Origin: Nitrososphaerota archaeon | GTDB taxonomy: Archaea; Iainarchaeota; Iainarchaeia; Iainarchaeales; GCA-2688035 | Reading direction: 5' to 3' | Assembly: GCA_017610265.1 (NCBI GenBank) | Contig: JAFCCH010000010.1 | Coordinates: 1-45,016 of the forward strand | DNA length: 45,016 nucleotides | In this document: positions 1 through 45,016 of the stretch, in pieces | Numbering within the stretch: the stretch's first letter is position 1 | How the letters are laid out: every line of letters begins with the position of its first letter | The notes under the pieces: generated by a model | What the model saw: only the letters and a program-made list of their open reading frames with translations | Told to the model about the DNA's origin: nothing | The model's database searches: none | Made by a program: the position numbers and the translations under genes

Positions 1-1
1 C

Positions 2-991
2 TCATCAGGACTTATTCAAAACACTCTTATTTCAGGAGGTGGTGGGATAGCAATAGCTGCAGCGCCTCCAACAGGAGAAAATACTGATTATCTTTGCTCA
101 GACGGATTTAACAACGATGCAGATGAATTAATTGACTGTGCAGATCCAGACTGCATAGGCAAAACAGGAACAGGACAATATCCGGACGGATTTTTATGCG
201 AACAGCCAGAAGCAAGTTGCGCAGATTCCTATGACAATGATGGGAATGAGGATGTTGATTGTGATGACAGTGATTGCATTAGTAGTTGTATTGTAGGAAA
301 TCCTGTTTCAGAGTGTATGACTATAAACAGCAGTGGATTGTATATGTTAACTCAGGATATTTTGGACGAGCAAACAGACAAGTGTATTATTATTGCAGCA
401 GATAATGTTATTTTAGATTGTGATGGAAAAACTCTAACTGGTAAATATGGTTCTCAGATGGGTTTTGTTTACGGGGTATATTTACATAGTAGAACAAATG
501 TCACTGTTAAGAATTGTAATTTGGATAAATTTAGTCCAGGAATTTCAGTTGAATTTTCATCAAATAATACTTTTACTGGAAACACAATGAGCAATTATGG
601 CGTTGGCTTTCGTACAGTTAATTCACATGAGAACACCTATGGCAATAATGTGTTTAACGGCGGCTATGCAACTACAGCAATGTTGTTGTTAACTTCACAT
701 GACAATGTTCTGACTAATAACACAGCAAATTCAGGCGGTTATGGCTTTCATATAAGGTATTCAACCGGCAATACCTTAACAGGCAACACAGCAAATCAAA
801 ATGAGCTTGGCGGAATTCGGTTTGTGGAATCGTTGGGAAATACTTTAAACAACAATACTATTTGTGGCAGCGGACTTGGTGATATTCAGTGTGTTATTAA
901 CTCAGAGGATAACAGTGGAACAGAAAATATAGCGAACACGTTGTTTGGCGACTGTGGCGGAAACTTGGAAATGCTTGATTGTCCTCCATAG
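2..991 (+). CDS. 5'-truncated secreted/surface protein: two Cys/Asp-rich repeats followed by a NosD-like right-handed beta-helix
   Basis: The frame is open from position 2 (SSGLIQNT...CSDGFNNDADELIDCADPDC...CADSYDNDGNEDVDCDDSDC...) into the listed ORF 317..991, which has repeated NNT(F/L)TGNT-type beta-helix units. The start lies upstream of the window. Confidence 0.8.
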   Translation, partial: SSGLIQNTLISGGGGIAIAAAPPTGENTDYLCSDGFNNDADELIDCADPDCIGKTGTGQYPDGFLCEQPEASCADSYDNDGNEDVDCDDSDCISSCIVGNPVSECMTINSSGLYMLTQDILDEQTDKCIIIAADNVILDCDGKTLTGKYGSQMGFVYGVYLHSRTNVTVKNCNLDKFSPGISVEFSSNNTFTGNTMSNYGVGFRTVNSHENTYGNNVFNGGYATTAMLLLTSHDNVLTNNTANSGGYGFHIRYSTGNTLTGNTANQNELGGIRFVESLGNTLNNNTICGSGLGDIQCVINSEDNSGTENIANTLFGDCGGNLEMLDCPP

Positions 992-1075
992 CAAAAGACT
1001 TGTATCCTTGTGTTGAATAATTTTTTTTTAGAAAAAGCTTTATTCTGCGAGTTCGCCTTCGTGGCTGAATAACAC

Positions 1076-2746
1076 TCATTGTGATTTAAAAACTAAAAAG
1101 TCTCCAATTGCCAATGCATCTAATCCTGTTGACGAAAAAGTCTTAATCGCATCGTTAGGAGAACAAACAATTGGCTCGCGTTTGTTAAAAGATGTATTCA
1201 AAACCATTGGAACAGAAGAAAGGTTCTCAAAGCTTTTAATTAAATCAAAATATTTCTTATTAACATCTCTTGAAACAGTCTGAGGTCTTGAAGTTCCATC
1301 AAAATGAACAACTGACGGAATTTCCTTTTTTTTATTTTCGACAGTATAAAAAGCTTTTAACATAAAAGGTGAATCAAAACAATTTTCAAAATATTCGCTT
1401 GCACTATTTTTCAAAACACTTGGGGCAAAAGGTCTCCACGATTCTCTTGCCTTAACTTTTCCATTGACAACATCTTTTATATTCTCCAAACAAGGATTTG
1501 CCAAAATGCTTCTGTTACCCAACGCTCTTGGGCCAAATTCCATTCCGCCCTGGAACCATCCAATAACCTTCCCTTCAAAAATCATTTCGGCAGCAACTTT
1601 TGAAATATTTTTATGTTTATCAAAATCCAAATTAGATTTTAATAAAACTTGTTCAATTTCCTCATTTGAAAATGAAGGTCCGTAAAAAGCATGCTCTAAT
1701 TTAAACCTTGGAGTGTTTTGTTTCAATTTGTTGAAAATAAACATTGCAGCACCCACTGACTTTCCTCCATCTCCGGCAGCGGGGACAATAAATAAATTGT
1801 CAACTAATCCAGACTTTTGAATTTCCCCGTTGGATTTGCAATTCAAAGCAACTCCTCCTGCTAAACAAACATCCTTAATTCCTGTAACTGCTATGGTGTG
1901 CTTAATCAGATTTTCAATAGCCTCTTCAAAACGAGCTTGAAGGGTTGCAGCAACATTCAAATGTTTTTTTGAATAAGAATCAAAGGGGTTTTTATGAGAT
2001 TCTCCAAAACATTTTTCGAGTTGTTTTTTAGTTCCACGGCCATAACAAGTTGAAGGTACAGTTTCAAAAAAAACATTGCTTGTGTCAATTACTCCAGAAA
2101 AGTCTTCAACAGGTTCCCCATAAGCAGCCAACCCCATAACTTTTCCCTCGTGGCCAATTCCTTTATAATAACCCAAATACTTTGAAACATTTGCATACAT
2201 AAAACCCAGACTGTTAATACCCTTAATTCTTTTGATTTCATCAAAACCTTCGTTGTTTGCCTTTGACAAAAGCACGGTAGTCAAATCGCCCCAGGCATCA
2301 AAAGTAACAACAGAAGACTCTCTAAAACCAGAACAATAAAAAGAAGACGAAGCATGACACAAATGATGTTCAACAAAATGAATTTCTGCATTTTTAAAAA
2401 GAGTTTTTATAGTTTTAATAGGTACACGAAAATTATTGTGTGCGGGATAATTCAAAACATTTTTAATTGATGTTCTTCCATCCAACAAAAAATTTCCATT
2501 AAAAATATAGTGTCTTAACCACAACTTCAAATGTTCTAACGGTTCAACATCAGCAATTGCGACATAAGCAATATCTTCGGAAGAAAGTTTTGCCTTTTTC
2601 AAAACAAAATCAATAGATTTATAGGGGAAACCACAATGGTGTTTTATTCTACTAAATCGTTCCTCTTCACACATTGCAATAAGTTTACCGTCTTTAATTA
2701 GGCAAGCAGATGCATCATGTTCTCCAGTAATTCCCAAAACAATCAT
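1076..2746 (-). CDS. carbamoyltransferase, NodU/CmcH family
   Basis: Motifs HDASACL, EEERFSRIKH, EHHLCHA, EGKVMGLAAYG, LAGGVALN, EFGPRALGNRSILA, RESWRPFAP, VHFDGTSRPQTV, LNTSFN. Confidence 0.93.
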   Translation of the reverse strand: MIVLGITGEHDASACLIKDGKLIAMCEEERFSRIKHHCGFPYKSIDFVLKKAKLSSEDIAYVAIADVEPLEHLKLWLRHYIFNGNFLLDGRTSIKNVLNYPAHNNFRVPIKTIKTLFKNAEIHFVEHHLCHASSSFYCSGFRESSVVTFDAWGDLTTVLLSKANNEGFDEIKRIKGINSLGFMYANVSKYLGYYKGIGHEGKVMGLAAYGEPVEDFSGVIDTSNVFFETVPSTCYGRGTKKQLEKCFGESHKNPFDSYSKKHLNVAATLQARFEEAIENLIKHTIAVTGIKDVCLAGGVALNCKSNGEIQKSGLVDNLFIVPAAGDGGKSVGAAMFIFNKLKQNTPRFKLEHAFYGPSFSNEEIEQVLLKSNLDFDKHKNISKVAAEMIFEGKVIGWFQGGMEFGPRALGNRSILANPCLENIKDVVNGKVKARESWRPFAPSVLKNSASEYFENCFDSPFMLKAFYTVENKKKEIPSVVHFDGTSRPQTVSRDVNKKYFDLIKSFENLSSVPMVLNTSFNKREPIVCSPNDAIKTFSSTGLDALAIGDFLVFKSQ

Positions 2747-2859
2747 TTTTATGACCCTCGCGTTGCTATTTATTCATTCATATGGAACTTAATTCTTTTT
2801 TAATATTTTTCCTATAGGCCTCTTGCTGCTGGCAAATTCTTTTCCCCTTCATTCATTAA

Positions 2860-2932
2860 TAGCCCCGGAGAGATTCGAACTCTCGTCGCCGGCTCCAGGG
2901 GCCGGCATCCTTGGCCACTAGACTACGGGGCT
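2860..2932 (-). tRNA. tRNA-Gln(CTG), 73 nt, no encoded CCA, atypical C33
   Basis: Reverse complement folds as AGCCCCG TA GTCT AGTGGCCAA GGAT G CCGGC CCCTGGA GCCGG CGAC GAGAG TTCGAAT CTCTC CGGGGCT A. A1-U72 is typical of archaeal tRNA-Gln. Confidence 0.93.
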
Positions 2933-2998
2933 TTGCTTCCGTAGTCTTTTTTTTGGTCAACCTTTTCTTGGAAAAGGTTGCTAGACTACGGGGCTTTG
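2918..2998. repeat. 18-bp direct repeat of the tRNA 5' end flanking a 45-bp insert that contains a 9-nt inverted copy and a 10-bp hairpin
   Basis: ctagactacggggctttg at 2918-2935 and 2981-2998; ccgtagtct at 2939-2947 is the reverse complement of agactacgg; caaccttttc-ttg-gaaaaggttg at 2958-2980. Confidence 0.95.
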
Positions 2999-3066
2999 TA
3001 TGTTGTTTTTCCTTATTAATTATCCATTAAATAACCTTAAAAATCTTCAAATTTTCTCTTTTTTTT

Positions 3067-3285
3067 TTACGAAATTATTAAGTTTTTTTCAAGCCTTGTG
3101 TTTGAGTCAACACATCTGCATTCAAGGCCCTGGCCTGTGCTTACGGCTCCTATTGCCATATCATAACCTTCTTCACTGCAGGCATTGCTGCACTCGGCTA
3201 AAGACTGTTCGTTTAGGAAGTAAAGTGGCAGGGAAACAGCAAGATATGCCACAATGACGATAATTGCAATTGTTTCAAGCCTCAT
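3067..3285 (-). CDS. small membrane-anchored/secreted Cys-rich protein
   Basis: N-terminal hydrophobic helix, then CSNAC...GY...CRC; lies 21 nt downstream of uppS on the same strand. Confidence 0.7.
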   Translation of the reverse strand: MRLETIAIIVIVAYLAVSLPLYFLNEQSLAECSNACSEEGYDMAIGAVSTGQGLECRCVDSNTRLEKNLIIS

Positions 3286-3306
3286 TTTTAAATCACTGCA
3301 AAAGGC

Positions 3307-4005
3307 TTACTTTCCAAAATTTCTTTGCCTTAGTTCAAAGTCTGCCACTGCCTCTCCCAAATCTTCTTTTGAAAATTCAGGCCAGTAGTGCTGGCAGAAA
3401 TAAAGTTCAGAGTAGTCGCTTTGGTATGGCAAAAAGCCAGATGTTCTCTTGGCTCCGCCTGTTCTGATTATCAAATCAGGATCATCAAGTTTTGCATAAA
3501 GGTAATTTTCAAATTTCTTTTCGTCAATGGCATTAATGTCAATTCTGCCTTCCTTTGCGTCCAGGGCCAGCTTTTTTGCGGCGTCAACTATTTCAGCCCG
3601 GCCACTGTATCCAAGTGCAAGATTAATTGTCCTCTTCTTAAAATTTTCAGTGAGCTCTTCGGCTTGCCTTACTTTTCCAAGAAGCTTTTCCGGCAGGAGT
3701 TCAAGCCTTCCGAAAAATTTTAGCCTTATTTCGTTTGATTCAAAGTAGCCTGACTTTGTTGCCTTGTCAAGTTCCCTGTCAAAAATTTTAAACAATAGTC
3801 CAAGTTCAGCGCTTCTTTTCTGAATGTTTTCAAGTGAAAGCATCCAAAAGGTTCCTGTTTTAACTGTCTTGTATTCTTCAAGCCAGTCCATTACCTGCCA
3901 TGCTTTGTTTGTTCCCATTTGATAAGCCTTAAGAAAATTTACTCCTGACTGCCTTGCGAAACGCCTGTTCCCGTCCGGAATGAATGCAATTGATTCCAAG
4001 TTCAT
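3307..4005 (-). CDS. uppS: cis-prenyltransferase (polyprenyl diphosphate synthase)
   Basis: IPDGNRR, LSLEN, YSGRAEI, DPDLIIRTGG..RTSGFLPYQSDYSELYF, C-terminal RNFG. Confidence 0.95.
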   Translation of the reverse strand: MNLESIAFIPDGNRRFARQSGVNFLKAYQMGTNKAWQVMDWLEEYKTVKTGTFWMLSLENIQKRSAELGLLFKIFDRELDKATKSGYFESNEIRLKFFGRLELLPEKLLGKVRQAEELTENFKKRTINLALGYSGRAEIVDAAKKLALDAKEGRIDINAIDEKKFENYLYAKLDDPDLIIRTGGAKRTSGFLPYQSDYSELYFCQHYWPEFSKEDLGEAVADFELRQRNFGK

Positions 4006-4182
4006 TTTTTATCACTTTCAAAAAAGCCAGAATCCACTCCAGTGGCTCTCTATTATCTAAATTGCTGGTTTCCTTTAAAAAATTACTGTTGGCTTTACTC
4101 TTTGATGAATGTAACAATTTGCCTTTTTTGAGGGTGAGGCAAATTTTTTAAACTACAGAATCCTTAATATAACGGTTTTGGA

Positions 4183-4380
4183 ATGCCGGAAAACAACATC
4201 TCTGAGAAAAAAAAGGAAAAAATGCTTGAAATTGTCTCAGGCCTGAAGATGAGAATGAGGGAACTGGACGATCTAGGCAAGCAAATTAAGATTGAAGGAA
4301 GGCTTGTCTCTCCAAGGACCACTAAACGAATGCTTGAAGAAATTAAAGTGCCCCCCTTAAAGCTTTTAAAAGAAAAATAA
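4183..4380 (+). CDS. hypothetical small charged protein
   Basis: 65-aa ATG ORF ending 10 nt before the DUF192 gene, downstream of a TTTTTAAA box. Confidence 0.5.
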   Translation: MPENNISEKKKEKMLEIVSGLKMRMRELDDLGKQIKIEGRLVSPRTTKRMLEEIKVPPLKLLKEK

Positions 4381-4390
4381 GGTTTTTCCA

Positions 4391-4741
4391 ATGCTGTTAA
4401 ACAAGTCATCCGGCAAAAAGATAATAGACAGGGTTGTCCTTGCAGAAGCCCACTGGCAAAAAATGAAGGGCTTAATGTTTGAGGATCCTGCGCGCTTTAA
4501 TTACGCCCTTGTGTTTTGCCTGAAAAGAGAATCGATTTCCAATGCAGCCATTCACATGCTTTTTGTTTTCTTTCCAATTGACGTTGTTTACTTAAACAAG
4601 GACAAAAAGGTTGTTGACATCGCCAAAAACGTTCCTCCTTTTTCCCTTGGATATGTTCCCAAAAAGCCAAGCAAATTCTTTGTTGAATTGCCTGTTGGCA
4701 AAAGCAAGGGAATAAAGTTTGGAAACAAGCTTGAGTGGTAA
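4391..4741 (+). CDS. DUF192 family protein
   Basis: KMKGLMF, IHMLFVFFPIDVVYL, FVELPVG pattern. Confidence 0.88.
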   Translation: MLLNKSSGKKIIDRVVLAEAHWQKMKGLMFEDPARFNYALVFCLKRESISNAAIHMLFVFFPIDVVYLNKDKKVVDIAKNVPPFSLGYVPKKPSKFFVELPVGKSKGIKFGNKLEW

Positions 4742-4746
4742 AACAA

Positions 4747-5073
4747 ATGGACGAAATTTTTGGAAAAATTACCTCCGTTCTGGACGAAACAGAAGATGTT
4801 AGGTAGCCGGCAAATATTCCTGCCAAATTTCTTGAAAATGTAAAATACATCAAAATTGATTTTTCTTTTACTGACAATAAAAATATTCTGAGAACAGGCT
4901 TTGTTCAGTTAATGTTTGAAGGAAGCTCCTATGAACAAAGCAAGTCTATGATTCCACAGGTTGGAACAAGCTTAACCCTTGCAAAAAAAGGCTTTTTGGT
5001 TAAATCCTTTAAGCCAGTTCTCCCAGGCCTTGAAAAATATATAAATTTGGTTAAGATAAACAAGGCCAATTAA
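4747..5073 (+). pseudogene. 108-codon hypothetical ORF interrupted by one in-frame TAG (4804-4806)
   Basis: ATG 5 nt after the DUF192 stop: MDEIFGKITSVLDETEDVR*PANIPAKFLENVKYIKIDFSF...LVKINKAN, ending at TAA 5071-5073. Confidence 0.6.
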
Positions 5074-5086
5074 TTCGAAAATTTAA

Positions 5087-5263
5087 TTAGTCCAAGGGCA
5101 TTCCGACATATCTTTCTTTGCAGGTCTTTGAGCAAAATTTCTGGTAATAAAGGGGTTCTCCCTTGTTTTCAAGCAGTTTATTGCACTGCATACAGCGCCT
5201 TTCAACAGAATAATCTTTTGATGCCATTGCGTCATTTTTCCTAATATACTTTCCCAAATTCAT
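5087..5263 (-). CDS. 58-aa zinc-binding protein (CxxC...FCSxxC; TRASH/DUF2116-like), absent from the ORF track
   Basis: MNLGKYIRKNDAMASKDYSVERRCMQCNKLLENKGEPLYYQKFCSKTCKERYVGMPLD; SD GGGGTGA at 5270-5276; alternative ATG at 5227. Confidence 0.75.
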   Translation of the reverse strand: MNLGKYIRKNDAMASKDYSVERRCMQCNKLLENKGEPLYYQKFCSKTCKERYVGMPLD

Positions 5264-5629
5264 GTTCTTTCACCCCTACTGCTGGTTCTAAATGCCTGAA
5301 CCAATCTGCATACATTTCTGCAAAATACTATATCTATTAATGAGGGTGAATGGATTTAAGCATATCGTAAGAAAGGGGCATTTCGCAGATTAGAGTTAGT
5401 AATAGAGGAAAGAAAAAGATTAGAACTGTTTTTTTCTTTCCTCCTTTGCCTTTTTGCCTTCCTGTTATACAGAATTCGGGGGTGATAAACCCGCAACTAA
5501 TATGCCTAACCTTATATTTAAACAAGCCTGTTTTGAAAAGCGAACAAAGTTATGGTTAAAACGGTTTGAAAAGCGAAAGAACAGGGGTTTTTCCGCAAAA
5601 TGCACATTTTTCAAAAAGGGAGCGATAGC

Positions 5630-5649
5630 CATTTTTTGACTAAAAAATG
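5630..5649. terminator. short AT-rich hairpin downstream of the GGR gene
   Basis: catttttt-gact-aaaaaatg inverted repeat 15 nt past the stop at 5665. Confidence 0.35.
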
Positions 5650-5664
5650 CTCTCAAAGAGATTT

Positions 5665-6816
5665 TTACATTGTCCTAATAACTGCAGGCAAAAGGCCCCA
5701 CATCTTTGGCTTGAACAAAACCTTTTTCATAAACGATGAAGGACGATCCATGTCACCGTGTTCCTGCAAAAACTCTTCAATCCCTGCATTCTTTGCCTTC
5801 AACAGCATTGAATTAAACTGCCCTGGCTTCATTGCCTGAATGTAAGAATGCAGTTTCCAATGAAGGTTAAGCTCTTTGTTAATGCCCTGCATGTTTTTTG
5901 AATAAGCGTCAAGTGAATGCTGGTGCTTTAAATGGTTTGCAATTGTGTCTGCACATACTTCTGTAGCCCTCAGGCCAAAAACAATTCCTCCGCCGGTGGT
6001 TGCCTTTGTATGTCCTGCCGCATCTCCTACAAGCAAGATGTTTCCTGAAGAAATTTCCTTTAACGGGGGGGAAATTGGAATAAGGGCACTGCTCTTGCTT
6101 AAAGTTCTTATGCTAAACTGCTTTTGTTCAAGAAACTGTTTCATTGAATTTCCCGCATTGAGCCCAAGACTTACTGCCAGACCAATTCTTGCAACTCTTT
6201 TTGATTCAGGCACAACCCATGCAAAAAAACCAGGAGCAAAATCTCCAAAATGCATTTCAACAAGATCTGGATTAAACTTTCCCTCTGCCCTAATTTGTAT
6301 AGCGTGCACAAATTCCTTTTCAAGCACTCCTGGAAAAACACTGTGTCTTACAACACTGTTGGCTCCGTCAGCTCCAATAGTAATTTTTGACTTTATCAGT
6401 TCTCCGCGGCCCTTGTTTTGCAGGAAAAGACTGCTGTTGTCATTTAGCTTTGCCCTTATGTCAATCAGCTTGCAATCTGTCTTGATTTCACACCCAAGTC
6501 TTTTTGCTTTTTTGTAAAACATTTGGTCAAATAAGAAACGGTCAACTACATAGGCAACAGTGCTTGGCCTTTGAATAGTGAGGCTTTCTCCATTCGGAGA
6601 AAAAATCTTTGCGCCCTTTACTTCGTTTATTACGCTGTTTCCAAGTTCCACTCCAAGCTCTTCAATGCCTGACCTTGAAATAAGCCCTGCACATTGCACA
6701 GGCCTTCCGACAGTTTGGTGTTCTTCAAAAATAGTAACTTCAAAGCCTTCTTCTGCAAGTAGTGTTCCGCAATGAAGACCGACCGGTCCTGCTCCAATAA
6801 TGTTGATTAGTCCCAA
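5665..6816 (-). CDS. geranylgeranyl reductase family FAD oxidoreductase
   Basis: IIGAGPVG, PVQCAG, PGFFAWVVP, LVGDAAG..KATTGGGI. TTG start at 6816 after GGGGT is preferred over 6831. Confidence 0.9.
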   Translation of the reverse strand: MGLINIIGAGPVGLHCGTLLAEEGFEVTIFEEHQTVGRPVQCAGLISRSGIEELGVELGNSVINEVKGAKIFSPNGESLTIQRPSTVAYVVDRFLFDQMFYKKAKRLGCEIKTDCKLIDIRAKLNDNSSLFLQNKGRGELIKSKITIGADGANSVVRHSVFPGVLEKEFVHAIQIRAEGKFNPDLVEMHFGDFAPGFFAWVVPESKRVARIGLAVSLGLNAGNSMKQFLEQKQFSIRTLSKSSALIPISPPLKEISSGNILLVGDAAGHTKATTGGGIVFGLRATEVCADTIANHLKHQHSLDAYSKNMQGINKELNLHWKLHSYIQAMKPGQFNSMLLKAKNAGIEEFLQEHGDMDRPSSFMKKVLFKPKMWGLLPAVIRTM

Positions 6817-6865
6817 GCTAAAAAACCCCAATAACTAGAGGTAACGGTTATTATTATTCTTTACT

Positions 6866-9800
6866 TTAGTCTTTGAAAGACCATTTTCTGCCAGGCTGTT
6901 TTTCTTCCTTTTTGCCAAAGCTTCCGATTCTGTCAAAGAAACTGCTGCTCAAACCGCTTCTGTTTACTGCGGTGTCAAATGGATTGTTCTTCTCGCCTTT
7001 TCCAAGCTGGTTTACTGCAACCAAAGCAACTGCAATAATTGCAATAATAAGCAACCCCCATGATCCGAGGCTTACAAGGTTGGGTAAAGCAAATAGTCCT
7101 GCGTTTGCCTGGTTTGAAAACTGTTCTTTGCTTACCTCTGTTTCCTCTTCAAGAAGTATTGGAGGTGCGCTAAACTTGTTAATGACTCCTGATATCAGCA
7201 ATTCTTCTGCGTCGTCTGCAATAAAGTCTGTTTTCAAAGTGTAAGAAAGTTCCCTTTCCTCTCCTGCTTCCAGTTCAATTGTCCACTCAAGAACAGGGTC
7301 GTCAACAAGCACTGTGTAATTGTCTCCTACAAGCTCTGAAGCTGTTTCAGCAAACTCTTTTGGAACAATCTCAATAACCTTTATTTCCCTGGTTTCGTCT
7401 GAATCGTTCTTTACTGTAATTGTAATAATTGCCCTGTAAACTGAGGAGTCTCCGTCTGTTATCTTCTTAATCGAAAGTTTTCTGCTGGCACTGAATGTTT
7501 CTGCAATTGCTTCTGCTTCTTCAATAAGAGTTGGGCTGAATCCAAGGTCCTGCAGCATTAATTCCAAATGCTCTTTGTTGAAAACATATCTAACAGGGTT
7601 TTCGTAATCTTCTGCTGCAAACATATCAATCAGTTCGTTGAGCTTTTCTTCGGCTTCTGCTGCTTTTTCCTCTGTATCCTCAAATTCTTCGTCGTCAAAG
7701 TCTGTTTGAGCCTCGTCCAACAAGTCTACTGCATCTGAAAGAAGTTCTGCAGCTTCATCTGAAATCTCTATTCCAAATGCCTGAATTTCTGCAATCAAAG
7801 CAACTGCTTCTTCCTTCAAGTCATCTGCTGCATCCAAAGCTGCTTGGGCATCTGCTTCGTCTCCGGAATCGGTGCCAATTTTAAGAGTTGTTACTCCGTT
7901 GTTGGTTGTAATTGTAATTGTTTTAACTGTGGTATCATTGCTGGTTCCGCTTCTGTTCTTTGCAGTTGCCTTCAAGGTATACGTTCCATCCACAACTGTT
8001 TCACTATTCCAGTCAATGCTATATCTTTCGCCTGAGGCAGTTCTGTCTGTGTCAATTGGGGTATTGTCAACCCTAAACTGAACCATGCTTACACTGCTTT
8101 GGTCGTCGTAGGCCTGAACCTTAAGTGTTATCATTCCGCTTACTGTGCTGTTGTTTCCAGGTAATTCCCAGAAAAGTTCTGGGGTGCTTGTGTCTTGATC
8201 GTTATTATTGCTGCCGTCGTTTACTGGTGTTTCTGAAAGCTCGTTGCTCCAGTCAGAAGTGTTTCCTGCACTGTCTACTGCAGCTACCCTAAAATCGTAA
8301 GAGGTTCCGTTTGTAAGGTTTGTAACCTGGTAATAGGTGTTTACTGTCCTTGCAACCTCTGAACCGTTTCTGTAAACAATGTATTCTTCAATTCCGCTTG
8401 AGCCATTGTCTTCAACAGAAGTCCAGTCAAGCTCAACTTCCTCGTCATTGCCTATTGCACTGTCAAGGGTTGGTCTGTCTGGAGGGCTTCCGTCATAATT
8501 TGTGCCTGCGTTTACTGAGGCTGATTCATTTCCAACTGCATCTTTTGCCTTTAGGTAAACAGTAACAGCACCACCTGATCCATCAAGACAGCCATAGTTT
8601 CCTGTATAGATGTTAAAGTTTGTAACAGTGCTTGAATAAGACTGCCATGCCTTCCAGTCACTGTCATTGCAGCTTAATGCTATTTGTGTACCGCTTGACA
8701 ATCCGTTTACTGTGATTGCCGGAGTCTTGTCATTGGTATAATATTCATCAATTTCTATACCTGTTACATTTGGGGCTTCTGTGTCAACTGAGAAATTCCA
8801 GTTAACGTCGCCAGTGCCGTTTCCAAGGTCGTCTTCAACGTTCAAGCCAATGTAAACAGTGTCTGCGTTTGCTTCGGCAGTTTTGTTTTCCCCGTCAATA
8901 AAAAGAGTCAGTGTAGAAATATCTACTCCTGAACCTGAATCATTGACATCAAAGCTGATTGTTGGCTTAAGAACATTTACGTCACTTGAAGGCTCCTTAT
9001 TGTTAACAGTTGGAGCATTTCCTGCGGTTACTGTTACAATTTCCAAGCTTGTGTCTGTTGCTGCATCATCGTCTGTTGCTGTAAGAGTTACTGTATAAGT
9101 GTCTGCGCCTGTGAATGTATGGGTCATGCTGTCAGTAAAGTCTTCTTCTGCACTTCCGTCACCAAAATCGATTTTGCAGGTGGCTATATCATCATCTGCG
9201 TCAGTGCATGAGCCTGTAAAAGTTACTTCTACTGTTTCAACGCCTGAATCAGGTGTTCCACTTAAGCTTGCAACTGGGTCAGAATTTACAATTGTGACTT
9301 CTGCACTTTGAACTAGGTCCCCAGGGCTTGTGCCTGTTTCTGCAACTGGTGTAACCTCACATTTCCAGGCTTCACCTTTTGCTGTTTTGCTTGAGTCAAG
9401 GGTTGAAGCTGTTTCCCCTGCTTCCACAATAGTGTCTTTAAACCATTTGAAAGTGCTGGTTCCCTCGGCGTCTGATTCATTGTCGTTGTAAGTGTAATTG
9501 CAGGTTAATTCATCGCTTGTATTGCCTAGATCAGGTGTAATTGCTACCTCTGTTGCAGTTGGTGCGGTGTTTTCATTAACAGTTATAATTGCATTATCTG
9601 AGGCATTTGGATCTATTTCGTTTTTGCCTGTTAAGGTTGTAATATATGGAGATGCGATATTTGTGCATGTTACTTCAATTGATGAAGTCGCTGAAATAGT
9701 TCCAATTCCGTTTATTATTGGATTGGCAGTTGTACATTCTGCTGCTGGAACTTCCCATGAACATTCAGTTACTTCAGCATCATCAGTACAAGTTCCTTCA

Positions 9801-9925
9801 AGAAGAACCATAACGTTATTTGTGGTTATTTTATCTTCGCCTGCATCTGCGGTTATCGCAAAAACACTGGCACTTATTAGAATTAATGATATTAACAGGA
9901 AGGCAAACTTTTTTATCACTCCCAA
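6866..9925 (-). CDS. large acidic cell-surface protein (signal peptide; Ig-like, PKD, FN3 and Big domains; acidic helical stalk; C-terminal TM anchor and basic tail)
   Basis: Signal peptide KKFAFLLISLILISASVFA; PKD motif IDFGDG..HTFTGADTYTVTLT; FN3 motif VELDW...NLTNGTSYDFRVAAVD; TM WGLLIIAIIAVALVAV. Confidence 0.85.
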   Translation of the reverse strand: MGVIKKFAFLLISLILISASVFAITADAGEDKITTNNVMVLLEGTCTDDAEVTECSWEVPAAECTTANPIINGIGTISATSSIEVTCTNIASPYITTLTGKNEIDPNASDNAIITVNENTAPTATEVAITPDLGNTSDELTCNYTYNDNESDAEGTSTFKWFKDTIVEAGETASTLDSSKTAKGEAWKCEVTPVAETGTSPGDLVQSAEVTIVNSDPVASLSGTPDSGVETVEVTFTGSCTDADDDIATCKIDFGDGSAEEDFTDSMTHTFTGADTYTVTLTATDDDAATDTSLEIVTVTAGNAPTVNNKEPSSDVNVLKPTISFDVNDSGSGVDISTLTLFIDGENKTAEANADTVYIGLNVEDDLGNGTGDVNWNFSVDTEAPNVTGIEIDEYYTNDKTPAITVNGLSSGTQIALSCNDSDWKAWQSYSSTVTNFNIYTGNYGCLDGSGGAVTVYLKAKDAVGNESASVNAGTNYDGSPPDRPTLDSAIGNDEEVELDWTSVEDNGSSGIEEYIVYRNGSEVARTVNTYYQVTNLTNGTSYDFRVAAVDSAGNTSDWSNELSETPVNDGSNNNDQDTSTPELFWELPGNNSTVSGMITLKVQAYDDQSSVSMVQFRVDNTPIDTDRTASGERYSIDWNSETVVDGTYTLKATAKNRSGTSNDTTVKTITITTNNGVTTLKIGTDSGDEADAQAALDAADDLKEEAVALIAEIQAFGIEISDEAAELLSDAVDLLDEAQTDFDDEEFEDTEEKAAEAEEKLNELIDMFAAEDYENPVRYVFNKEHLELMLQDLGFSPTLIEEAEAIAETFSASRKLSIKKITDGDSSVYRAIITITVKNDSDETREIKVIEIVPKEFAETASELVGDNYTVLVDDPVLEWTIELEAGEERELSYTLKTDFIADDAEELLISGVINKFSAPPILLEEETEVSKEQFSNQANAGLFALPNLVSLGSWGLLIIAIIAVALVAVNQLGKGEKNNPFDTAVNRSGLSSSFFDRIGSFGKKEEKQPGRKWSFKD

Positions 9926-10085
9926 ACCCCCACTGCTCCTTTGTCAGAAGCGTTTTTTGTTATGTATATTTGTTTATGGTTTGATAATGTGGCATCTGAG
10001 CTATTGCTCTTACTTATCTTTGTGCACTTCTCTTTAAAAACTTTTTTGCATTTTGACCTCTTATCAACGGCTTTCAAGTGATTTT

Positions 10086-10550
10086 ATGGATATACATAAT
10101 TTTTTGATGTTTGTTTTTTTAACTTTCTTGCCGACTCTTGAGTTGAGGGCTAGCATTCCTTATGGCATTCTTGTTCTTGAATTGCCTTGGTGGCAGGTCT
10201 TTTTGATGGCTGTAATTCTAAACTTTATTTTTGGAGTTGCACTTTATCAGTTCCTTGATTTCTTTGTAAAGCTCTTTACAAAAGTCCCATTTATTAAAGA
10301 AATATATAATGGGCTTGTTGAAAGGACTCAGAGAAAGGTTGAGCCCTTTGTGGAAAAATATGGCACAATTGGAATTGCCTTGTTTATTGCTGTTCCATTG
10401 CCTGGTTCAGGGGTTTGGACAGGGGCTTTGGCTGCCTATTTGCTTGGAATGAAACATAGGAAATTTGCCCTTGCAGCATTGATTGGGGTAATCCTTGCGG
10501 GTCTTGTTGTAACAGTTGTTTCACTTGGTCTGCTTAACAGTTTTGCCTAA
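10086..10550 (+). CDS. small multi-drug export family (COG2426) membrane protein
   Basis: FLPTLELRASIPYG, LFIAVPLPGSGVWTGAL; ATG 10086 preferred over TTG 10053. Confidence 0.88.
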   Translation: MDIHNFLMFVFLTFLPTLELRASIPYGILVLELPWWQVFLMAVILNFIFGVALYQFLDFFVKLFTKVPFIKEIYNGLVERTQRKVEPFVEKYGTIGIALFIAVPLPGSGVWTGALAAYLLGMKHRKFALAALIGVILAGLVVTVVSLGLLNSFA

Positions 10551-10622
10551 TTGCTGGCCTTGCCTGATTAGCTTAATTAGATTGCCTGAATTTTGTATTG
10601 CCTTTGTTGCATTGCCTGATTA
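10543..10622. repeat. cluster of TTGCCT(GA) motifs between convergent genes
   Basis: TTGCCT at 10543, 10560, 10582, 10598 and 10612; ttgcctgatta occurs twice. Confidence 0.6.
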
Positions 10623-11375
10623 CTTTACTTTTGGAATAGCTTTTGTCAAAAGGTCGGTAACCTTTTTAACATTGTTGTGGAAAATCTTGAGAATTTCTTC
10701 CCATTTTGCAGGTGGCTCGTCTTCTGCCCAGCTGTCATAATCTGTTGACATTGCAATTGCGGCATAGGGAATTCCTGCCTCGTTTGCAAGGCTGCATTCT
10801 GGGGCAACAGACATATTGATTACGTCAGCTCCCCATATTCTAAACATCTTTGATTCAGCCCTTGTTGAAAAGCGAGGGCCTTCAATTGTAATAACTGTTC
10901 CCTTTGAATGGAACTTTAATCCAAGCTCTTTGCAGGATTCAATTAACACTTTTCTAAGGTTTTCTGCAAAAGGGTCTGGCATTGCAGTGTGCTTTGCGTT
11001 TTTTCCACCTGGGGCGAATTCTTCAAAGAAAGTAAGCTTTCTAAGCCTTGTAAAGTCAATGAACTGGTCCAATACAACAAAATCGCCTCTTTCAATCTCT
11101 TTTCTCAAAGAGCCGCAGGCAGTAGTTGCAATAATTTGTGTTACTCCCTGGTCCTTCATTGCCTGAATGTTTGCCCTGGAATTAATCTGGCTTGGCGGGA
11201 TAGTATGTTCTCTGCCATGCCTTGCAAGCAAGCAAACCTTTTTGCCGCCAATCTCGCCTATTTTTAAGGGAGAGCTTGGCTTGCCATACTTTGTTTCAAC
11301 CTCTACATTCTTTGCATTCTTCAAAATTTTTGGATTATCCAATCCAGAGCCGCCGATTATTCCAATCATCTTCAT
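10620..11375 (-). CDS. mtnP: S-methyl-5'-thioadenosine phosphorylase
   Basis: GIIGGSG, LARHG..H.IPP, TACGSLR, DQFIDFT, IEGPRFSTRAES, INMS..PE, STDYD. Confidence 0.93.
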   Translation of the reverse strand: MKMIGIIGGSGLDNPKILKNAKNVEVETKYGKPSSPLKIGEIGGKKVCLLARHGREHTIPPSQINSRANIQAMKDQGVTQIIATTACGSLRKEIERGDFVVLDQFIDFTRLRKLTFFEEFAPGGKNAKHTAMPDPFAENLRKVLIESCKELGLKFHSKGTVITIEGPRFSTRAESKMFRIWGADVINMSVAPECSLANEAGIPYAAIAMSTDYDSWAEDEPPAKWEEILKIFHNNVKKVTDLLTKAIPKVK

Positions 11376-11902
11376 TCCTCTTTGTCGTATTTTATAAGAG
11401 AGCAGATGTCATATCCCTTGATTTTGTCCCTGCCCTTCAAAAAAGTTAATTCCACAAGACATGCAATGCCGTTTACCTTGCCGCCGAGCTTTTCAACGAG
11501 GTCAATTGAAGCCCTAAGGGTTCCTGCTGTTGCGATTAGATCGTCACATACTAACACACTTTCTCCTTTTTCAATTGCGTCTTTGTGTATTTCAAATGCG
11601 TCAGTTGAATACTCTGTTTTAAATTCTTGTTTTATTGTTTCAGACGGAAGCTTTCCGGGCTTTCTCAAAGGAACAAATCCTGCGTGAAACTCGTAGGCCA
11701 GAACAGAACCAAGAATAAAGCCCCTCGCCTCTGTACTTACAACTTTGTCAAAGTGAAGGTCTTTCTTCATAAAATATTCAACCAAATCGTCAATTGCCTT
11801 TCTAAAAGCAGGCGCGTCCTGCAAAAGGGTTGTAATATCTTTGAACATTATTCCTTCTTTTGGAAAATTTGGAATTGTTCTGATTTTTTTAGTTAAATCC
11901 AT
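11372..11902 (-). CDS. apt: adenine phosphoribosyltransferase
   Basis: IPNFPKEGIMFKDITTLL, EARGFILG, LRKPGKLP, VCDDLIATAGT; stop overlaps the mtnP start (ATGA). Confidence 0.95.
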   Translation of the reverse strand: MDLTKKIRTIPNFPKEGIMFKDITTLLQDAPAFRKAIDDLVEYFMKKDLHFDKVVSTEARGFILGSVLAYEFHAGFVPLRKPGKLPSETIKQEFKTEYSTDAFEIHKDAIEKGESVLVCDDLIATAGTLRASIDLVEKLGGKVNGIACLVELTFLKGRDKIKGYDICSLIKYDKEE

Positions 11903-11956
11903 TTTAAATCATTTAATTCTAGCTGAAAAAGAAATTTAAAGCATTGCCTGCTTGCC

Positions 11957-12838
11957 CTATTTCCTTTTCCTGTTTTTTCCTGGGTAAAGGGCAAGTTCGC
12001 GAGCGTAAAGTCTTAATACTTCGGGCAGCCATATTTTGCCCTCGTTTCTTATAAATTTTCTTATGGCTTCAGGCGTTCTTTCAATAATTGCAATTTTTGG
12101 AGGTTTCCATTTTTTATTTTCTAATTTTTCAAAGAGCCTTCTTGCTTCTTCAGGAGTAATACCTGCCCTTATAACATGCACAATGTCATAATTTGCATTT
12201 TTTTCTTTAAGGTGCAATGCAAAGGCTTCTCCTTTTCCAGACTTTTTAAATCCCTTTCCAATAACATTCATTTTACTTAGAGGAATTCCTGTTTCTTCCC
12301 GTATTTTTTTCTTAAGAGCGTCAAGAGGTTTAGTCTTTGCCATTGTTAATCCGGCGGCAAAGTCAAAATGCAAAGGACCTCCTGTTGCAACATTTCTAGG
12401 TCTTTGAATTAGCATAATATAAGTGGGTTTTCCTTTTTTGTCCACCAGTTCAATTAATGCATTTGCTCCAATGGAATAAGGTGCTTTCTTAAACCGCTTT
12501 TTTTTCATTTCAACGGCTCTCTTTTGTTGATTTTTTCCCTTTCTTGCTCCATACCATTTTGAAAATTTTGTTTCAGCAGTTGGGATTAGAACACCTGCTT
12601 TTTTCCTGGTGCTTCCCTGTTTTACTTTTCCAATTCGCCTAATGCTTCCGTCAAAAGTAGCTGGATTATTTTTAGCAAGGTTTGCATAATGCCTTCGCTC
12701 TTCTGCATTTGTTTTCACAGCCGGCATTTTTTCTGGCCTGTAAACAGGCTTGAACCAAGGTCCTGCAACCAGTTTTCGCTGCCTTTTTCTTAACTCAGAA
12801 ATCTGCCTTTTTCTCACACTTGTCTTTGGCTTAGGCAT
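11957..12838 (-). CDS. highly basic protein with a degenerate Nudix box
   Basis: MLIQR...FDFAAGLTMAKTKPLDALKKKIREETGI; very K/R rich; overlaps the stop of the upstream gene. Confidence 0.6.
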   Translation of the reverse strand: MPKPKTSVRKRQISELRKRQRKLVAGPWFKPVYRPEKMPAVKTNAEERRHYANLAKNNPATFDGSIRRIGKVKQGSTRKKAGVLIPTAETKFSKWYGARKGKNQQKRAVEMKKKRFKKAPYSIGANALIELVDKKGKPTYIMLIQRPRNVATGGPLHFDFAAGLTMAKTKPLDALKKKIREETGIPLSKMNVIGKGFKKSGKGEAFALHLKEKNANYDIVHVIRAGITPEEARRLFEKLENKKWKPPKIAIIERTPEAIRKFIRNEGKIWLPEVLRLYARELALYPGKNRKRK

Positions 12839-13574
12839 CTAGTTCACTTTTTGTAAAGCCCTTCCATTCCTTGATTGCGTGTTCATACCTTTCAAAAGTG
12901 TCTGTCTGTAAAAATTGCCTTTCACCCATATCAACGCCGTAAAGTTTGTCTTCCTCTGCAAGCTTTGGAAAGACCTCTTTCTCAATGCTCATCTTCTGCC
13001 CCTTTGGAATGTAGTCAAAAATCTTTGGGCTAAGGATGTAGGCTCCTGCGTGAATCAATTTAAAGCCCTCTTCCTCATCAGGCGGCTTCTCGCTGAACTC
13101 GGTAATCTGCTCTCCCTCCAACTTGACAAGGCCGCCTGCCTTTGTATAGGCAACGGTTGCAAGCGCAAGGCAGGCAACGGCGTCGTTTTTGTCAAAAACC
13201 TTGCTCATTGCGCCAAAGTCAATATCTTTCAGTTCGTCTCCGTTCATTCCAATAAATTTTTTCTCGTTCTTAAAGTGCTCTTCGGCAATCTTGAGTGCGC
13301 CGGCTGTTCCCATGTACTCTTCTTCAATATGGTAGTGGAGCTGCACATCCAATGCTTTGCCGTCTTTGAACTTTTCTTCAATTTGCTCGTGCTTGAAGCC
13401 AACAGCAAGACTAATGTCTTTTACTCCAAACTTTTTTACAAGCTCAATGTTCCACTGCAAACAGGGTTTTCCCTGAACAGGCAAAATAAGCTTGCTTAAT
13501 TCAAGCGTAATCGGTCTAAGCCTTGTGCCAAGTCCGCCGGCCAAGATAAATGCTTTCTCAATTCCAAAATTCAA
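12831..13574 (-). CDS. sugar-phosphate nucleotidyltransferase (mannose-1-P guanylyltransferase-like, no LbH domain)
   Basis: AFILAGGLGTRLRPIT, GTAGALK, NGDEL, FSEKP, SIEKEVFP; GGTGA SD before a TTG start. Confidence 0.9.
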   Translation of the reverse strand: MNFGIEKAFILAGGLGTRLRPITLELSKLILPVQGKPCLQWNIELVKKFGVKDISLAVGFKHEQIEEKFKDGKALDVQLHYHIEEEYMGTAGALKIAEEHFKNEKKFIGMNGDELKDIDFGAMSKVFDKNDAVACLALATVAYTKAGGLVKLEGEQITEFSEKPPDEEEGFKLIHAGAYILSPKIFDYIPKGQKMSIEKEVFPKLAEEDKLYGVDMGERQFLQTDTFERYEHAIKEWKGFTKSELDA

Positions 13575-13713
13575 ACTCTCACCAATTAATTCTTTTGTGC
13601 TTTGATTAATTTAAACCTATTCAATGCGACTTTTATTGCTTTTGTCATTGCACCAATTGGTTTTTTATTGTTTCAGCAGGTTAATTCATTTAATCAAACA
13701 AGGCGTTTTTTTA

Positions 13714-14331
13714 ATGAACAGACTACAGTATTTCGTTTCAAATTTTAGGGGAAAAGTCCTGAATATAGGCTGTTATGACTCAAAATCCTATGATTTAATG
13801 CTTGACTCGGGCTACAAAGACCTTTACGGTCTTGACATTGTTGAAGGGGACTCAAGTAGGAGAATAAGAAAGGGAGACGCCCTCAAAATGAATTTCAAAA
13901 ACGAGTTTGACGTCATAATTGCAGGAGAGCTTGTAGAGCATCTTCATCCAAAGGAAGCAAGCCTTTTTTTGAAAAACTGCTTTAATGCTCTAAAAGAAGG
14001 CGGGGAAATAATTCTTACAACTCCAAACAAGCTGGCTTGGTCAAACAGGCTTTTTCACAAGTTTGACAATGCATCTCCCGCAATGTACCAGGGCCATGTT
14101 CATGTTTTCAAAATAAATGAACTGGAAAATTTTCTTGCTGGCTCAAATTTTGCAGTTGAAGACAGCTTTTGCCTTCCATATTTAAGGGAAGCAAGCCCAA
14201 ACCATTCAGAAATTGTTTACCTTGTTCGAAGCCTTGTTCACTATCTCTTGCCCAAGGGTTTGCAGGAACAGATTGTTATAAAGGCAAAGAAATTAGATGC
14301 AAATGCAAAGCAAAAGAAGGTGAATGAATGA
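13714..14331 (+). CDS. class I SAM-dependent methyltransferase
   Basis: VLNIGC, GLDI, GDA, FDVIIAGELVEHL, LKEGGEIILTTPN; ATG 13714 preferred. Confidence 0.85.
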   Translation: MNRLQYFVSNFRGKVLNIGCYDSKSYDLMLDSGYKDLYGLDIVEGDSSRRIRKGDALKMNFKNEFDVIIAGELVEHLHPKEASLFLKNCFNALKEGGEIILTTPNKLAWSNRLFHKFDNASPAMYQGHVHVFKINELENFLAGSNFAVEDSFCLPYLREASPNHSEIVYLVRSLVHYLLPKGLQEQIVIKAKKLDANAKQKKVNE

Positions 14332-15179
14332 TTGGACTAAGCTCAAGCTATTATGGGCTGCAAAAGAAAAAAGTTTACGAGTCTGCAAAAAGCGTTTTTG
14401 ACCTTGGCTTTGAAACAGTTGAGTTAGGTGCGGCCCACGGCCCTGAAGAAAACATTTGGGACACTGTGAAAAAAATAAAGCACGACTTTCCAGACAAAAA
14501 TTACACAGTGCACGGCCTCTTTCCTCCGCCTGAACAAAGAATGTGGTTTAATGCAAGCCTTGGCCTGACCAAGCAAAACAATGCAGCAGTTGAAGCATTC
14601 TTCAAAACAGCTGAAATCACTGAGGCAAAAATGGTTTCAATTCATCCTGGCTTCAGGGAAGAAATTATTTGGAAAGAACATGATGAGCCGGAATCAAGGC
14701 CGGCCACTCAAAGAAAAATTCCTGAAGAAAAAGCATGGGAAGGCGTATTCAAAGTAATTGAAAAAAGTTTAAATCTTGCCGAAGACGTTGGATGCAATTT
14801 TGCAATTGAGAATGTTCCAAACATTGCAATTCCGCTTGTTTATTCTCCCAATGACTTTGAGAAAACATTTGAAAAATTTCCTGATTTGAAGCTCTTGCTT
14901 GACTATGGCCATGCCTTATACGACAATGTTTTGCCAATCTTTCTTGACAAGTTCCACAACAAAATTGGACAGGTTCACTTGCATTTTTCAAGGGCTGAGG
15001 CAATCGCCCCAACGGCAGACGAGCACGATCCAATAACCTCTTTTGACCAGGTTAATCCCCTGTTGAAAGTAAAGCAATTCAAGGAAATTCCAATTATTTT
15101 TGAACACTGGCCTAAGACAAAGGAAAGCCAGATTGCTGAGGAAAAGAAGCTAATTGAGAAATTTGAGAGTAAGTTCTAA
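14328..15179 (+). CDS. sugar phosphate isomerase/epimerase (xylose isomerase-like TIM barrel)
   Basis: GFETVEL, TVHG, SIHPG, AIENV, LDYGHA, VHLH, DEH, IFEH metal-site pattern. Confidence 0.8.
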   Translation: MIGLSSSYYGLQKKKVYESAKSVFDLGFETVELGAAHGPEENIWDTVKKIKHDFPDKNYTVHGLFPPPEQRMWFNASLGLTKQNNAAVEAFFKTAEITEAKMVSIHPGFREEIIWKEHDEPESRPATQRKIPEEKAWEGVFKVIEKSLNLAEDVGCNFAIENVPNIAIPLVYSPNDFEKTFEKFPDLKLLLDYGHALYDNVLPIFLDKFHNKIGQVHLHFSRAEAIAPTADEHDPITSFDQVNPLLKVKQFKEIPIIFEHWPKTKESQIAEEKKLIEKFESKF

Positions 15180-15240
15180 AGCTTGGTACATGGCTCAAAG
15201 AAATAGCTTTTTTAAGAGTTCTTGATTTTTGTTCTTTATC

Positions 15241-15247
15241 AGGAGGT
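15241..15247 (+). promoter_or_regulatory. Shine-Dalgarno site AGGAGGT for ugd
   Basis: 7 nt upstream of ATG 15255; TTTTTTAA box near 15208. Confidence 0.7.
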
Positions 15248-15254
15248 ATATATT

Positions 15255-16562
15255 ATGAAGGTTGCAGTGATAGGAACTGGTTATGTTGGCCTTGTGGCAG
15301 GCACTTGTTTTGCAGACATGGGAAACGACGTAATTTGTGTGGACATCGACGAGAAAAAGATAAAAACTTTGAACGAGGGAAAGGTTCCTATTTATGAGCC
15401 AGGCCTTGACAAATTGATTAAGAAAAATGTTTCGGCAAAAAAACTTATTTTTACGACAAATTTTGATGACGCAATCAGAAAAAGCGAAGTTATCTTTATC
15501 GCGGTTGGAACGCCTCCAAAGCCAAAGGGAGACGCAGACCTAAGCTATGTTGAAAATGTGGCCAGGGGAATTGCCTCTGTTGCCAAAAAGCCAAAGATCG
15601 TTGTTGAAAAAAGCACTGTTCCGGTCCAAACCTGCAAAAGAATAATGCAGGTTCTTGACTGCAACGAAGGAGATGACAACGGCAAGTGTATCAAACATTT
15701 GGTTGTAAGCAATCCGGAATTCCTAAGGGAAGGAAGTGCAGTTGACGACTTCTTGCACCCTGACAGAATTGTTGTCGGAACAGACGACGAAAAGGCTGAA
15801 AAGGTAATGGACAAGCTTTACAAACCTCTTAATTCAAAGATTCTTTTTACAGACATTCAAAGTGCTGAATTGATAAAGCACGCAAGTAACAGTTTCCTTG
15901 CAACAAAAATCAGTTTTATCAATGCGGTTGCAAATGTTTGTGAAAAAACAGGTGCAGACATTGAAAAGGTTGCAGAGGGAATGGGTCTTGATGATCGAAT
16001 TGGCCGAAACTTCCTCAATGCGGGAATTGGATACGGCGGATTCTGTTTTCCAAAAGATGTTGAAGCCTTTATCAGAATCTCTGACAAGAACGGATATGAT
16101 TTCAAGCTCTTGAAAGAGGTTCAGGCAGTTAACAAGGGCCAGAGAGAACTATTCCTCAAAAAGATTGAGGACTCAATCTGGAACCTTAACGGCAAAACCA
16201 TTGGGGTTTTGGGTCTTGCGTTTAAGCCAAACACTGACGACATGAGGTTTGCACCAAGCATTGATATCATTAATACTTTGCTCGAAGAAGGGGCAAAGGT
16301 AAAAGCCTATGACCCAGAAGCAATGGGCAGGGCAAAAACCATTTTCAAGGACAAGATAGAGTACTGCGACGACATGTATGCAGTTCCAAAGGATGTCGAC
16401 GCCCTTTTGTTCCTAACTGAATGGGATGAGTTTAAGAAAATTGACCTTGAAAAGGTAAAGAAGATGATGAAGCAGCCATTTGTCTTTGATGGACGAAACA
16501 TGTTCAATCCAAAGGACATGAGGGCAATGGGCTTCAAGTACGAAAGCATTGGAAGGCTCTAA
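15255..16562 (+). CDS. ugd: UDP-glucose 6-dehydrogenase
   Basis: IGTGYVGL, PIYEPGL, IAVGTP, EKSTVPV, SNPEFLREG, GYGGFCFPKD, LAFKPNTDDMR, DGRN. Confidence 0.93.
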   Translation: MKVAVIGTGYVGLVAGTCFADMGNDVICVDIDEKKIKTLNEGKVPIYEPGLDKLIKKNVSAKKLIFTTNFDDAIRKSEVIFIAVGTPPKPKGDADLSYVENVARGIASVAKKPKIVVEKSTVPVQTCKRIMQVLDCNEGDDNGKCIKHLVVSNPEFLREGSAVDDFLHPDRIVVGTDDEKAEKVMDKLYKPLNSKILFTDIQSAELIKHASNSFLATKISFINAVANVCEKTGADIEKVAEGMGLDDRIGRNFLNAGIGYGGFCFPKDVEAFIRISDKNGYDFKLLKEVQAVNKGQRELFLKKIEDSIWNLNGKTIGVLGLAFKPNTDDMRFAPSIDIINTLLEEGAKVKAYDPEAMGRAKTIFKDKIEYCDDMYAVPKDVDALLFLTEWDEFKKIDLEKVKKMMKQPFVFDGRNMFNPKDMRAMGFKYESIGRL

Positions 16563-16564
16563 AG

Positions 16565-17302
16565 ATGCAGGTAATCATTCCGGTTGCAGGATATGCCACA
16601 AGGCTCTTTCCCCTGACAAAAGACAAGCCAAAGGCCTTGCTTGACGTTAAGGGAAAGACAATCCTTGAGCACATTCTGAAACGGATTGAAGACCTTCCAA
16701 ATATTTCAAGCATTTCCATTGTAAGTAATGCCAAGTTCTTTTCTCACTTTGACGACTTTGTCAAAGGCTATAATGCAAAGGTTTCAATAAATGTTTTGAA
16801 CGACGGCACAACAAGTAATGACGACAGGCTTGGGCAGATTGGCGACATTCAGCTTGCAATTGAAGAACAGGGAATTAACGAGGACTTGCTGCTGATTTCA
16901 GGAGACAACTTGTTTAACTTTAGCCTAATGCCTGCCTATAATTTTTTTAAGGAAAAAAATGCAATTGTAAACGCCTTGTATGACATAAAGGATTTGGAGG
17001 CTGCAAAAGAGCTTGGAGTAATGTCAATAGACCCTGTTTCAAGCATTGTCACAGACTTTGAGGAAAAGCCGGTTGAACCAAAGAGCACAAATGTTTCACT
17101 CGGCATTTACTTCTTTCCAAAGGATTCTGTCAAGGAAATAAAGGCCTTTTTGGACAGGGGCGGCAAGCCAGACAAGATAGGCTATCTAATGGCAGAACTA
17201 ACCGGAAAAAAGGCCCTTTTTGGCTTTGTTTACGAGCAAAAATGGTTTGACATAGGTGTTCCAATTGCTTTGGAGAAGGCAAGGAACGAATTTGAGCCAT
17301 AA
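16565..17302 (+). CDS. sugar-phosphate nucleotidyltransferase
   Basis: IPVAGYATRLFPLT..KPKALL, SGDNLF, FEEKP, WFDIG. Confidence 0.9.
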   Translation: MQVIIPVAGYATRLFPLTKDKPKALLDVKGKTILEHILKRIEDLPNISSISIVSNAKFFSHFDDFVKGYNAKVSINVLNDGTTSNDDRLGQIGDIQLAIEEQGINEDLLLISGDNLFNFSLMPAYNFFKEKNAIVNALYDIKDLEAAKELGVMSIDPVSSIVTDFEEKPVEPKSTNVSLGIYFFPKDSVKEIKAFLDRGGKPDKIGYLMAELTGKKALFGFVYEQKWFDIGVPIALEKARNEFEP

Positions 17303-17348
17303 GCCCAATTAAATAATTTTTGTTGCTTTATTATTATAGGTTTTTTTA

Positions 17349-18287
17349 ATGAAAACAATTGTTATCACAGGCGGAGTAGGCTTTATCGGAAGCCACTTAT
17401 GCGAACGACTTTTGAAAGAAGGCAATAAGGTAATTGCAGTTGACAACTTTGTTACAGGCAACAAGGCAAATGTTAATGCCTTTCTCTCAAACGAAAACTT
17501 TTCACTAATTGAACACGATATTACAAAGCCCCTGGAGATTGAAGGAGAGGTTGACCAAATTTTCAATATGGCAAGCCCTGCTTCCCCGGTTGACTTTCCA
17601 AGAATTCCAATTGAAATTCTTTTGACAAACTCTCTTGGAACAAAAAATGTTTTGGATTTTGCTGTTTCAAAGAATGCAAGGATTTTACAGGCTTCAACAA
17701 GTGAGGTTTACGGAAATCCTTTGGAGCACCCTCAAAAGGAAACATATTTTGGAAATGTCAATACAATTGGGCCAAGAAGCTGTTATGATGAAGGAAAAAG
17801 GTTTAGCGAAGCCCTTCTACTGGCCTACAAAAGAAAGAAGAACGCAGACATTCGAATTGTAAGAATTTTCAATACTTATGGCCCAAGAATGAGGCCAAAG
17901 GACGGCAGAGTAATGCCAAATTTCATTAATCAGGCATTGGAAGGCAAGCCATTGACTGTTTACGGCGACGGAAGCCAGACAAGGTCTTTTTGTTTTGTGT
18001 CAGATGAGGCAGATGGCCTGATAAAGCTAATGAATTCTAATTATAACAAACCTGTTAATGTTGGAAATTCAAATGAGATGACAATAAAGCAGCTTGCAGA
18101 ACTTGTGATAAAGCAAATTGAAAGCAAAAGTGAGATTGCTTTTGAGCCATTGCCAGGAGACGACCCTGCAAAGAGAAAGCCGGACATTTCCCTTGCAAAG
18201 AAAGAGCTTGGATGGGAACCAAAAATAAGCCTTGAAGAGGGCTTGGCCAAAACAATTGATTGGTTCAGGCAAAGCGCGGGCAAGTGA
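17349..18287 (+). CDS. UDP-glucuronic acid decarboxylase (UXS-type SDR)
   Basis: TGGVGFIGSHL, ASPASP, ASTSEVYG, GPRSCYDEGKR, RIFNTYGPRM, GDGSQTRSFC. Confidence 0.92.
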   Translation: MKTIVITGGVGFIGSHLCERLLKEGNKVIAVDNFVTGNKANVNAFLSNENFSLIEHDITKPLEIEGEVDQIFNMASPASPVDFPRIPIEILLTNSLGTKNVLDFAVSKNARILQASTSEVYGNPLEHPQKETYFGNVNTIGPRSCYDEGKRFSEALLLAYKRKKNADIRIVRIFNTYGPRMRPKDGRVMPNFINQALEGKPLTVYGDGSQTRSFCFVSDEADGLIKLMNSNYNKPVNVGNSNEMTIKQLAELVIKQIESKSEIAFEPLPGDDPAKRKPDISLAKKELGWEPKISLEEGLAKTIDWFRQSAGK

Positions 18288-18292
18288 TCTAC

Positions 18293-19723
18293 ATGCCTTT
18301 AAAAATATTGCTGATTCATCCCCCTGCCGATATGTCGGTCAAAAAGGTTCGCATTGAAAAGTCCGCAATTGAAAAATTACACGCTGTAACCGCCCCATTG
18401 GGCCTTGCATATCTTGCGGCAATGGTGAAAGACCTTGATGTAAAAGTTCAGATTTTTGACGCAAACCTTTTTCAGGCTTCCCTTGAAGAAATTGGTGAGG
18501 AAATCAAAAAGGCAAAGCCAGATCTTGTTGGCATTGGAGTAACCTCTGCCTCTGGAAAGGCAGGTGGCCAAATTGCAGACCTTTCAAAGGAACTGGCGCC
18601 AAACGCTCTCACTCTAGTTGGAGGGCCACACATTATTGCAACAGGAACTGAGATGATGGAAATCTTTGCAGGAGTTGACATTTTAATTCCGGGAGATGCT
18701 GAAGAGTCTTTCAGGGAGCTTGTTGAAACACTTCTTGCAAAAAAACCTTTGGCAAAGAGCAGGGGCATTATCTTTAGAGACAAGAAAGGCAAGTTTGTAA
18801 AGACCGAGCCGATTCCTTTGAAGCACTTGGATGATTTGCCAATGCCTGAGTGGGATTTGCTGCCTCCGCTGGACAAGTATAATTTCCAGCCCGCAACTTA
18901 CAGGCGACATCCCCATTCTTTTGTGGTTGCAAGCAGGGGCTGCCCTTACAGATGCGTGTTCTGTCATATCAGCAGGTTCAGGCACCAGGTAAGGGTCAGG
19001 TCTCCTGAAAAGATTGTTGAAGAAATAAAGATTTTATATGAAAAATATGGAATCAGGGAATTCAGGTTTGGAGACGAAATATTTACGTTGAACCACAAGT
19101 GGTGCACTGAAATTTGTGATAGGATAATTAAGGCTGGGCTTGATATTTCCTGGACTTGTGACACAAGACCTGACCGAATGTCTGCAGAGCTTGCCAAAAA
19201 GCTTGCTGAAGCAGGCTGCTGGGCTATTTCAATTGGAGTTGAGTCAGGCTCTCAAAAGATTCTTGACAGAATAAAGAAAGACATTACTTTGCAGCAGGTG
19301 GTTGACACAGTCAAGTATGCACATGATGCAGGCATGATTGTAAGGGCTTTCTTCATGCTTGGCTTTCCGTTTGAGACAAGGAATGACATTGAGCAAACAA
19401 TTGACTTTGCAAAAAGGTCAGGCATTGACTTTTCCCAGTTTAGTTACGTTATTCCATTCCCTGGCACTGAAATTTATGACATTTGCCAGGAAAAGGGCAT
19501 TTATGGGAAATACGGTTGGATGGAGTATGATGCATCAGTCTACACAACCCCAACCTGCTTGCCTGACGGCATAACCAAGGAAGAAATGCAGGTTTACTTC
19601 AAAAGAGCTTACAGGGAATTCTATTTCAGGCCAAAGCTTTGGATTAAGGTATTGCTCAGCATTAGAAGCATGACTGATATCGAACGTTACTGGAAGGGCT
19701 TTTGGGGCCTTATTCATGCCTAA
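18293..19723 (+). CDS. B12-binding domain radical SAM protein
   Basis: PLGLAYLAA, VGGPH, SRGCPYRCVFC, GVESGS, PFPGT. Confidence 0.92.
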   Translation: MPLKILLIHPPADMSVKKVRIEKSAIEKLHAVTAPLGLAYLAAMVKDLDVKVQIFDANLFQASLEEIGEEIKKAKPDLVGIGVTSASGKAGGQIADLSKELAPNALTLVGGPHIIATGTEMMEIFAGVDILIPGDAEESFRELVETLLAKKPLAKSRGIIFRDKKGKFVKTEPIPLKHLDDLPMPEWDLLPPLDKYNFQPATYRRHPHSFVVASRGCPYRCVFCHISRFRHQVRVRSPEKIVEEIKILYEKYGIREFRFGDEIFTLNHKWCTEICDRIIKAGLDISWTCDTRPDRMSAELAKKLAEAGCWAISIGVESGSQKILDRIKKDITLQQVVDTVKYAHDAGMIVRAFFMLGFPFETRNDIEQTIDFAKRSGIDFSQFSYVIPFPGTEIYDICQEKGIYGKYGWMEYDASVYTTPTCLPDGITKEEMQVYFKRAYREFYFRPKLWIKVLLSIRSMTDIERYWKGFWGLIHA

Positions 19724-19765
19724 ACATTAAGCGAAAAATCAGATTTTAAGAAACAGGCAAACAAA

Positions 19766-20485
19766 TCAGATTTTGCCTTCTTTCTTCATTCTTTCCCTGA
19801 ACTGGAAAATTTCTTTTACATAGTCCTTTGTGTCAGAAAAAATCTTAACAGTTGACTTGGTCTCGGGATTTTTTTCAAATTCAACAGGAATTTCCTTTAT
19901 CTTCAGGCCCTCGTAATAGGCGATTGCCATTATTTCCGTGTCCCAAAACCAGTGTTTGTTCTTTGTCTGTGCCAGGATTGGAGCAATCTTTTTCTTGTTA
20001 AAAAATTTACAGCCTGACTCAGTGTCTTTTAACTTAATTTTCAAAAGAACCCGTGTAAACTTGTTGTAGCCTCGGCTTAACACAAATCGATGAATGTTTT
20101 TCCAAGTAATCTTGGTGTGCCTGTCTCCAATTGAAACGTCAAAGCCGTTGTCAATTGCTTCAACAAGTTTTGGAATGTATTTTTCGCTTACCTCCAAGTC
20201 AATGTCAAGGAAGCCGACAATTTCTCCCCTGGCTTTGGCAATTGCGTCTTTTACCGTCTGACCACGGCCCTGGTTGACTGTGTGAAAGTAAGCCTTGGCA
20301 TTTGAATTTTCTGCGGCAATCTTCCTGATGTTGTCTGCCGTTTTGTCTGTGCTTTTGTCGTCGAAGAGAATTATTTCAAACGGCCTGTTCATTTTGCCAA
20401 GCAAGTTCTCCAGCCTTTTGACTGCCTTGAAAATAAATTCTCCTTCATTGTAGCATGGGATTGTGAGGCTTACCATTTTCTTCAT
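19766..20485 (-). CDS. GT2, polyprenyl-phosphate glycosyltransferase type (DPM1/ArnC-like)
   Basis: IPCYNE, DDKSTD, NQGRG, DIDLE, DTESGCK, WFWDTEI. Confidence 0.88.
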   Translation of the reverse strand: MKKMVSLTIPCYNEGEFIFKAVKRLENLLGKMNRPFEIILFDDKSTDKTADNIRKIAAENSNAKAYFHTVNQGRGQTVKDAIAKARGEIVGFLDIDLEVSEKYIPKLVEAIDNGFDVSIGDRHTKITWKNIHRFVLSRGYNKFTRVLLKIKLKDTESGCKFFNKKKIAPILAQTKNKHWFWDTEIMAIAYYEGLKIKEIPVEFEKNPETKSTVKIFSDTKDYVKEIFQFRERMKKEGKI

Positions 20486-20494
20486 TTAATCACA

Positions 20495-21688
20495 TTATTT
20501 TTTGTAAAAGTCAAGCACTTTTGTAATGGAGGTTATTACGTCTTCAACATCCTGGTCTGAAAGTTTTGGAGACAAAGGCAAAGAAATTGTCCGGTCTGAA
20601 ATAAATTTCGCGTTTGGAAACTGCTCTTGCTTAAATCCAAAAGTGTCTATGTAATACCTGTGCAAATGCAGTGAAATAAAGTGAATGCCTGTGCCTATGT
20701 TCTCTTTGTGAAGGGCTTGTTGCAAAAAGTTTCTGCCCTTTTTCAGTTTTTCCAAATCAAGCAGTGGAGTATAAAGATGCCTTGCGTGCCTTGTGTTCTC
20801 CTCGGTTTTTGCAGGAAGGAACACAGGCAAGTCCTCAAATGCCTCATTGTATTTCTTCCAGATTTTTTCCCTTTTCTTTAAATTTTTTTCAACCCTTGCA
20901 AGTTGGTGAATGCCGAGAGCTGCCTGCATGTCCATCATGTTAAATTTGTAGCCTGGAAAAACAACTTCGTAGTGCTTAAAGCCCTCGTCGCTGTATCTTT
21001 GCCATGCTCCCTTGCTTAAACCATGTAATGCATATTTTTCAATATCTTCAGCCCACTTACCATTGTTTGTGGCAACCATTCCACCTTCTCCGCATACAAC
21101 GTTTTTTGTCGCATAGAAAGAGAACGCCGTTAAATCTGAAATATTTCCAATCTTTTTGCCCTTGTATTTGGCTTCAACTGCATGGGCAGCGTCTTCTATT
21201 ACAAGCAGGCTGTTGTCTTTGGCAATCCTTTGGATTTCGTCCATGTTACAGGGCCTTCCTGCAAGGTGTACTGGAATTATTGCTTTGGTTTTCTTTGTAA
21301 CTGCTTTCTCAACAAGGTTTGGATCAATGTTCATTGTGTTCTTTTCAACATCAACAAAGACCGGCTTTGCCCCTGCGTGCAGTATAACATTTGCTGTTGA
21401 GGAAAATGTAAGCGGTGTTGTAATGACTTCGTCACCTGGCTTTATTCCTGAGACAATCAATGAGAGAAACATGCCTGCTGTGCAGCTGTTCAATGCTTTT
21501 GTGTGCTTGCAGCCAATGTATTCTTTAAAATCTTTTTCAAAGCGCAGTACTTTTGGGCCTGTTCCAATCCAGCTTTTCTTTAAGCTGTCGACAACCTCGT
21601 CTATTTCTGGCTGTAGTATTTCAGGGCTGCCAAAGACAAGATATTCTTCTCTTACAGGCTTTCCTCCTTCTATTGCAGGTTTTTTCAT
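20495..21688 (-). CDS. DegT/DnrJ/EryC1/StrS sugar aminotransferase, ArnB-like
   Basis: WIGTGPKV, TKAIIPVH, IEDAAHA, FSFYATKN (PLP Lys), GEGG, HGL, PGYKFNM, IGTGIHF, SLPL. Confidence 0.92.
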   Translation of the reverse strand: MKKPAIEGGKPVREEYLVFGSPEILQPEIDEVVDSLKKSWIGTGPKVLRFEKDFKEYIGCKHTKALNSCTAGMFLSLIVSGIKPGDEVITTPLTFSSTANVILHAGAKPVFVDVEKNTMNIDPNLVEKAVTKKTKAIIPVHLAGRPCNMDEIQRIAKDNSLLVIEDAAHAVEAKYKGKKIGNISDLTAFSFYATKNVVCGEGGMVATNNGKWAEDIEKYALHGLSKGAWQRYSDEGFKHYEVVFPGYKFNMMDMQAALGIHQLARVEKNLKKREKIWKKYNEAFEDLPVFLPAKTEENTRHARHLYTPLLDLEKLKKGRNFLQQALHKENIGTGIHFISLHLHRYYIDTFGFKQEQFPNAKFISDRTISLPLSPKLSDQDVEDVITSITKVLDFYKK

Positions 21689-21845
21689 TGAGTCCTTTCC
21701 TAAATTTGTGTTTTTTGCTTAAGCATTACTTACTCTGTGAATTTAATGAATTGAGCTAAAAAGCATTAAAAATCATAACGTTATCAGAATTGTACCAAAC
21801 TTTTTTGCGATGCTTTTTATTACTATTGTCTTAATGGATTTTTAT

Positions 21846-22364
21846 ATGCCGGTCAACGAAATGCCCTATGATCACTGGAATCCGCTTGTAAGGTTTTACT
21901 TTAATGGCATCCTAAAGAAGGCCGTTAAACTTGCAGACCTTAAGACAGGGGAAACAGTGCTTGACTTTGGCTGCGAAAGCCAACAGCTCAAGAAATTTAT
22001 TCCAAAGGGTGTGAAATATGTGGGATTTGACATTGTTCCGGGAAATTCAGATCTCAAGGATTATAGGCAGGCAAGGCCAAACGTTGTTTTTGCTTTAAGC
22101 GTGTTGGAACACCTTGAGGAAAAGGAACTTGAATATACTTTAAATGACTTTAAGCAAATGGGTGTCAAAAAGCTTGTTGTAAGCTTGCCGACAGAACACT
22201 TCATTTCAAAGATTTTGGCCTGGCTTCATGGTTTTAGTGAAGAACACGAGGACGAGCACAAAACAAACTGGAAAAGCGTTTACAAAATTCTTTCAAGCAG
22301 GTTAAAGCAGGAAAAAACAGCCGGCTTTTACACAATGCAAAAAATGAGTGTCTGGGCTCTTTAA
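21846..22364 (+). CDS. short class I SAM-dependent methyltransferase
   Basis: VLDFGCE, YVGFDI, LSVLEHL; ATG 21846 preferred (21810 possible). Confidence 0.8.
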   Translation: MPVNEMPYDHWNPLVRFYFNGILKKAVKLADLKTGETVLDFGCESQQLKKFIPKGVKYVGFDIVPGNSDLKDYRQARPNVVFALSVLEHLEEKELEYTLNDFKQMGVKKLVVSLPTEHFISKILAWLHGFSEEHEDEHKTNWKSVYKILSSRLKQEKTAGFYTMQKMSVWAL

Positions 22365-22412
22365 TTGAAAACAATTCTAACAGATAATTTAATGGTGAAT
22401 TTTTAGGGGTGA

Positions 22413-23885
22413 ATGATTATGTCTGAACAACTTTTGTCCTCGGTAAAAAACAAGACAATTTTTGGAATGATTGCCTTATTCCTTGTTTTAATGGTTGCAA
22501 ACCTTCTTCTTTCAAGGCCCAATCCAGATGAAGGAATTCATATGATGGGCGGGTGGCTTTTGCTGAATGGAACAGTCCTTTACTCAGAGCTTTTCTCAAT
22601 GTATGCTCCTGGAAGCTATTTTATTCTTGCGGCATTCTATTCCTTGTTTCCTGCAGACTTTGTTGTAAGTAGGCTTTTGATGCTTGCAGTAAACCTTGGT
22701 TCTCTTGTAGCATTCTTTGCCTTGTGCAGAAAGCTTTTGGACGAAAGGGCTTCCTTGATTGCGTTATTTTTCTACGTGGTCTGGAGTGTTTTTACAATTT
22801 CCTGGAATGTTCTAATGGAACCATTTATGACACTTTTTGCAATTCTTTTGGTTTACTTTGTCTTAACCTATCTTGAATCAAAAAAGCTTCAGGATCTTGC
22901 TCTTGCAGGCCTGTTTATTGCAAGCATTGTCATGATGAAGCAGACAATGCTGTTCTTTTCAACAGCCGCATTGTTTTTCCTAATCATTAAGGCAAGGCCT
23001 TCCCTCAAAGAGTATGCGGTTTTAGGAGTTTCCTATGCCCTGCTTCCCTTGCTTTTTCTTTACTACCTTTTTTCAAACAATGCCTTTTTTGACTTTGTTG
23101 ACCAGGCAATTCTTTACAACCTTGCCCACTCTTCGCTTTTTGCTTTTAGGTTTCACCTTGGCTGGATTGCGGTAACTGCCTTGTTTGTCTCGGTCTTTGC
23201 ACTTGCTGCTCTTTTGTTTCTTTCAAAAAAGCTTAGAATCAAGAAGGACAAGGGTCAGCTTTTGTTTATTTGGATTGTTTTAACTCTTCCAACCTTGCTG
23301 CCTGTTCTTGGCTGCTGCCACCACCACCTGCCTTTGGTGCCTGGCTTTGTGATTCTTTTCACCCTTGCCTTTGACTCTGTTTTCTTCAAAGGAGACGGCT
23401 TTAGCCTTAAGGGCTTTGATGCAAAGCCTTTACTGAAAGGATTTTTGGCTTTGGTTTTTGTGGCAAGCATTGTGGGTTCAGGTATTTACCTTTCACAATA
23501 CTTTTTCCAAAATGATTTCGAGGACTTGTTTGAAGTAGCTGAATTTGTTAATGAAAATAGTTCTCCTGAGGACAAAATTCATGTAACCTACTGGGATGAA
23601 GAAGTTTACTTCTTTGCCTTAAGAAAGCCGGCCACAAGATACCTTTACCACCCATTTTTGTTTGAGGCAGAGGAAAAGGCATTTCAGGCAGAGGTTGTTC
23701 AGGCACTTGAGGATGAAAAAGCAATTTTCGTGGTGGACTTTGCAAGAGACGATGAACCCATGCAAAGCGAGGGAGAAATGTCAGAATATATCCTTGAAAA
23801 TTACTCTCTTGTAAAAACACAGGAAATGGATCCTGCTCTCTACAACACTTTTAACTATGGCTTTGTTTTGCAGAGAAACGAGTAA
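22413..23885 (+). CDS. GT-C membrane glycosyltransferase (ArnT/PMT_2-like)
   Basis: TM1 followed by NPDEGIH, ..LY...YAPG, many TM helices, KQ motif and a soluble C-terminal domain; SD GGGGTGA. Confidence 0.8.
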   Translation: MIMSEQLLSSVKNKTIFGMIALFLVLMVANLLLSRPNPDEGIHMMGGWLLLNGTVLYSELFSMYAPGSYFILAAFYSLFPADFVVSRLLMLAVNLGSLVAFFALCRKLLDERASLIALFFYVVWSVFTISWNVLMEPFMTLFAILLVYFVLTYLESKKLQDLALAGLFIASIVMMKQTMLFFSTAALFFLIIKARPSLKEYAVLGVSYALLPLLFLYYLFSNNAFFDFVDQAILYNLAHSSLFAFRFHLGWIAVTALFVSVFALAALLFLSKKLRIKKDKGQLLFIWIVLTLPTLLPVLGCCHHHLPLVPGFVILFTLAFDSVFFKGDGFSLKGFDAKPLLKGFLALVFVASIVGSGIYLSQYFFQNDFEDLFEVAEFVNENSSPEDKIHVTYWDEEVYFFALRKPATRYLYHPFLFEAEEKAFQAEVVQALEDEKAIFVVDFARDDEPMQSEGEMSEYILENYSLVKTQEMDPALYNTFNYGFVLQRNE

Positions 23886-23908
23886 CGGCTTTTCTTTAAG
23901 AAAAAGAA

Positions 23909-24637
23909 TTAGTCTCGCCCAAGCTTTCTTAATTCAGTGAGCCTTCTTTTCTTCAAGCTTAAAACGCTTCCAAACAGGCTGAGGGCTGCTGAAAAAATGT
24001 TCAAAGTACTTCCTCTAAAACCGTAATCACCCTCGATTGGAACTTCCTTTACACTGAAGCCAAGCCATTCACACACCATTAATATTTCAGTGTCCCAAAA
24101 CCATTGCTCGTCTTTTACAAAGGGCAATGCTTTTTTGATTGCTCTTTTTTTGAATCCCTTCATGCCACCCTGATAATCCCTTATCTTTCCACCAAGGATT
24201 ATTCTGACAATTAGGTTGTAGCTTCTTCCCAAAAACTTTCTCGTAAAAGGGCTTTTGAATTCAGACTTTGGATTGTGCTTGCTTGTAATTGCAATGTCGT
24301 AGCCTGACTGGATTTTTTTAACAATTTCTCCAATATATTTAGGCCCTATTTCAAGGTCTGCGTCTGTGTAAATTTGAATTGCTCCCTGTGCCTTTCCGAA
24401 GCCAATTGACAAAGCCCTTCCCTTGCCAACTCTTTCAGCCCTGTAAACAACACTTACTCTCTTGTCCTTTGCCGCAATTTCTTTTGCAACTTTAAGAGTA
24501 TTGTCGGGATTTTTTCCGGTAACAATCAGAATTTCGTAGTCTTTTGAAAAGCGCTGTATTTCAAGGCTTACGTCCTTGACGGTTTTTTCCAAAAATCTTT
24601 CAGATTTATAAGCCGGAATTACTACTGACAACATCAT
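23909..24637 (-). CDS. GT2, polyprenyl-phosphate glycosyltransferase type
   Basis: VVIPAY, GKGRAL, DADLE, DYQGGMKGF, WFWDTEI; paralogue of 19766..20485. Confidence 0.87.
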   Translation of the reverse strand: MMLSVVIPAYKSERFLEKTVKDVSLEIQRFSKDYEILIVTGKNPDNTLKVAKEIAAKDKRVSVVYRAERVGKGRALSIGFGKAQGAIQIYTDADLEIGPKYIGEIVKKIQSGYDIAITSKHNPKSEFKSPFTRKFLGRSYNLIVRIILGGKIRDYQGGMKGFKKRAIKKALPFVKDEQWFWDTEILMVCEWLGFSVKEVPIEGDYGFRGSTLNIFSAALSLFGSVLSLKKRRLTELRKLGRD

Positions 24638-24686
24638 ACTGCTTCACTATCTATGAATATTAAAAACCTTTAAATGATTTGCCTGT

Positions 24687-26345
24687 CTATGGGCAGGTTT
24701 CTCTTGCAAAAACAACAAGCATGTCATACTTTCCGTTCTCAATTGTTCTGCATCTCTTAAATTTCTGTAATGCTTGATTTAATTCATTCTCAGGCTCTTC
24801 TAAGAGCTCTGGCACAACCAAAGCATAGTCTGCTTTCTCAAAATCGCTTGGTTCTGCAATCACAAGTTTTCTTTTCTCTTGAAAAAGGGCTTCAACACTT
24901 GCATCAGGTGTGAAAATTTTGTCAAACAACGGCTTTCTGATTGACAAATCATATTTGTAAATTTCTTTGTAATAATTTGCTGTAAAATATGCCTCTTTAG
25001 TGTAAACAATAGAGTCTTCCGGAATGCTTGTAACAAATTCTGAAATTCCCTTAAAGTCGTGGACCATGACAACATTAATGCTTCCAACAAGGAAGACTGC
25101 CACAAGAAGGCCTGCAATCATTTGCCTTGTTCTTGGAAATTTCTTTATTGAAGCAAGCATAAAGCTTACAAGCATTATCGCAGGCAACTCGTATCCAAGT
25201 GCCCTGTTGGTCCTCTTCATGGTTAAAACACTAAAGAAGAACACAAACGCTCCGATTCCAATTAAGAGAATAGATGCTAGTTCATAATTTTTGCTCTTAA
25301 ATGCATGGTATGCCGCAAATGGCAATGCAAACGCAAGCAAAAGCATAAAAAACGGCGAGTAAAAGAAGTTCATTACCTTAAACAGGAACAAAAAGTCCTC
25401 GCTTGGAAGACCCTCTGTTTCAACAGCCTCTGCAATCGGTGCGCTCATATGGGCTTCTGTCAAATCCCATCTTTCCCCTCCACCTCTTTCCTCCCAACCT
25501 CTTGCACTCTCAAACTGGTTTAGGATAAGAGGAGTGTAAAAAAGCACTACTGTAATTATAAGTGTTGCAAAGATTGCAACATTTTTTTTGTTCTCCTTTT
25601 TCAAAAGCTTTTCTTTGTTAATCCAGGCAATTCCTGCAAAGAATGGAATAATAATGAGGGTTGGAAACCTTGTTGCAAAGGCAAGCCCTGCAAGTGCTCC
25701 TGCAAGAGGCAAAAGGTTTGGCTTTTTTTGGGCTTCGAAGAAAACTGCAAGTGAGGCAAATGCAAGGAACCATCCAAGCGGTCCAAGGAATGACGTGGCT
25801 GACATAAAAACATTGTATGGGGAAAACAGAATCAATGCAAATGCAAGAAAGCCTGCATTTTTGTTCCACTTGCGTCCTATGAAAAGGCCGACAAATGCAA
25901 GCCCAACCATTGCAAGGCTTGAAACAAGTTCTCCTGCGATGTTTGGCGCAAGGCCTGTAACAAAAATTGTGGCTGCTGTTGTCAGCACAAATAAGGGAGG
26001 GGGAGCCTGCATCAAATAAGGAATTCCCAAGCCGAATTTGGCAATCAAAAGAACAGCTGCGATGGCAATTGTTGCCTTAAAACTTCTTTTGATAATTATA
26101 AGATATGCCGAGGCGATTGCAATTACCGCAAGAACAACTGCTACAAGGGGGGCGCTCCATAAAAGATAGGCAATTTTGTATGCATAAGTTACAAAGAAGA
26201 CCTCGTCTCCGCTTATGTCTGTTGAATTGATAAAGAAAAGCCTCAAAGCTATTCCAATAAATGTAATTACTGCAAGGCCGATGAATGTCTGCCTGTCTTC
26301 CTTGTAAAATTTCTTTAGCTTGTCAGCCACGTCCTTTAAGCACAT
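24687..26345 (-). CDS. GT-C membrane glycosyltransferase (ArnT/PMT_2-like)
   Basis: IALRL...SGDEVFF after TM1, PPLF, GLAFATR, many TM helices, soluble C-terminal domain. Confidence 0.75.
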   Translation of the reverse strand: MCLKDVADKLKKFYKEDRQTFIGLAVITFIGIALRLFFINSTDISGDEVFFVTYAYKIAYLLWSAPLVAVVLAVIAIASAYLIIIKRSFKATIAIAAVLLIAKFGLGIPYLMQAPPPLFVLTTAATIFVTGLAPNIAGELVSSLAMVGLAFVGLFIGRKWNKNAGFLAFALILFSPYNVFMSATSFLGPLGWFLAFASLAVFFEAQKKPNLLPLAGALAGLAFATRFPTLIIIPFFAGIAWINKEKLLKKENKKNVAIFATLIITVVLFYTPLILNQFESARGWEERGGGERWDLTEAHMSAPIAEAVETEGLPSEDFLFLFKVMNFFYSPFFMLLLAFALPFAAYHAFKSKNYELASILLIGIGAFVFFFSVLTMKRTNRALGYELPAIMLVSFMLASIKKFPRTRQMIAGLLVAVFLVGSINVVMVHDFKGISEFVTSIPEDSIVYTKEAYFTANYYKEIYKYDLSIRKPLFDKIFTPDASVEALFQEKRKLVIAEPSDFEKADYALVVPELLEEPENELNQALQKFKRCRTIENGKYDMLVVFARETCP

Positions 26346-27150
26346 TTAAATCACGCGTCCGCCTTTTTCCCTGAACTCTTTCCAGTGTTCTTTTGTTGGC
26401 CAGCTATAATAGCTTGGCTTGTTTCCCTTGTCAACTTTTGAAAAGTCCTGGTTTCTCACCTTATCAAGGGCCTCAAACAATGCTTCAACACTTTCATCAA
26501 AGCACTTTGAATAGAGTTCGTGCAATGTTTCGTTTCCGTGAATTGGAACCTTTCTTTGCGCCAAAACTTTTCCTTTGTCAATCTCGTGTTCCATTGTGTG
26601 AATTGATGTGCCTGTAAACTTTTCCCCTTTTCTAAAGGCCTGTAAGACAGGAAGCACTCCTCCATATGATGGGAGAAGGGCAGAGTGCCTGTTGAGGCAG
26701 CATATCTTTGGCAATGCTAAAATTTCCTTGCCGAAAATCCAATGCTAAAATTTCCTTGCCGAAAATCAATGGGTTTGAACTGATTATTACGTCTGGCTCA
26801 AATCCCCTCATTTTGAAAATGTATTCCTTTTTGTTGATGTCTTCTTTTACCCTGAAAAAAGGAATGTGAAAAAATTCAAGCACTGACTTTACCGAATAAA
26901 ATTTTGAGTTGGCATTCTTTTGTTGAAAGGCATTTTTTGACTTCATGTCCGCTTTTGTCCAAGCCATTTTTGCAAGCTCTTCAGGTGTAAAGTAATTCAA
27001 ATGCTTTAAGAAATATCTTTCAATATTGTTTTTCTTTGGAACCTTTGTTACAAGCGCGACTCCGACAACCTTGTCCTTGGTTCGCCTGAGAAAATCCGCA
27101 AAAAATTCAGGATGGTAAATGCCCTCGTCCAAGACAAAGAAAAGCCTCAT
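26346..27150 (-). pseudogene. formyltransferase (about 258 aa) frameshifted by a 28-bp tandem duplication
   Basis: Removing one repeat unit joins ...PDVIISSNPLIFGKEILAL to PKICCLNRHSALLPSYGG...GTSIH..EIDKG (N-x-H and D formyltransferase residues); 805-28=777 nt. Confidence 0.88.
26712..26767. repeat. perfect 28-bp tandem duplication
   Basis: caatgctaaaatttccttgccgaaaatc at 26712-26739 and 26740-26767. Confidence 0.97.
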
Positions 27151-28037
27151 TTTTTTACACCGCCAAAATCTTCTACAAGCCTTTTGAATGAAACGCTTTT
27201 CACAGTTTTAAACTCTTTCTTTCTCCACTCAGAGTAATAAAATTCCGGAAATCCCTTTCCGTCCTTCCAGTGAACGGCTTCTTCCTTTTTTGCAAAGCCA
27301 GGGTGAAACAAGGCCTCCACTACTGCATTTCTTTCCCAAATTTTTGGCAAAGCAGCCCTTACAACTTCCTCGCTCATGTTTCCTGCAAAAATGTTTCCAA
27401 TAAAGTAATCATTGCTTTTTATTCCGAGCTTTTCAAGCTTTTGCTTTTTTCCGGCAGACAACTGGTTTAGAAGAACGTGCTTTGCAATGTTTAATCCGAA
27501 ATAATTTTCCAAAAAGTTTGCCCTGTCAAGTGCAAGGAAGAACGGTTCTTTTGGAATTCTGATATAGGAAATTCCCAATTCTTTTCTAAGCTCTAAAATT
27601 GTTTCAAACACAAAGGGAATCATGTGGAAATGACGGTGACTGTCAATGTTTATTTTAGCATTTTTGGGCAAAACTTTTCTGACCTTTTCAACCTGGCTTG
27701 CAATCTCTTTCTTTGTTTCATGCTTCAGCCTTTTTTTTCCTGCCTTGCCTGCTGAAAGCCATGCAAACCAAAGGCTTTGAAAGCTGTGCTTAAAATATCC
27801 TTTTTCGTCAACAAGAAGACCTTTATTTGCCCTTAGGGCTTTTCCTTCTGCAAGGTTTAGGTGGATGCCAAGCCTAAGGCCCTTTCTCTTCTTGAATTCC
27901 TTTATTGCATAGTCAAATGCATAGCCGTTTGGCACAATGCTTGTGCTTGTAAGGCTCCCTTTGTCAGCACATTCGAGTATTTTGTCCGAAACGCCTTTTG
28001 AGAAGCCAAAGTCGTCAGCATGTATTATTAGCTTCAT
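27147..28037 (-). CDS. YdjC/ChbG/HpnK family carbohydrate deacylase
   Basis: IIHADDFG, GIHLNLAEG, IDSHRHFH, EALFHPG; ATG 28037 preferred. Confidence 0.9.
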   Translation of the reverse strand: MKLIIHADDFGFSKGVSDKILECADKGSLTSTSIVPNGYAFDYAIKEFKKRKGLRLGIHLNLAEGKALRANKGLLVDEKGYFKHSFQSLWFAWLSAGKAGKKRLKHETKKEIASQVEKVRKVLPKNAKINIDSHRHFHMIPFVFETILELRKELGISYIRIPKEPFFLALDRANFLENYFGLNIAKHVLLNQLSAGKKQKLEKLGIKSNDYFIGNIFAGNMSEEVVRAALPKIWERNAVVEALFHPGFAKKEEAVHWKDGKGFPEFYYSEWRKKEFKTVKSVSFKRLVEDFGGVKK

Positions 28038-28159
28038 AGCCAGATATTCTTGGACAGCGAAAGCCCTAAAAAAGCTCTTTTCGTGGTACAATTCTCGCAG
28101 AGTAAGCGCTTTAAATCCCCTTAGGCTTTATTTCTTTAGACGCTGTTTTGTTGGTTAAA

Positions 28160-29434
28160 ATGGACACAATTTGCATTATTGGACTTGGATATGTGGGTCT
28201 GCCATTGGCATGCCTTTGTGCTGAAAAGGGTTTTAGGGTTAAAGGCCTTGACTTAGACAAAGGCATTGTTGAAAGCACAAACAAGGGAATTTCCCACATT
28301 AAGAACAAAAGCCTTGAAGCCAAGGTAAAAAAGCTCAAAGGAAAAATCGAGGCCTTTTCAGAGCCAAACTGCATTAAGGGATCAAACATTGTAATTGTAT
28401 GCGTTCCAACGCCGGCAATTGGCTCAAAGCCTGATTTAAATCCTTTGAAGAGAGCTTCTTCAACCATTGCAAAATTCCTTGAAAAAGGGCAGCTTGTAAT
28501 TGTTGAGTCAACAATCTATCCTGGAACAGTGCAGGAAGTTGTTCAGCCAATTCTTGAAAAAACAGGATTAAAGGCAGGAACAGACTTCTTCCTTGGACAC
28601 TGCCCTGAAAGAATTGATCCTGGCAACACAGTCTTTTCACTTGAAAAAATTCCAAGAGTGCTTGCATGCCTTTCAGAAGAGGGGACAGGCAAAGCTGAGA
28701 AATTTTACAAATCAATTATCAATGCCAATATTCTTGTGTTAAGCAGTGTCAAAAGCGCTGAAGCAGTAAAGGTTGTTGAAAATACTTTTAGGGACATTAA
28801 CATTGCTTTTGTAAACGAGCTTGCAAAAAGCTTTGACAAAATGGAAATTGACCTTAAAGAAGTAATCAAAGGTGCTTCCTCAAAGCCCTTTGGCTTTATG
28901 CCATTTTATCCAGGGCCAGGGGTGGGCGGACATTGCATTGCCCAAGATCCTTACTATCTGATTGCAAGAGCCGAGGAAGCAGGCTTTCAGCACAGTTTCC
29001 TGAAACTTGCTCGTTCAATCAATGAGAGCATGCCGTCTTATGTTTCACAGCTTGTGGAAGGTGCGTTGCTTAAATCAGGCGCAAAAATTAAAGGTGCAAA
29101 AGTTGCGGTCCTAGGTCTTTCATACAAGCCAGATGTTGACGACACAAGAAAAAGCCCTGCTTTGGAAATAATTAAGTTGCTTGAACAAAAGGGCTGCAAA
29201 ATAAATGTTTTTGACCCATGGGTTTTGGAGGACGGCAATGTTTCCTCTCTTGAAGAGGCATTGGAGAATGTTGACGCAATTGTCCTTGCAACAAATCACA
29301 AAATTTTTATTGAAAAGCTAAAGCCCTCTTTCCTGAAGGGGAAAAATATAAGGGTTGTAATTGACACAAGGAATGCACTTGACAAATTTGGAATTGAAGC
29401 AGAAGGCATTCTTTACAAGGGAATTGGAAGATAG
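28160..29434 (+). CDS. UDP-N-acetylhexosamine 6-dehydrogenase (WecC/WbpA family)
   Basis: IGLGYVGLP, CVPTP, ESTIYPG, CPERIDPG, ENTFRDINIAFVNE, PGPGVGGHCI, YKPDVDDTRKSP. Confidence 0.92.
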   Translation: MDTICIIGLGYVGLPLACLCAEKGFRVKGLDLDKGIVESTNKGISHIKNKSLEAKVKKLKGKIEAFSEPNCIKGSNIVIVCVPTPAIGSKPDLNPLKRASSTIAKFLEKGQLVIVESTIYPGTVQEVVQPILEKTGLKAGTDFFLGHCPERIDPGNTVFSLEKIPRVLACLSEEGTGKAEKFYKSIINANILVLSSVKSAEAVKVVENTFRDINIAFVNELAKSFDKMEIDLKEVIKGASSKPFGFMPFYPGPGVGGHCIAQDPYYLIARAEEAGFQHSFLKLARSINESMPSYVSQLVEGALLKSGAKIKGAKVAVLGLSYKPDVDDTRKSPALEIIKLLEQKGCKINVFDPWVLEDGNVSSLEEALENVDAIVLATNHKIFIEKLKPSFLKGKNIRVVIDTRNALDKFGIEAEGILYKGIGR

Positions 29435-29442
29435 GTGTTTTC

Positions 29443-30876
29443 TTGAGCGGAACAATTGAAAGAGGTGCTTTCTCGCTTTTTTTGTCAAACTTCGTTTTCT
29501 TTATTTCAAGTTACCTGGTTTACTTTGCTTTGGGACGGCTTTTGGGCGAAGCAAGTTTCGGAGTTTACGGAATTGTAATTTCACTTGTAACCATTATTAA
29601 CATGGTTTTAATGACTGCAATGGAGCAAACTGTTTCAAAATTTGTGTCAGAAAAGCCAGAGCAGCATGAGCGCATTAAAAAAGCGGCATTAATGCTGCAT
29701 CTTTCAATTTCCTCATTAATCTTCATTGCATTTCTTTTGTTTACTCCAATGATTGCCCTTTTGCTTAATGATGTGTCACTTACTCCCTTCATTTACTTAA
29801 TTTCTCCCTTAATTCTTTTGCATCCCTTGTTTAGAATTTTTTCAGGTGTCCTGAATGGCTTGAAGAAATTTAGCCTGCAGGCAAAGCTTGTTGGAGTTTA
29901 CTCTATTGCAAAGGTTGTTTTAATCGTTGGTCTTGTCCTTCTTGGATTTGGCCTTGGAGGGGCAATTTCCGGTTTTGTGCTTTCATCAGTTCTTGTAGTG
30001 ATTGCCGCATTCTTTGTTGTGGGCCTTGACATTTCCAAAAAGCCTGTTAACCAGGCAAAAATGATTGCCTTTGCACTGCCAATTGGTGGACTTGCAGTTA
30101 TCACCAACCTTTTGATGAGCCTTGACCTCTTTGCAGTAAAGGCTTTTACAGAGCCAAGCATTTCAAGCACTCTTGCAGGATATTACACTGCAGCCGGTAC
30201 AGTTGCAAAGGTTATCCCAACACTTGTAATTGCAATTTCTTTTGTGGCATTTCCGCTTGTTTCAGGAGCTTCGTTTAAGAAAGACAGCAAGAAAACAGGT
30301 TTTTACATTTCCAATGCATTGCGTTATTCCCTTCTTGCAATTGGATTTATGGCCTGCCTTTTTTCAGTTACTGCTTCTGAATTACTTGAATTTGTTTACG
30401 GCGCAAGATATGCACCTGCTGCAATTCCATTAGAAGTGCTTGCATTCGGCCTTGGAGCCTTTGCCCTTTTCTCAATTTTTGTAACCATTATCTCTGCCGC
30501 TGGCAAGCCAAAAACAGCCTTTTTAGTTGGCAATGTTGTTCTTTTGGCGGATATTGTGCTAAACTTTATCTTTGTTCCCTCCCACGGAATGCTGGGAGCA
30601 GCAATTGCAACCACTGCAGCCTCGTTTTTTGGGCTGATTATATCAGGCCTTTTTGTAAAGGCAAGGCTTGGCTCTTTTGTGGCTTTGAAAACAATTGCAC
30701 GTGTTTTCCTGGCAGGAGCGGCAATTTTTGCGGTTGCAGACTTTTTGCCTGGAACAGGTCTTCTGCTGCCTTTTAAATATTTTACTTTGTTAGTTGTTTA
30801 TCTGGGTGTTTTGCTTGGCTTGCGTGAGCTAAAGCACTTTGATTTTTTGGTTTTGAAAAACGTTTTAAGAAAATGA
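29443..30876 (+). CDS. Wzx-type oligosaccharide flippase
   Basis: RLLG...FGVY, about 14 hydrophobic segments, GYYTAA, LNFIFVP..GMLGAAIAT. Confidence 0.88.
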   Translation: MSGTIERGAFSLFLSNFVFFISSYLVYFALGRLLGEASFGVYGIVISLVTIINMVLMTAMEQTVSKFVSEKPEQHERIKKAALMLHLSISSLIFIAFLLFTPMIALLLNDVSLTPFIYLISPLILLHPLFRIFSGVLNGLKKFSLQAKLVGVYSIAKVVLIVGLVLLGFGLGGAISGFVLSSVLVVIAAFFVVGLDISKKPVNQAKMIAFALPIGGLAVITNLLMSLDLFAVKAFTEPSISSTLAGYYTAAGTVAKVIPTLVIAISFVAFPLVSGASFKKDSKKTGFYISNALRYSLLAIGFMACLFSVTASELLEFVYGARYAPAAIPLEVLAFGLGAFALFSIFVTIISAAGKPKTAFLVGNVVLLADIVLNFIFVPSHGMLGAAIATTAASFFGLIISGLFVKARLGSFVALKTIARVFLAGAAIFAVADFLPGTGLLLPFKYFTLLVVYLGVLLGLRELKHFDFLVLKNVLRK

Positions 30877-30880
30877 TAAA

Positions 30881-32308
30881 ATGAAGATATTACTTACAAT
30901 GTCAAGGTTTGAGCCCAATATTAATCCTCCTTTGGGGATTGCTTATGTTGCAGCAGCCTTGCGCAAGGAAGGCTTTGACGTTGAAATTCTTGACCCAAGC
31001 TTTGACGGAAAGCAGTATGCAATTGACAGAATAAAAAAGGCAGACTATGACATTATTGGCTTTAGTTGTTTTACCATGAACTATAATGTTTCAAGAGAGC
31101 TTTCAGAGCTTGCAAAAAAGGTTAACAAAAATGTTTTGAGGGTTTTTGGCGGGCCGCATGTAATTGTTGTGCCTGAAGAAAGCATTACTGATAAGGAAGT
31201 TGACGTAATTTGCCTTGGTGAGGGCGAAACAACTTTTGTGGAACTGGCTAAGGCTTTGAGAGACAAAAAGCCACTGGAGTCAGTTAGTGGAATCTGGTTT
31301 AAGAAAGAAGGTCAGATTGTGAAGAATCCTGTTCGCTCAATGATTTGCAAGCTTGATGAGCTTCCTTTTCCTGCAAGGGACTTGCTGAAGATGGACAAAT
31401 ATCTTAATGCAAAACTTGGAAGGGCTGCATGGGCGGTAAAACAACCCTCAACAACTGTTATGGTTGGAAGAGGCTGTCCCTTTAACTGTACTTATTGTTC
31501 AACAAAATTAATTTTTGGTAAGAGTGTAAGGTTAAGGTCTTCTGAGAATGTTGTTGACGAAATAGAGCAATTGATTAAGGATTATGGCATTAGGGGCATT
31601 GCATTTATTGACGATACCTTTACAATTAACAAAAAGGTTGTCCAGGCAATCTGCGAAGAGCTCATTAGGAGAAAAATAAATATTGAATGGGCTTGCAATA
31701 GTAGAATTGACACAATTTCTCCTGAACTCTTGAAGATTATGAAGAAAGCTGGCTGTGTTTACATCACTTTTGGAGTTGAATCAGGAAATCAAGAAGTTTT
31801 AGACAAGTTTATCAAAAAGGGAATAAGGCTTGAAAAGGTTAAAGATGTTTTCAGATGGACAAAGCAGGCGGGCATTAACATAGGAGCCTACTTCCTTTTG
31901 GGGATTCCTGGTGAAACTCTGGAGAACATGCAGGAAACAATTGACTTTGCAATTAAGGTTAATCCAGATGTTGTAAACTTTAATATGGTAAGGCCAATGC
32001 CTAAAACTGAAATGTATTATCTTGCAAAAAAGTATGGCAAGGTAACTGCCAAGGGCTGGGATGACTTTAATTTTGATGCAAAGCCAATCTTTGAAAGCAA
32101 GGACTGGACCTCAAAGCAGGTTGAGGAAATGTATCACAATGCCTACAGGGCATTTTATTTCAGGCCAAGCTTTATGGCTAAACAGTTTTTCTCTATTAGG
32201 AATGCAGACGACATAAAAAGCATTTACCACGGCCTGTTGATGATTTTGAAACAGGCTTTTGTTAAAAGAATTCCTGGTTCAAAGAAGAAAGACGGCGGGA
32301 AAAAATGA
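30881..32308 (+). CDS. B12-binding domain radical SAM protein
   Basis: PPLGIAYVAA, FGGPH, GEGE, GRGCPFNCTYC, FIDDTF, FGVESG. Confidence 0.92.
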   Translation: MKILLTMSRFEPNINPPLGIAYVAAALRKEGFDVEILDPSFDGKQYAIDRIKKADYDIIGFSCFTMNYNVSRELSELAKKVNKNVLRVFGGPHVIVVPEESITDKEVDVICLGEGETTFVELAKALRDKKPLESVSGIWFKKEGQIVKNPVRSMICKLDELPFPARDLLKMDKYLNAKLGRAAWAVKQPSTTVMVGRGCPFNCTYCSTKLIFGKSVRLRSSENVVDEIEQLIKDYGIRGIAFIDDTFTINKKVVQAICEELIRRKINIEWACNSRIDTISPELLKIMKKAGCVYITFGVESGNQEVLDKFIKKGIRLEKVKDVFRWTKQAGINIGAYFLLGIPGETLENMQETIDFAIKVNPDVVNFNMVRPMPKTEMYYLAKKYGKVTAKGWDDFNFDAKPIFESKDWTSKQVEEMYHNAYRAFYFRPSFMAKQFFSIRNADDIKSIYHGLLMILKQAFVKRIPGSKKKDGGKK

Positions 32309-33498
32309 AGAAGCCAAATGTTCTGTTTCTAGTAACCTCGTTTATCCGCTTTAAGGAGGATGACAGCGCCTGGTTTGACCATCTAAGGCTCTGCGCACAA
32401 AAAGGTGTAAGTTATGATGTTGTTGCCCCTCATGATAGAGAGAACAGCAAGGGCTTTGAAATTCTTGACAAAATCAGGATTCACAGGTTCCGATACTTTT
32501 TTCCAAAATCCCTTCACAGAATTGCCTATTACGGTGGAGCAGCTCACAATCTTTCAAAAAGCCTTCTTGCGAAAATTCAATTGCCTTTTTTTATGGTTTC
32601 GTTTTTCCTAAAAGCTTTGCGGAATGCGCGAAACAAGAATGTTTATCACGCAATTTTTCTTCCAAGTGCAGTTGTTGCAGTAATTTTGAAAAAGCTTACT
32701 GGAAAGCCGTTTGTGTTTTGGGTGCAAAGGCTTGTGTTTGGAAAAGGCTTAATGAGAAAGCTAAACCACTGGATTTTGGTAAATTGTGACTTTGTAATGT
32801 TTAATTCTTCTTACCTGCAAAAAAAGGCCTTGAAGGAAATCACTCCCAAAAGGCACATGATTCTCCACATGGGAGTTAACTTGAAGAATTTCAAGCCAAT
32901 GGCAAAAGCCCCTTTGAGAAAAAGGCTTGGCATTCCGCAGAACAAAAAGATTGTTTTTGCTGTTGGAAGATTTGTTGAAAAGAAAGGATTTCCCTATTTG
33001 ATTGAGGCAATGAACAGGATTAAGACAAAGAACGTGCTTTGCCTGATTGGCGGTTTTGGCCCTCTTGAAGAAAAACTCAAGCAGCTTGTCAAAGACAAGG
33101 GTCTTGAAGATAAAGTTAAGTTTGTGGGGCTGATTCCAAACAAGGAGGTTTCTCTTTGGCTTAATGCAACAGACGTTTTTGTTGTTCCCTCAATAGTTGA
33201 CAGCAGGGGCGAAACAGAAACTCTTGGGATTGTGGCAGTTGAAGGCATTGCATGCGGCAAACCAGTCATTGCTTCAAGGGTCGGTGGTCTTGTTGACGTT
33301 GTAAAAGATGGCTTGAACGGTTTCCTTGTAAAGGAAAAGTCTCCTTTGGGGATTGCTGAAAAGATTGACCTGATGTTTAGTGAGCAAGGCCTTGTTGAAC
33401 AACTTGGAAAAAATGCGAGAAAGTTTGCCAAAGAAAACTTTTCAGAAAAGCAGGCCGTTGAAAATATTCTTTCTGTTTATAATCAAGTTCTTGAATAA
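32305..33498 (+). CDS. glycosyltransferase family 4
   Basis: VGRFVEKKGF, DVFVVPS, ETETLGIVAVEGIACGKPVIAS (E-x7-E). Confidence 0.92.
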   Translation: MKKPNVLFLVTSFIRFKEDDSAWFDHLRLCAQKGVSYDVVAPHDRENSKGFEILDKIRIHRFRYFFPKSLHRIAYYGGAAHNLSKSLLAKIQLPFFMVSFFLKALRNARNKNVYHAIFLPSAVVAVILKKLTGKPFVFWVQRLVFGKGLMRKLNHWILVNCDFVMFNSSYLQKKALKEITPKRHMILHMGVNLKNFKPMAKAPLRKRLGIPQNKKIVFAVGRFVEKKGFPYLIEAMNRIKTKNVLCLIGGFGPLEEKLKQLVKDKGLEDKVKFVGLIPNKEVSLWLNATDVFVVPSIVDSRGETETLGIVAVEGIACGKPVIASRVGGLVDVVKDGLNGFLVKEKSPLGIAEKIDLMFSEQGLVEQLGKNARKFAKENFSEKQAVENILSVYNQVLE

Positions 33499-33533
33499 AT
33501 CAAACAAGTTTTTGTCTAACCAAACAAACCTGA

Positions 33534-34901
33534 TTAGGTTTTGAGAATCCACTGGTAGGCAACCTTTGCGCCTGCAAAAAGCTTTTTTGGATTTCCCAAA
33601 TTCTTTAAAATTGTTTTTGGCCTAAGCAAAAGCTGAATTCTTGCCTTTTTGTAAGTTTTTTCAATGTCTTCTTTAGAAGCCATACCAGGCATGATAAATT
33701 TGACCTTGCTTCCAAGGCTGAATAGGTCTTCCTGGCTTGTGGTCAAAAATTTGCCTTCTCCCTTGTTTATTTGGTCGTAAAGCCTTGTGCCAGGGTAAGG
33801 TGTTGTCATCGAAATGCTGCAATAATCTAAGTCAAGCTCTTTTGCAAACTGAACAGTGTCTTTCATTGTTTCAAGGGTGTCATTTGGCAGGCCAAACATA
33901 AAAAAGCCAACTGTTGTAATCTTGTATTTCTTCAAAAGCTTTACCGCATTCCTGACTTCTTCCAGAGTTTGCTGTTTTCCAATCTGGTCAAGAATCTTTT
34001 GGTTGCCTGACTCAATGCCAAGGCCTGTGTATTTTAGGCCAGCTTTTTTCATCCAGCTTACAACCTCTTCATTGAGGCTGTTTGCCCTTATTCCGTTTGG
34101 CAGGCTCCATGGAAGGTTAAGCTTTCTTTTCACCATTTCCTTGCAGATTGCAATTGCTCTTTTCTTGTCTGCAGCAAATGCATCATCTGCAATTTGGAAT
34201 TCCTTTATTTCAAAATTCTTTTTCAAGTAAACAAGCTCGTCAACAACATTTTTTGGAGATCTTGCCCTAAACTTTATTCCGAACAGGCCTTTGAAGCAAT
34301 AACAGCAGTTGAAGGGACAGCCTCTGCTTGTAACAATAGGCAGGCTTTTTCCGCTTGTCCTGACTGCAGAGCCATATTTTTTAATTGGAAAGCCGTTCCA
34401 GTCCGGAAAAGGGATTGAGTCCAAGTCTGTGTTTAAAGCCCGGCTTTCATTTAGGATTCTTTTATCACTCCACCTGAATCCAAGTCCCTTAATCTTTTTC
34501 AGCTCAGCCAATTTTTTTCCATTTTCAATAGCGTTTAACAATTCCACAAATGTTTGTTCTCCCTCTCCCATTATCACATAATCTGCAAAGTCAAGGCAGT
34601 CCTTTGGGTCAATTGTGGGGTGGGCTCCTCCAATAACAACTGGAATGCCCAATTTTTTCCTGATTGCTCCAGACAATTCCTTTACTGTCTTATAAGTAGG
34701 GGTAGTCATGCTGATTGCGGCAATGTCACTGCCCTTAACTCTTTCAAGAACCTCGTCAAGCTTTAAATTAAGCACATTGTTGTCAAGAATCTTTACCTTG
34801 TGGCCTGCTTTTTGGGCAACTGCTTTAAGGTATGCAAGGCCTATTGGAGCCTCGTGCGTGAAGTAAATTTCAAATGATGGATGGATTAATTCAATTTTCA
34901 T
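33534..34901 (-). CDS. B12-binding domain radical SAM protein
   Basis: PIGLAYL, IGGAHPT, GEGE, SRGCPFNCCYC, GIESG, PYPGT. Confidence 0.92.
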   Translation of the reverse strand: MKIELIHPSFEIYFTHEAPIGLAYLKAVAQKAGHKVKILDNNVLNLKLDEVLERVKGSDIAAISMTTPTYKTVKELSGAIRKKLGIPVVIGGAHPTIDPKDCLDFADYVIMGEGEQTFVELLNAIENGKKLAELKKIKGLGFRWSDKRILNESRALNTDLDSIPFPDWNGFPIKKYGSAVRTSGKSLPIVTSRGCPFNCCYCFKGLFGIKFRARSPKNVVDELVYLKKNFEIKEFQIADDAFAADKKRAIAICKEMVKRKLNLPWSLPNGIRANSLNEEVVSWMKKAGLKYTGLGIESGNQKILDQIGKQQTLEEVRNAVKLLKKYKITTVGFFMFGLPNDTLETMKDTVQFAKELDLDYCSISMTTPYPGTRLYDQINKGEGKFLTTSQEDLFSLGSKVKFIMPGMASKEDIEKTYKKARIQLLLRPKTILKNLGNPKKLFAGAKVAYQWILKT

Positions 34902-34902
34902 C

Positions 34903-35982
34903 TTAATCACTTCCTGGCAAAAGGTCTTTTATGATATAAAGCGCAATTTTTGGCCACAGTCTTTTTGTAAACATCATATTGTTCTGCTGAAAACAGGAGT
35001 GGGTGCACCAGCATTTCTTTTGCCTTATTGAATCCCGCTGCCTTTCAGCCTTTTCACCTTTCAGAATCTCTTCTGAACTGTTTTCCCTGATATTTCCAAT
35101 TTTTGGGGTCAACTCACAGAAATGCAGGTTGCCTGTCTCTGTCAAAACCATGTTAACTGTTCCCACATAACATGGGAAAAGCTGTTTTTTCTTTTCAAGT
35201 ATTTCAAGATATTTGTCAAACACAAATTTTTTGGCTGAAATAGCAATCCTTGAAGTGATGCTGTTTTCCCTATAAAAAGAACTGCCTTTGTAGGATGCAA
35301 AGATTGCAGGCCTAACTTTTTTCAGCTGTGCAATAGTCGGCGCAGTAATTCCCTTATCTTTTGGGCTGCCTCTCATGATTTCAAAGGTCTGGAAGTCAAT
35401 TGCAGGCATGTTTTTCTTGACGAAATCAATAAGCATTGGAATGTTTTCCACGTTCTTGTTTGAAATTGTTGTAACTGCTTTTAGTCCAAAGTCTTGTTCC
35501 TTCTTGAGTTGTGCAAGAAGCTTGTATGTTTCAAGCGCCTTTTCAAACGAGCCTTTAACGCCTCTGATTTCGTCGTGAATTTGCTTTGTGCCATCAAGCG
35601 AAATATTGATTCCAAGATTTATTTTAGGATGCTTTTCAAGAATGTTTTCAATCTCTTTGGCAATTTGCTTTGGCCTCAAGCCGTTTGTTGGAATGCCAAA
35701 GTTTTTTGTGCCGCATTCTTTTTCAAAGATTGTGATAATGTCCTCAAGGTCTTTTCTAAGCAGGGGTTCTCCGCCTGAAAAGCCAACTTCAGGCAGGTCT
35801 TCAAATTCTTTTGCAAATTTTTCAATTTCTTCAAGCTTTAATTCGTTTTTGTTTTGGTTCAATGCCTGCCAGTTAAAGCAGTGAATGCAGCGGCTGTCAC
35901 ATCTTCCTGTAACAAAGAAGATTAGGTTGACAGGCTTTTTCAGTCTGCCTTTTGTAAATGATCTGATAACTTTTTCAAGCAT
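34903..35982 (-). CDS. radical SAM protein with SPASM/twitch-like C-terminus
   Basis: TGRCDSRCIHC, SGGEPLLR, TNG, ISLDG..HDEIRG, C-terminal CYVG...HFC...CWCTHSC. Confidence 0.9.
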   Translation of the reverse strand: MLEKVIRSFTKGRLKKPVNLIFFVTGRCDSRCIHCFNWQALNQNKNELKLEEIEKFAKEFEDLPEVGFSGGEPLLRKDLEDIITIFEKECGTKNFGIPTNGLRPKQIAKEIENILEKHPKINLGINISLDGTKQIHDEIRGVKGSFEKALETYKLLAQLKKEQDFGLKAVTTISNKNVENIPMLIDFVKKNMPAIDFQTFEIMRGSPKDKGITAPTIAQLKKVRPAIFASYKGSSFYRENSITSRIAISAKKFVFDKYLEILEKKKQLFPCYVGTVNMVLTETGNLHFCELTPKIGNIRENSSEEILKGEKAERQRDSIRQKKCWCTHSCFQQNNMMFTKRLWPKIALYIIKDLLPGSD

Positions 35983-36835
35983 TTTTTAAACCCCTGAATG
36001 CTCCGTAAAACCATGCGAGCTTTGCAAGCAAAACAATTGGAAGCAGGTAAATGTACTTCCAATTATAAATTTTTGAGTAAACATTGGCTGTTACTGCAAT
36101 TGATGCAAAGGGCGCAACTGCAAGCAAGAGCCACCTGTTCTGCAGCCAAAAAGGCAGTTTCAAAAAGACCTTGTGTTTAATCCTTACTGCCATTGAATTA
36201 CTGGCCCAGTACATTGAGTGTCTTAAGACAGCAAAAAGATTTTTTCTTAAAGGATAATGTCTTACCACTGCATTTGGCTCAAAGTAAAACTTTTCTCCGG
36301 CTTTTTTCAATTTTATTGCCATGTCAAGGTCCTCTCCTGTTTCAAGATTTTCATCAAAGCCGGAAACTGACAAAACCTTGCTTTTAGGAATCTTCAATTG
36401 AATGGTTCCAAACAAGGGTATCTCGCCTCTTTTTACTTTTCTGCTTGAGGCGTAAAAGTGCACAAAATTGTCGCAGGTTGTCCAAAAGCTTGGCGCATCA
36501 AACTCAACAGCGCCTGTTACAATATCTTCTTTGTTTTGCAGAATGGCCTGCAACCATCCTTTTTCCGGAACACAATCTGAATCAACAAAGACAATTGTTT
36601 CAGCCCTTGCCCTGGCAATTCCTATATTCCTTGCCTTTGAAGGAAACGTCCTTTCCTTTGTCCTGATGAAAGTTATCTTTGGATTTGGTTTTATAAAATT
36701 TGGATCATCCTTGCCAACTACAATAATTTCTATATTTCTCCGAAACGACTGGTTCAAAATCGCTTCAATGGTTTGGTCTACAACTGGCGAATTGTAGTTT
36801 GGCATTACAATTGAAACATCAGGCTTTGAATTCAT
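35975..36835 (-). CDS. glycosyltransferase family 2
   Basis: SIVMPNYN, ARNIGI, FVDSDC, GFDE..GEDLD, C-terminal hydrophobic helices. Confidence 0.9.
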   Translation of the reverse strand: MNSKPDVSIVMPNYNSPVVDQTIEAILNQSFRRNIEIIVVGKDDPNFIKPNPKITFIRTKERTFPSKARNIGIARARAETIVFVDSDCVPEKGWLQAILQNKEDIVTGAVEFDAPSFWTTCDNFVHFYASSRKVKRGEIPLFGTIQLKIPKSKVLSVSGFDENLETGEDLDMAIKLKKAGEKFYFEPNAVVRHYPLRKNLFAVLRHSMYWASNSMAVRIKHKVFLKLPFWLQNRWLLLAVAPFASIAVTANVYSKIYNWKYIYLLPIVLLAKLAWFYGAFRGLKNA

Positions 36836-36857
36836 TTGGTTTCCTCTTTTGAAGAAA

Positions 36858-38270
36858 TTATTTAAGGTAATTAAGCAGGCTCCAGGCGCTCCTAAAGCTT
36901 GTCTTCATAAGATTCCAGTTGGTCAGTCTTTGCTTCATTGCTTTTAGGACATAGTGTGGCCTAAGATAGTATTCTCTGTAGGCTTGTCTCAACCAATACT
37001 GCATTTCCTTCATGCTAAGATTTGGATATTCAAAAATCGGAGTAATTCTTCCCTCACAGTCAAGGTAGTCTGACCATTCCTTGAAATGCAAATAGCCCCT
37101 GCTTTTGAGATAATCGTAAAATTCTGTTCCAGGGTAAGGCTGTGCAATGCTAAATTGAACAAAGTCCAGGTCAAGCTCCTTTGCAAAGTCAATTGTTTTC
37201 CTCATTGTCTTAGTTGTTTCTCCAGGCATTCCAAAAACAAATGTTCCGTGAACCTGAATGCCTGCGTTTGTGAAAAACTTTGTTGCTTTTCTTGCCTGGT
37301 CTGTTGTAGCCCTGTCGCCCTTCTTCATTGACTTAAGCAGAGAGTCGCAGCCTGACTCAAACCCAACCTTTACAAGGAAACAGCCTGCTTTCTTCATAGC
37401 TTCTGCTATTTCCTTGTCAACAGAGTCAACCCTGCTGTAGGCAATCCATGGAATGTTTATTTTTTCTTCAACAATCCTGTCACACAGTTCCAAAATATGC
37501 TTTTTGTTAACATTCAAAGTGTCGTCGTTGAACAAAACGCTTTTGAATTTGAAGTTTTTCTTCAAATACTTTAATTCGTCTATTACATTTTCAACAGACC
37601 TCATTCTATATCCTCGGCCTGACATCAGCTGTGGTCCTGCACAATAAATGCATTGGTGTGGGCAGCCTCTTCCTGCCAAAATAAATGTAAACGGGTTTTT
37701 GTAAAGCGCAGAGTAATACTGGTTGTTTGGCAGGAACTCTCGGGCAGGGAAAGGCACCTTATCAAGATCTTTTATTAGAGCCCTATCGTTTGTATGAATA
37801 ATTTCCTTGCCTTTCTTGAAGATTATTCCTTCAACATTTTTCAGTTCTTTTATTTTAGCCAAATCTTTTGCAGTGTAGTCATATTCTCCCTTTACAACAA
37901 TGTCAAATCCAAAGCCAAGTGTTTCCTCTGGAACAGCTGTTGCATGAACTCCTACTGCAACTGTTTTTGCTCCAATCTCTTTTGAAATTCTTTTTGCAAT
38001 TCTGCCGTCGCTTTCAACAGATGCTGTAGAAGTTAACATTACAACAAATTCCGGCTTGAAGTCTGCAAGCCTTTTCATTGTTTCTTCCTCGCTTATTTCA
38101 AGGGCAGGGGCATCAATTAAGTCAACTTTGTGGCCTGCTTCCTTACATATTGCGGTTGCATAACCAAGCATTATTGGAGGATGCAGTGCCTTTTGCGGCG
38201 AAACAGCCTGAAATCTAACTTCTCTGTTGTATGTACCCTTAAAAGGCGGATTCAAAAATACAATATTCAT
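36858..38270 (-). CDS. B12-binding domain radical SAM protein, HpnJ-like
   Basis: FLNPP, LIDAP, GRGCPHQCIYCAGPQ..GRGYRMRS, GIQVHGTFVFGMPGET, QFSIAQPYPGT. Confidence 0.88.
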   Translation of the reverse strand: MNIVFLNPPFKGTYNREVRFQAVSPQKALHPPIMLGYATAICKEAGHKVDLIDAPALEISEEETMKRLADFKPEFVVMLTSTASVESDGRIAKRISKEIGAKTVAVGVHATAVPEETLGFGFDIVVKGEYDYTAKDLAKIKELKNVEGIIFKKGKEIIHTNDRALIKDLDKVPFPAREFLPNNQYYSALYKNPFTFILAGRGCPHQCIYCAGPQLMSGRGYRMRSVENVIDELKYLKKNFKFKSVLFNDDTLNVNKKHILELCDRIVEEKINIPWIAYSRVDSVDKEIAEAMKKAGCFLVKVGFESGCDSLLKSMKKGDRATTDQARKATKFFTNAGIQVHGTFVFGMPGETTKTMRKTIDFAKELDLDFVQFSIAQPYPGTEFYDYLKSRGYLHFKEWSDYLDCEGRITPIFEYPNLSMKEMQYWLRQAYREYYLRPHYVLKAMKQRLTNWNLMKTSFRSAWSLLNYLK

Positions 38271-38351
38271 GTTTATCAACCAATTTCCCTAATTACTAAG
38301 AAAGTAAATCCATTTTTTAATTTAACCGATTTGGTACAATCTTAAAAGCCG

Positions 38352-39329
38352 TTACTTTCTTGCAAACTCCTTTTTCCTAAGAAGATAAAGTGCCTCTTCC
38401 TGAATCTTTCTCTGCCTGTCAAGCATATCTGCAATTAAGGCGAGAATGATTAGCAAAAAGCCAAGAATCATAAAAATTATTGAGGTGTAAGCAGCCCACA
38501 TGTAAGGGTCAACCTTGTGAATTAGCATCAGCCTAATCCAAAGTCCAAATGCTGTCACAAAACCTGTTCCAAAAACAACTGTTCCGATTGTTCCAAAGAA
38601 TTGCAATGGCTTGTAATCGCGCAATGTTCTGACAATAATGAGCAATGCCTTAATGCCGTAACTATACCAGTGCTTTACAACACGGCTTTTTCCACTTCTT
38701 TCTCCTTTAACTTTGCATGCAATTTCCTCTATTCTCATTCCCTTGTGCACAAGGTCAATCAGAACTTCTTGTGTGTAAGTGAATTTTGCAAAAAGACTTA
38801 ACCTAAGGGCGGCTTCACTGCTGTAGGCTCTGAAACCACATTGCGTATCTGTAAAATTGCTTTTTGTAAAGAAATTAATTATTTTCCTAAAAACATCGTT
38901 TCCAAACTTTTTGATTGGAGGCATTTCAGGAACAAGCTTTGGATCTTTAAAGCGAGAGCAAGTGACCATGTTTGCTCTGCCGGCAAGAATTGGTTCAATA
39001 ATTTTTGGGATATCGTTTGTGTTGAACTGGCCGTCTGCGTCAATGTTAACAATTATGTCGGCGCCCATTCTAAGAGCTTCTTCAATGCCTGTCTTGAAGG
39101 CAACTCCAAGTCCCTTGTTTCCCTTGTGGGAAACAATTTTGTCGGCCTGTCTTGCTTTTTGAACAGTCCTGTCAGTGCTGCCGTCGTTGACAACAAGAAC
39201 TTTTACTTTGGCAATGCCTGTGATCTTTCTTGGAATTTCCTTTATCACGGAAGCAATTGTTTTTTCCTCGTTTAATGCAGGAATTAAGACAACCATGTTC
39301 AATTGTTGTTTCATACTAAATTTCCTCAT
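38352..39329 (-). CDS. GT2 with two C-terminal TM helices (polyprenyl-phosphate glycosyltransferase type)
   Basis: IPALNEE, VNDGSTD, DADGQF, DTQCGFRA, RDYKPLQFF, then two TM segments; start could be any of three Met. Confidence 0.9.
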   Translation of the reverse strand: MRKFSMKQQLNMVVLIPALNEEKTIASVIKEIPRKITGIAKVKVLVVNDGSTDRTVQKARQADKIVSHKGNKGLGVAFKTGIEEALRMGADIIVNIDADGQFNTNDIPKIIEPILAGRANMVTCSRFKDPKLVPEMPPIKKFGNDVFRKIINFFTKSNFTDTQCGFRAYSSEAALRLSLFAKFTYTQEVLIDLVHKGMRIEEIACKVKGERSGKSRVVKHWYSYGIKALLIIVRTLRDYKPLQFFGTIGTVVFGTGFVTAFGLWIRLMLIHKVDPYMWAAYTSIIFMILGFLLIILALIADMLDRQRKIQEEALYLLRKKEFARK

Positions 39330-39385
39330 TTAAGTGTTTTAAACCGTTATTTTTTGATTAACGTACTAGAAAAAACGCTATTTTC

Positions 39386-39393
39386 TTTAAATA
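39386..39393 (+). promoter_or_regulatory. TATA box for a probably leaderless transcript starting at ATG 39418
   Basis: TTTAAATA about 25 nt upstream of ATG 39418, with a purine-rich stretch further upstream. Confidence 0.5.
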
Positions 39394-39417
39394 TCTTTCC
39401 AGAACTAACCCTATATA

Positions 39418-40958
39418 ATGCAGTTCAATTTTTCCCGTTTAAAGGGCTTGAAAAGAAGATTTTCATTGCAATCATAGCCTTGGCTATTTTTGCAAGAATA
39501 TTCATTTTGTTTGCAATGCCAGACGCGCCGCTTACAGATACATTGTATCATTTAACCATCAGCAGGTTTATTGTTGAAAACCATGCTTTGCCATTCAACG
39601 GCATTCCAAACATGGTTAGAAACATGCCTGTTCCCCTCTACCATGTTGTAATCGCAATTCCGTTTGCAATCCTTCCAATTGAATTAAACATTTCCACTGC
39701 AAGAGTTTTTCCATTCATTTTCTCCGCGATTCAGCTTTTGCTTTCATTTATTTTGTTAAAAAAACTTTTTCCAAAAAACTGGTTTGCTGGATTTGCATTT
39801 GTTGCAATTCAGCCCCTTCTCCTAATTTATGGTGCACTAAACTATGTTGAAACATTTGCCTCAAGTTTTGTTCTTCTTTCATTCATCGTTTACTGGAAAT
39901 TTGTTGAAACAGGTAAAAAGCATTACTTGCTTGCAATGCCGTTTGTACTTGCAGGAATGGCAATGTCAAAGGAAACTGCCACAATTCTTGTTCCTATTTT
40001 TTTCCTTGCATTTCTCTTTGAAATATGGAAACAAAAGCCAAAACAGCTTTCGCAAAAATGGATTGCATTCACTGCCTACTTTGTGTTTGCCTCAGTCTTG
40101 CTTTCTTCCGCATGGTTTGCAATAAATTTTCTTGCAATCGGCGGCTTTGGAGCAATTGCCGAAGCAGGCGTTGGTCAGGTAACGGTAGGAACATCTGCTC
40201 CTTTTTCATTGCAGTCAAGCTTTCTCTATCCTCTTGAATTCAACACAGCCTTCTGGTCTTTTCTGCCACAGGCATTTGCCTCAAGCCCTCTTGGAATTTC
40301 GCTTGAAATTGCTTTCACAATCTTTTCCATTGTAACCCTGCCAGTCCTTGCATTTATTTTTTACGGAATGATAAAAGGCTCTTTCAAACTTGAAAAGCCG
40401 TCAATTGTTCTTCTCTCATGCTTTGTTCTGGCAATGCTTTCCATTTTGCTAATTAGTCCCAAATCATCTGTAATTTACATCAGGATTCTTGTTCCACTGC
40501 TTCCATTGTTTGGAATAGCGGTTTGTACTGGATTCAAACATTTTAAGAGCCCTAAAAAGCGAACAATTCTGATTGCCTTATTTGCAATGGCTGCCCTTTA
40601 CTCAATTGCATTTATTTCGCTTTACGCAATGCATTTTAATCAGGAATACAACAATCATTTGCCATTGTACAATTTCATAAAAGAATTACCTGATGGCAGC
40701 ATAATTGCAGTTCACGAGGAAAAGAAAAGGCAGGTTTATTTCATTGGAGAAAAAGAGTTTGCTTCGCACGCCTGGTTTTACAAAATGAACAAGGAAGAAA
40801 TGCAGGAAGCGTTTGACGCAAGAGATGTTTCCCATATTGCAAAAACTTGTTCGCAAAATCCATGGGATGTAGAAATAATGGATTCTTTCCTGGAAGAGGG
40901 TTATTTACAGCAGGTTTACCAAGACAGTTGCAGTACCTTGTACAAGATTAATAGGTGA
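39418..40958 (+). CDS. GT-C membrane glycosyltransferase (PMT_2-like); needs a -1 frameshift near 39438-39444
   Basis: The long frame (TM1 IFIAIIALAIFARIF, LTDTLYH, PVPLYH, SKET) has no ATG before TM1. ATG 39418 reads MQFNFSRLK in another frame and stops at TAG 39475. Confidence 0.72.
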
Positions 40959-40963
40959 TTTTT

Positions 40964-42535
40964 ATGCAAAAAGAACTTTCAACAATTGCAAAGGGCGCAG
41001 GATTCTACTTCGCAGGCTTTGCCATAAGTAAGGTTCTTGCATATCTTTACAAGGCAATGATTGCAAGGGGCCTTGGCCCTGAAGCATTTGGAGTTTTCTC
41101 AATTGGAGTTGTAATTGCAGGGATTGTAACTGTTCTGGCAGCATTTGGATTGCACCAGGGCATAATGCACTTTGTGGCAGTTTATAACAGCACAGGCAAA
41201 AAGGCAAAGGTTCTTGGAACAATTTTGCTTGCAATAAAGACCCAGCTTGCTGTTTCAGTAATTATGGCGGCTGCTCTTTTCTTTTCAGCCGACTGGCTTG
41301 CAGTCTCATTCTTTAACGAGCCGGGAATTGCAATTGTTTTAAGGGTTCTTGCAGTGTCAATGCCTTTCTCTGTAATGACTTCTGCTTTTCTGATTACTGC
41401 CCAGGCATTCAAAAAAATTGAATACAAGATTGCAGTCAGGAACATAATTGAAAATGTTGCAAAGCTTTTGTTTACAGGAATTCTTCTTTTCTTGGGCTTT
41501 GAGGTTTTTGGCGCAACTCTTGGACTTGCATTAAGCGCGGTTGTGGCATTTATTTTTTCATTTTACTTTGTCCAAAAAAAGGTTTTCCCAATCATTGGCT
41601 CAAAGTTGAAGCCTGAATACAATGCATCTGAATTATTTAGGTATAGCTGGCCATTGCTTGCAGTCGGCTTTTTTGACATCATAATGTATTCGATTGATAC
41701 AATAATGCTCGGCTCGCTAAGCACGGTTTATGCTGCAGGATTGTACAATGTTGCATTGCCAACAGCAAATCTTTTGGTTGTCGCATCATTTGCATTTGAA
41801 TCATTGTTTTTGCCAATCACAACCGGCTTGTATGCACAAGGCAGGCTTGCAGAATTTTCTAAGATGTACAAGGTTGTAACAAGATGGATTTATGCGACCA
41901 TCTTTCCTGCCTTATTGTTTACAGTCTTGTTTGCGAGAGAAATTCTTGCAATAATGTTTGGTGATGTTTACGCTGCAGGTGCAAGCGCCTTGATAATTCT
42001 TGCATTGGGAATTTTTCTAGTTTCATTTGTTGGCCCGGTCCGTTCAATTCTTGAAAGCGTAGGCAAAACAAAGCTTATTTTTGTCAACACAGTTATTTGC
42101 GGAATAATTAACATAAGCCTGAACCTTTGGCTTATCCCTTTGTTTGGTGCAACAGGCAATGCAATAATCGGGGCGGCAATTGCAACAGCCTTTACTTACT
42201 TTCTTTGGAACTTTTTGGCTTTGGCAGAGGTCTTTATCTTTACTAAAATGCATCCCTATAGCAAGGCATATATTGTGCCAACCATTGCAGCCTGTGTTTC
42301 AATTGCAGCATTCATTTTTATCAAACAGGCAATTCCTGCAATAGAGCAGATGTTTTTCCCGCTCAGCTTTATTTCACTTGTAGTCCTTGGTTCAACATTT
42401 ATGGGACTTTACGGTCTTCTCTTTATAATCCTGAGAGGGCTTCAGCCAGAGGACATTGATGTCCTAAGAGCTGTTGAAGCAAAAACAGGAATAAGAATTG
42501 GCTTTGTGAGAGATTTTGTCAGGAGGTTTAGCTAA
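40964..42535 (+). CDS. Wzx-type oligosaccharide flippase
   Basis: IARGLGPEAFGVFS, IDTIMLG, AGLYNVA, LNLWLIP...GAAIAT; SD AGGTGA. Confidence 0.9.
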   Translation: MQKELSTIAKGAGFYFAGFAISKVLAYLYKAMIARGLGPEAFGVFSIGVVIAGIVTVLAAFGLHQGIMHFVAVYNSTGKKAKVLGTILLAIKTQLAVSVIMAAALFFSADWLAVSFFNEPGIAIVLRVLAVSMPFSVMTSAFLITAQAFKKIEYKIAVRNIIENVAKLLFTGILLFLGFEVFGATLGLALSAVVAFIFSFYFVQKKVFPIIGSKLKPEYNASELFRYSWPLLAVGFFDIIMYSIDTIMLGSLSTVYAAGLYNVALPTANLLVVASFAFESLFLPITTGLYAQGRLAEFSKMYKVVTRWIYATIFPALLFTVLFAREILAIMFGDVYAAGASALIILALGIFLVSFVGPVRSILESVGKTKLIFVNTVICGIINISLNLWLIPLFGATGNAIIGAAIATAFTYFLWNFLALAEVFIFTKMHPYSKAYIVPTIAACVSIAAFIFIKQAIPAIEQMFFPLSFISLVVLGSTFMGLYGLLFIILRGLQPEDIDVLRAVEAKTGIRIGFVRDFVRRFS

Positions 42536-44319
42536 TGGCAAACCATCTTGCACTTGTTTCAAGCGAAGCAGAATTTAACGAGGTCAAGAAACTTGTTGAA
42601 ACACGAATCGGCAAGGAAGACAAGGTTGTTTTCCTGTTTCACTCAATCTTTTTGGGCCCAGGAATTTCATCTGACTCAAAAAGGTTTCCTGCAAAGGTCA
42701 TTTCCGAGTTTTTGAAAGAAGCCGATTTCAAAGAAATTGAACTAAGAGTGGCTTTCTTTGCAAGAAACTGGTACAAGTTTGTTCCTGGCTTTGATGGAAA
42801 GGCAAGCTTTGATGGAATAAGCCTTGGCTTTGTGCAGGAAAACGAATTAAATTACTTTTTCAAGCGAACCTTCTATCTTTTGAAGGCAATTTTAAAGGCG
42901 ATTGAGGAATTTAATCCTAAGATAATTTTTGTGAACAAAAATGGCCTTTCAAGTCAGTATGTGGAAGCAGTTGAGGATGCGGAAAAGATTGCAAAAGTTG
43001 AATGGCTTGACATTCCTGCCGAAACAGTTTATGTAAGGCATCCGAATCTGACTCAAAAAAAGGCAAGAGATGTCTGGCAAAAGGTTAAGACAATTGCTTC
43101 AAATCCTTTTCCTTCAAGGCCAAACCCTGAAAAGAAAACTGTCTTTGTCAGGGAACGTGGTTATGTTCCAGAGTTAAAGGCAAAGCTTGCAAAAGAGCAA
43201 GACATTAACCTTGTTTCACTTGACGAGTTTTTGCTTAGGAAATTGCTCAACCCAGTTACTGCCCTGCGTTATTATTCTGAAAAAAACGGTTTGAAAAGTG
43301 AGTTCAAAGAACTCTTTGAGGGCTTGTGGGTTGATTCCACATTCTCAACAAGGTTTGAATTTCAGGGAATAAATTTTGCCAATGTGTTTAGAATGCAGCT
43401 TAGCCAGCTTGCCGAAAGGGACTGGCCCGAATTTGTTTTATTGATTAAGGCTTTGTCAAAGCACTTTGAAAAGAAAAAGCCAGACCTTGTTGTTTTGTGG
43501 GAGGACTGGGTTCCGTTTGAAAGAATCTGCACAATTCTTGCGAAAAGGGTAGGGGCAAAAAGCCTTGTTTTGCAGCATGGCTTCTTCAATCCAATTTTGG
43601 ACGAGGGGGACTGGGTTCAGGGATTTGTCCCTCTTACAGCTGACAAGATAACTGTTTGGGGCCAGAAGTTCAAGGACATTTTGATTAGGTTTGGCATTGA
43701 ACCTGATAGGGTTGTTATAACAGGGGTTCCGAGGCTTGATTCATTTATCCGCAAAGAGTTTGATGCAGAGGGGACAAGAGCCAAGCTTGGATTAAAGCAG
43801 GGAGAGAAAATGGTTTTTGTTGCAACAAGCGGTTACTTGACCAAGCCAGAGCTTAAGGAAATTATGGACACTGTTTCAAAAAGGGCGAACACAAGGCTTG
43901 TTGTAAAGATTCATCCGTTTGAAGATCTTGCCTATTATAACTGGATGAAGGAAAAGGCAATTGTTTTGCAGGCTACAAACCTTTACGAACTTTTGAATAT
44001 TTCTGATGCAGTAATTATCAAGTTTTCAACTGTTGGGTGGGAAGCAGTTGCTCTTGGAAAGCCCGTAATCATGTTTGAAAAAAACTGGCTGCCTGGAAAG
44101 GCATTTGGGTCAAAGGATCCTGTTCTAAAGGCAAAAAATGCGCAAGAGCTTGAAAAGGTTTTAGAACTTGTTTTGTCAAAGGGTAACGAAAAACTGCTTT
44201 TGGAAAACAACCAAAAAATAATTCACAATACCTTGTTTAAACTGGATGGAAAATCAACTGACAGAACAATAAACGTTATAAAAACTTTAATGACAACAAA
44301 TACTAGTAGAGTTGATTGA
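42535..44319 (+). CDS. GT-B surface carbohydrate biosynthesis protein (CDP-glycerol transferase / capsule synthase / sialyltransferase-like)
   Basis: LQHG, VWG, TGVPRLD, VKIHPFE, STVGWEA..LGKPV. Confidence 0.7.
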   Translation: MANHLALVSSEAEFNEVKKLVETRIGKEDKVVFLFHSIFLGPGISSDSKRFPAKVISEFLKEADFKEIELRVAFFARNWYKFVPGFDGKASFDGISLGFVQENELNYFFKRTFYLLKAILKAIEEFNPKIIFVNKNGLSSQYVEAVEDAEKIAKVEWLDIPAETVYVRHPNLTQKKARDVWQKVKTIASNPFPSRPNPEKKTVFVRERGYVPELKAKLAKEQDINLVSLDEFLLRKLLNPVTALRYYSEKNGLKSEFKELFEGLWVDSTFSTRFEFQGINFANVFRMQLSQLAERDWPEFVLLIKALSKHFEKKKPDLVVLWEDWVPFERICTILAKRVGAKSLVLQHGFFNPILDEGDWVQGFVPLTADKITVWGQKFKDILIRFGIEPDRVVITGVPRLDSFIRKEFDAEGTRAKLGLKQGEKMVFVATSGYLTKPELKEIMDTVSKRANTRLVVKIHPFEDLAYYNWMKEKAIVLQATNLYELLNISDAVIIKFSTVGWEAVALGKPVIMFEKNWLPGKAFGSKDPVLKAKNAQELEKVLELVLSKGNEKLLLENNQKIIHNTLFKLDGKSTDRTINVIKTLMTTNTSRVD

Positions 44320-44934
44320 ATGGATTTTGTAATGCTGAATACCTCTTCTCATCAAAAAGTGGTGGAATTTGTCGGCTCGGACAAAATTGTTTTGGATATA
44401 GGAGCAGGTTCAGGAGTTGTATCAAAGCAGTTTGTGAAAAATGGCTGCAAAGTAACTGTTTTGGAATTAGATCCTGAAAGGGCAAAGCAATGCAGGCCAT
44501 TTTGCCAAAAGGTTCTAATCAGAAATATTGAGGATTTGAATTTTAAGTTTGACAAAAAGTTTGACAGAATTGTTTTCGGAGATGTCCTGGAACACTTGAT
44601 GGATCCTGTAAAAGTTTTGAGGCATGTCAGCAACAATTATTTGGCAAAAGACGGCTCAATAATTATCAGCATGCCAAACATTGCCAATTGGCACATCAGG
44701 CTAAACCTTTTGTTTGGCAAGTTTAATTATACCAAGGACGGAATTCTGGACAGAACACATCTGCATTTTTATACTCTTGAGACTACCAAGGCATTGCTTG
44801 ATTCATGCGGCCTTAAGATAAAACAAATCTACTATGTGCCATCTGTTCCATTCCCTTTTTTCAAAAAACATTTGGCAAAGTTGAACAGGGGCGCGTTCTC
44901 CTTTCAGTTTGTTATGGAAGTTGTAAAAAAATAA
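44320..44934 (+). CDS. class I SAM-dependent methyltransferase
   Basis: VLDIGAGSG, FDRIVFGDVLEHLMDP, ISMPNIA, GILDRTHLHFYT. Confidence 0.9.
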   Translation: MDFVMLNTSSHQKVVEFVGSDKIVLDIGAGSGVVSKQFVKNGCKVTVLELDPERAKQCRPFCQKVLIRNIEDLNFKFDKKFDRIVFGDVLEHLMDPVKVLRHVSNNYLAKDGSIIISMPNIANWHIRLNLLFGKFNYTKDGILDRTHLHFYTLETTKALLDSCGLKIKQIYYVPSVPFPFFKKHLAKLNRGAFSFQFVMEVVKK

Positions 44935-44988
44935 TTAAAAAATTAAATTAAAAAAACAATTAAAAAAATTAAACTTAAAAAAATTAAA
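44935..44988. repeat. low-complexity TTAAAAAA(A)TTAAA repeats
   Basis: ttaaaaaattaaa-ttaaaaaaacaa-ttaaaaaaattaaac-ttaaaaaaattaaa. Confidence 0.7.
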
Positions 44989-45016
44989 CAGTGAATTGAA
45001 TTGGAACTAAAAGATC

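What the first reader, a model, noticed from the sequence alone, without database searches (positions are those of the whole stretch)
15255..28037. Archaeal counterpart of the Arn (L-Ara4N)/Lgm/Flm amino-sugar decoration pathway, without lipid A
Seen: within 13 kb lie Ugd, a UDP-GlcA decarboxylase, an ArnB-like aminotransferase directly upstream of a polyprenyl-P GT2, and a co-directional block YdjC deacylase > formyltransferase > GT-C > GT2, plus a second GT-C. Established: the enterobacterial Ara4N route is Ugd, ArnA decarboxylase, ArnB, ArnA formyltransferase, ArnC (GT2), ArnD deformylase, flippase, ArnT (GT-C). YdjC proteins (Francisella NaxD, Bordetella LgmC) deacylate polyprenyl-P-linked N-acyl sugars before ArnT-type transfer. 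Inference: this archaeon makes a formyl-protected amino sugar, loads it on dolichol-P, deformylates it with a YdjC enzyme and transfers the cationic sugar to ether lipids or surface glycoprotein glycans. Caveat: the decarboxylase has the UXS signature (CYDEGKR), so it may make UDP-xylose rather than release the 4-keto pentose.
Basis: partly seen in the sequence, partly recalled or inferred. Interest (0 to 1): 0.85.

Follow-up and report, generated by a model that had tools for sequence, protein, structure and literature searches.

The report
Mosaic archaeal glycan island, deacylase-formyltransferase cassette
A small-genome archaeon carries a patchwork sugar-decoration gene island that resembles the bacterial aminoarabinose pathway only in part, and its most unusual piece is a deacylase–formyltransferase gene pair, broken here, that bacteria often encode as one fused protein of unknown function.

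Summary
The formyltransferase is split by a 28-bp tandem duplication. The 552-aa "GT-C" has no Pfam hit and is GT-C only by predicted fold. A nucleotidyltransferase, a B12 radical-SAM enzyme and a methyltransferase-like ORF were left out.

The single Arn-like pathway is only partly supported. The decarboxylase is a canonical UDP-xylose synthase (372 bits to human UXS1, about 100 to ArnA). No ArnA-type decarboxylase was found in the 82%-complete genome.

Relatives show the region is three separable modules:
- A conserved core: Ugd–nucleotidyltransferase–UXS, a GT2 with the 552-aa GT-C, and a UDP-HexNAc-dehydrogenase-like gene.
- An ArnB-like aminotransferase–GT2 unit with a PMT_2 GT-C.
- A YdjC–formyltransferase cassette, with no comparable copy in the 40 relatives searched and Pfam YdjC in 3 of 215 genomes of the phylum.

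The cassette's relatives are bacterial where named, and 56 of 72 close database clusters are single fused YdjC–formyltransferase proteins.

My best reading is that the cassette edits the N-acyl group of a dolichol-phosphate-linked hexosamine: deacetylation, then formylation. The Arn-style protect-and-deprotect reading remains a live rival.

Novelty: a new variant of polyprenyl-phosphate/GT-C glycosylation. Interest is moderate.

The parts
12831..13574 (-). Sugar-1-phosphate nucleotidyltransferase (NTP1). It flanks the conserved core.
   Evidence: Pfam NTP_transferase, 114 bits. The orthologue in relative G017 is 81% identical and sits in the same position.
14328..15179 (+). Xylose-isomerase-like TIM-barrel protein, the first gene of the core operon.
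   Evidence: Pfam AP_endonuc_2, 55 bits. The G017 orthologue is 53% identical and lies directly upstream of Ugd.
15222..16562 (+). UDP-glucose 6-dehydrogenase (Ugd). The true start is probably at 15255.
   Evidence: All three UDPG_MGDP_dh Pfam domains match. It passes the NDP-sugar dehydrogenase subfamily model at 489 bits against a cut-off of 190. TuaD scores 584 and AglM 407.
16565..17302 (+). Sugar-1-phosphate nucleotidyltransferase (NTP2), probably supplying UDP-glucose.
   Evidence: Pfam NTP_transferase, 106 bits. It is syntenic between Ugd and UXS in G017, G035 and metagenome locus L038.
17349..18287 (+). UDP-glucuronate decarboxylase of the UDP-xylose synthase (UXS) type.
   Evidence: 372 bits (E 2e-110) to human UXS1 (4gll, 2b69), against about 100 bits to the ArnA decarboxylase domain. 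The printed alignment shows the ASTSEVYG, CYDEGKR and GSQTR stretches identical to UXS1.
18260..19723 (+). B12-binding radical-SAM enzyme of unknown reaction, overlapping the end of UXS.
   Evidence: Pfam B12-binding plus Radical_SAM. The best NCBIfam models are HpnJ (194 bits) and BchE (192 bits), both far under their cut-offs.
19766..20485 (-). GT2a, a soluble polyprenyl-phosphate-type glycosyltransferase directly downstream of the aminotransferase.
   Evidence: Pfam GT2, 95 bits. Best solved relatives are Dol-P-Man synthase 5mlz (66 bits) and ArnC (47-51 bits). The ArnC NCBIfam model scores 59.7 against a cut-off of 529. No TM-like segment. The DegT-GT2a pair recurs in G033 at 73% and 54% identity.
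20495..21688 (-). DegT-family sugar aminotransferase, ArnB-like. Its substrate is unknown.
   Evidence: Pfam DegT, 418 bits. ArnB model 362 bits (cut-off 631) and PseC model 350 (cut-off 423.5). The top four PDB hits are all ArnB at 250-269 bits; PseC 2fn6 scores 179.
21810..22364 (+). Small methyltransferase-like ORF, divergent from the aminotransferase.
   Evidence: Methyltransf_23 at 26.6 bits, just under the cut-off of 27. A similar ORF lies next to DegT in G033 and G022.
22413..23885 (+). GT-C glycosyltransferase of the PMT_2 type (GT-C1).
   Evidence: Pfam PMT_2, 52 bits. It is polytopic, with an Asp-Glu pair after the first helix. No PDB sequence hit. A PMT_2 protein also lies near the DegT-GT2 pair in G033.
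23909..24637 (-). GT2b, a soluble polyprenyl-phosphate-type glycosyltransferase and the last gene of the YdjC operon.
   Evidence: Pfam GT2, 98 bits. Best solved relatives are 5mlz (68 bits), ArnC (47-54) and GtrB (53). It is adjacent to homologues of the 552-aa GT-C in G017 (50% identity) and in L039 (53%).
24687..26345 (-). 552-aa polytopic membrane protein with a GT-C fold (called MEM552 in this report).
   Evidence: No Pfam hit. Eight database homologues share an invariant Asp47-Glu48. The AF2 model has pLDDT 71.6. Foldseek ranks 1-31 are all GT-C enzymes (STT3, ArnT 5ezm at TM 0.45, ALG12, PglB, AglB, Pmt4). Atlas neighbours are PMT_2/ArnT clusters.
26346..27150 (-). Formyltransferase gene of the YdjC-linked subfamily, frameshifted in this assembly.
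   Evidence: The C-terminal ORF matches Formyl_trans_N positions 102-181 at 70.7 bits. The two ORFs align end to end with intact 259-269-aa homologues in L005, L020 and L033 at 40-46% and 52-62% identity. The catalytic Asn, His and Asp of the intact L033 homologue align with Fmt, and the window's C-terminal ORF carries the matching stretch. The span is 805 nt, not a multiple of 3.
26712..26767 (.). Perfect 28-nt tandem duplication that breaks the formyltransferase frame.
   Evidence: Read directly from the sequence. TRF reports period 28, 2.2 copies, at 26712-26771. The unit is bounded by a 5-nt direct repeat, as replication slippage would produce.
27147..28037 (-). YdjC-family (ChbG/HpnK/NaxD-type) carbohydrate deacylase. 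Its stop overlaps the formyltransferase start.
   Evidence: Pfam YdjC, 156.8 bits over the full profile. HpnK model 119 bits (cut-off 232.6). The best solved relative is chitooligosaccharide deacetylase 7vi8, 56 bits. Asp and His residues are invariant across 26 homologues. Homologues begin at Met19 of the longest ORF.
28148..29434 (+). NDP-sugar 6-dehydrogenase of the UDP-HexNAc type, divergent from the YdjC operon.
   Evidence: NDP-sugar dehydrogenase subfamily model 423 bits. The best equivalog models are archaeal UDP-ManNAc dehydrogenase (341 bits) and TviB (257 bits), both under their cut-offs. In G017 and L041 it lies directly beside the 552-aa GT-C with no YdjC or formyltransferase between them.
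29443..30876 (+). Wzx/MurJ-type polysaccharide flippase.
   Evidence: Pfam Polysacc_synt (66.6 bits), Polysacc_synt_3 and MurJ.

Best explanation
The interval is a mosaic surface-glycan island in a small-genome archaeon. It is built from three separable modules, and each follows the same logic: a sugar is loaded on polyprenyl (dolichol) phosphate by a GT2, then transferred outside the membrane by a GT-C.

Module A is the conserved core. It comprises the TIM-barrel gene, Ugd, a nucleotidyltransferase and UXS, which together make UDP-GlcA and UDP-xylose. It also includes GT2b with the 552-aa GT-C, and a UDP-HexNAc-type dehydrogenase.

Module B is an ArnB-like aminotransferase with GT2a, a methyltransferase-like ORF and a PMT_2 GT-C. 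It would deliver an amino sugar whose keto-sugar precursor is unknown.

Module C is a YdjC-formyltransferase cassette inserted at the head of the GT-C/GT2b operon. Its relatives are bacterial wherever a source names them, and many are fused into one YdjC(N)-formyltransferase(C) protein.

Proposed mechanism (inferred, not shown): the cassette edits the N-acyl group of the N-acetylhexosamine or hexosaminuronate handled by GT2b and the GT-C. YdjC removes the acetyl group, as NaxD and LgmC do on undecaprenyl-phosphate sugars. The formyltransferase then formylates the freed amine from N10-formyl-tetrahydrofolate.

In this assembly the formyltransferase is knocked out by a 28-bp tandem duplication, so the sugar would remain a free, cationic amine. 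The island is not an Ara4N pathway in the Arn sense, because its decarboxylase is an ordinary UDP-xylose synthase.
For: Archaeal origin of the contig:
- The genome encodes S28e and an archaeal SSU rRNA.
- Relative G017 (same family) has the order NTP1 | TIM-Ugd-NTP2-UXS | GT2b-GT-C | dehydrogenase at 45-81% identity.

Modularity:
- G017 has the core with no aminotransferase, GT2a, PMT_2 gene, YdjC or formyltransferase.
- Metagenome locus L041 has the dehydrogenase directly beside the 552-aa GT-C. L038 and G035 place that GT-C beside Ugd-NTP2-UXS.
- G033 has DegT (73% identity) and GT2a (54%), with a methyltransferase-like ORF and a PMT_2 GT-C within 3 kb. No YdjC or formyltransferase was found in that genome with my queries.

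The cassette:
- With the window YdjC as query, 1 of 40 relatives gave only a weak match. The Pfam model hit 3 of 215 genomes of the phylum, G000 included.
- All 30 genome-contig loci found with the YdjC alignment are bacterial. In 3 of them an intact formyltransferase of this subfamily follows YdjC.
- 15 of the top 150 representatives of the formyltransferase subfamily are 559-610 aa long. Eight of the eight tested are YdjC-formyltransferase fusions.
- 56 of 72 clusters found with one fusion as query carry both Pfam domains. The named ones are Phycisphaerales.

Order of the two steps:
- YdjC precedes the formyltransferase in all 4 unfused pairs and in all 8 fusions tested.
- YdjC of this subfamily also occurs fused to methyltransferases and to GtrA.
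- Among 88 neighbouring ORFs in the 30 bacterial loci: GT2 20, methyltransferases 8, carbamoyltransferases 5, GT-C-type proteins 10 (DUF2079 4, GtrII 4, PMT_2 2), formyltransferases 3. This fits a deacylase that exposes an amine on a lipid-linked sugar for a variable second modification.

Formyl donor: FolD lies next to PurN in the genome, so N10-formyl-tetrahydrofolate is plausible.

UXS identity.

Precedent: NaxD is described as a YdjC-superfamily deacetylase acting on undecaprenyl-phosphate-GalNAc (passage read in PMC11279074).
Against: - No biochemical evidence exists for any step.
- A formyltransferase acting on a lipid-linked or deacetylated hexosamine has no precedent that I know of (recalled). 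Characterised sugar N-formyltransferases act on NDP-amino sugars made by aminotransferases.
- Gene order and domain order do not prove reaction order. ArnA itself fuses two non-consecutive steps (recalled).
- Carbamoyl- and methyltransferases near YdjC may modify hydroxyls rather than amines.
- The sugar carried by GT2b is not identified. Its conserved neighbours point to xylose or GlcA as much as to a HexNAc uronate.
- An ArnB-like aminotransferase does lie 5 kb away. A 94%-identical copy on contig C24 is directly preceded by an ArnA-N-like formyltransferase, which suits the Arn-like reading.
- The frameshift could be an assembly error; I could not check it in reads.
- The genome is 82% complete, so genes not found are not shown to be absent.
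Confidence: 0.42

Rival explanations
1. This is the first reader's model, an Arn-like protect-and-deprotect route. The aminotransferase makes an NDP-amino sugar. A formyltransferase N-formylates it, pulling the transamination forward and marking the donor. A GT2 loads the formamido sugar on dolichol phosphate. YdjC replaces ArnD as the deformylase. A GT-C then transfers the cationic sugar to a surface glycan or lipid.
For: - ArnB is the closest solved relative of the aminotransferase and its top NCBIfam model.
- The DegT-then-GT2 gene order mirrors arnB-arnC (recalled), and it recurs in G033.
- Contig C24 of the same assembly has a formyltransferase directly upstream of a 94%-identical DegT. 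For that formyltransferase the ArnA formyltransferase domain is the second-best PDB hit, at 89 bits.
- Formyltransferases lie 1.3-2.9 kb from DegT genes in relatives G037, G009 and G040.
- YdjC and the formyltransferase are functionally tied, as pairs and fusions.
- ArnC is described as using the formylated donor (abstract of PMC12690121, seen in the listing).
- ArnA shows that non-consecutive steps can be fused (recalled).
Against: - The decarboxylase is a UXS orthologue. No ArnA-type enzyme was found in the genome, so the 4-keto-pentose source is missing.
- The aminotransferase fails the ArnB equivalog cut-off (362 against 631) and scores nearly as well on PseC.
- The aminotransferase module occurs in G033 with no formyltransferase or YdjC found. 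The GT-C/GT2b operon occurs in G017 without them.
- The YdjC-linked formyltransferase is a different subfamily from the one next to DegT on C24 (31% identity).
- Only 1 of the 3 bacterial YdjC-formyltransferase loci has a DegT nearby.
- The formyltransferase is frameshifted here, which under this model would block the pathway.
Confidence: 0.25
2. This is a plain Lgm/Flm-NaxD-type system with a dead passenger gene. Only YdjC matters now: it deacetylates dolichol-P-HexNAc made by GT2b, so the 552-aa GT-C adds a cationic hexosamine. The formyltransferase is a decaying remnant of the acquired cassette.
For: - The frameshift comes from a 28-bp duplication.
- 27 of the 30 bacterial loci with this YdjC subfamily have no formyltransferase, yet 20 of 30 have a GT2 nearby.
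- GtrA-YdjC fusions exist.
- A NaxD precedent is documented.
Against: - There is a single lesion and no other stop or deletion. The two halves still align end to end with intact homologues, and the catalytic-site stretch is retained.
- The duplication could be recent, reversible or an assembly artefact.
- Tight operon spacing is preserved.
Confidence: 0.18
3. The YdjC-formyltransferase pair is unrelated to the neighbouring glycosyltransferases. It works on a soluble substrate, for example chitooligosaccharide or amino-sugar catabolism as ChbG does, and the apparent operon is an accident of insertion.
For: - The closest solved YdjC relative is a chitooligosaccharide deacetylase.
- The chitin disaccharide deacetylase NCBIfam model scores 100.6 bits against a cut-off of 227.
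Against: - The stop of YdjC overlaps the formyltransferase start, and the formyltransferase stop abuts the GT-C start.
- GT2 and GT-C proteins are the commonest neighbours of this YdjC subfamily.
- GtrA fusions exist.
- No sugar transporter or kinase lies next to it in the window.
Confidence: 0.05

Closest known systems
Enterobacterial Arn (L-Ara4N) pathway: Ugd, ArnA, ArnB, ArnC, ArnD, ArnE/F, ArnT
   Same: Shared elements: Ugd, an ArnB-like aminotransferase followed by a polyprenyl-phosphate GT2, a folate-type formyltransferase, a deacylase, and GT-C transferases. All lie within 13 kb and follow the same carrier-lipid logic.
   Different: - The decarboxylase is a UXS, not an ArnA C-domain.
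- The formyltransferase is a separate subfamily, paired with the deacylase rather than the decarboxylase, and is frameshifted.
- The deacylase is YdjC, not the CE4-type ArnD.
- The GT2s are about 240 aa with no membrane helices.
- No EmrE-like ArnE/F was seen.
- There is no lipid A acceptor.
- In relatives the pieces are separate modules.
Bordetella LgmABC and Francisella/Acinetobacter FlmF2-NaxD-FlmK hexosamine modification of lipid A
   Same: A GT2, a YdjC deacetylase and a GT-C in one unit. The YdjC is expected to act on the polyprenyl-phosphate-linked N-acyl sugar before transfer.
   Different: - There is an added partner formyltransferase, fused to YdjC in many bacteria.
- The host is an archaeon using dolichol-type carriers.
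- The acceptor is unknown.
- No sequence comparison with NaxD or LgmC themselves was possible, because no such sequence was available through the tools.
Three-component extracytoplasmic glycosylation systems (GtrA/GtrB/GtrV type; archaeal Dol-P-sugar plus GT-C steps such as H. volcanii AglD/AglS, recalled)
   Same: A soluble or peripheral GT2 makes a polyprenyl-P-monosaccharide, a flippase moves it, and a GT-C adds it to a finished glycan. There are two, possibly three, such GT2/GT-C pairs in the window.
   Different: - No GtrA was seen in the window; Wzx-type flippases are present instead.
- The donor sugars are tailored here by UXS, an aminotransferase, a deacylase-formyltransferase pair and B12 radical-SAM enzymes.
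Hopanoid side-chain genes HpnI (GT2), HpnK (YdjC), HpnJ (B12 radical SAM)
   Same: HpnK is the best NCBIfam model for the YdjC (119 bits). HpnJ is the best for two of the B12 radical-SAM proteins (194 and 234 bits).
   Different: All scores are far below the equivalog cut-offs (232.6 and 577.6), and BchE scores as well as HpnJ. I take this as family-level likeness only.

Membership tests
Arn (L-Ara4N) pathway | UDP-glucose 6-dehydrogenase supplying UDP-GlcA | tested here: met
   All three Ugd Pfam domains match. The NDP-sugar dehydrogenase subfamily model scores 489 bits against a cut-off of 190.
Arn (L-Ara4N) pathway | ArnA-type oxidative decarboxylase that releases UDP-4-keto-pentose | tested here: not met
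   The window SDR scores 372 bits to human UXS1 and about 100 to the ArnA C-domain. The ArnA NCBIfam model scores 116 against a cut-off of 777. None of the 7 other SDRs examined has ArnA as its best model. The genome is 82% complete. Product release itself cannot be read from sequence.
Arn (L-Ara4N) pathway | ArnB, the UDP-4-keto-pentose aminotransferase | tested here: inconclusive
   The top four PDB hits are ArnB. However, the ArnB equivalog model scores 362 against a cut-off of 631, and PseC scores 350.
Arn (L-Ara4N) pathway | N10-formyl-THF-dependent formyltransferase acting on UDP-Ara4N (ArnA N-domain) | tested here: inconclusive
   The Formyl_trans_N core is present and the catalytic-site stretch is retained. 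The gene is frameshifted. Fmt, PurN and ArnA models score alike at 56-64 bits. The substrate is unknown.
Arn (L-Ara4N) pathway | ArnC-type GT2 with C-terminal membrane helices | tested here: inconclusive
   The polyprenyl-P GT2 class is supported. The ArnC model scores only 60-62 bits against a cut-off of 529, and no TM-like segment was found.
Arn (L-Ara4N) pathway | ArnD, a CE4 (Polysacc_deac_1) deformylase | tested here: not met
   None of the 39 window ORFs scanned has a Polysacc_deac_1 hit. A YdjC protein is present instead.
Arn (L-Ara4N) pathway | ArnT (GT83) transferring to lipid A | tested here: inconclusive
   The GT-C fold is supported: ArnT 5ezm is rank 2 at TM 0.45, but STT3, ALG12 and Pmt4 score alike. 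I did not test GT83 membership specifically. A lipid A acceptor does not apply to an archaeon.
Lgm/Flm-NaxD hexosamine systems | YdjC-family deacetylase in one unit with a GT2 and a GT-C | tested here: met
   YdjC scores 156.8 bits and sits in an operon with the 552-aa GT-C and GT2b.
Lgm/Flm-NaxD hexosamine systems | Activity on a polyprenyl-phosphate-linked HexNAc | not testable with these tools
   Indirect evidence only: GtrA-YdjC fusions, and GT2 and GT-C proteins as the commonest neighbours.
UDP-xylose synthase (UXS) | Full-length high-scoring match and catalytic motifs of UXS | tested here: met
   E 2e-110 over residues 2-308. The ASTSEVYG, CYDEGKR and GSQTR stretches are identical to human UXS1 in the printed alignment.
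YdjC-formyltransferase pair/fusion (unnamed family) | YdjC immediately followed by, or fused to, a formyltransferase of this subfamily | tested here: met
   The window halves are 40-46% and 52-62% identical to the intact L005, L020 and L033 proteins, which follow YdjC there. Fusions are shown. In the window the formyltransferase member is broken.
GT-C glycosyltransferases | Polytopic fold with an acidic motif in the first outer loop | tested here: met
   Invariant Asp47-Glu48. Foldseek ranks 1-31 are all GT-C enzymes. Model confidence is moderate (pLDDT 71.6 from an alignment of 8 sequences).

The most novel reading that the evidence does not exclude
The YdjC-formyltransferase unit, whether paired or fused, is an undescribed bifunctional N-acyl-editing enzyme. 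It would swap the acetyl group of a polyprenyl-phosphate-linked hexosamine for a formyl group before a GT-C moves the sugar to the cell surface. In this archaeon, a slippage-prone 28-bp duplication in the formyltransferase half would toggle the surface sugar between a neutral formamido form and a cationic free-amine form.
Probability: 0.2. Interest if true: 0.7.

Novelty: new variant of a known kind. Interest (0 to 1): 0.48.

Why it matters
Archaeal surface glycans are very diverse, and the genetics of small-genome, probably host-dependent archaea are poorly known. This locus shows how such an organism assembles a decoration system: a conserved dolichol-phosphate/GT-C core plus add-on cassettes whose relatives are bacterial.

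The more general point is the tie between a NaxD/LgmC-type deacylase and a dedicated formyltransferase. It appears as gene pairs in four loci and as one fused protein in 56 database clusters.

I found no paper in the searched library holding both 'YdjC' and 'formyltransferase'. NCBI labels the fusions only as 'ChbG/HpnK family deacetylase'.

Working out what this unit does would add a step to the known repertoire of carrier-lipid sugar tailoring. It bears on how cells tune surface charge, which in bacteria governs resistance to cationic peptides.

Tried and rejected
- **Read-level check of the duplication.** The look-up of sequencing runs found one run (X1) holding 0.05 of the sampled words. 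Its contigs, laid on 23900-28200, covered only short pieces and not 26712-26771. This says nothing about the duplication or the habitat.
- **The listing of cluster members.** I wanted to see whether the split ORFs recur on the second contig that holds the identical 552-aa protein.
- **More YdjC-formyltransferase loci in Bacteroidota.** Only 2 of 401 genomes had a match, too few for a neighbourhood statistic.
- **HpnI/J/K-like lipid head-group reading.** Rejected, because all scores are far under the cut-offs.
- **The SDR next to the DegT orthologue in G005, as a clue to the keto-sugar source.** It is epimerase-like and uninformative.
- **Composition as a sign of transfer.** The cassette GC is 0.396, equal to the window's 0.396, so there is no signal.
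- **Literature.**
  - The archaeal N-glycosylation review PMC11407970 had no occurrence of formyl, xylose, AglS or deacetylase (find mode only).
  - In the three-component paper PMC11127046 I read passages only.
  - A search on archaeal UXS and dolichol gave nothing on Dol-P-xylose (listing only).
  - Supplements were not seen for any paper.
- **Not attempted.** I did not read the broken formyltransferase through with a frame-hopping code, and I did not run complex prediction on the pair. The intact homologues and the natural fusions answered the question.

Full report
**What is there**

The window is contig C52 of a 1.28-Mb assembly in 95 contigs, 82% complete. The assembly encodes ribosomal protein S28e and an archaeal SSU rRNA fragment. 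Its 40 nearest relatives have genomes of 0.5-1.4 Mb. I infer a small-genome, DPANN-like archaeon; no tool gave it a name.

I scanned 39 window ORFs against Pfam and 20 against NCBIfam. The interval 15255-28037 lies inside a larger glycan island. That island also holds two Wzx-type flippases, a third GT2/GT-C-like pair, a GT4, four B12 radical-SAM genes and one SPASM radical-SAM gene. A cis-prenyltransferase and a geranylgeranyl-reductase-like gene lie upstream.

**The observation**

Three corrections apply.

1. The formyltransferase is not one ORF. Two overlapping ORFs, 26632-27150 and 26346-26714, carry its N- and C-terminal halves. The cause is a perfect tandem duplication of 28 nt, with copies at 26740-26767 and 26712-26739. 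The unit is bounded by a 5-nt direct repeat, as replication slippage would produce. The gene span is 805 nt; without one copy it would be 777 nt. That fits the 259-269-aa intact homologues, with which the two halves align end to end.
2. The 552-aa protein called a GT-C has no Pfam hit even at E<10.
   - It has only eight database homologues, all sharing an Asp-Glu pair after the first helix.
   - An AlphaFold2 model (pLDDT 71.6) gave Foldseek ranks 1-31 that are all GT-C enzymes. ArnT is rank 2 at TM 0.45, alongside STT3, ALG12, PglB, AglB and Pmt4.
   - I accept the GT-C fold. I do not assign it to GT83.
3. A nucleotidyltransferase, a B12 radical-SAM gene and a small methyltransferase-like ORF lie inside the interval and were not mentioned.

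**The decarboxylase**

The 312-aa SDR scores 372 bits (E 2e-110) to human UDP-xylose synthase over its whole length. The catalytic stretches are identical in the printed alignment. It scores about 100 bits to the ArnA decarboxylase domain, and the ArnA NCBIfam model scores 116 bits against a cut-off of 777.

The genome holds 11 matches to the extended-SDR Pfam model. The seven others I examined are RmlB, LegB-like, PseB-like, two RmlD-like and two generic enzymes. None has ArnA as its best model.

On sequence, Ugd plus this enzyme make UDP-xylose, and no source of free UDP-4-keto-pentose was found. Sequence cannot exclude leakage of the keto intermediate.

**The aminotransferase and the GT2s**

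The aminotransferase's four best solved relatives are ArnB (250-269 bits), with PseC at 179. It fails the ArnB equivalog cut-off (362 against 631) and scores 350 on PseC. It is ArnB-like, with its substrate open.

Both GT2s are about 240 aa with no TM-like segment. Their best solved relatives are P. furiosus Dol-P-Man synthase, ArnC and GtrB. This supports polyprenyl-phosphate sugar synthases as a class, not ArnC specifically.

**Relatives show a mosaic**

- Relative G017 (same family) has this order on one 9-kb contig: NTP1 | TIM, Ugd, NTP2, UXS | GT2b, 552-aa GT-C | UDP-HexNAc-type dehydrogenase. Identities are 45-81%. Nothing corresponds to the aminotransferase, GT2a, the PMT_2 GT-C, YdjC or the formyltransferase.
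- G035 and metagenome locus L038 also place the 552-aa GT-C beside Ugd-NTP2-UXS.
- L039 keeps the GT-C with GT2b.
- L041 has the dehydrogenase directly beside the GT-C.
- G033, a different family, has DegT (73% identity) followed by GT2a (54%), with a methyltransferase-like ORF upstream and a PMT_2 GT-C within 3 kb. No YdjC and no formyltransferase at E<=1e-10 was found in that genome.

The window thus combines a conserved core (A), an aminotransferase module (B), and a YdjC-formyltransferase cassette (C). The cassette is inserted exactly between the GT-C and the divergent dehydrogenase gene.

The 552-aa GT-C was found in 4 of 40 relatives. DegT homologues at E<=1e-60 were found in 17 of 40.

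**The cassette**

With the window YdjC as query, the 40 relatives gave only one weak match. The Pfam model found YdjC in 3 of 215 genomes of the phylum, G000 included; the other two are weak and split.

Its best database homologue is 55% identical. Every homologue that a source names is bacterial: Paceibacterota, Omnitrophica, Lentisphaerae, Riflebacteria and others. All 30 loci from the species-genome collection are bacterial.

In 3 of those 30 loci (one Bacteroidota, one Flavobacteriales, one Lentisphaerae), an intact formyltransferase of the same subfamily directly follows YdjC.

A full HMMER search with the Lentisphaerae formyltransferase found 89 representatives at E<=1e-30. Fifteen of the top 150 are 559-610 aa long with the match in the C-terminal half. 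All eight that I scanned are YdjC(N)-formyltransferase(C) fusions, and a ninth is a truncated one.

A search with one fusion as query found 72 clusters, of which 56 carry both Pfam domains. The named ones are Phycisphaerales, labelled only 'ChbG/HpnK family deacetylase'.

The functional tie between the two genes is therefore well supported, and it is the most interesting result. No paper in the searched library holds both 'YdjC' and 'formyltransferase'.

**How the cassette may work**

Two orders of events are possible.

(i) Acyl swap. YdjC removes an acetyl group from a hexosamine that GT2b has loaded, or will load, on dolichol phosphate. The formyltransferase then caps the amine. In favour:
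- YdjC comes first in all four unfused pairs and all eight fusions tested.
- The same YdjC subfamily is also fused to methyltransferases and to GtrA.
- Among the 88 nearest ORFs of the 30 bacterial loci, the commonest families are GT2 (20), methyltransferases (8), carbamoyltransferases (5), GT-C-type proteins (DUF2079 4, GtrII 4, PMT_2 2) and formyltransferases (3). Fifty-two more distant ORFs were dropped to meet the size limit.
- No aminotransferase is needed, and a UDP-HexNAc-type dehydrogenase is the cassette's neighbour.

(ii) Arn-like protection. The formyltransferase acts on an NDP-amino sugar and YdjC deformylates it after lipid loading. In favour:
- An ArnB-like aminotransferase lies 5 kb away.
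- The small contig C24 of the same assembly has an ArnA-N-like formyltransferase directly upstream of a DegT. That DegT is 94% identical in protein and 88% in DNA to the window's. The formyltransferase belongs to a different subfamily, 31% identical.
- Formyltransferases lie 1.3-2.9 kb from DegT genes in three relatives.
- ArnA is a precedent for fusing non-consecutive steps (recalled).

A formyl donor is plausible under either model, because FolD lies beside PurN in the genome.

I favour (i) modestly, at 0.42 against 0.25. Under (i) the frameshift would leave a free cationic amine, as in NaxD systems (passage in PMC11279074). Under (ii) it would block the route.

**What remains unknown**

- The sugar carried by each GT2.
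- The keto-sugar substrate of the aminotransferase.
- The acceptors. A 1019-aa PKD/Ig/fn3 surface protein at 6866-9925 is one candidate.
- The role of the B12 radical-SAM enzymes.
- Whether the duplication is real. The only public run found did not cover it.
- Whether C24 is a paralogue or a co-binned relative.

**Verdict**

This is a new variant of the known polyprenyl-phosphate/GT-C decoration systems, not an archaeal Ara4N pathway. The YdjC-formyltransferase unit deserves a biochemical test.

Noticed in passing
G000 contig C24 (locus L034) 223-1017 and 1156-2346: A 2.3-kb contig of the same assembly carries a 264-aa formyltransferase directly upstream of a DegT. For the formyltransferase, the best PDB hits are Fmt (103 bits) and the ArnA N-domain (89 bits). 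The DegT is 94% identical in protein and 88% in DNA to the window's, while the upstream DNA has no likeness to the window. It is either a paralogous locus or a co-binned close relative.
   Followed up: partly
window 1076-2746 (-): A NodU/CmcH-type carbamoyltransferase lies at the edge of the island. Carbamoyltransferases are also among the nearest neighbours of this YdjC subfamily in bacteria (5 of 88 ORFs).
   Followed up: no
window 18260-19723, 30881-32308, 33534-34910, 36858-38279 (B12 type) and 34903-35982 (SPASM type): There are five radical-SAM genes in one glycan island. The B12 types are 29-36% identical to one another, and further copies lie on contigs C32, C54 and C59. Their reactions are unknown. 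One directly follows UXS.
   Followed up: no
window 38352-39329 (-), 39303-40958 (+), 40955-42535 (+): A third unit of the same kind: a 325-aa GT2, a 551-aa polytopic protein with a weak PMT_2 hit (22 bits, under the cut-off), and a second Wzx-type flippase.
   Followed up: no
window 3307-4005 (-), 5665-6831 (-), 6866-9925 (-): A cis-prenyltransferase (carrier-lipid synthesis), a geranylgeranyl-reductase-like flavoprotein, and a 1019-aa PKD/Ig/fn3 surface protein lie just upstream. The surface protein is a possible glycan acceptor and has a weak Top6b_C-like hit.
   Followed up: no
proteins P0045, P0055, P0341 and P0063, P0064: The same YdjC subfamily also occurs fused to SAM methyltransferase domains and to GtrA-like flippase domains.
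   Followed up: partly
G040:C35:54066-54659 and G546:C40:4056-4610: The only other YdjC matches in 215 genomes of the phylum each appear as two pieces in adjacent frames. They may be frameshifted or decaying copies.
   Followed up: no
locus L056 (G033:C14) 12379-13365 (-): An LPG_synthase_TM (MprF flippase-like) protein lies between the DegT-GT2 pair and the PMT_2 GT-C in relative G033. It is a candidate flippase for that module. The window has none at the matching place.
   Followed up: no
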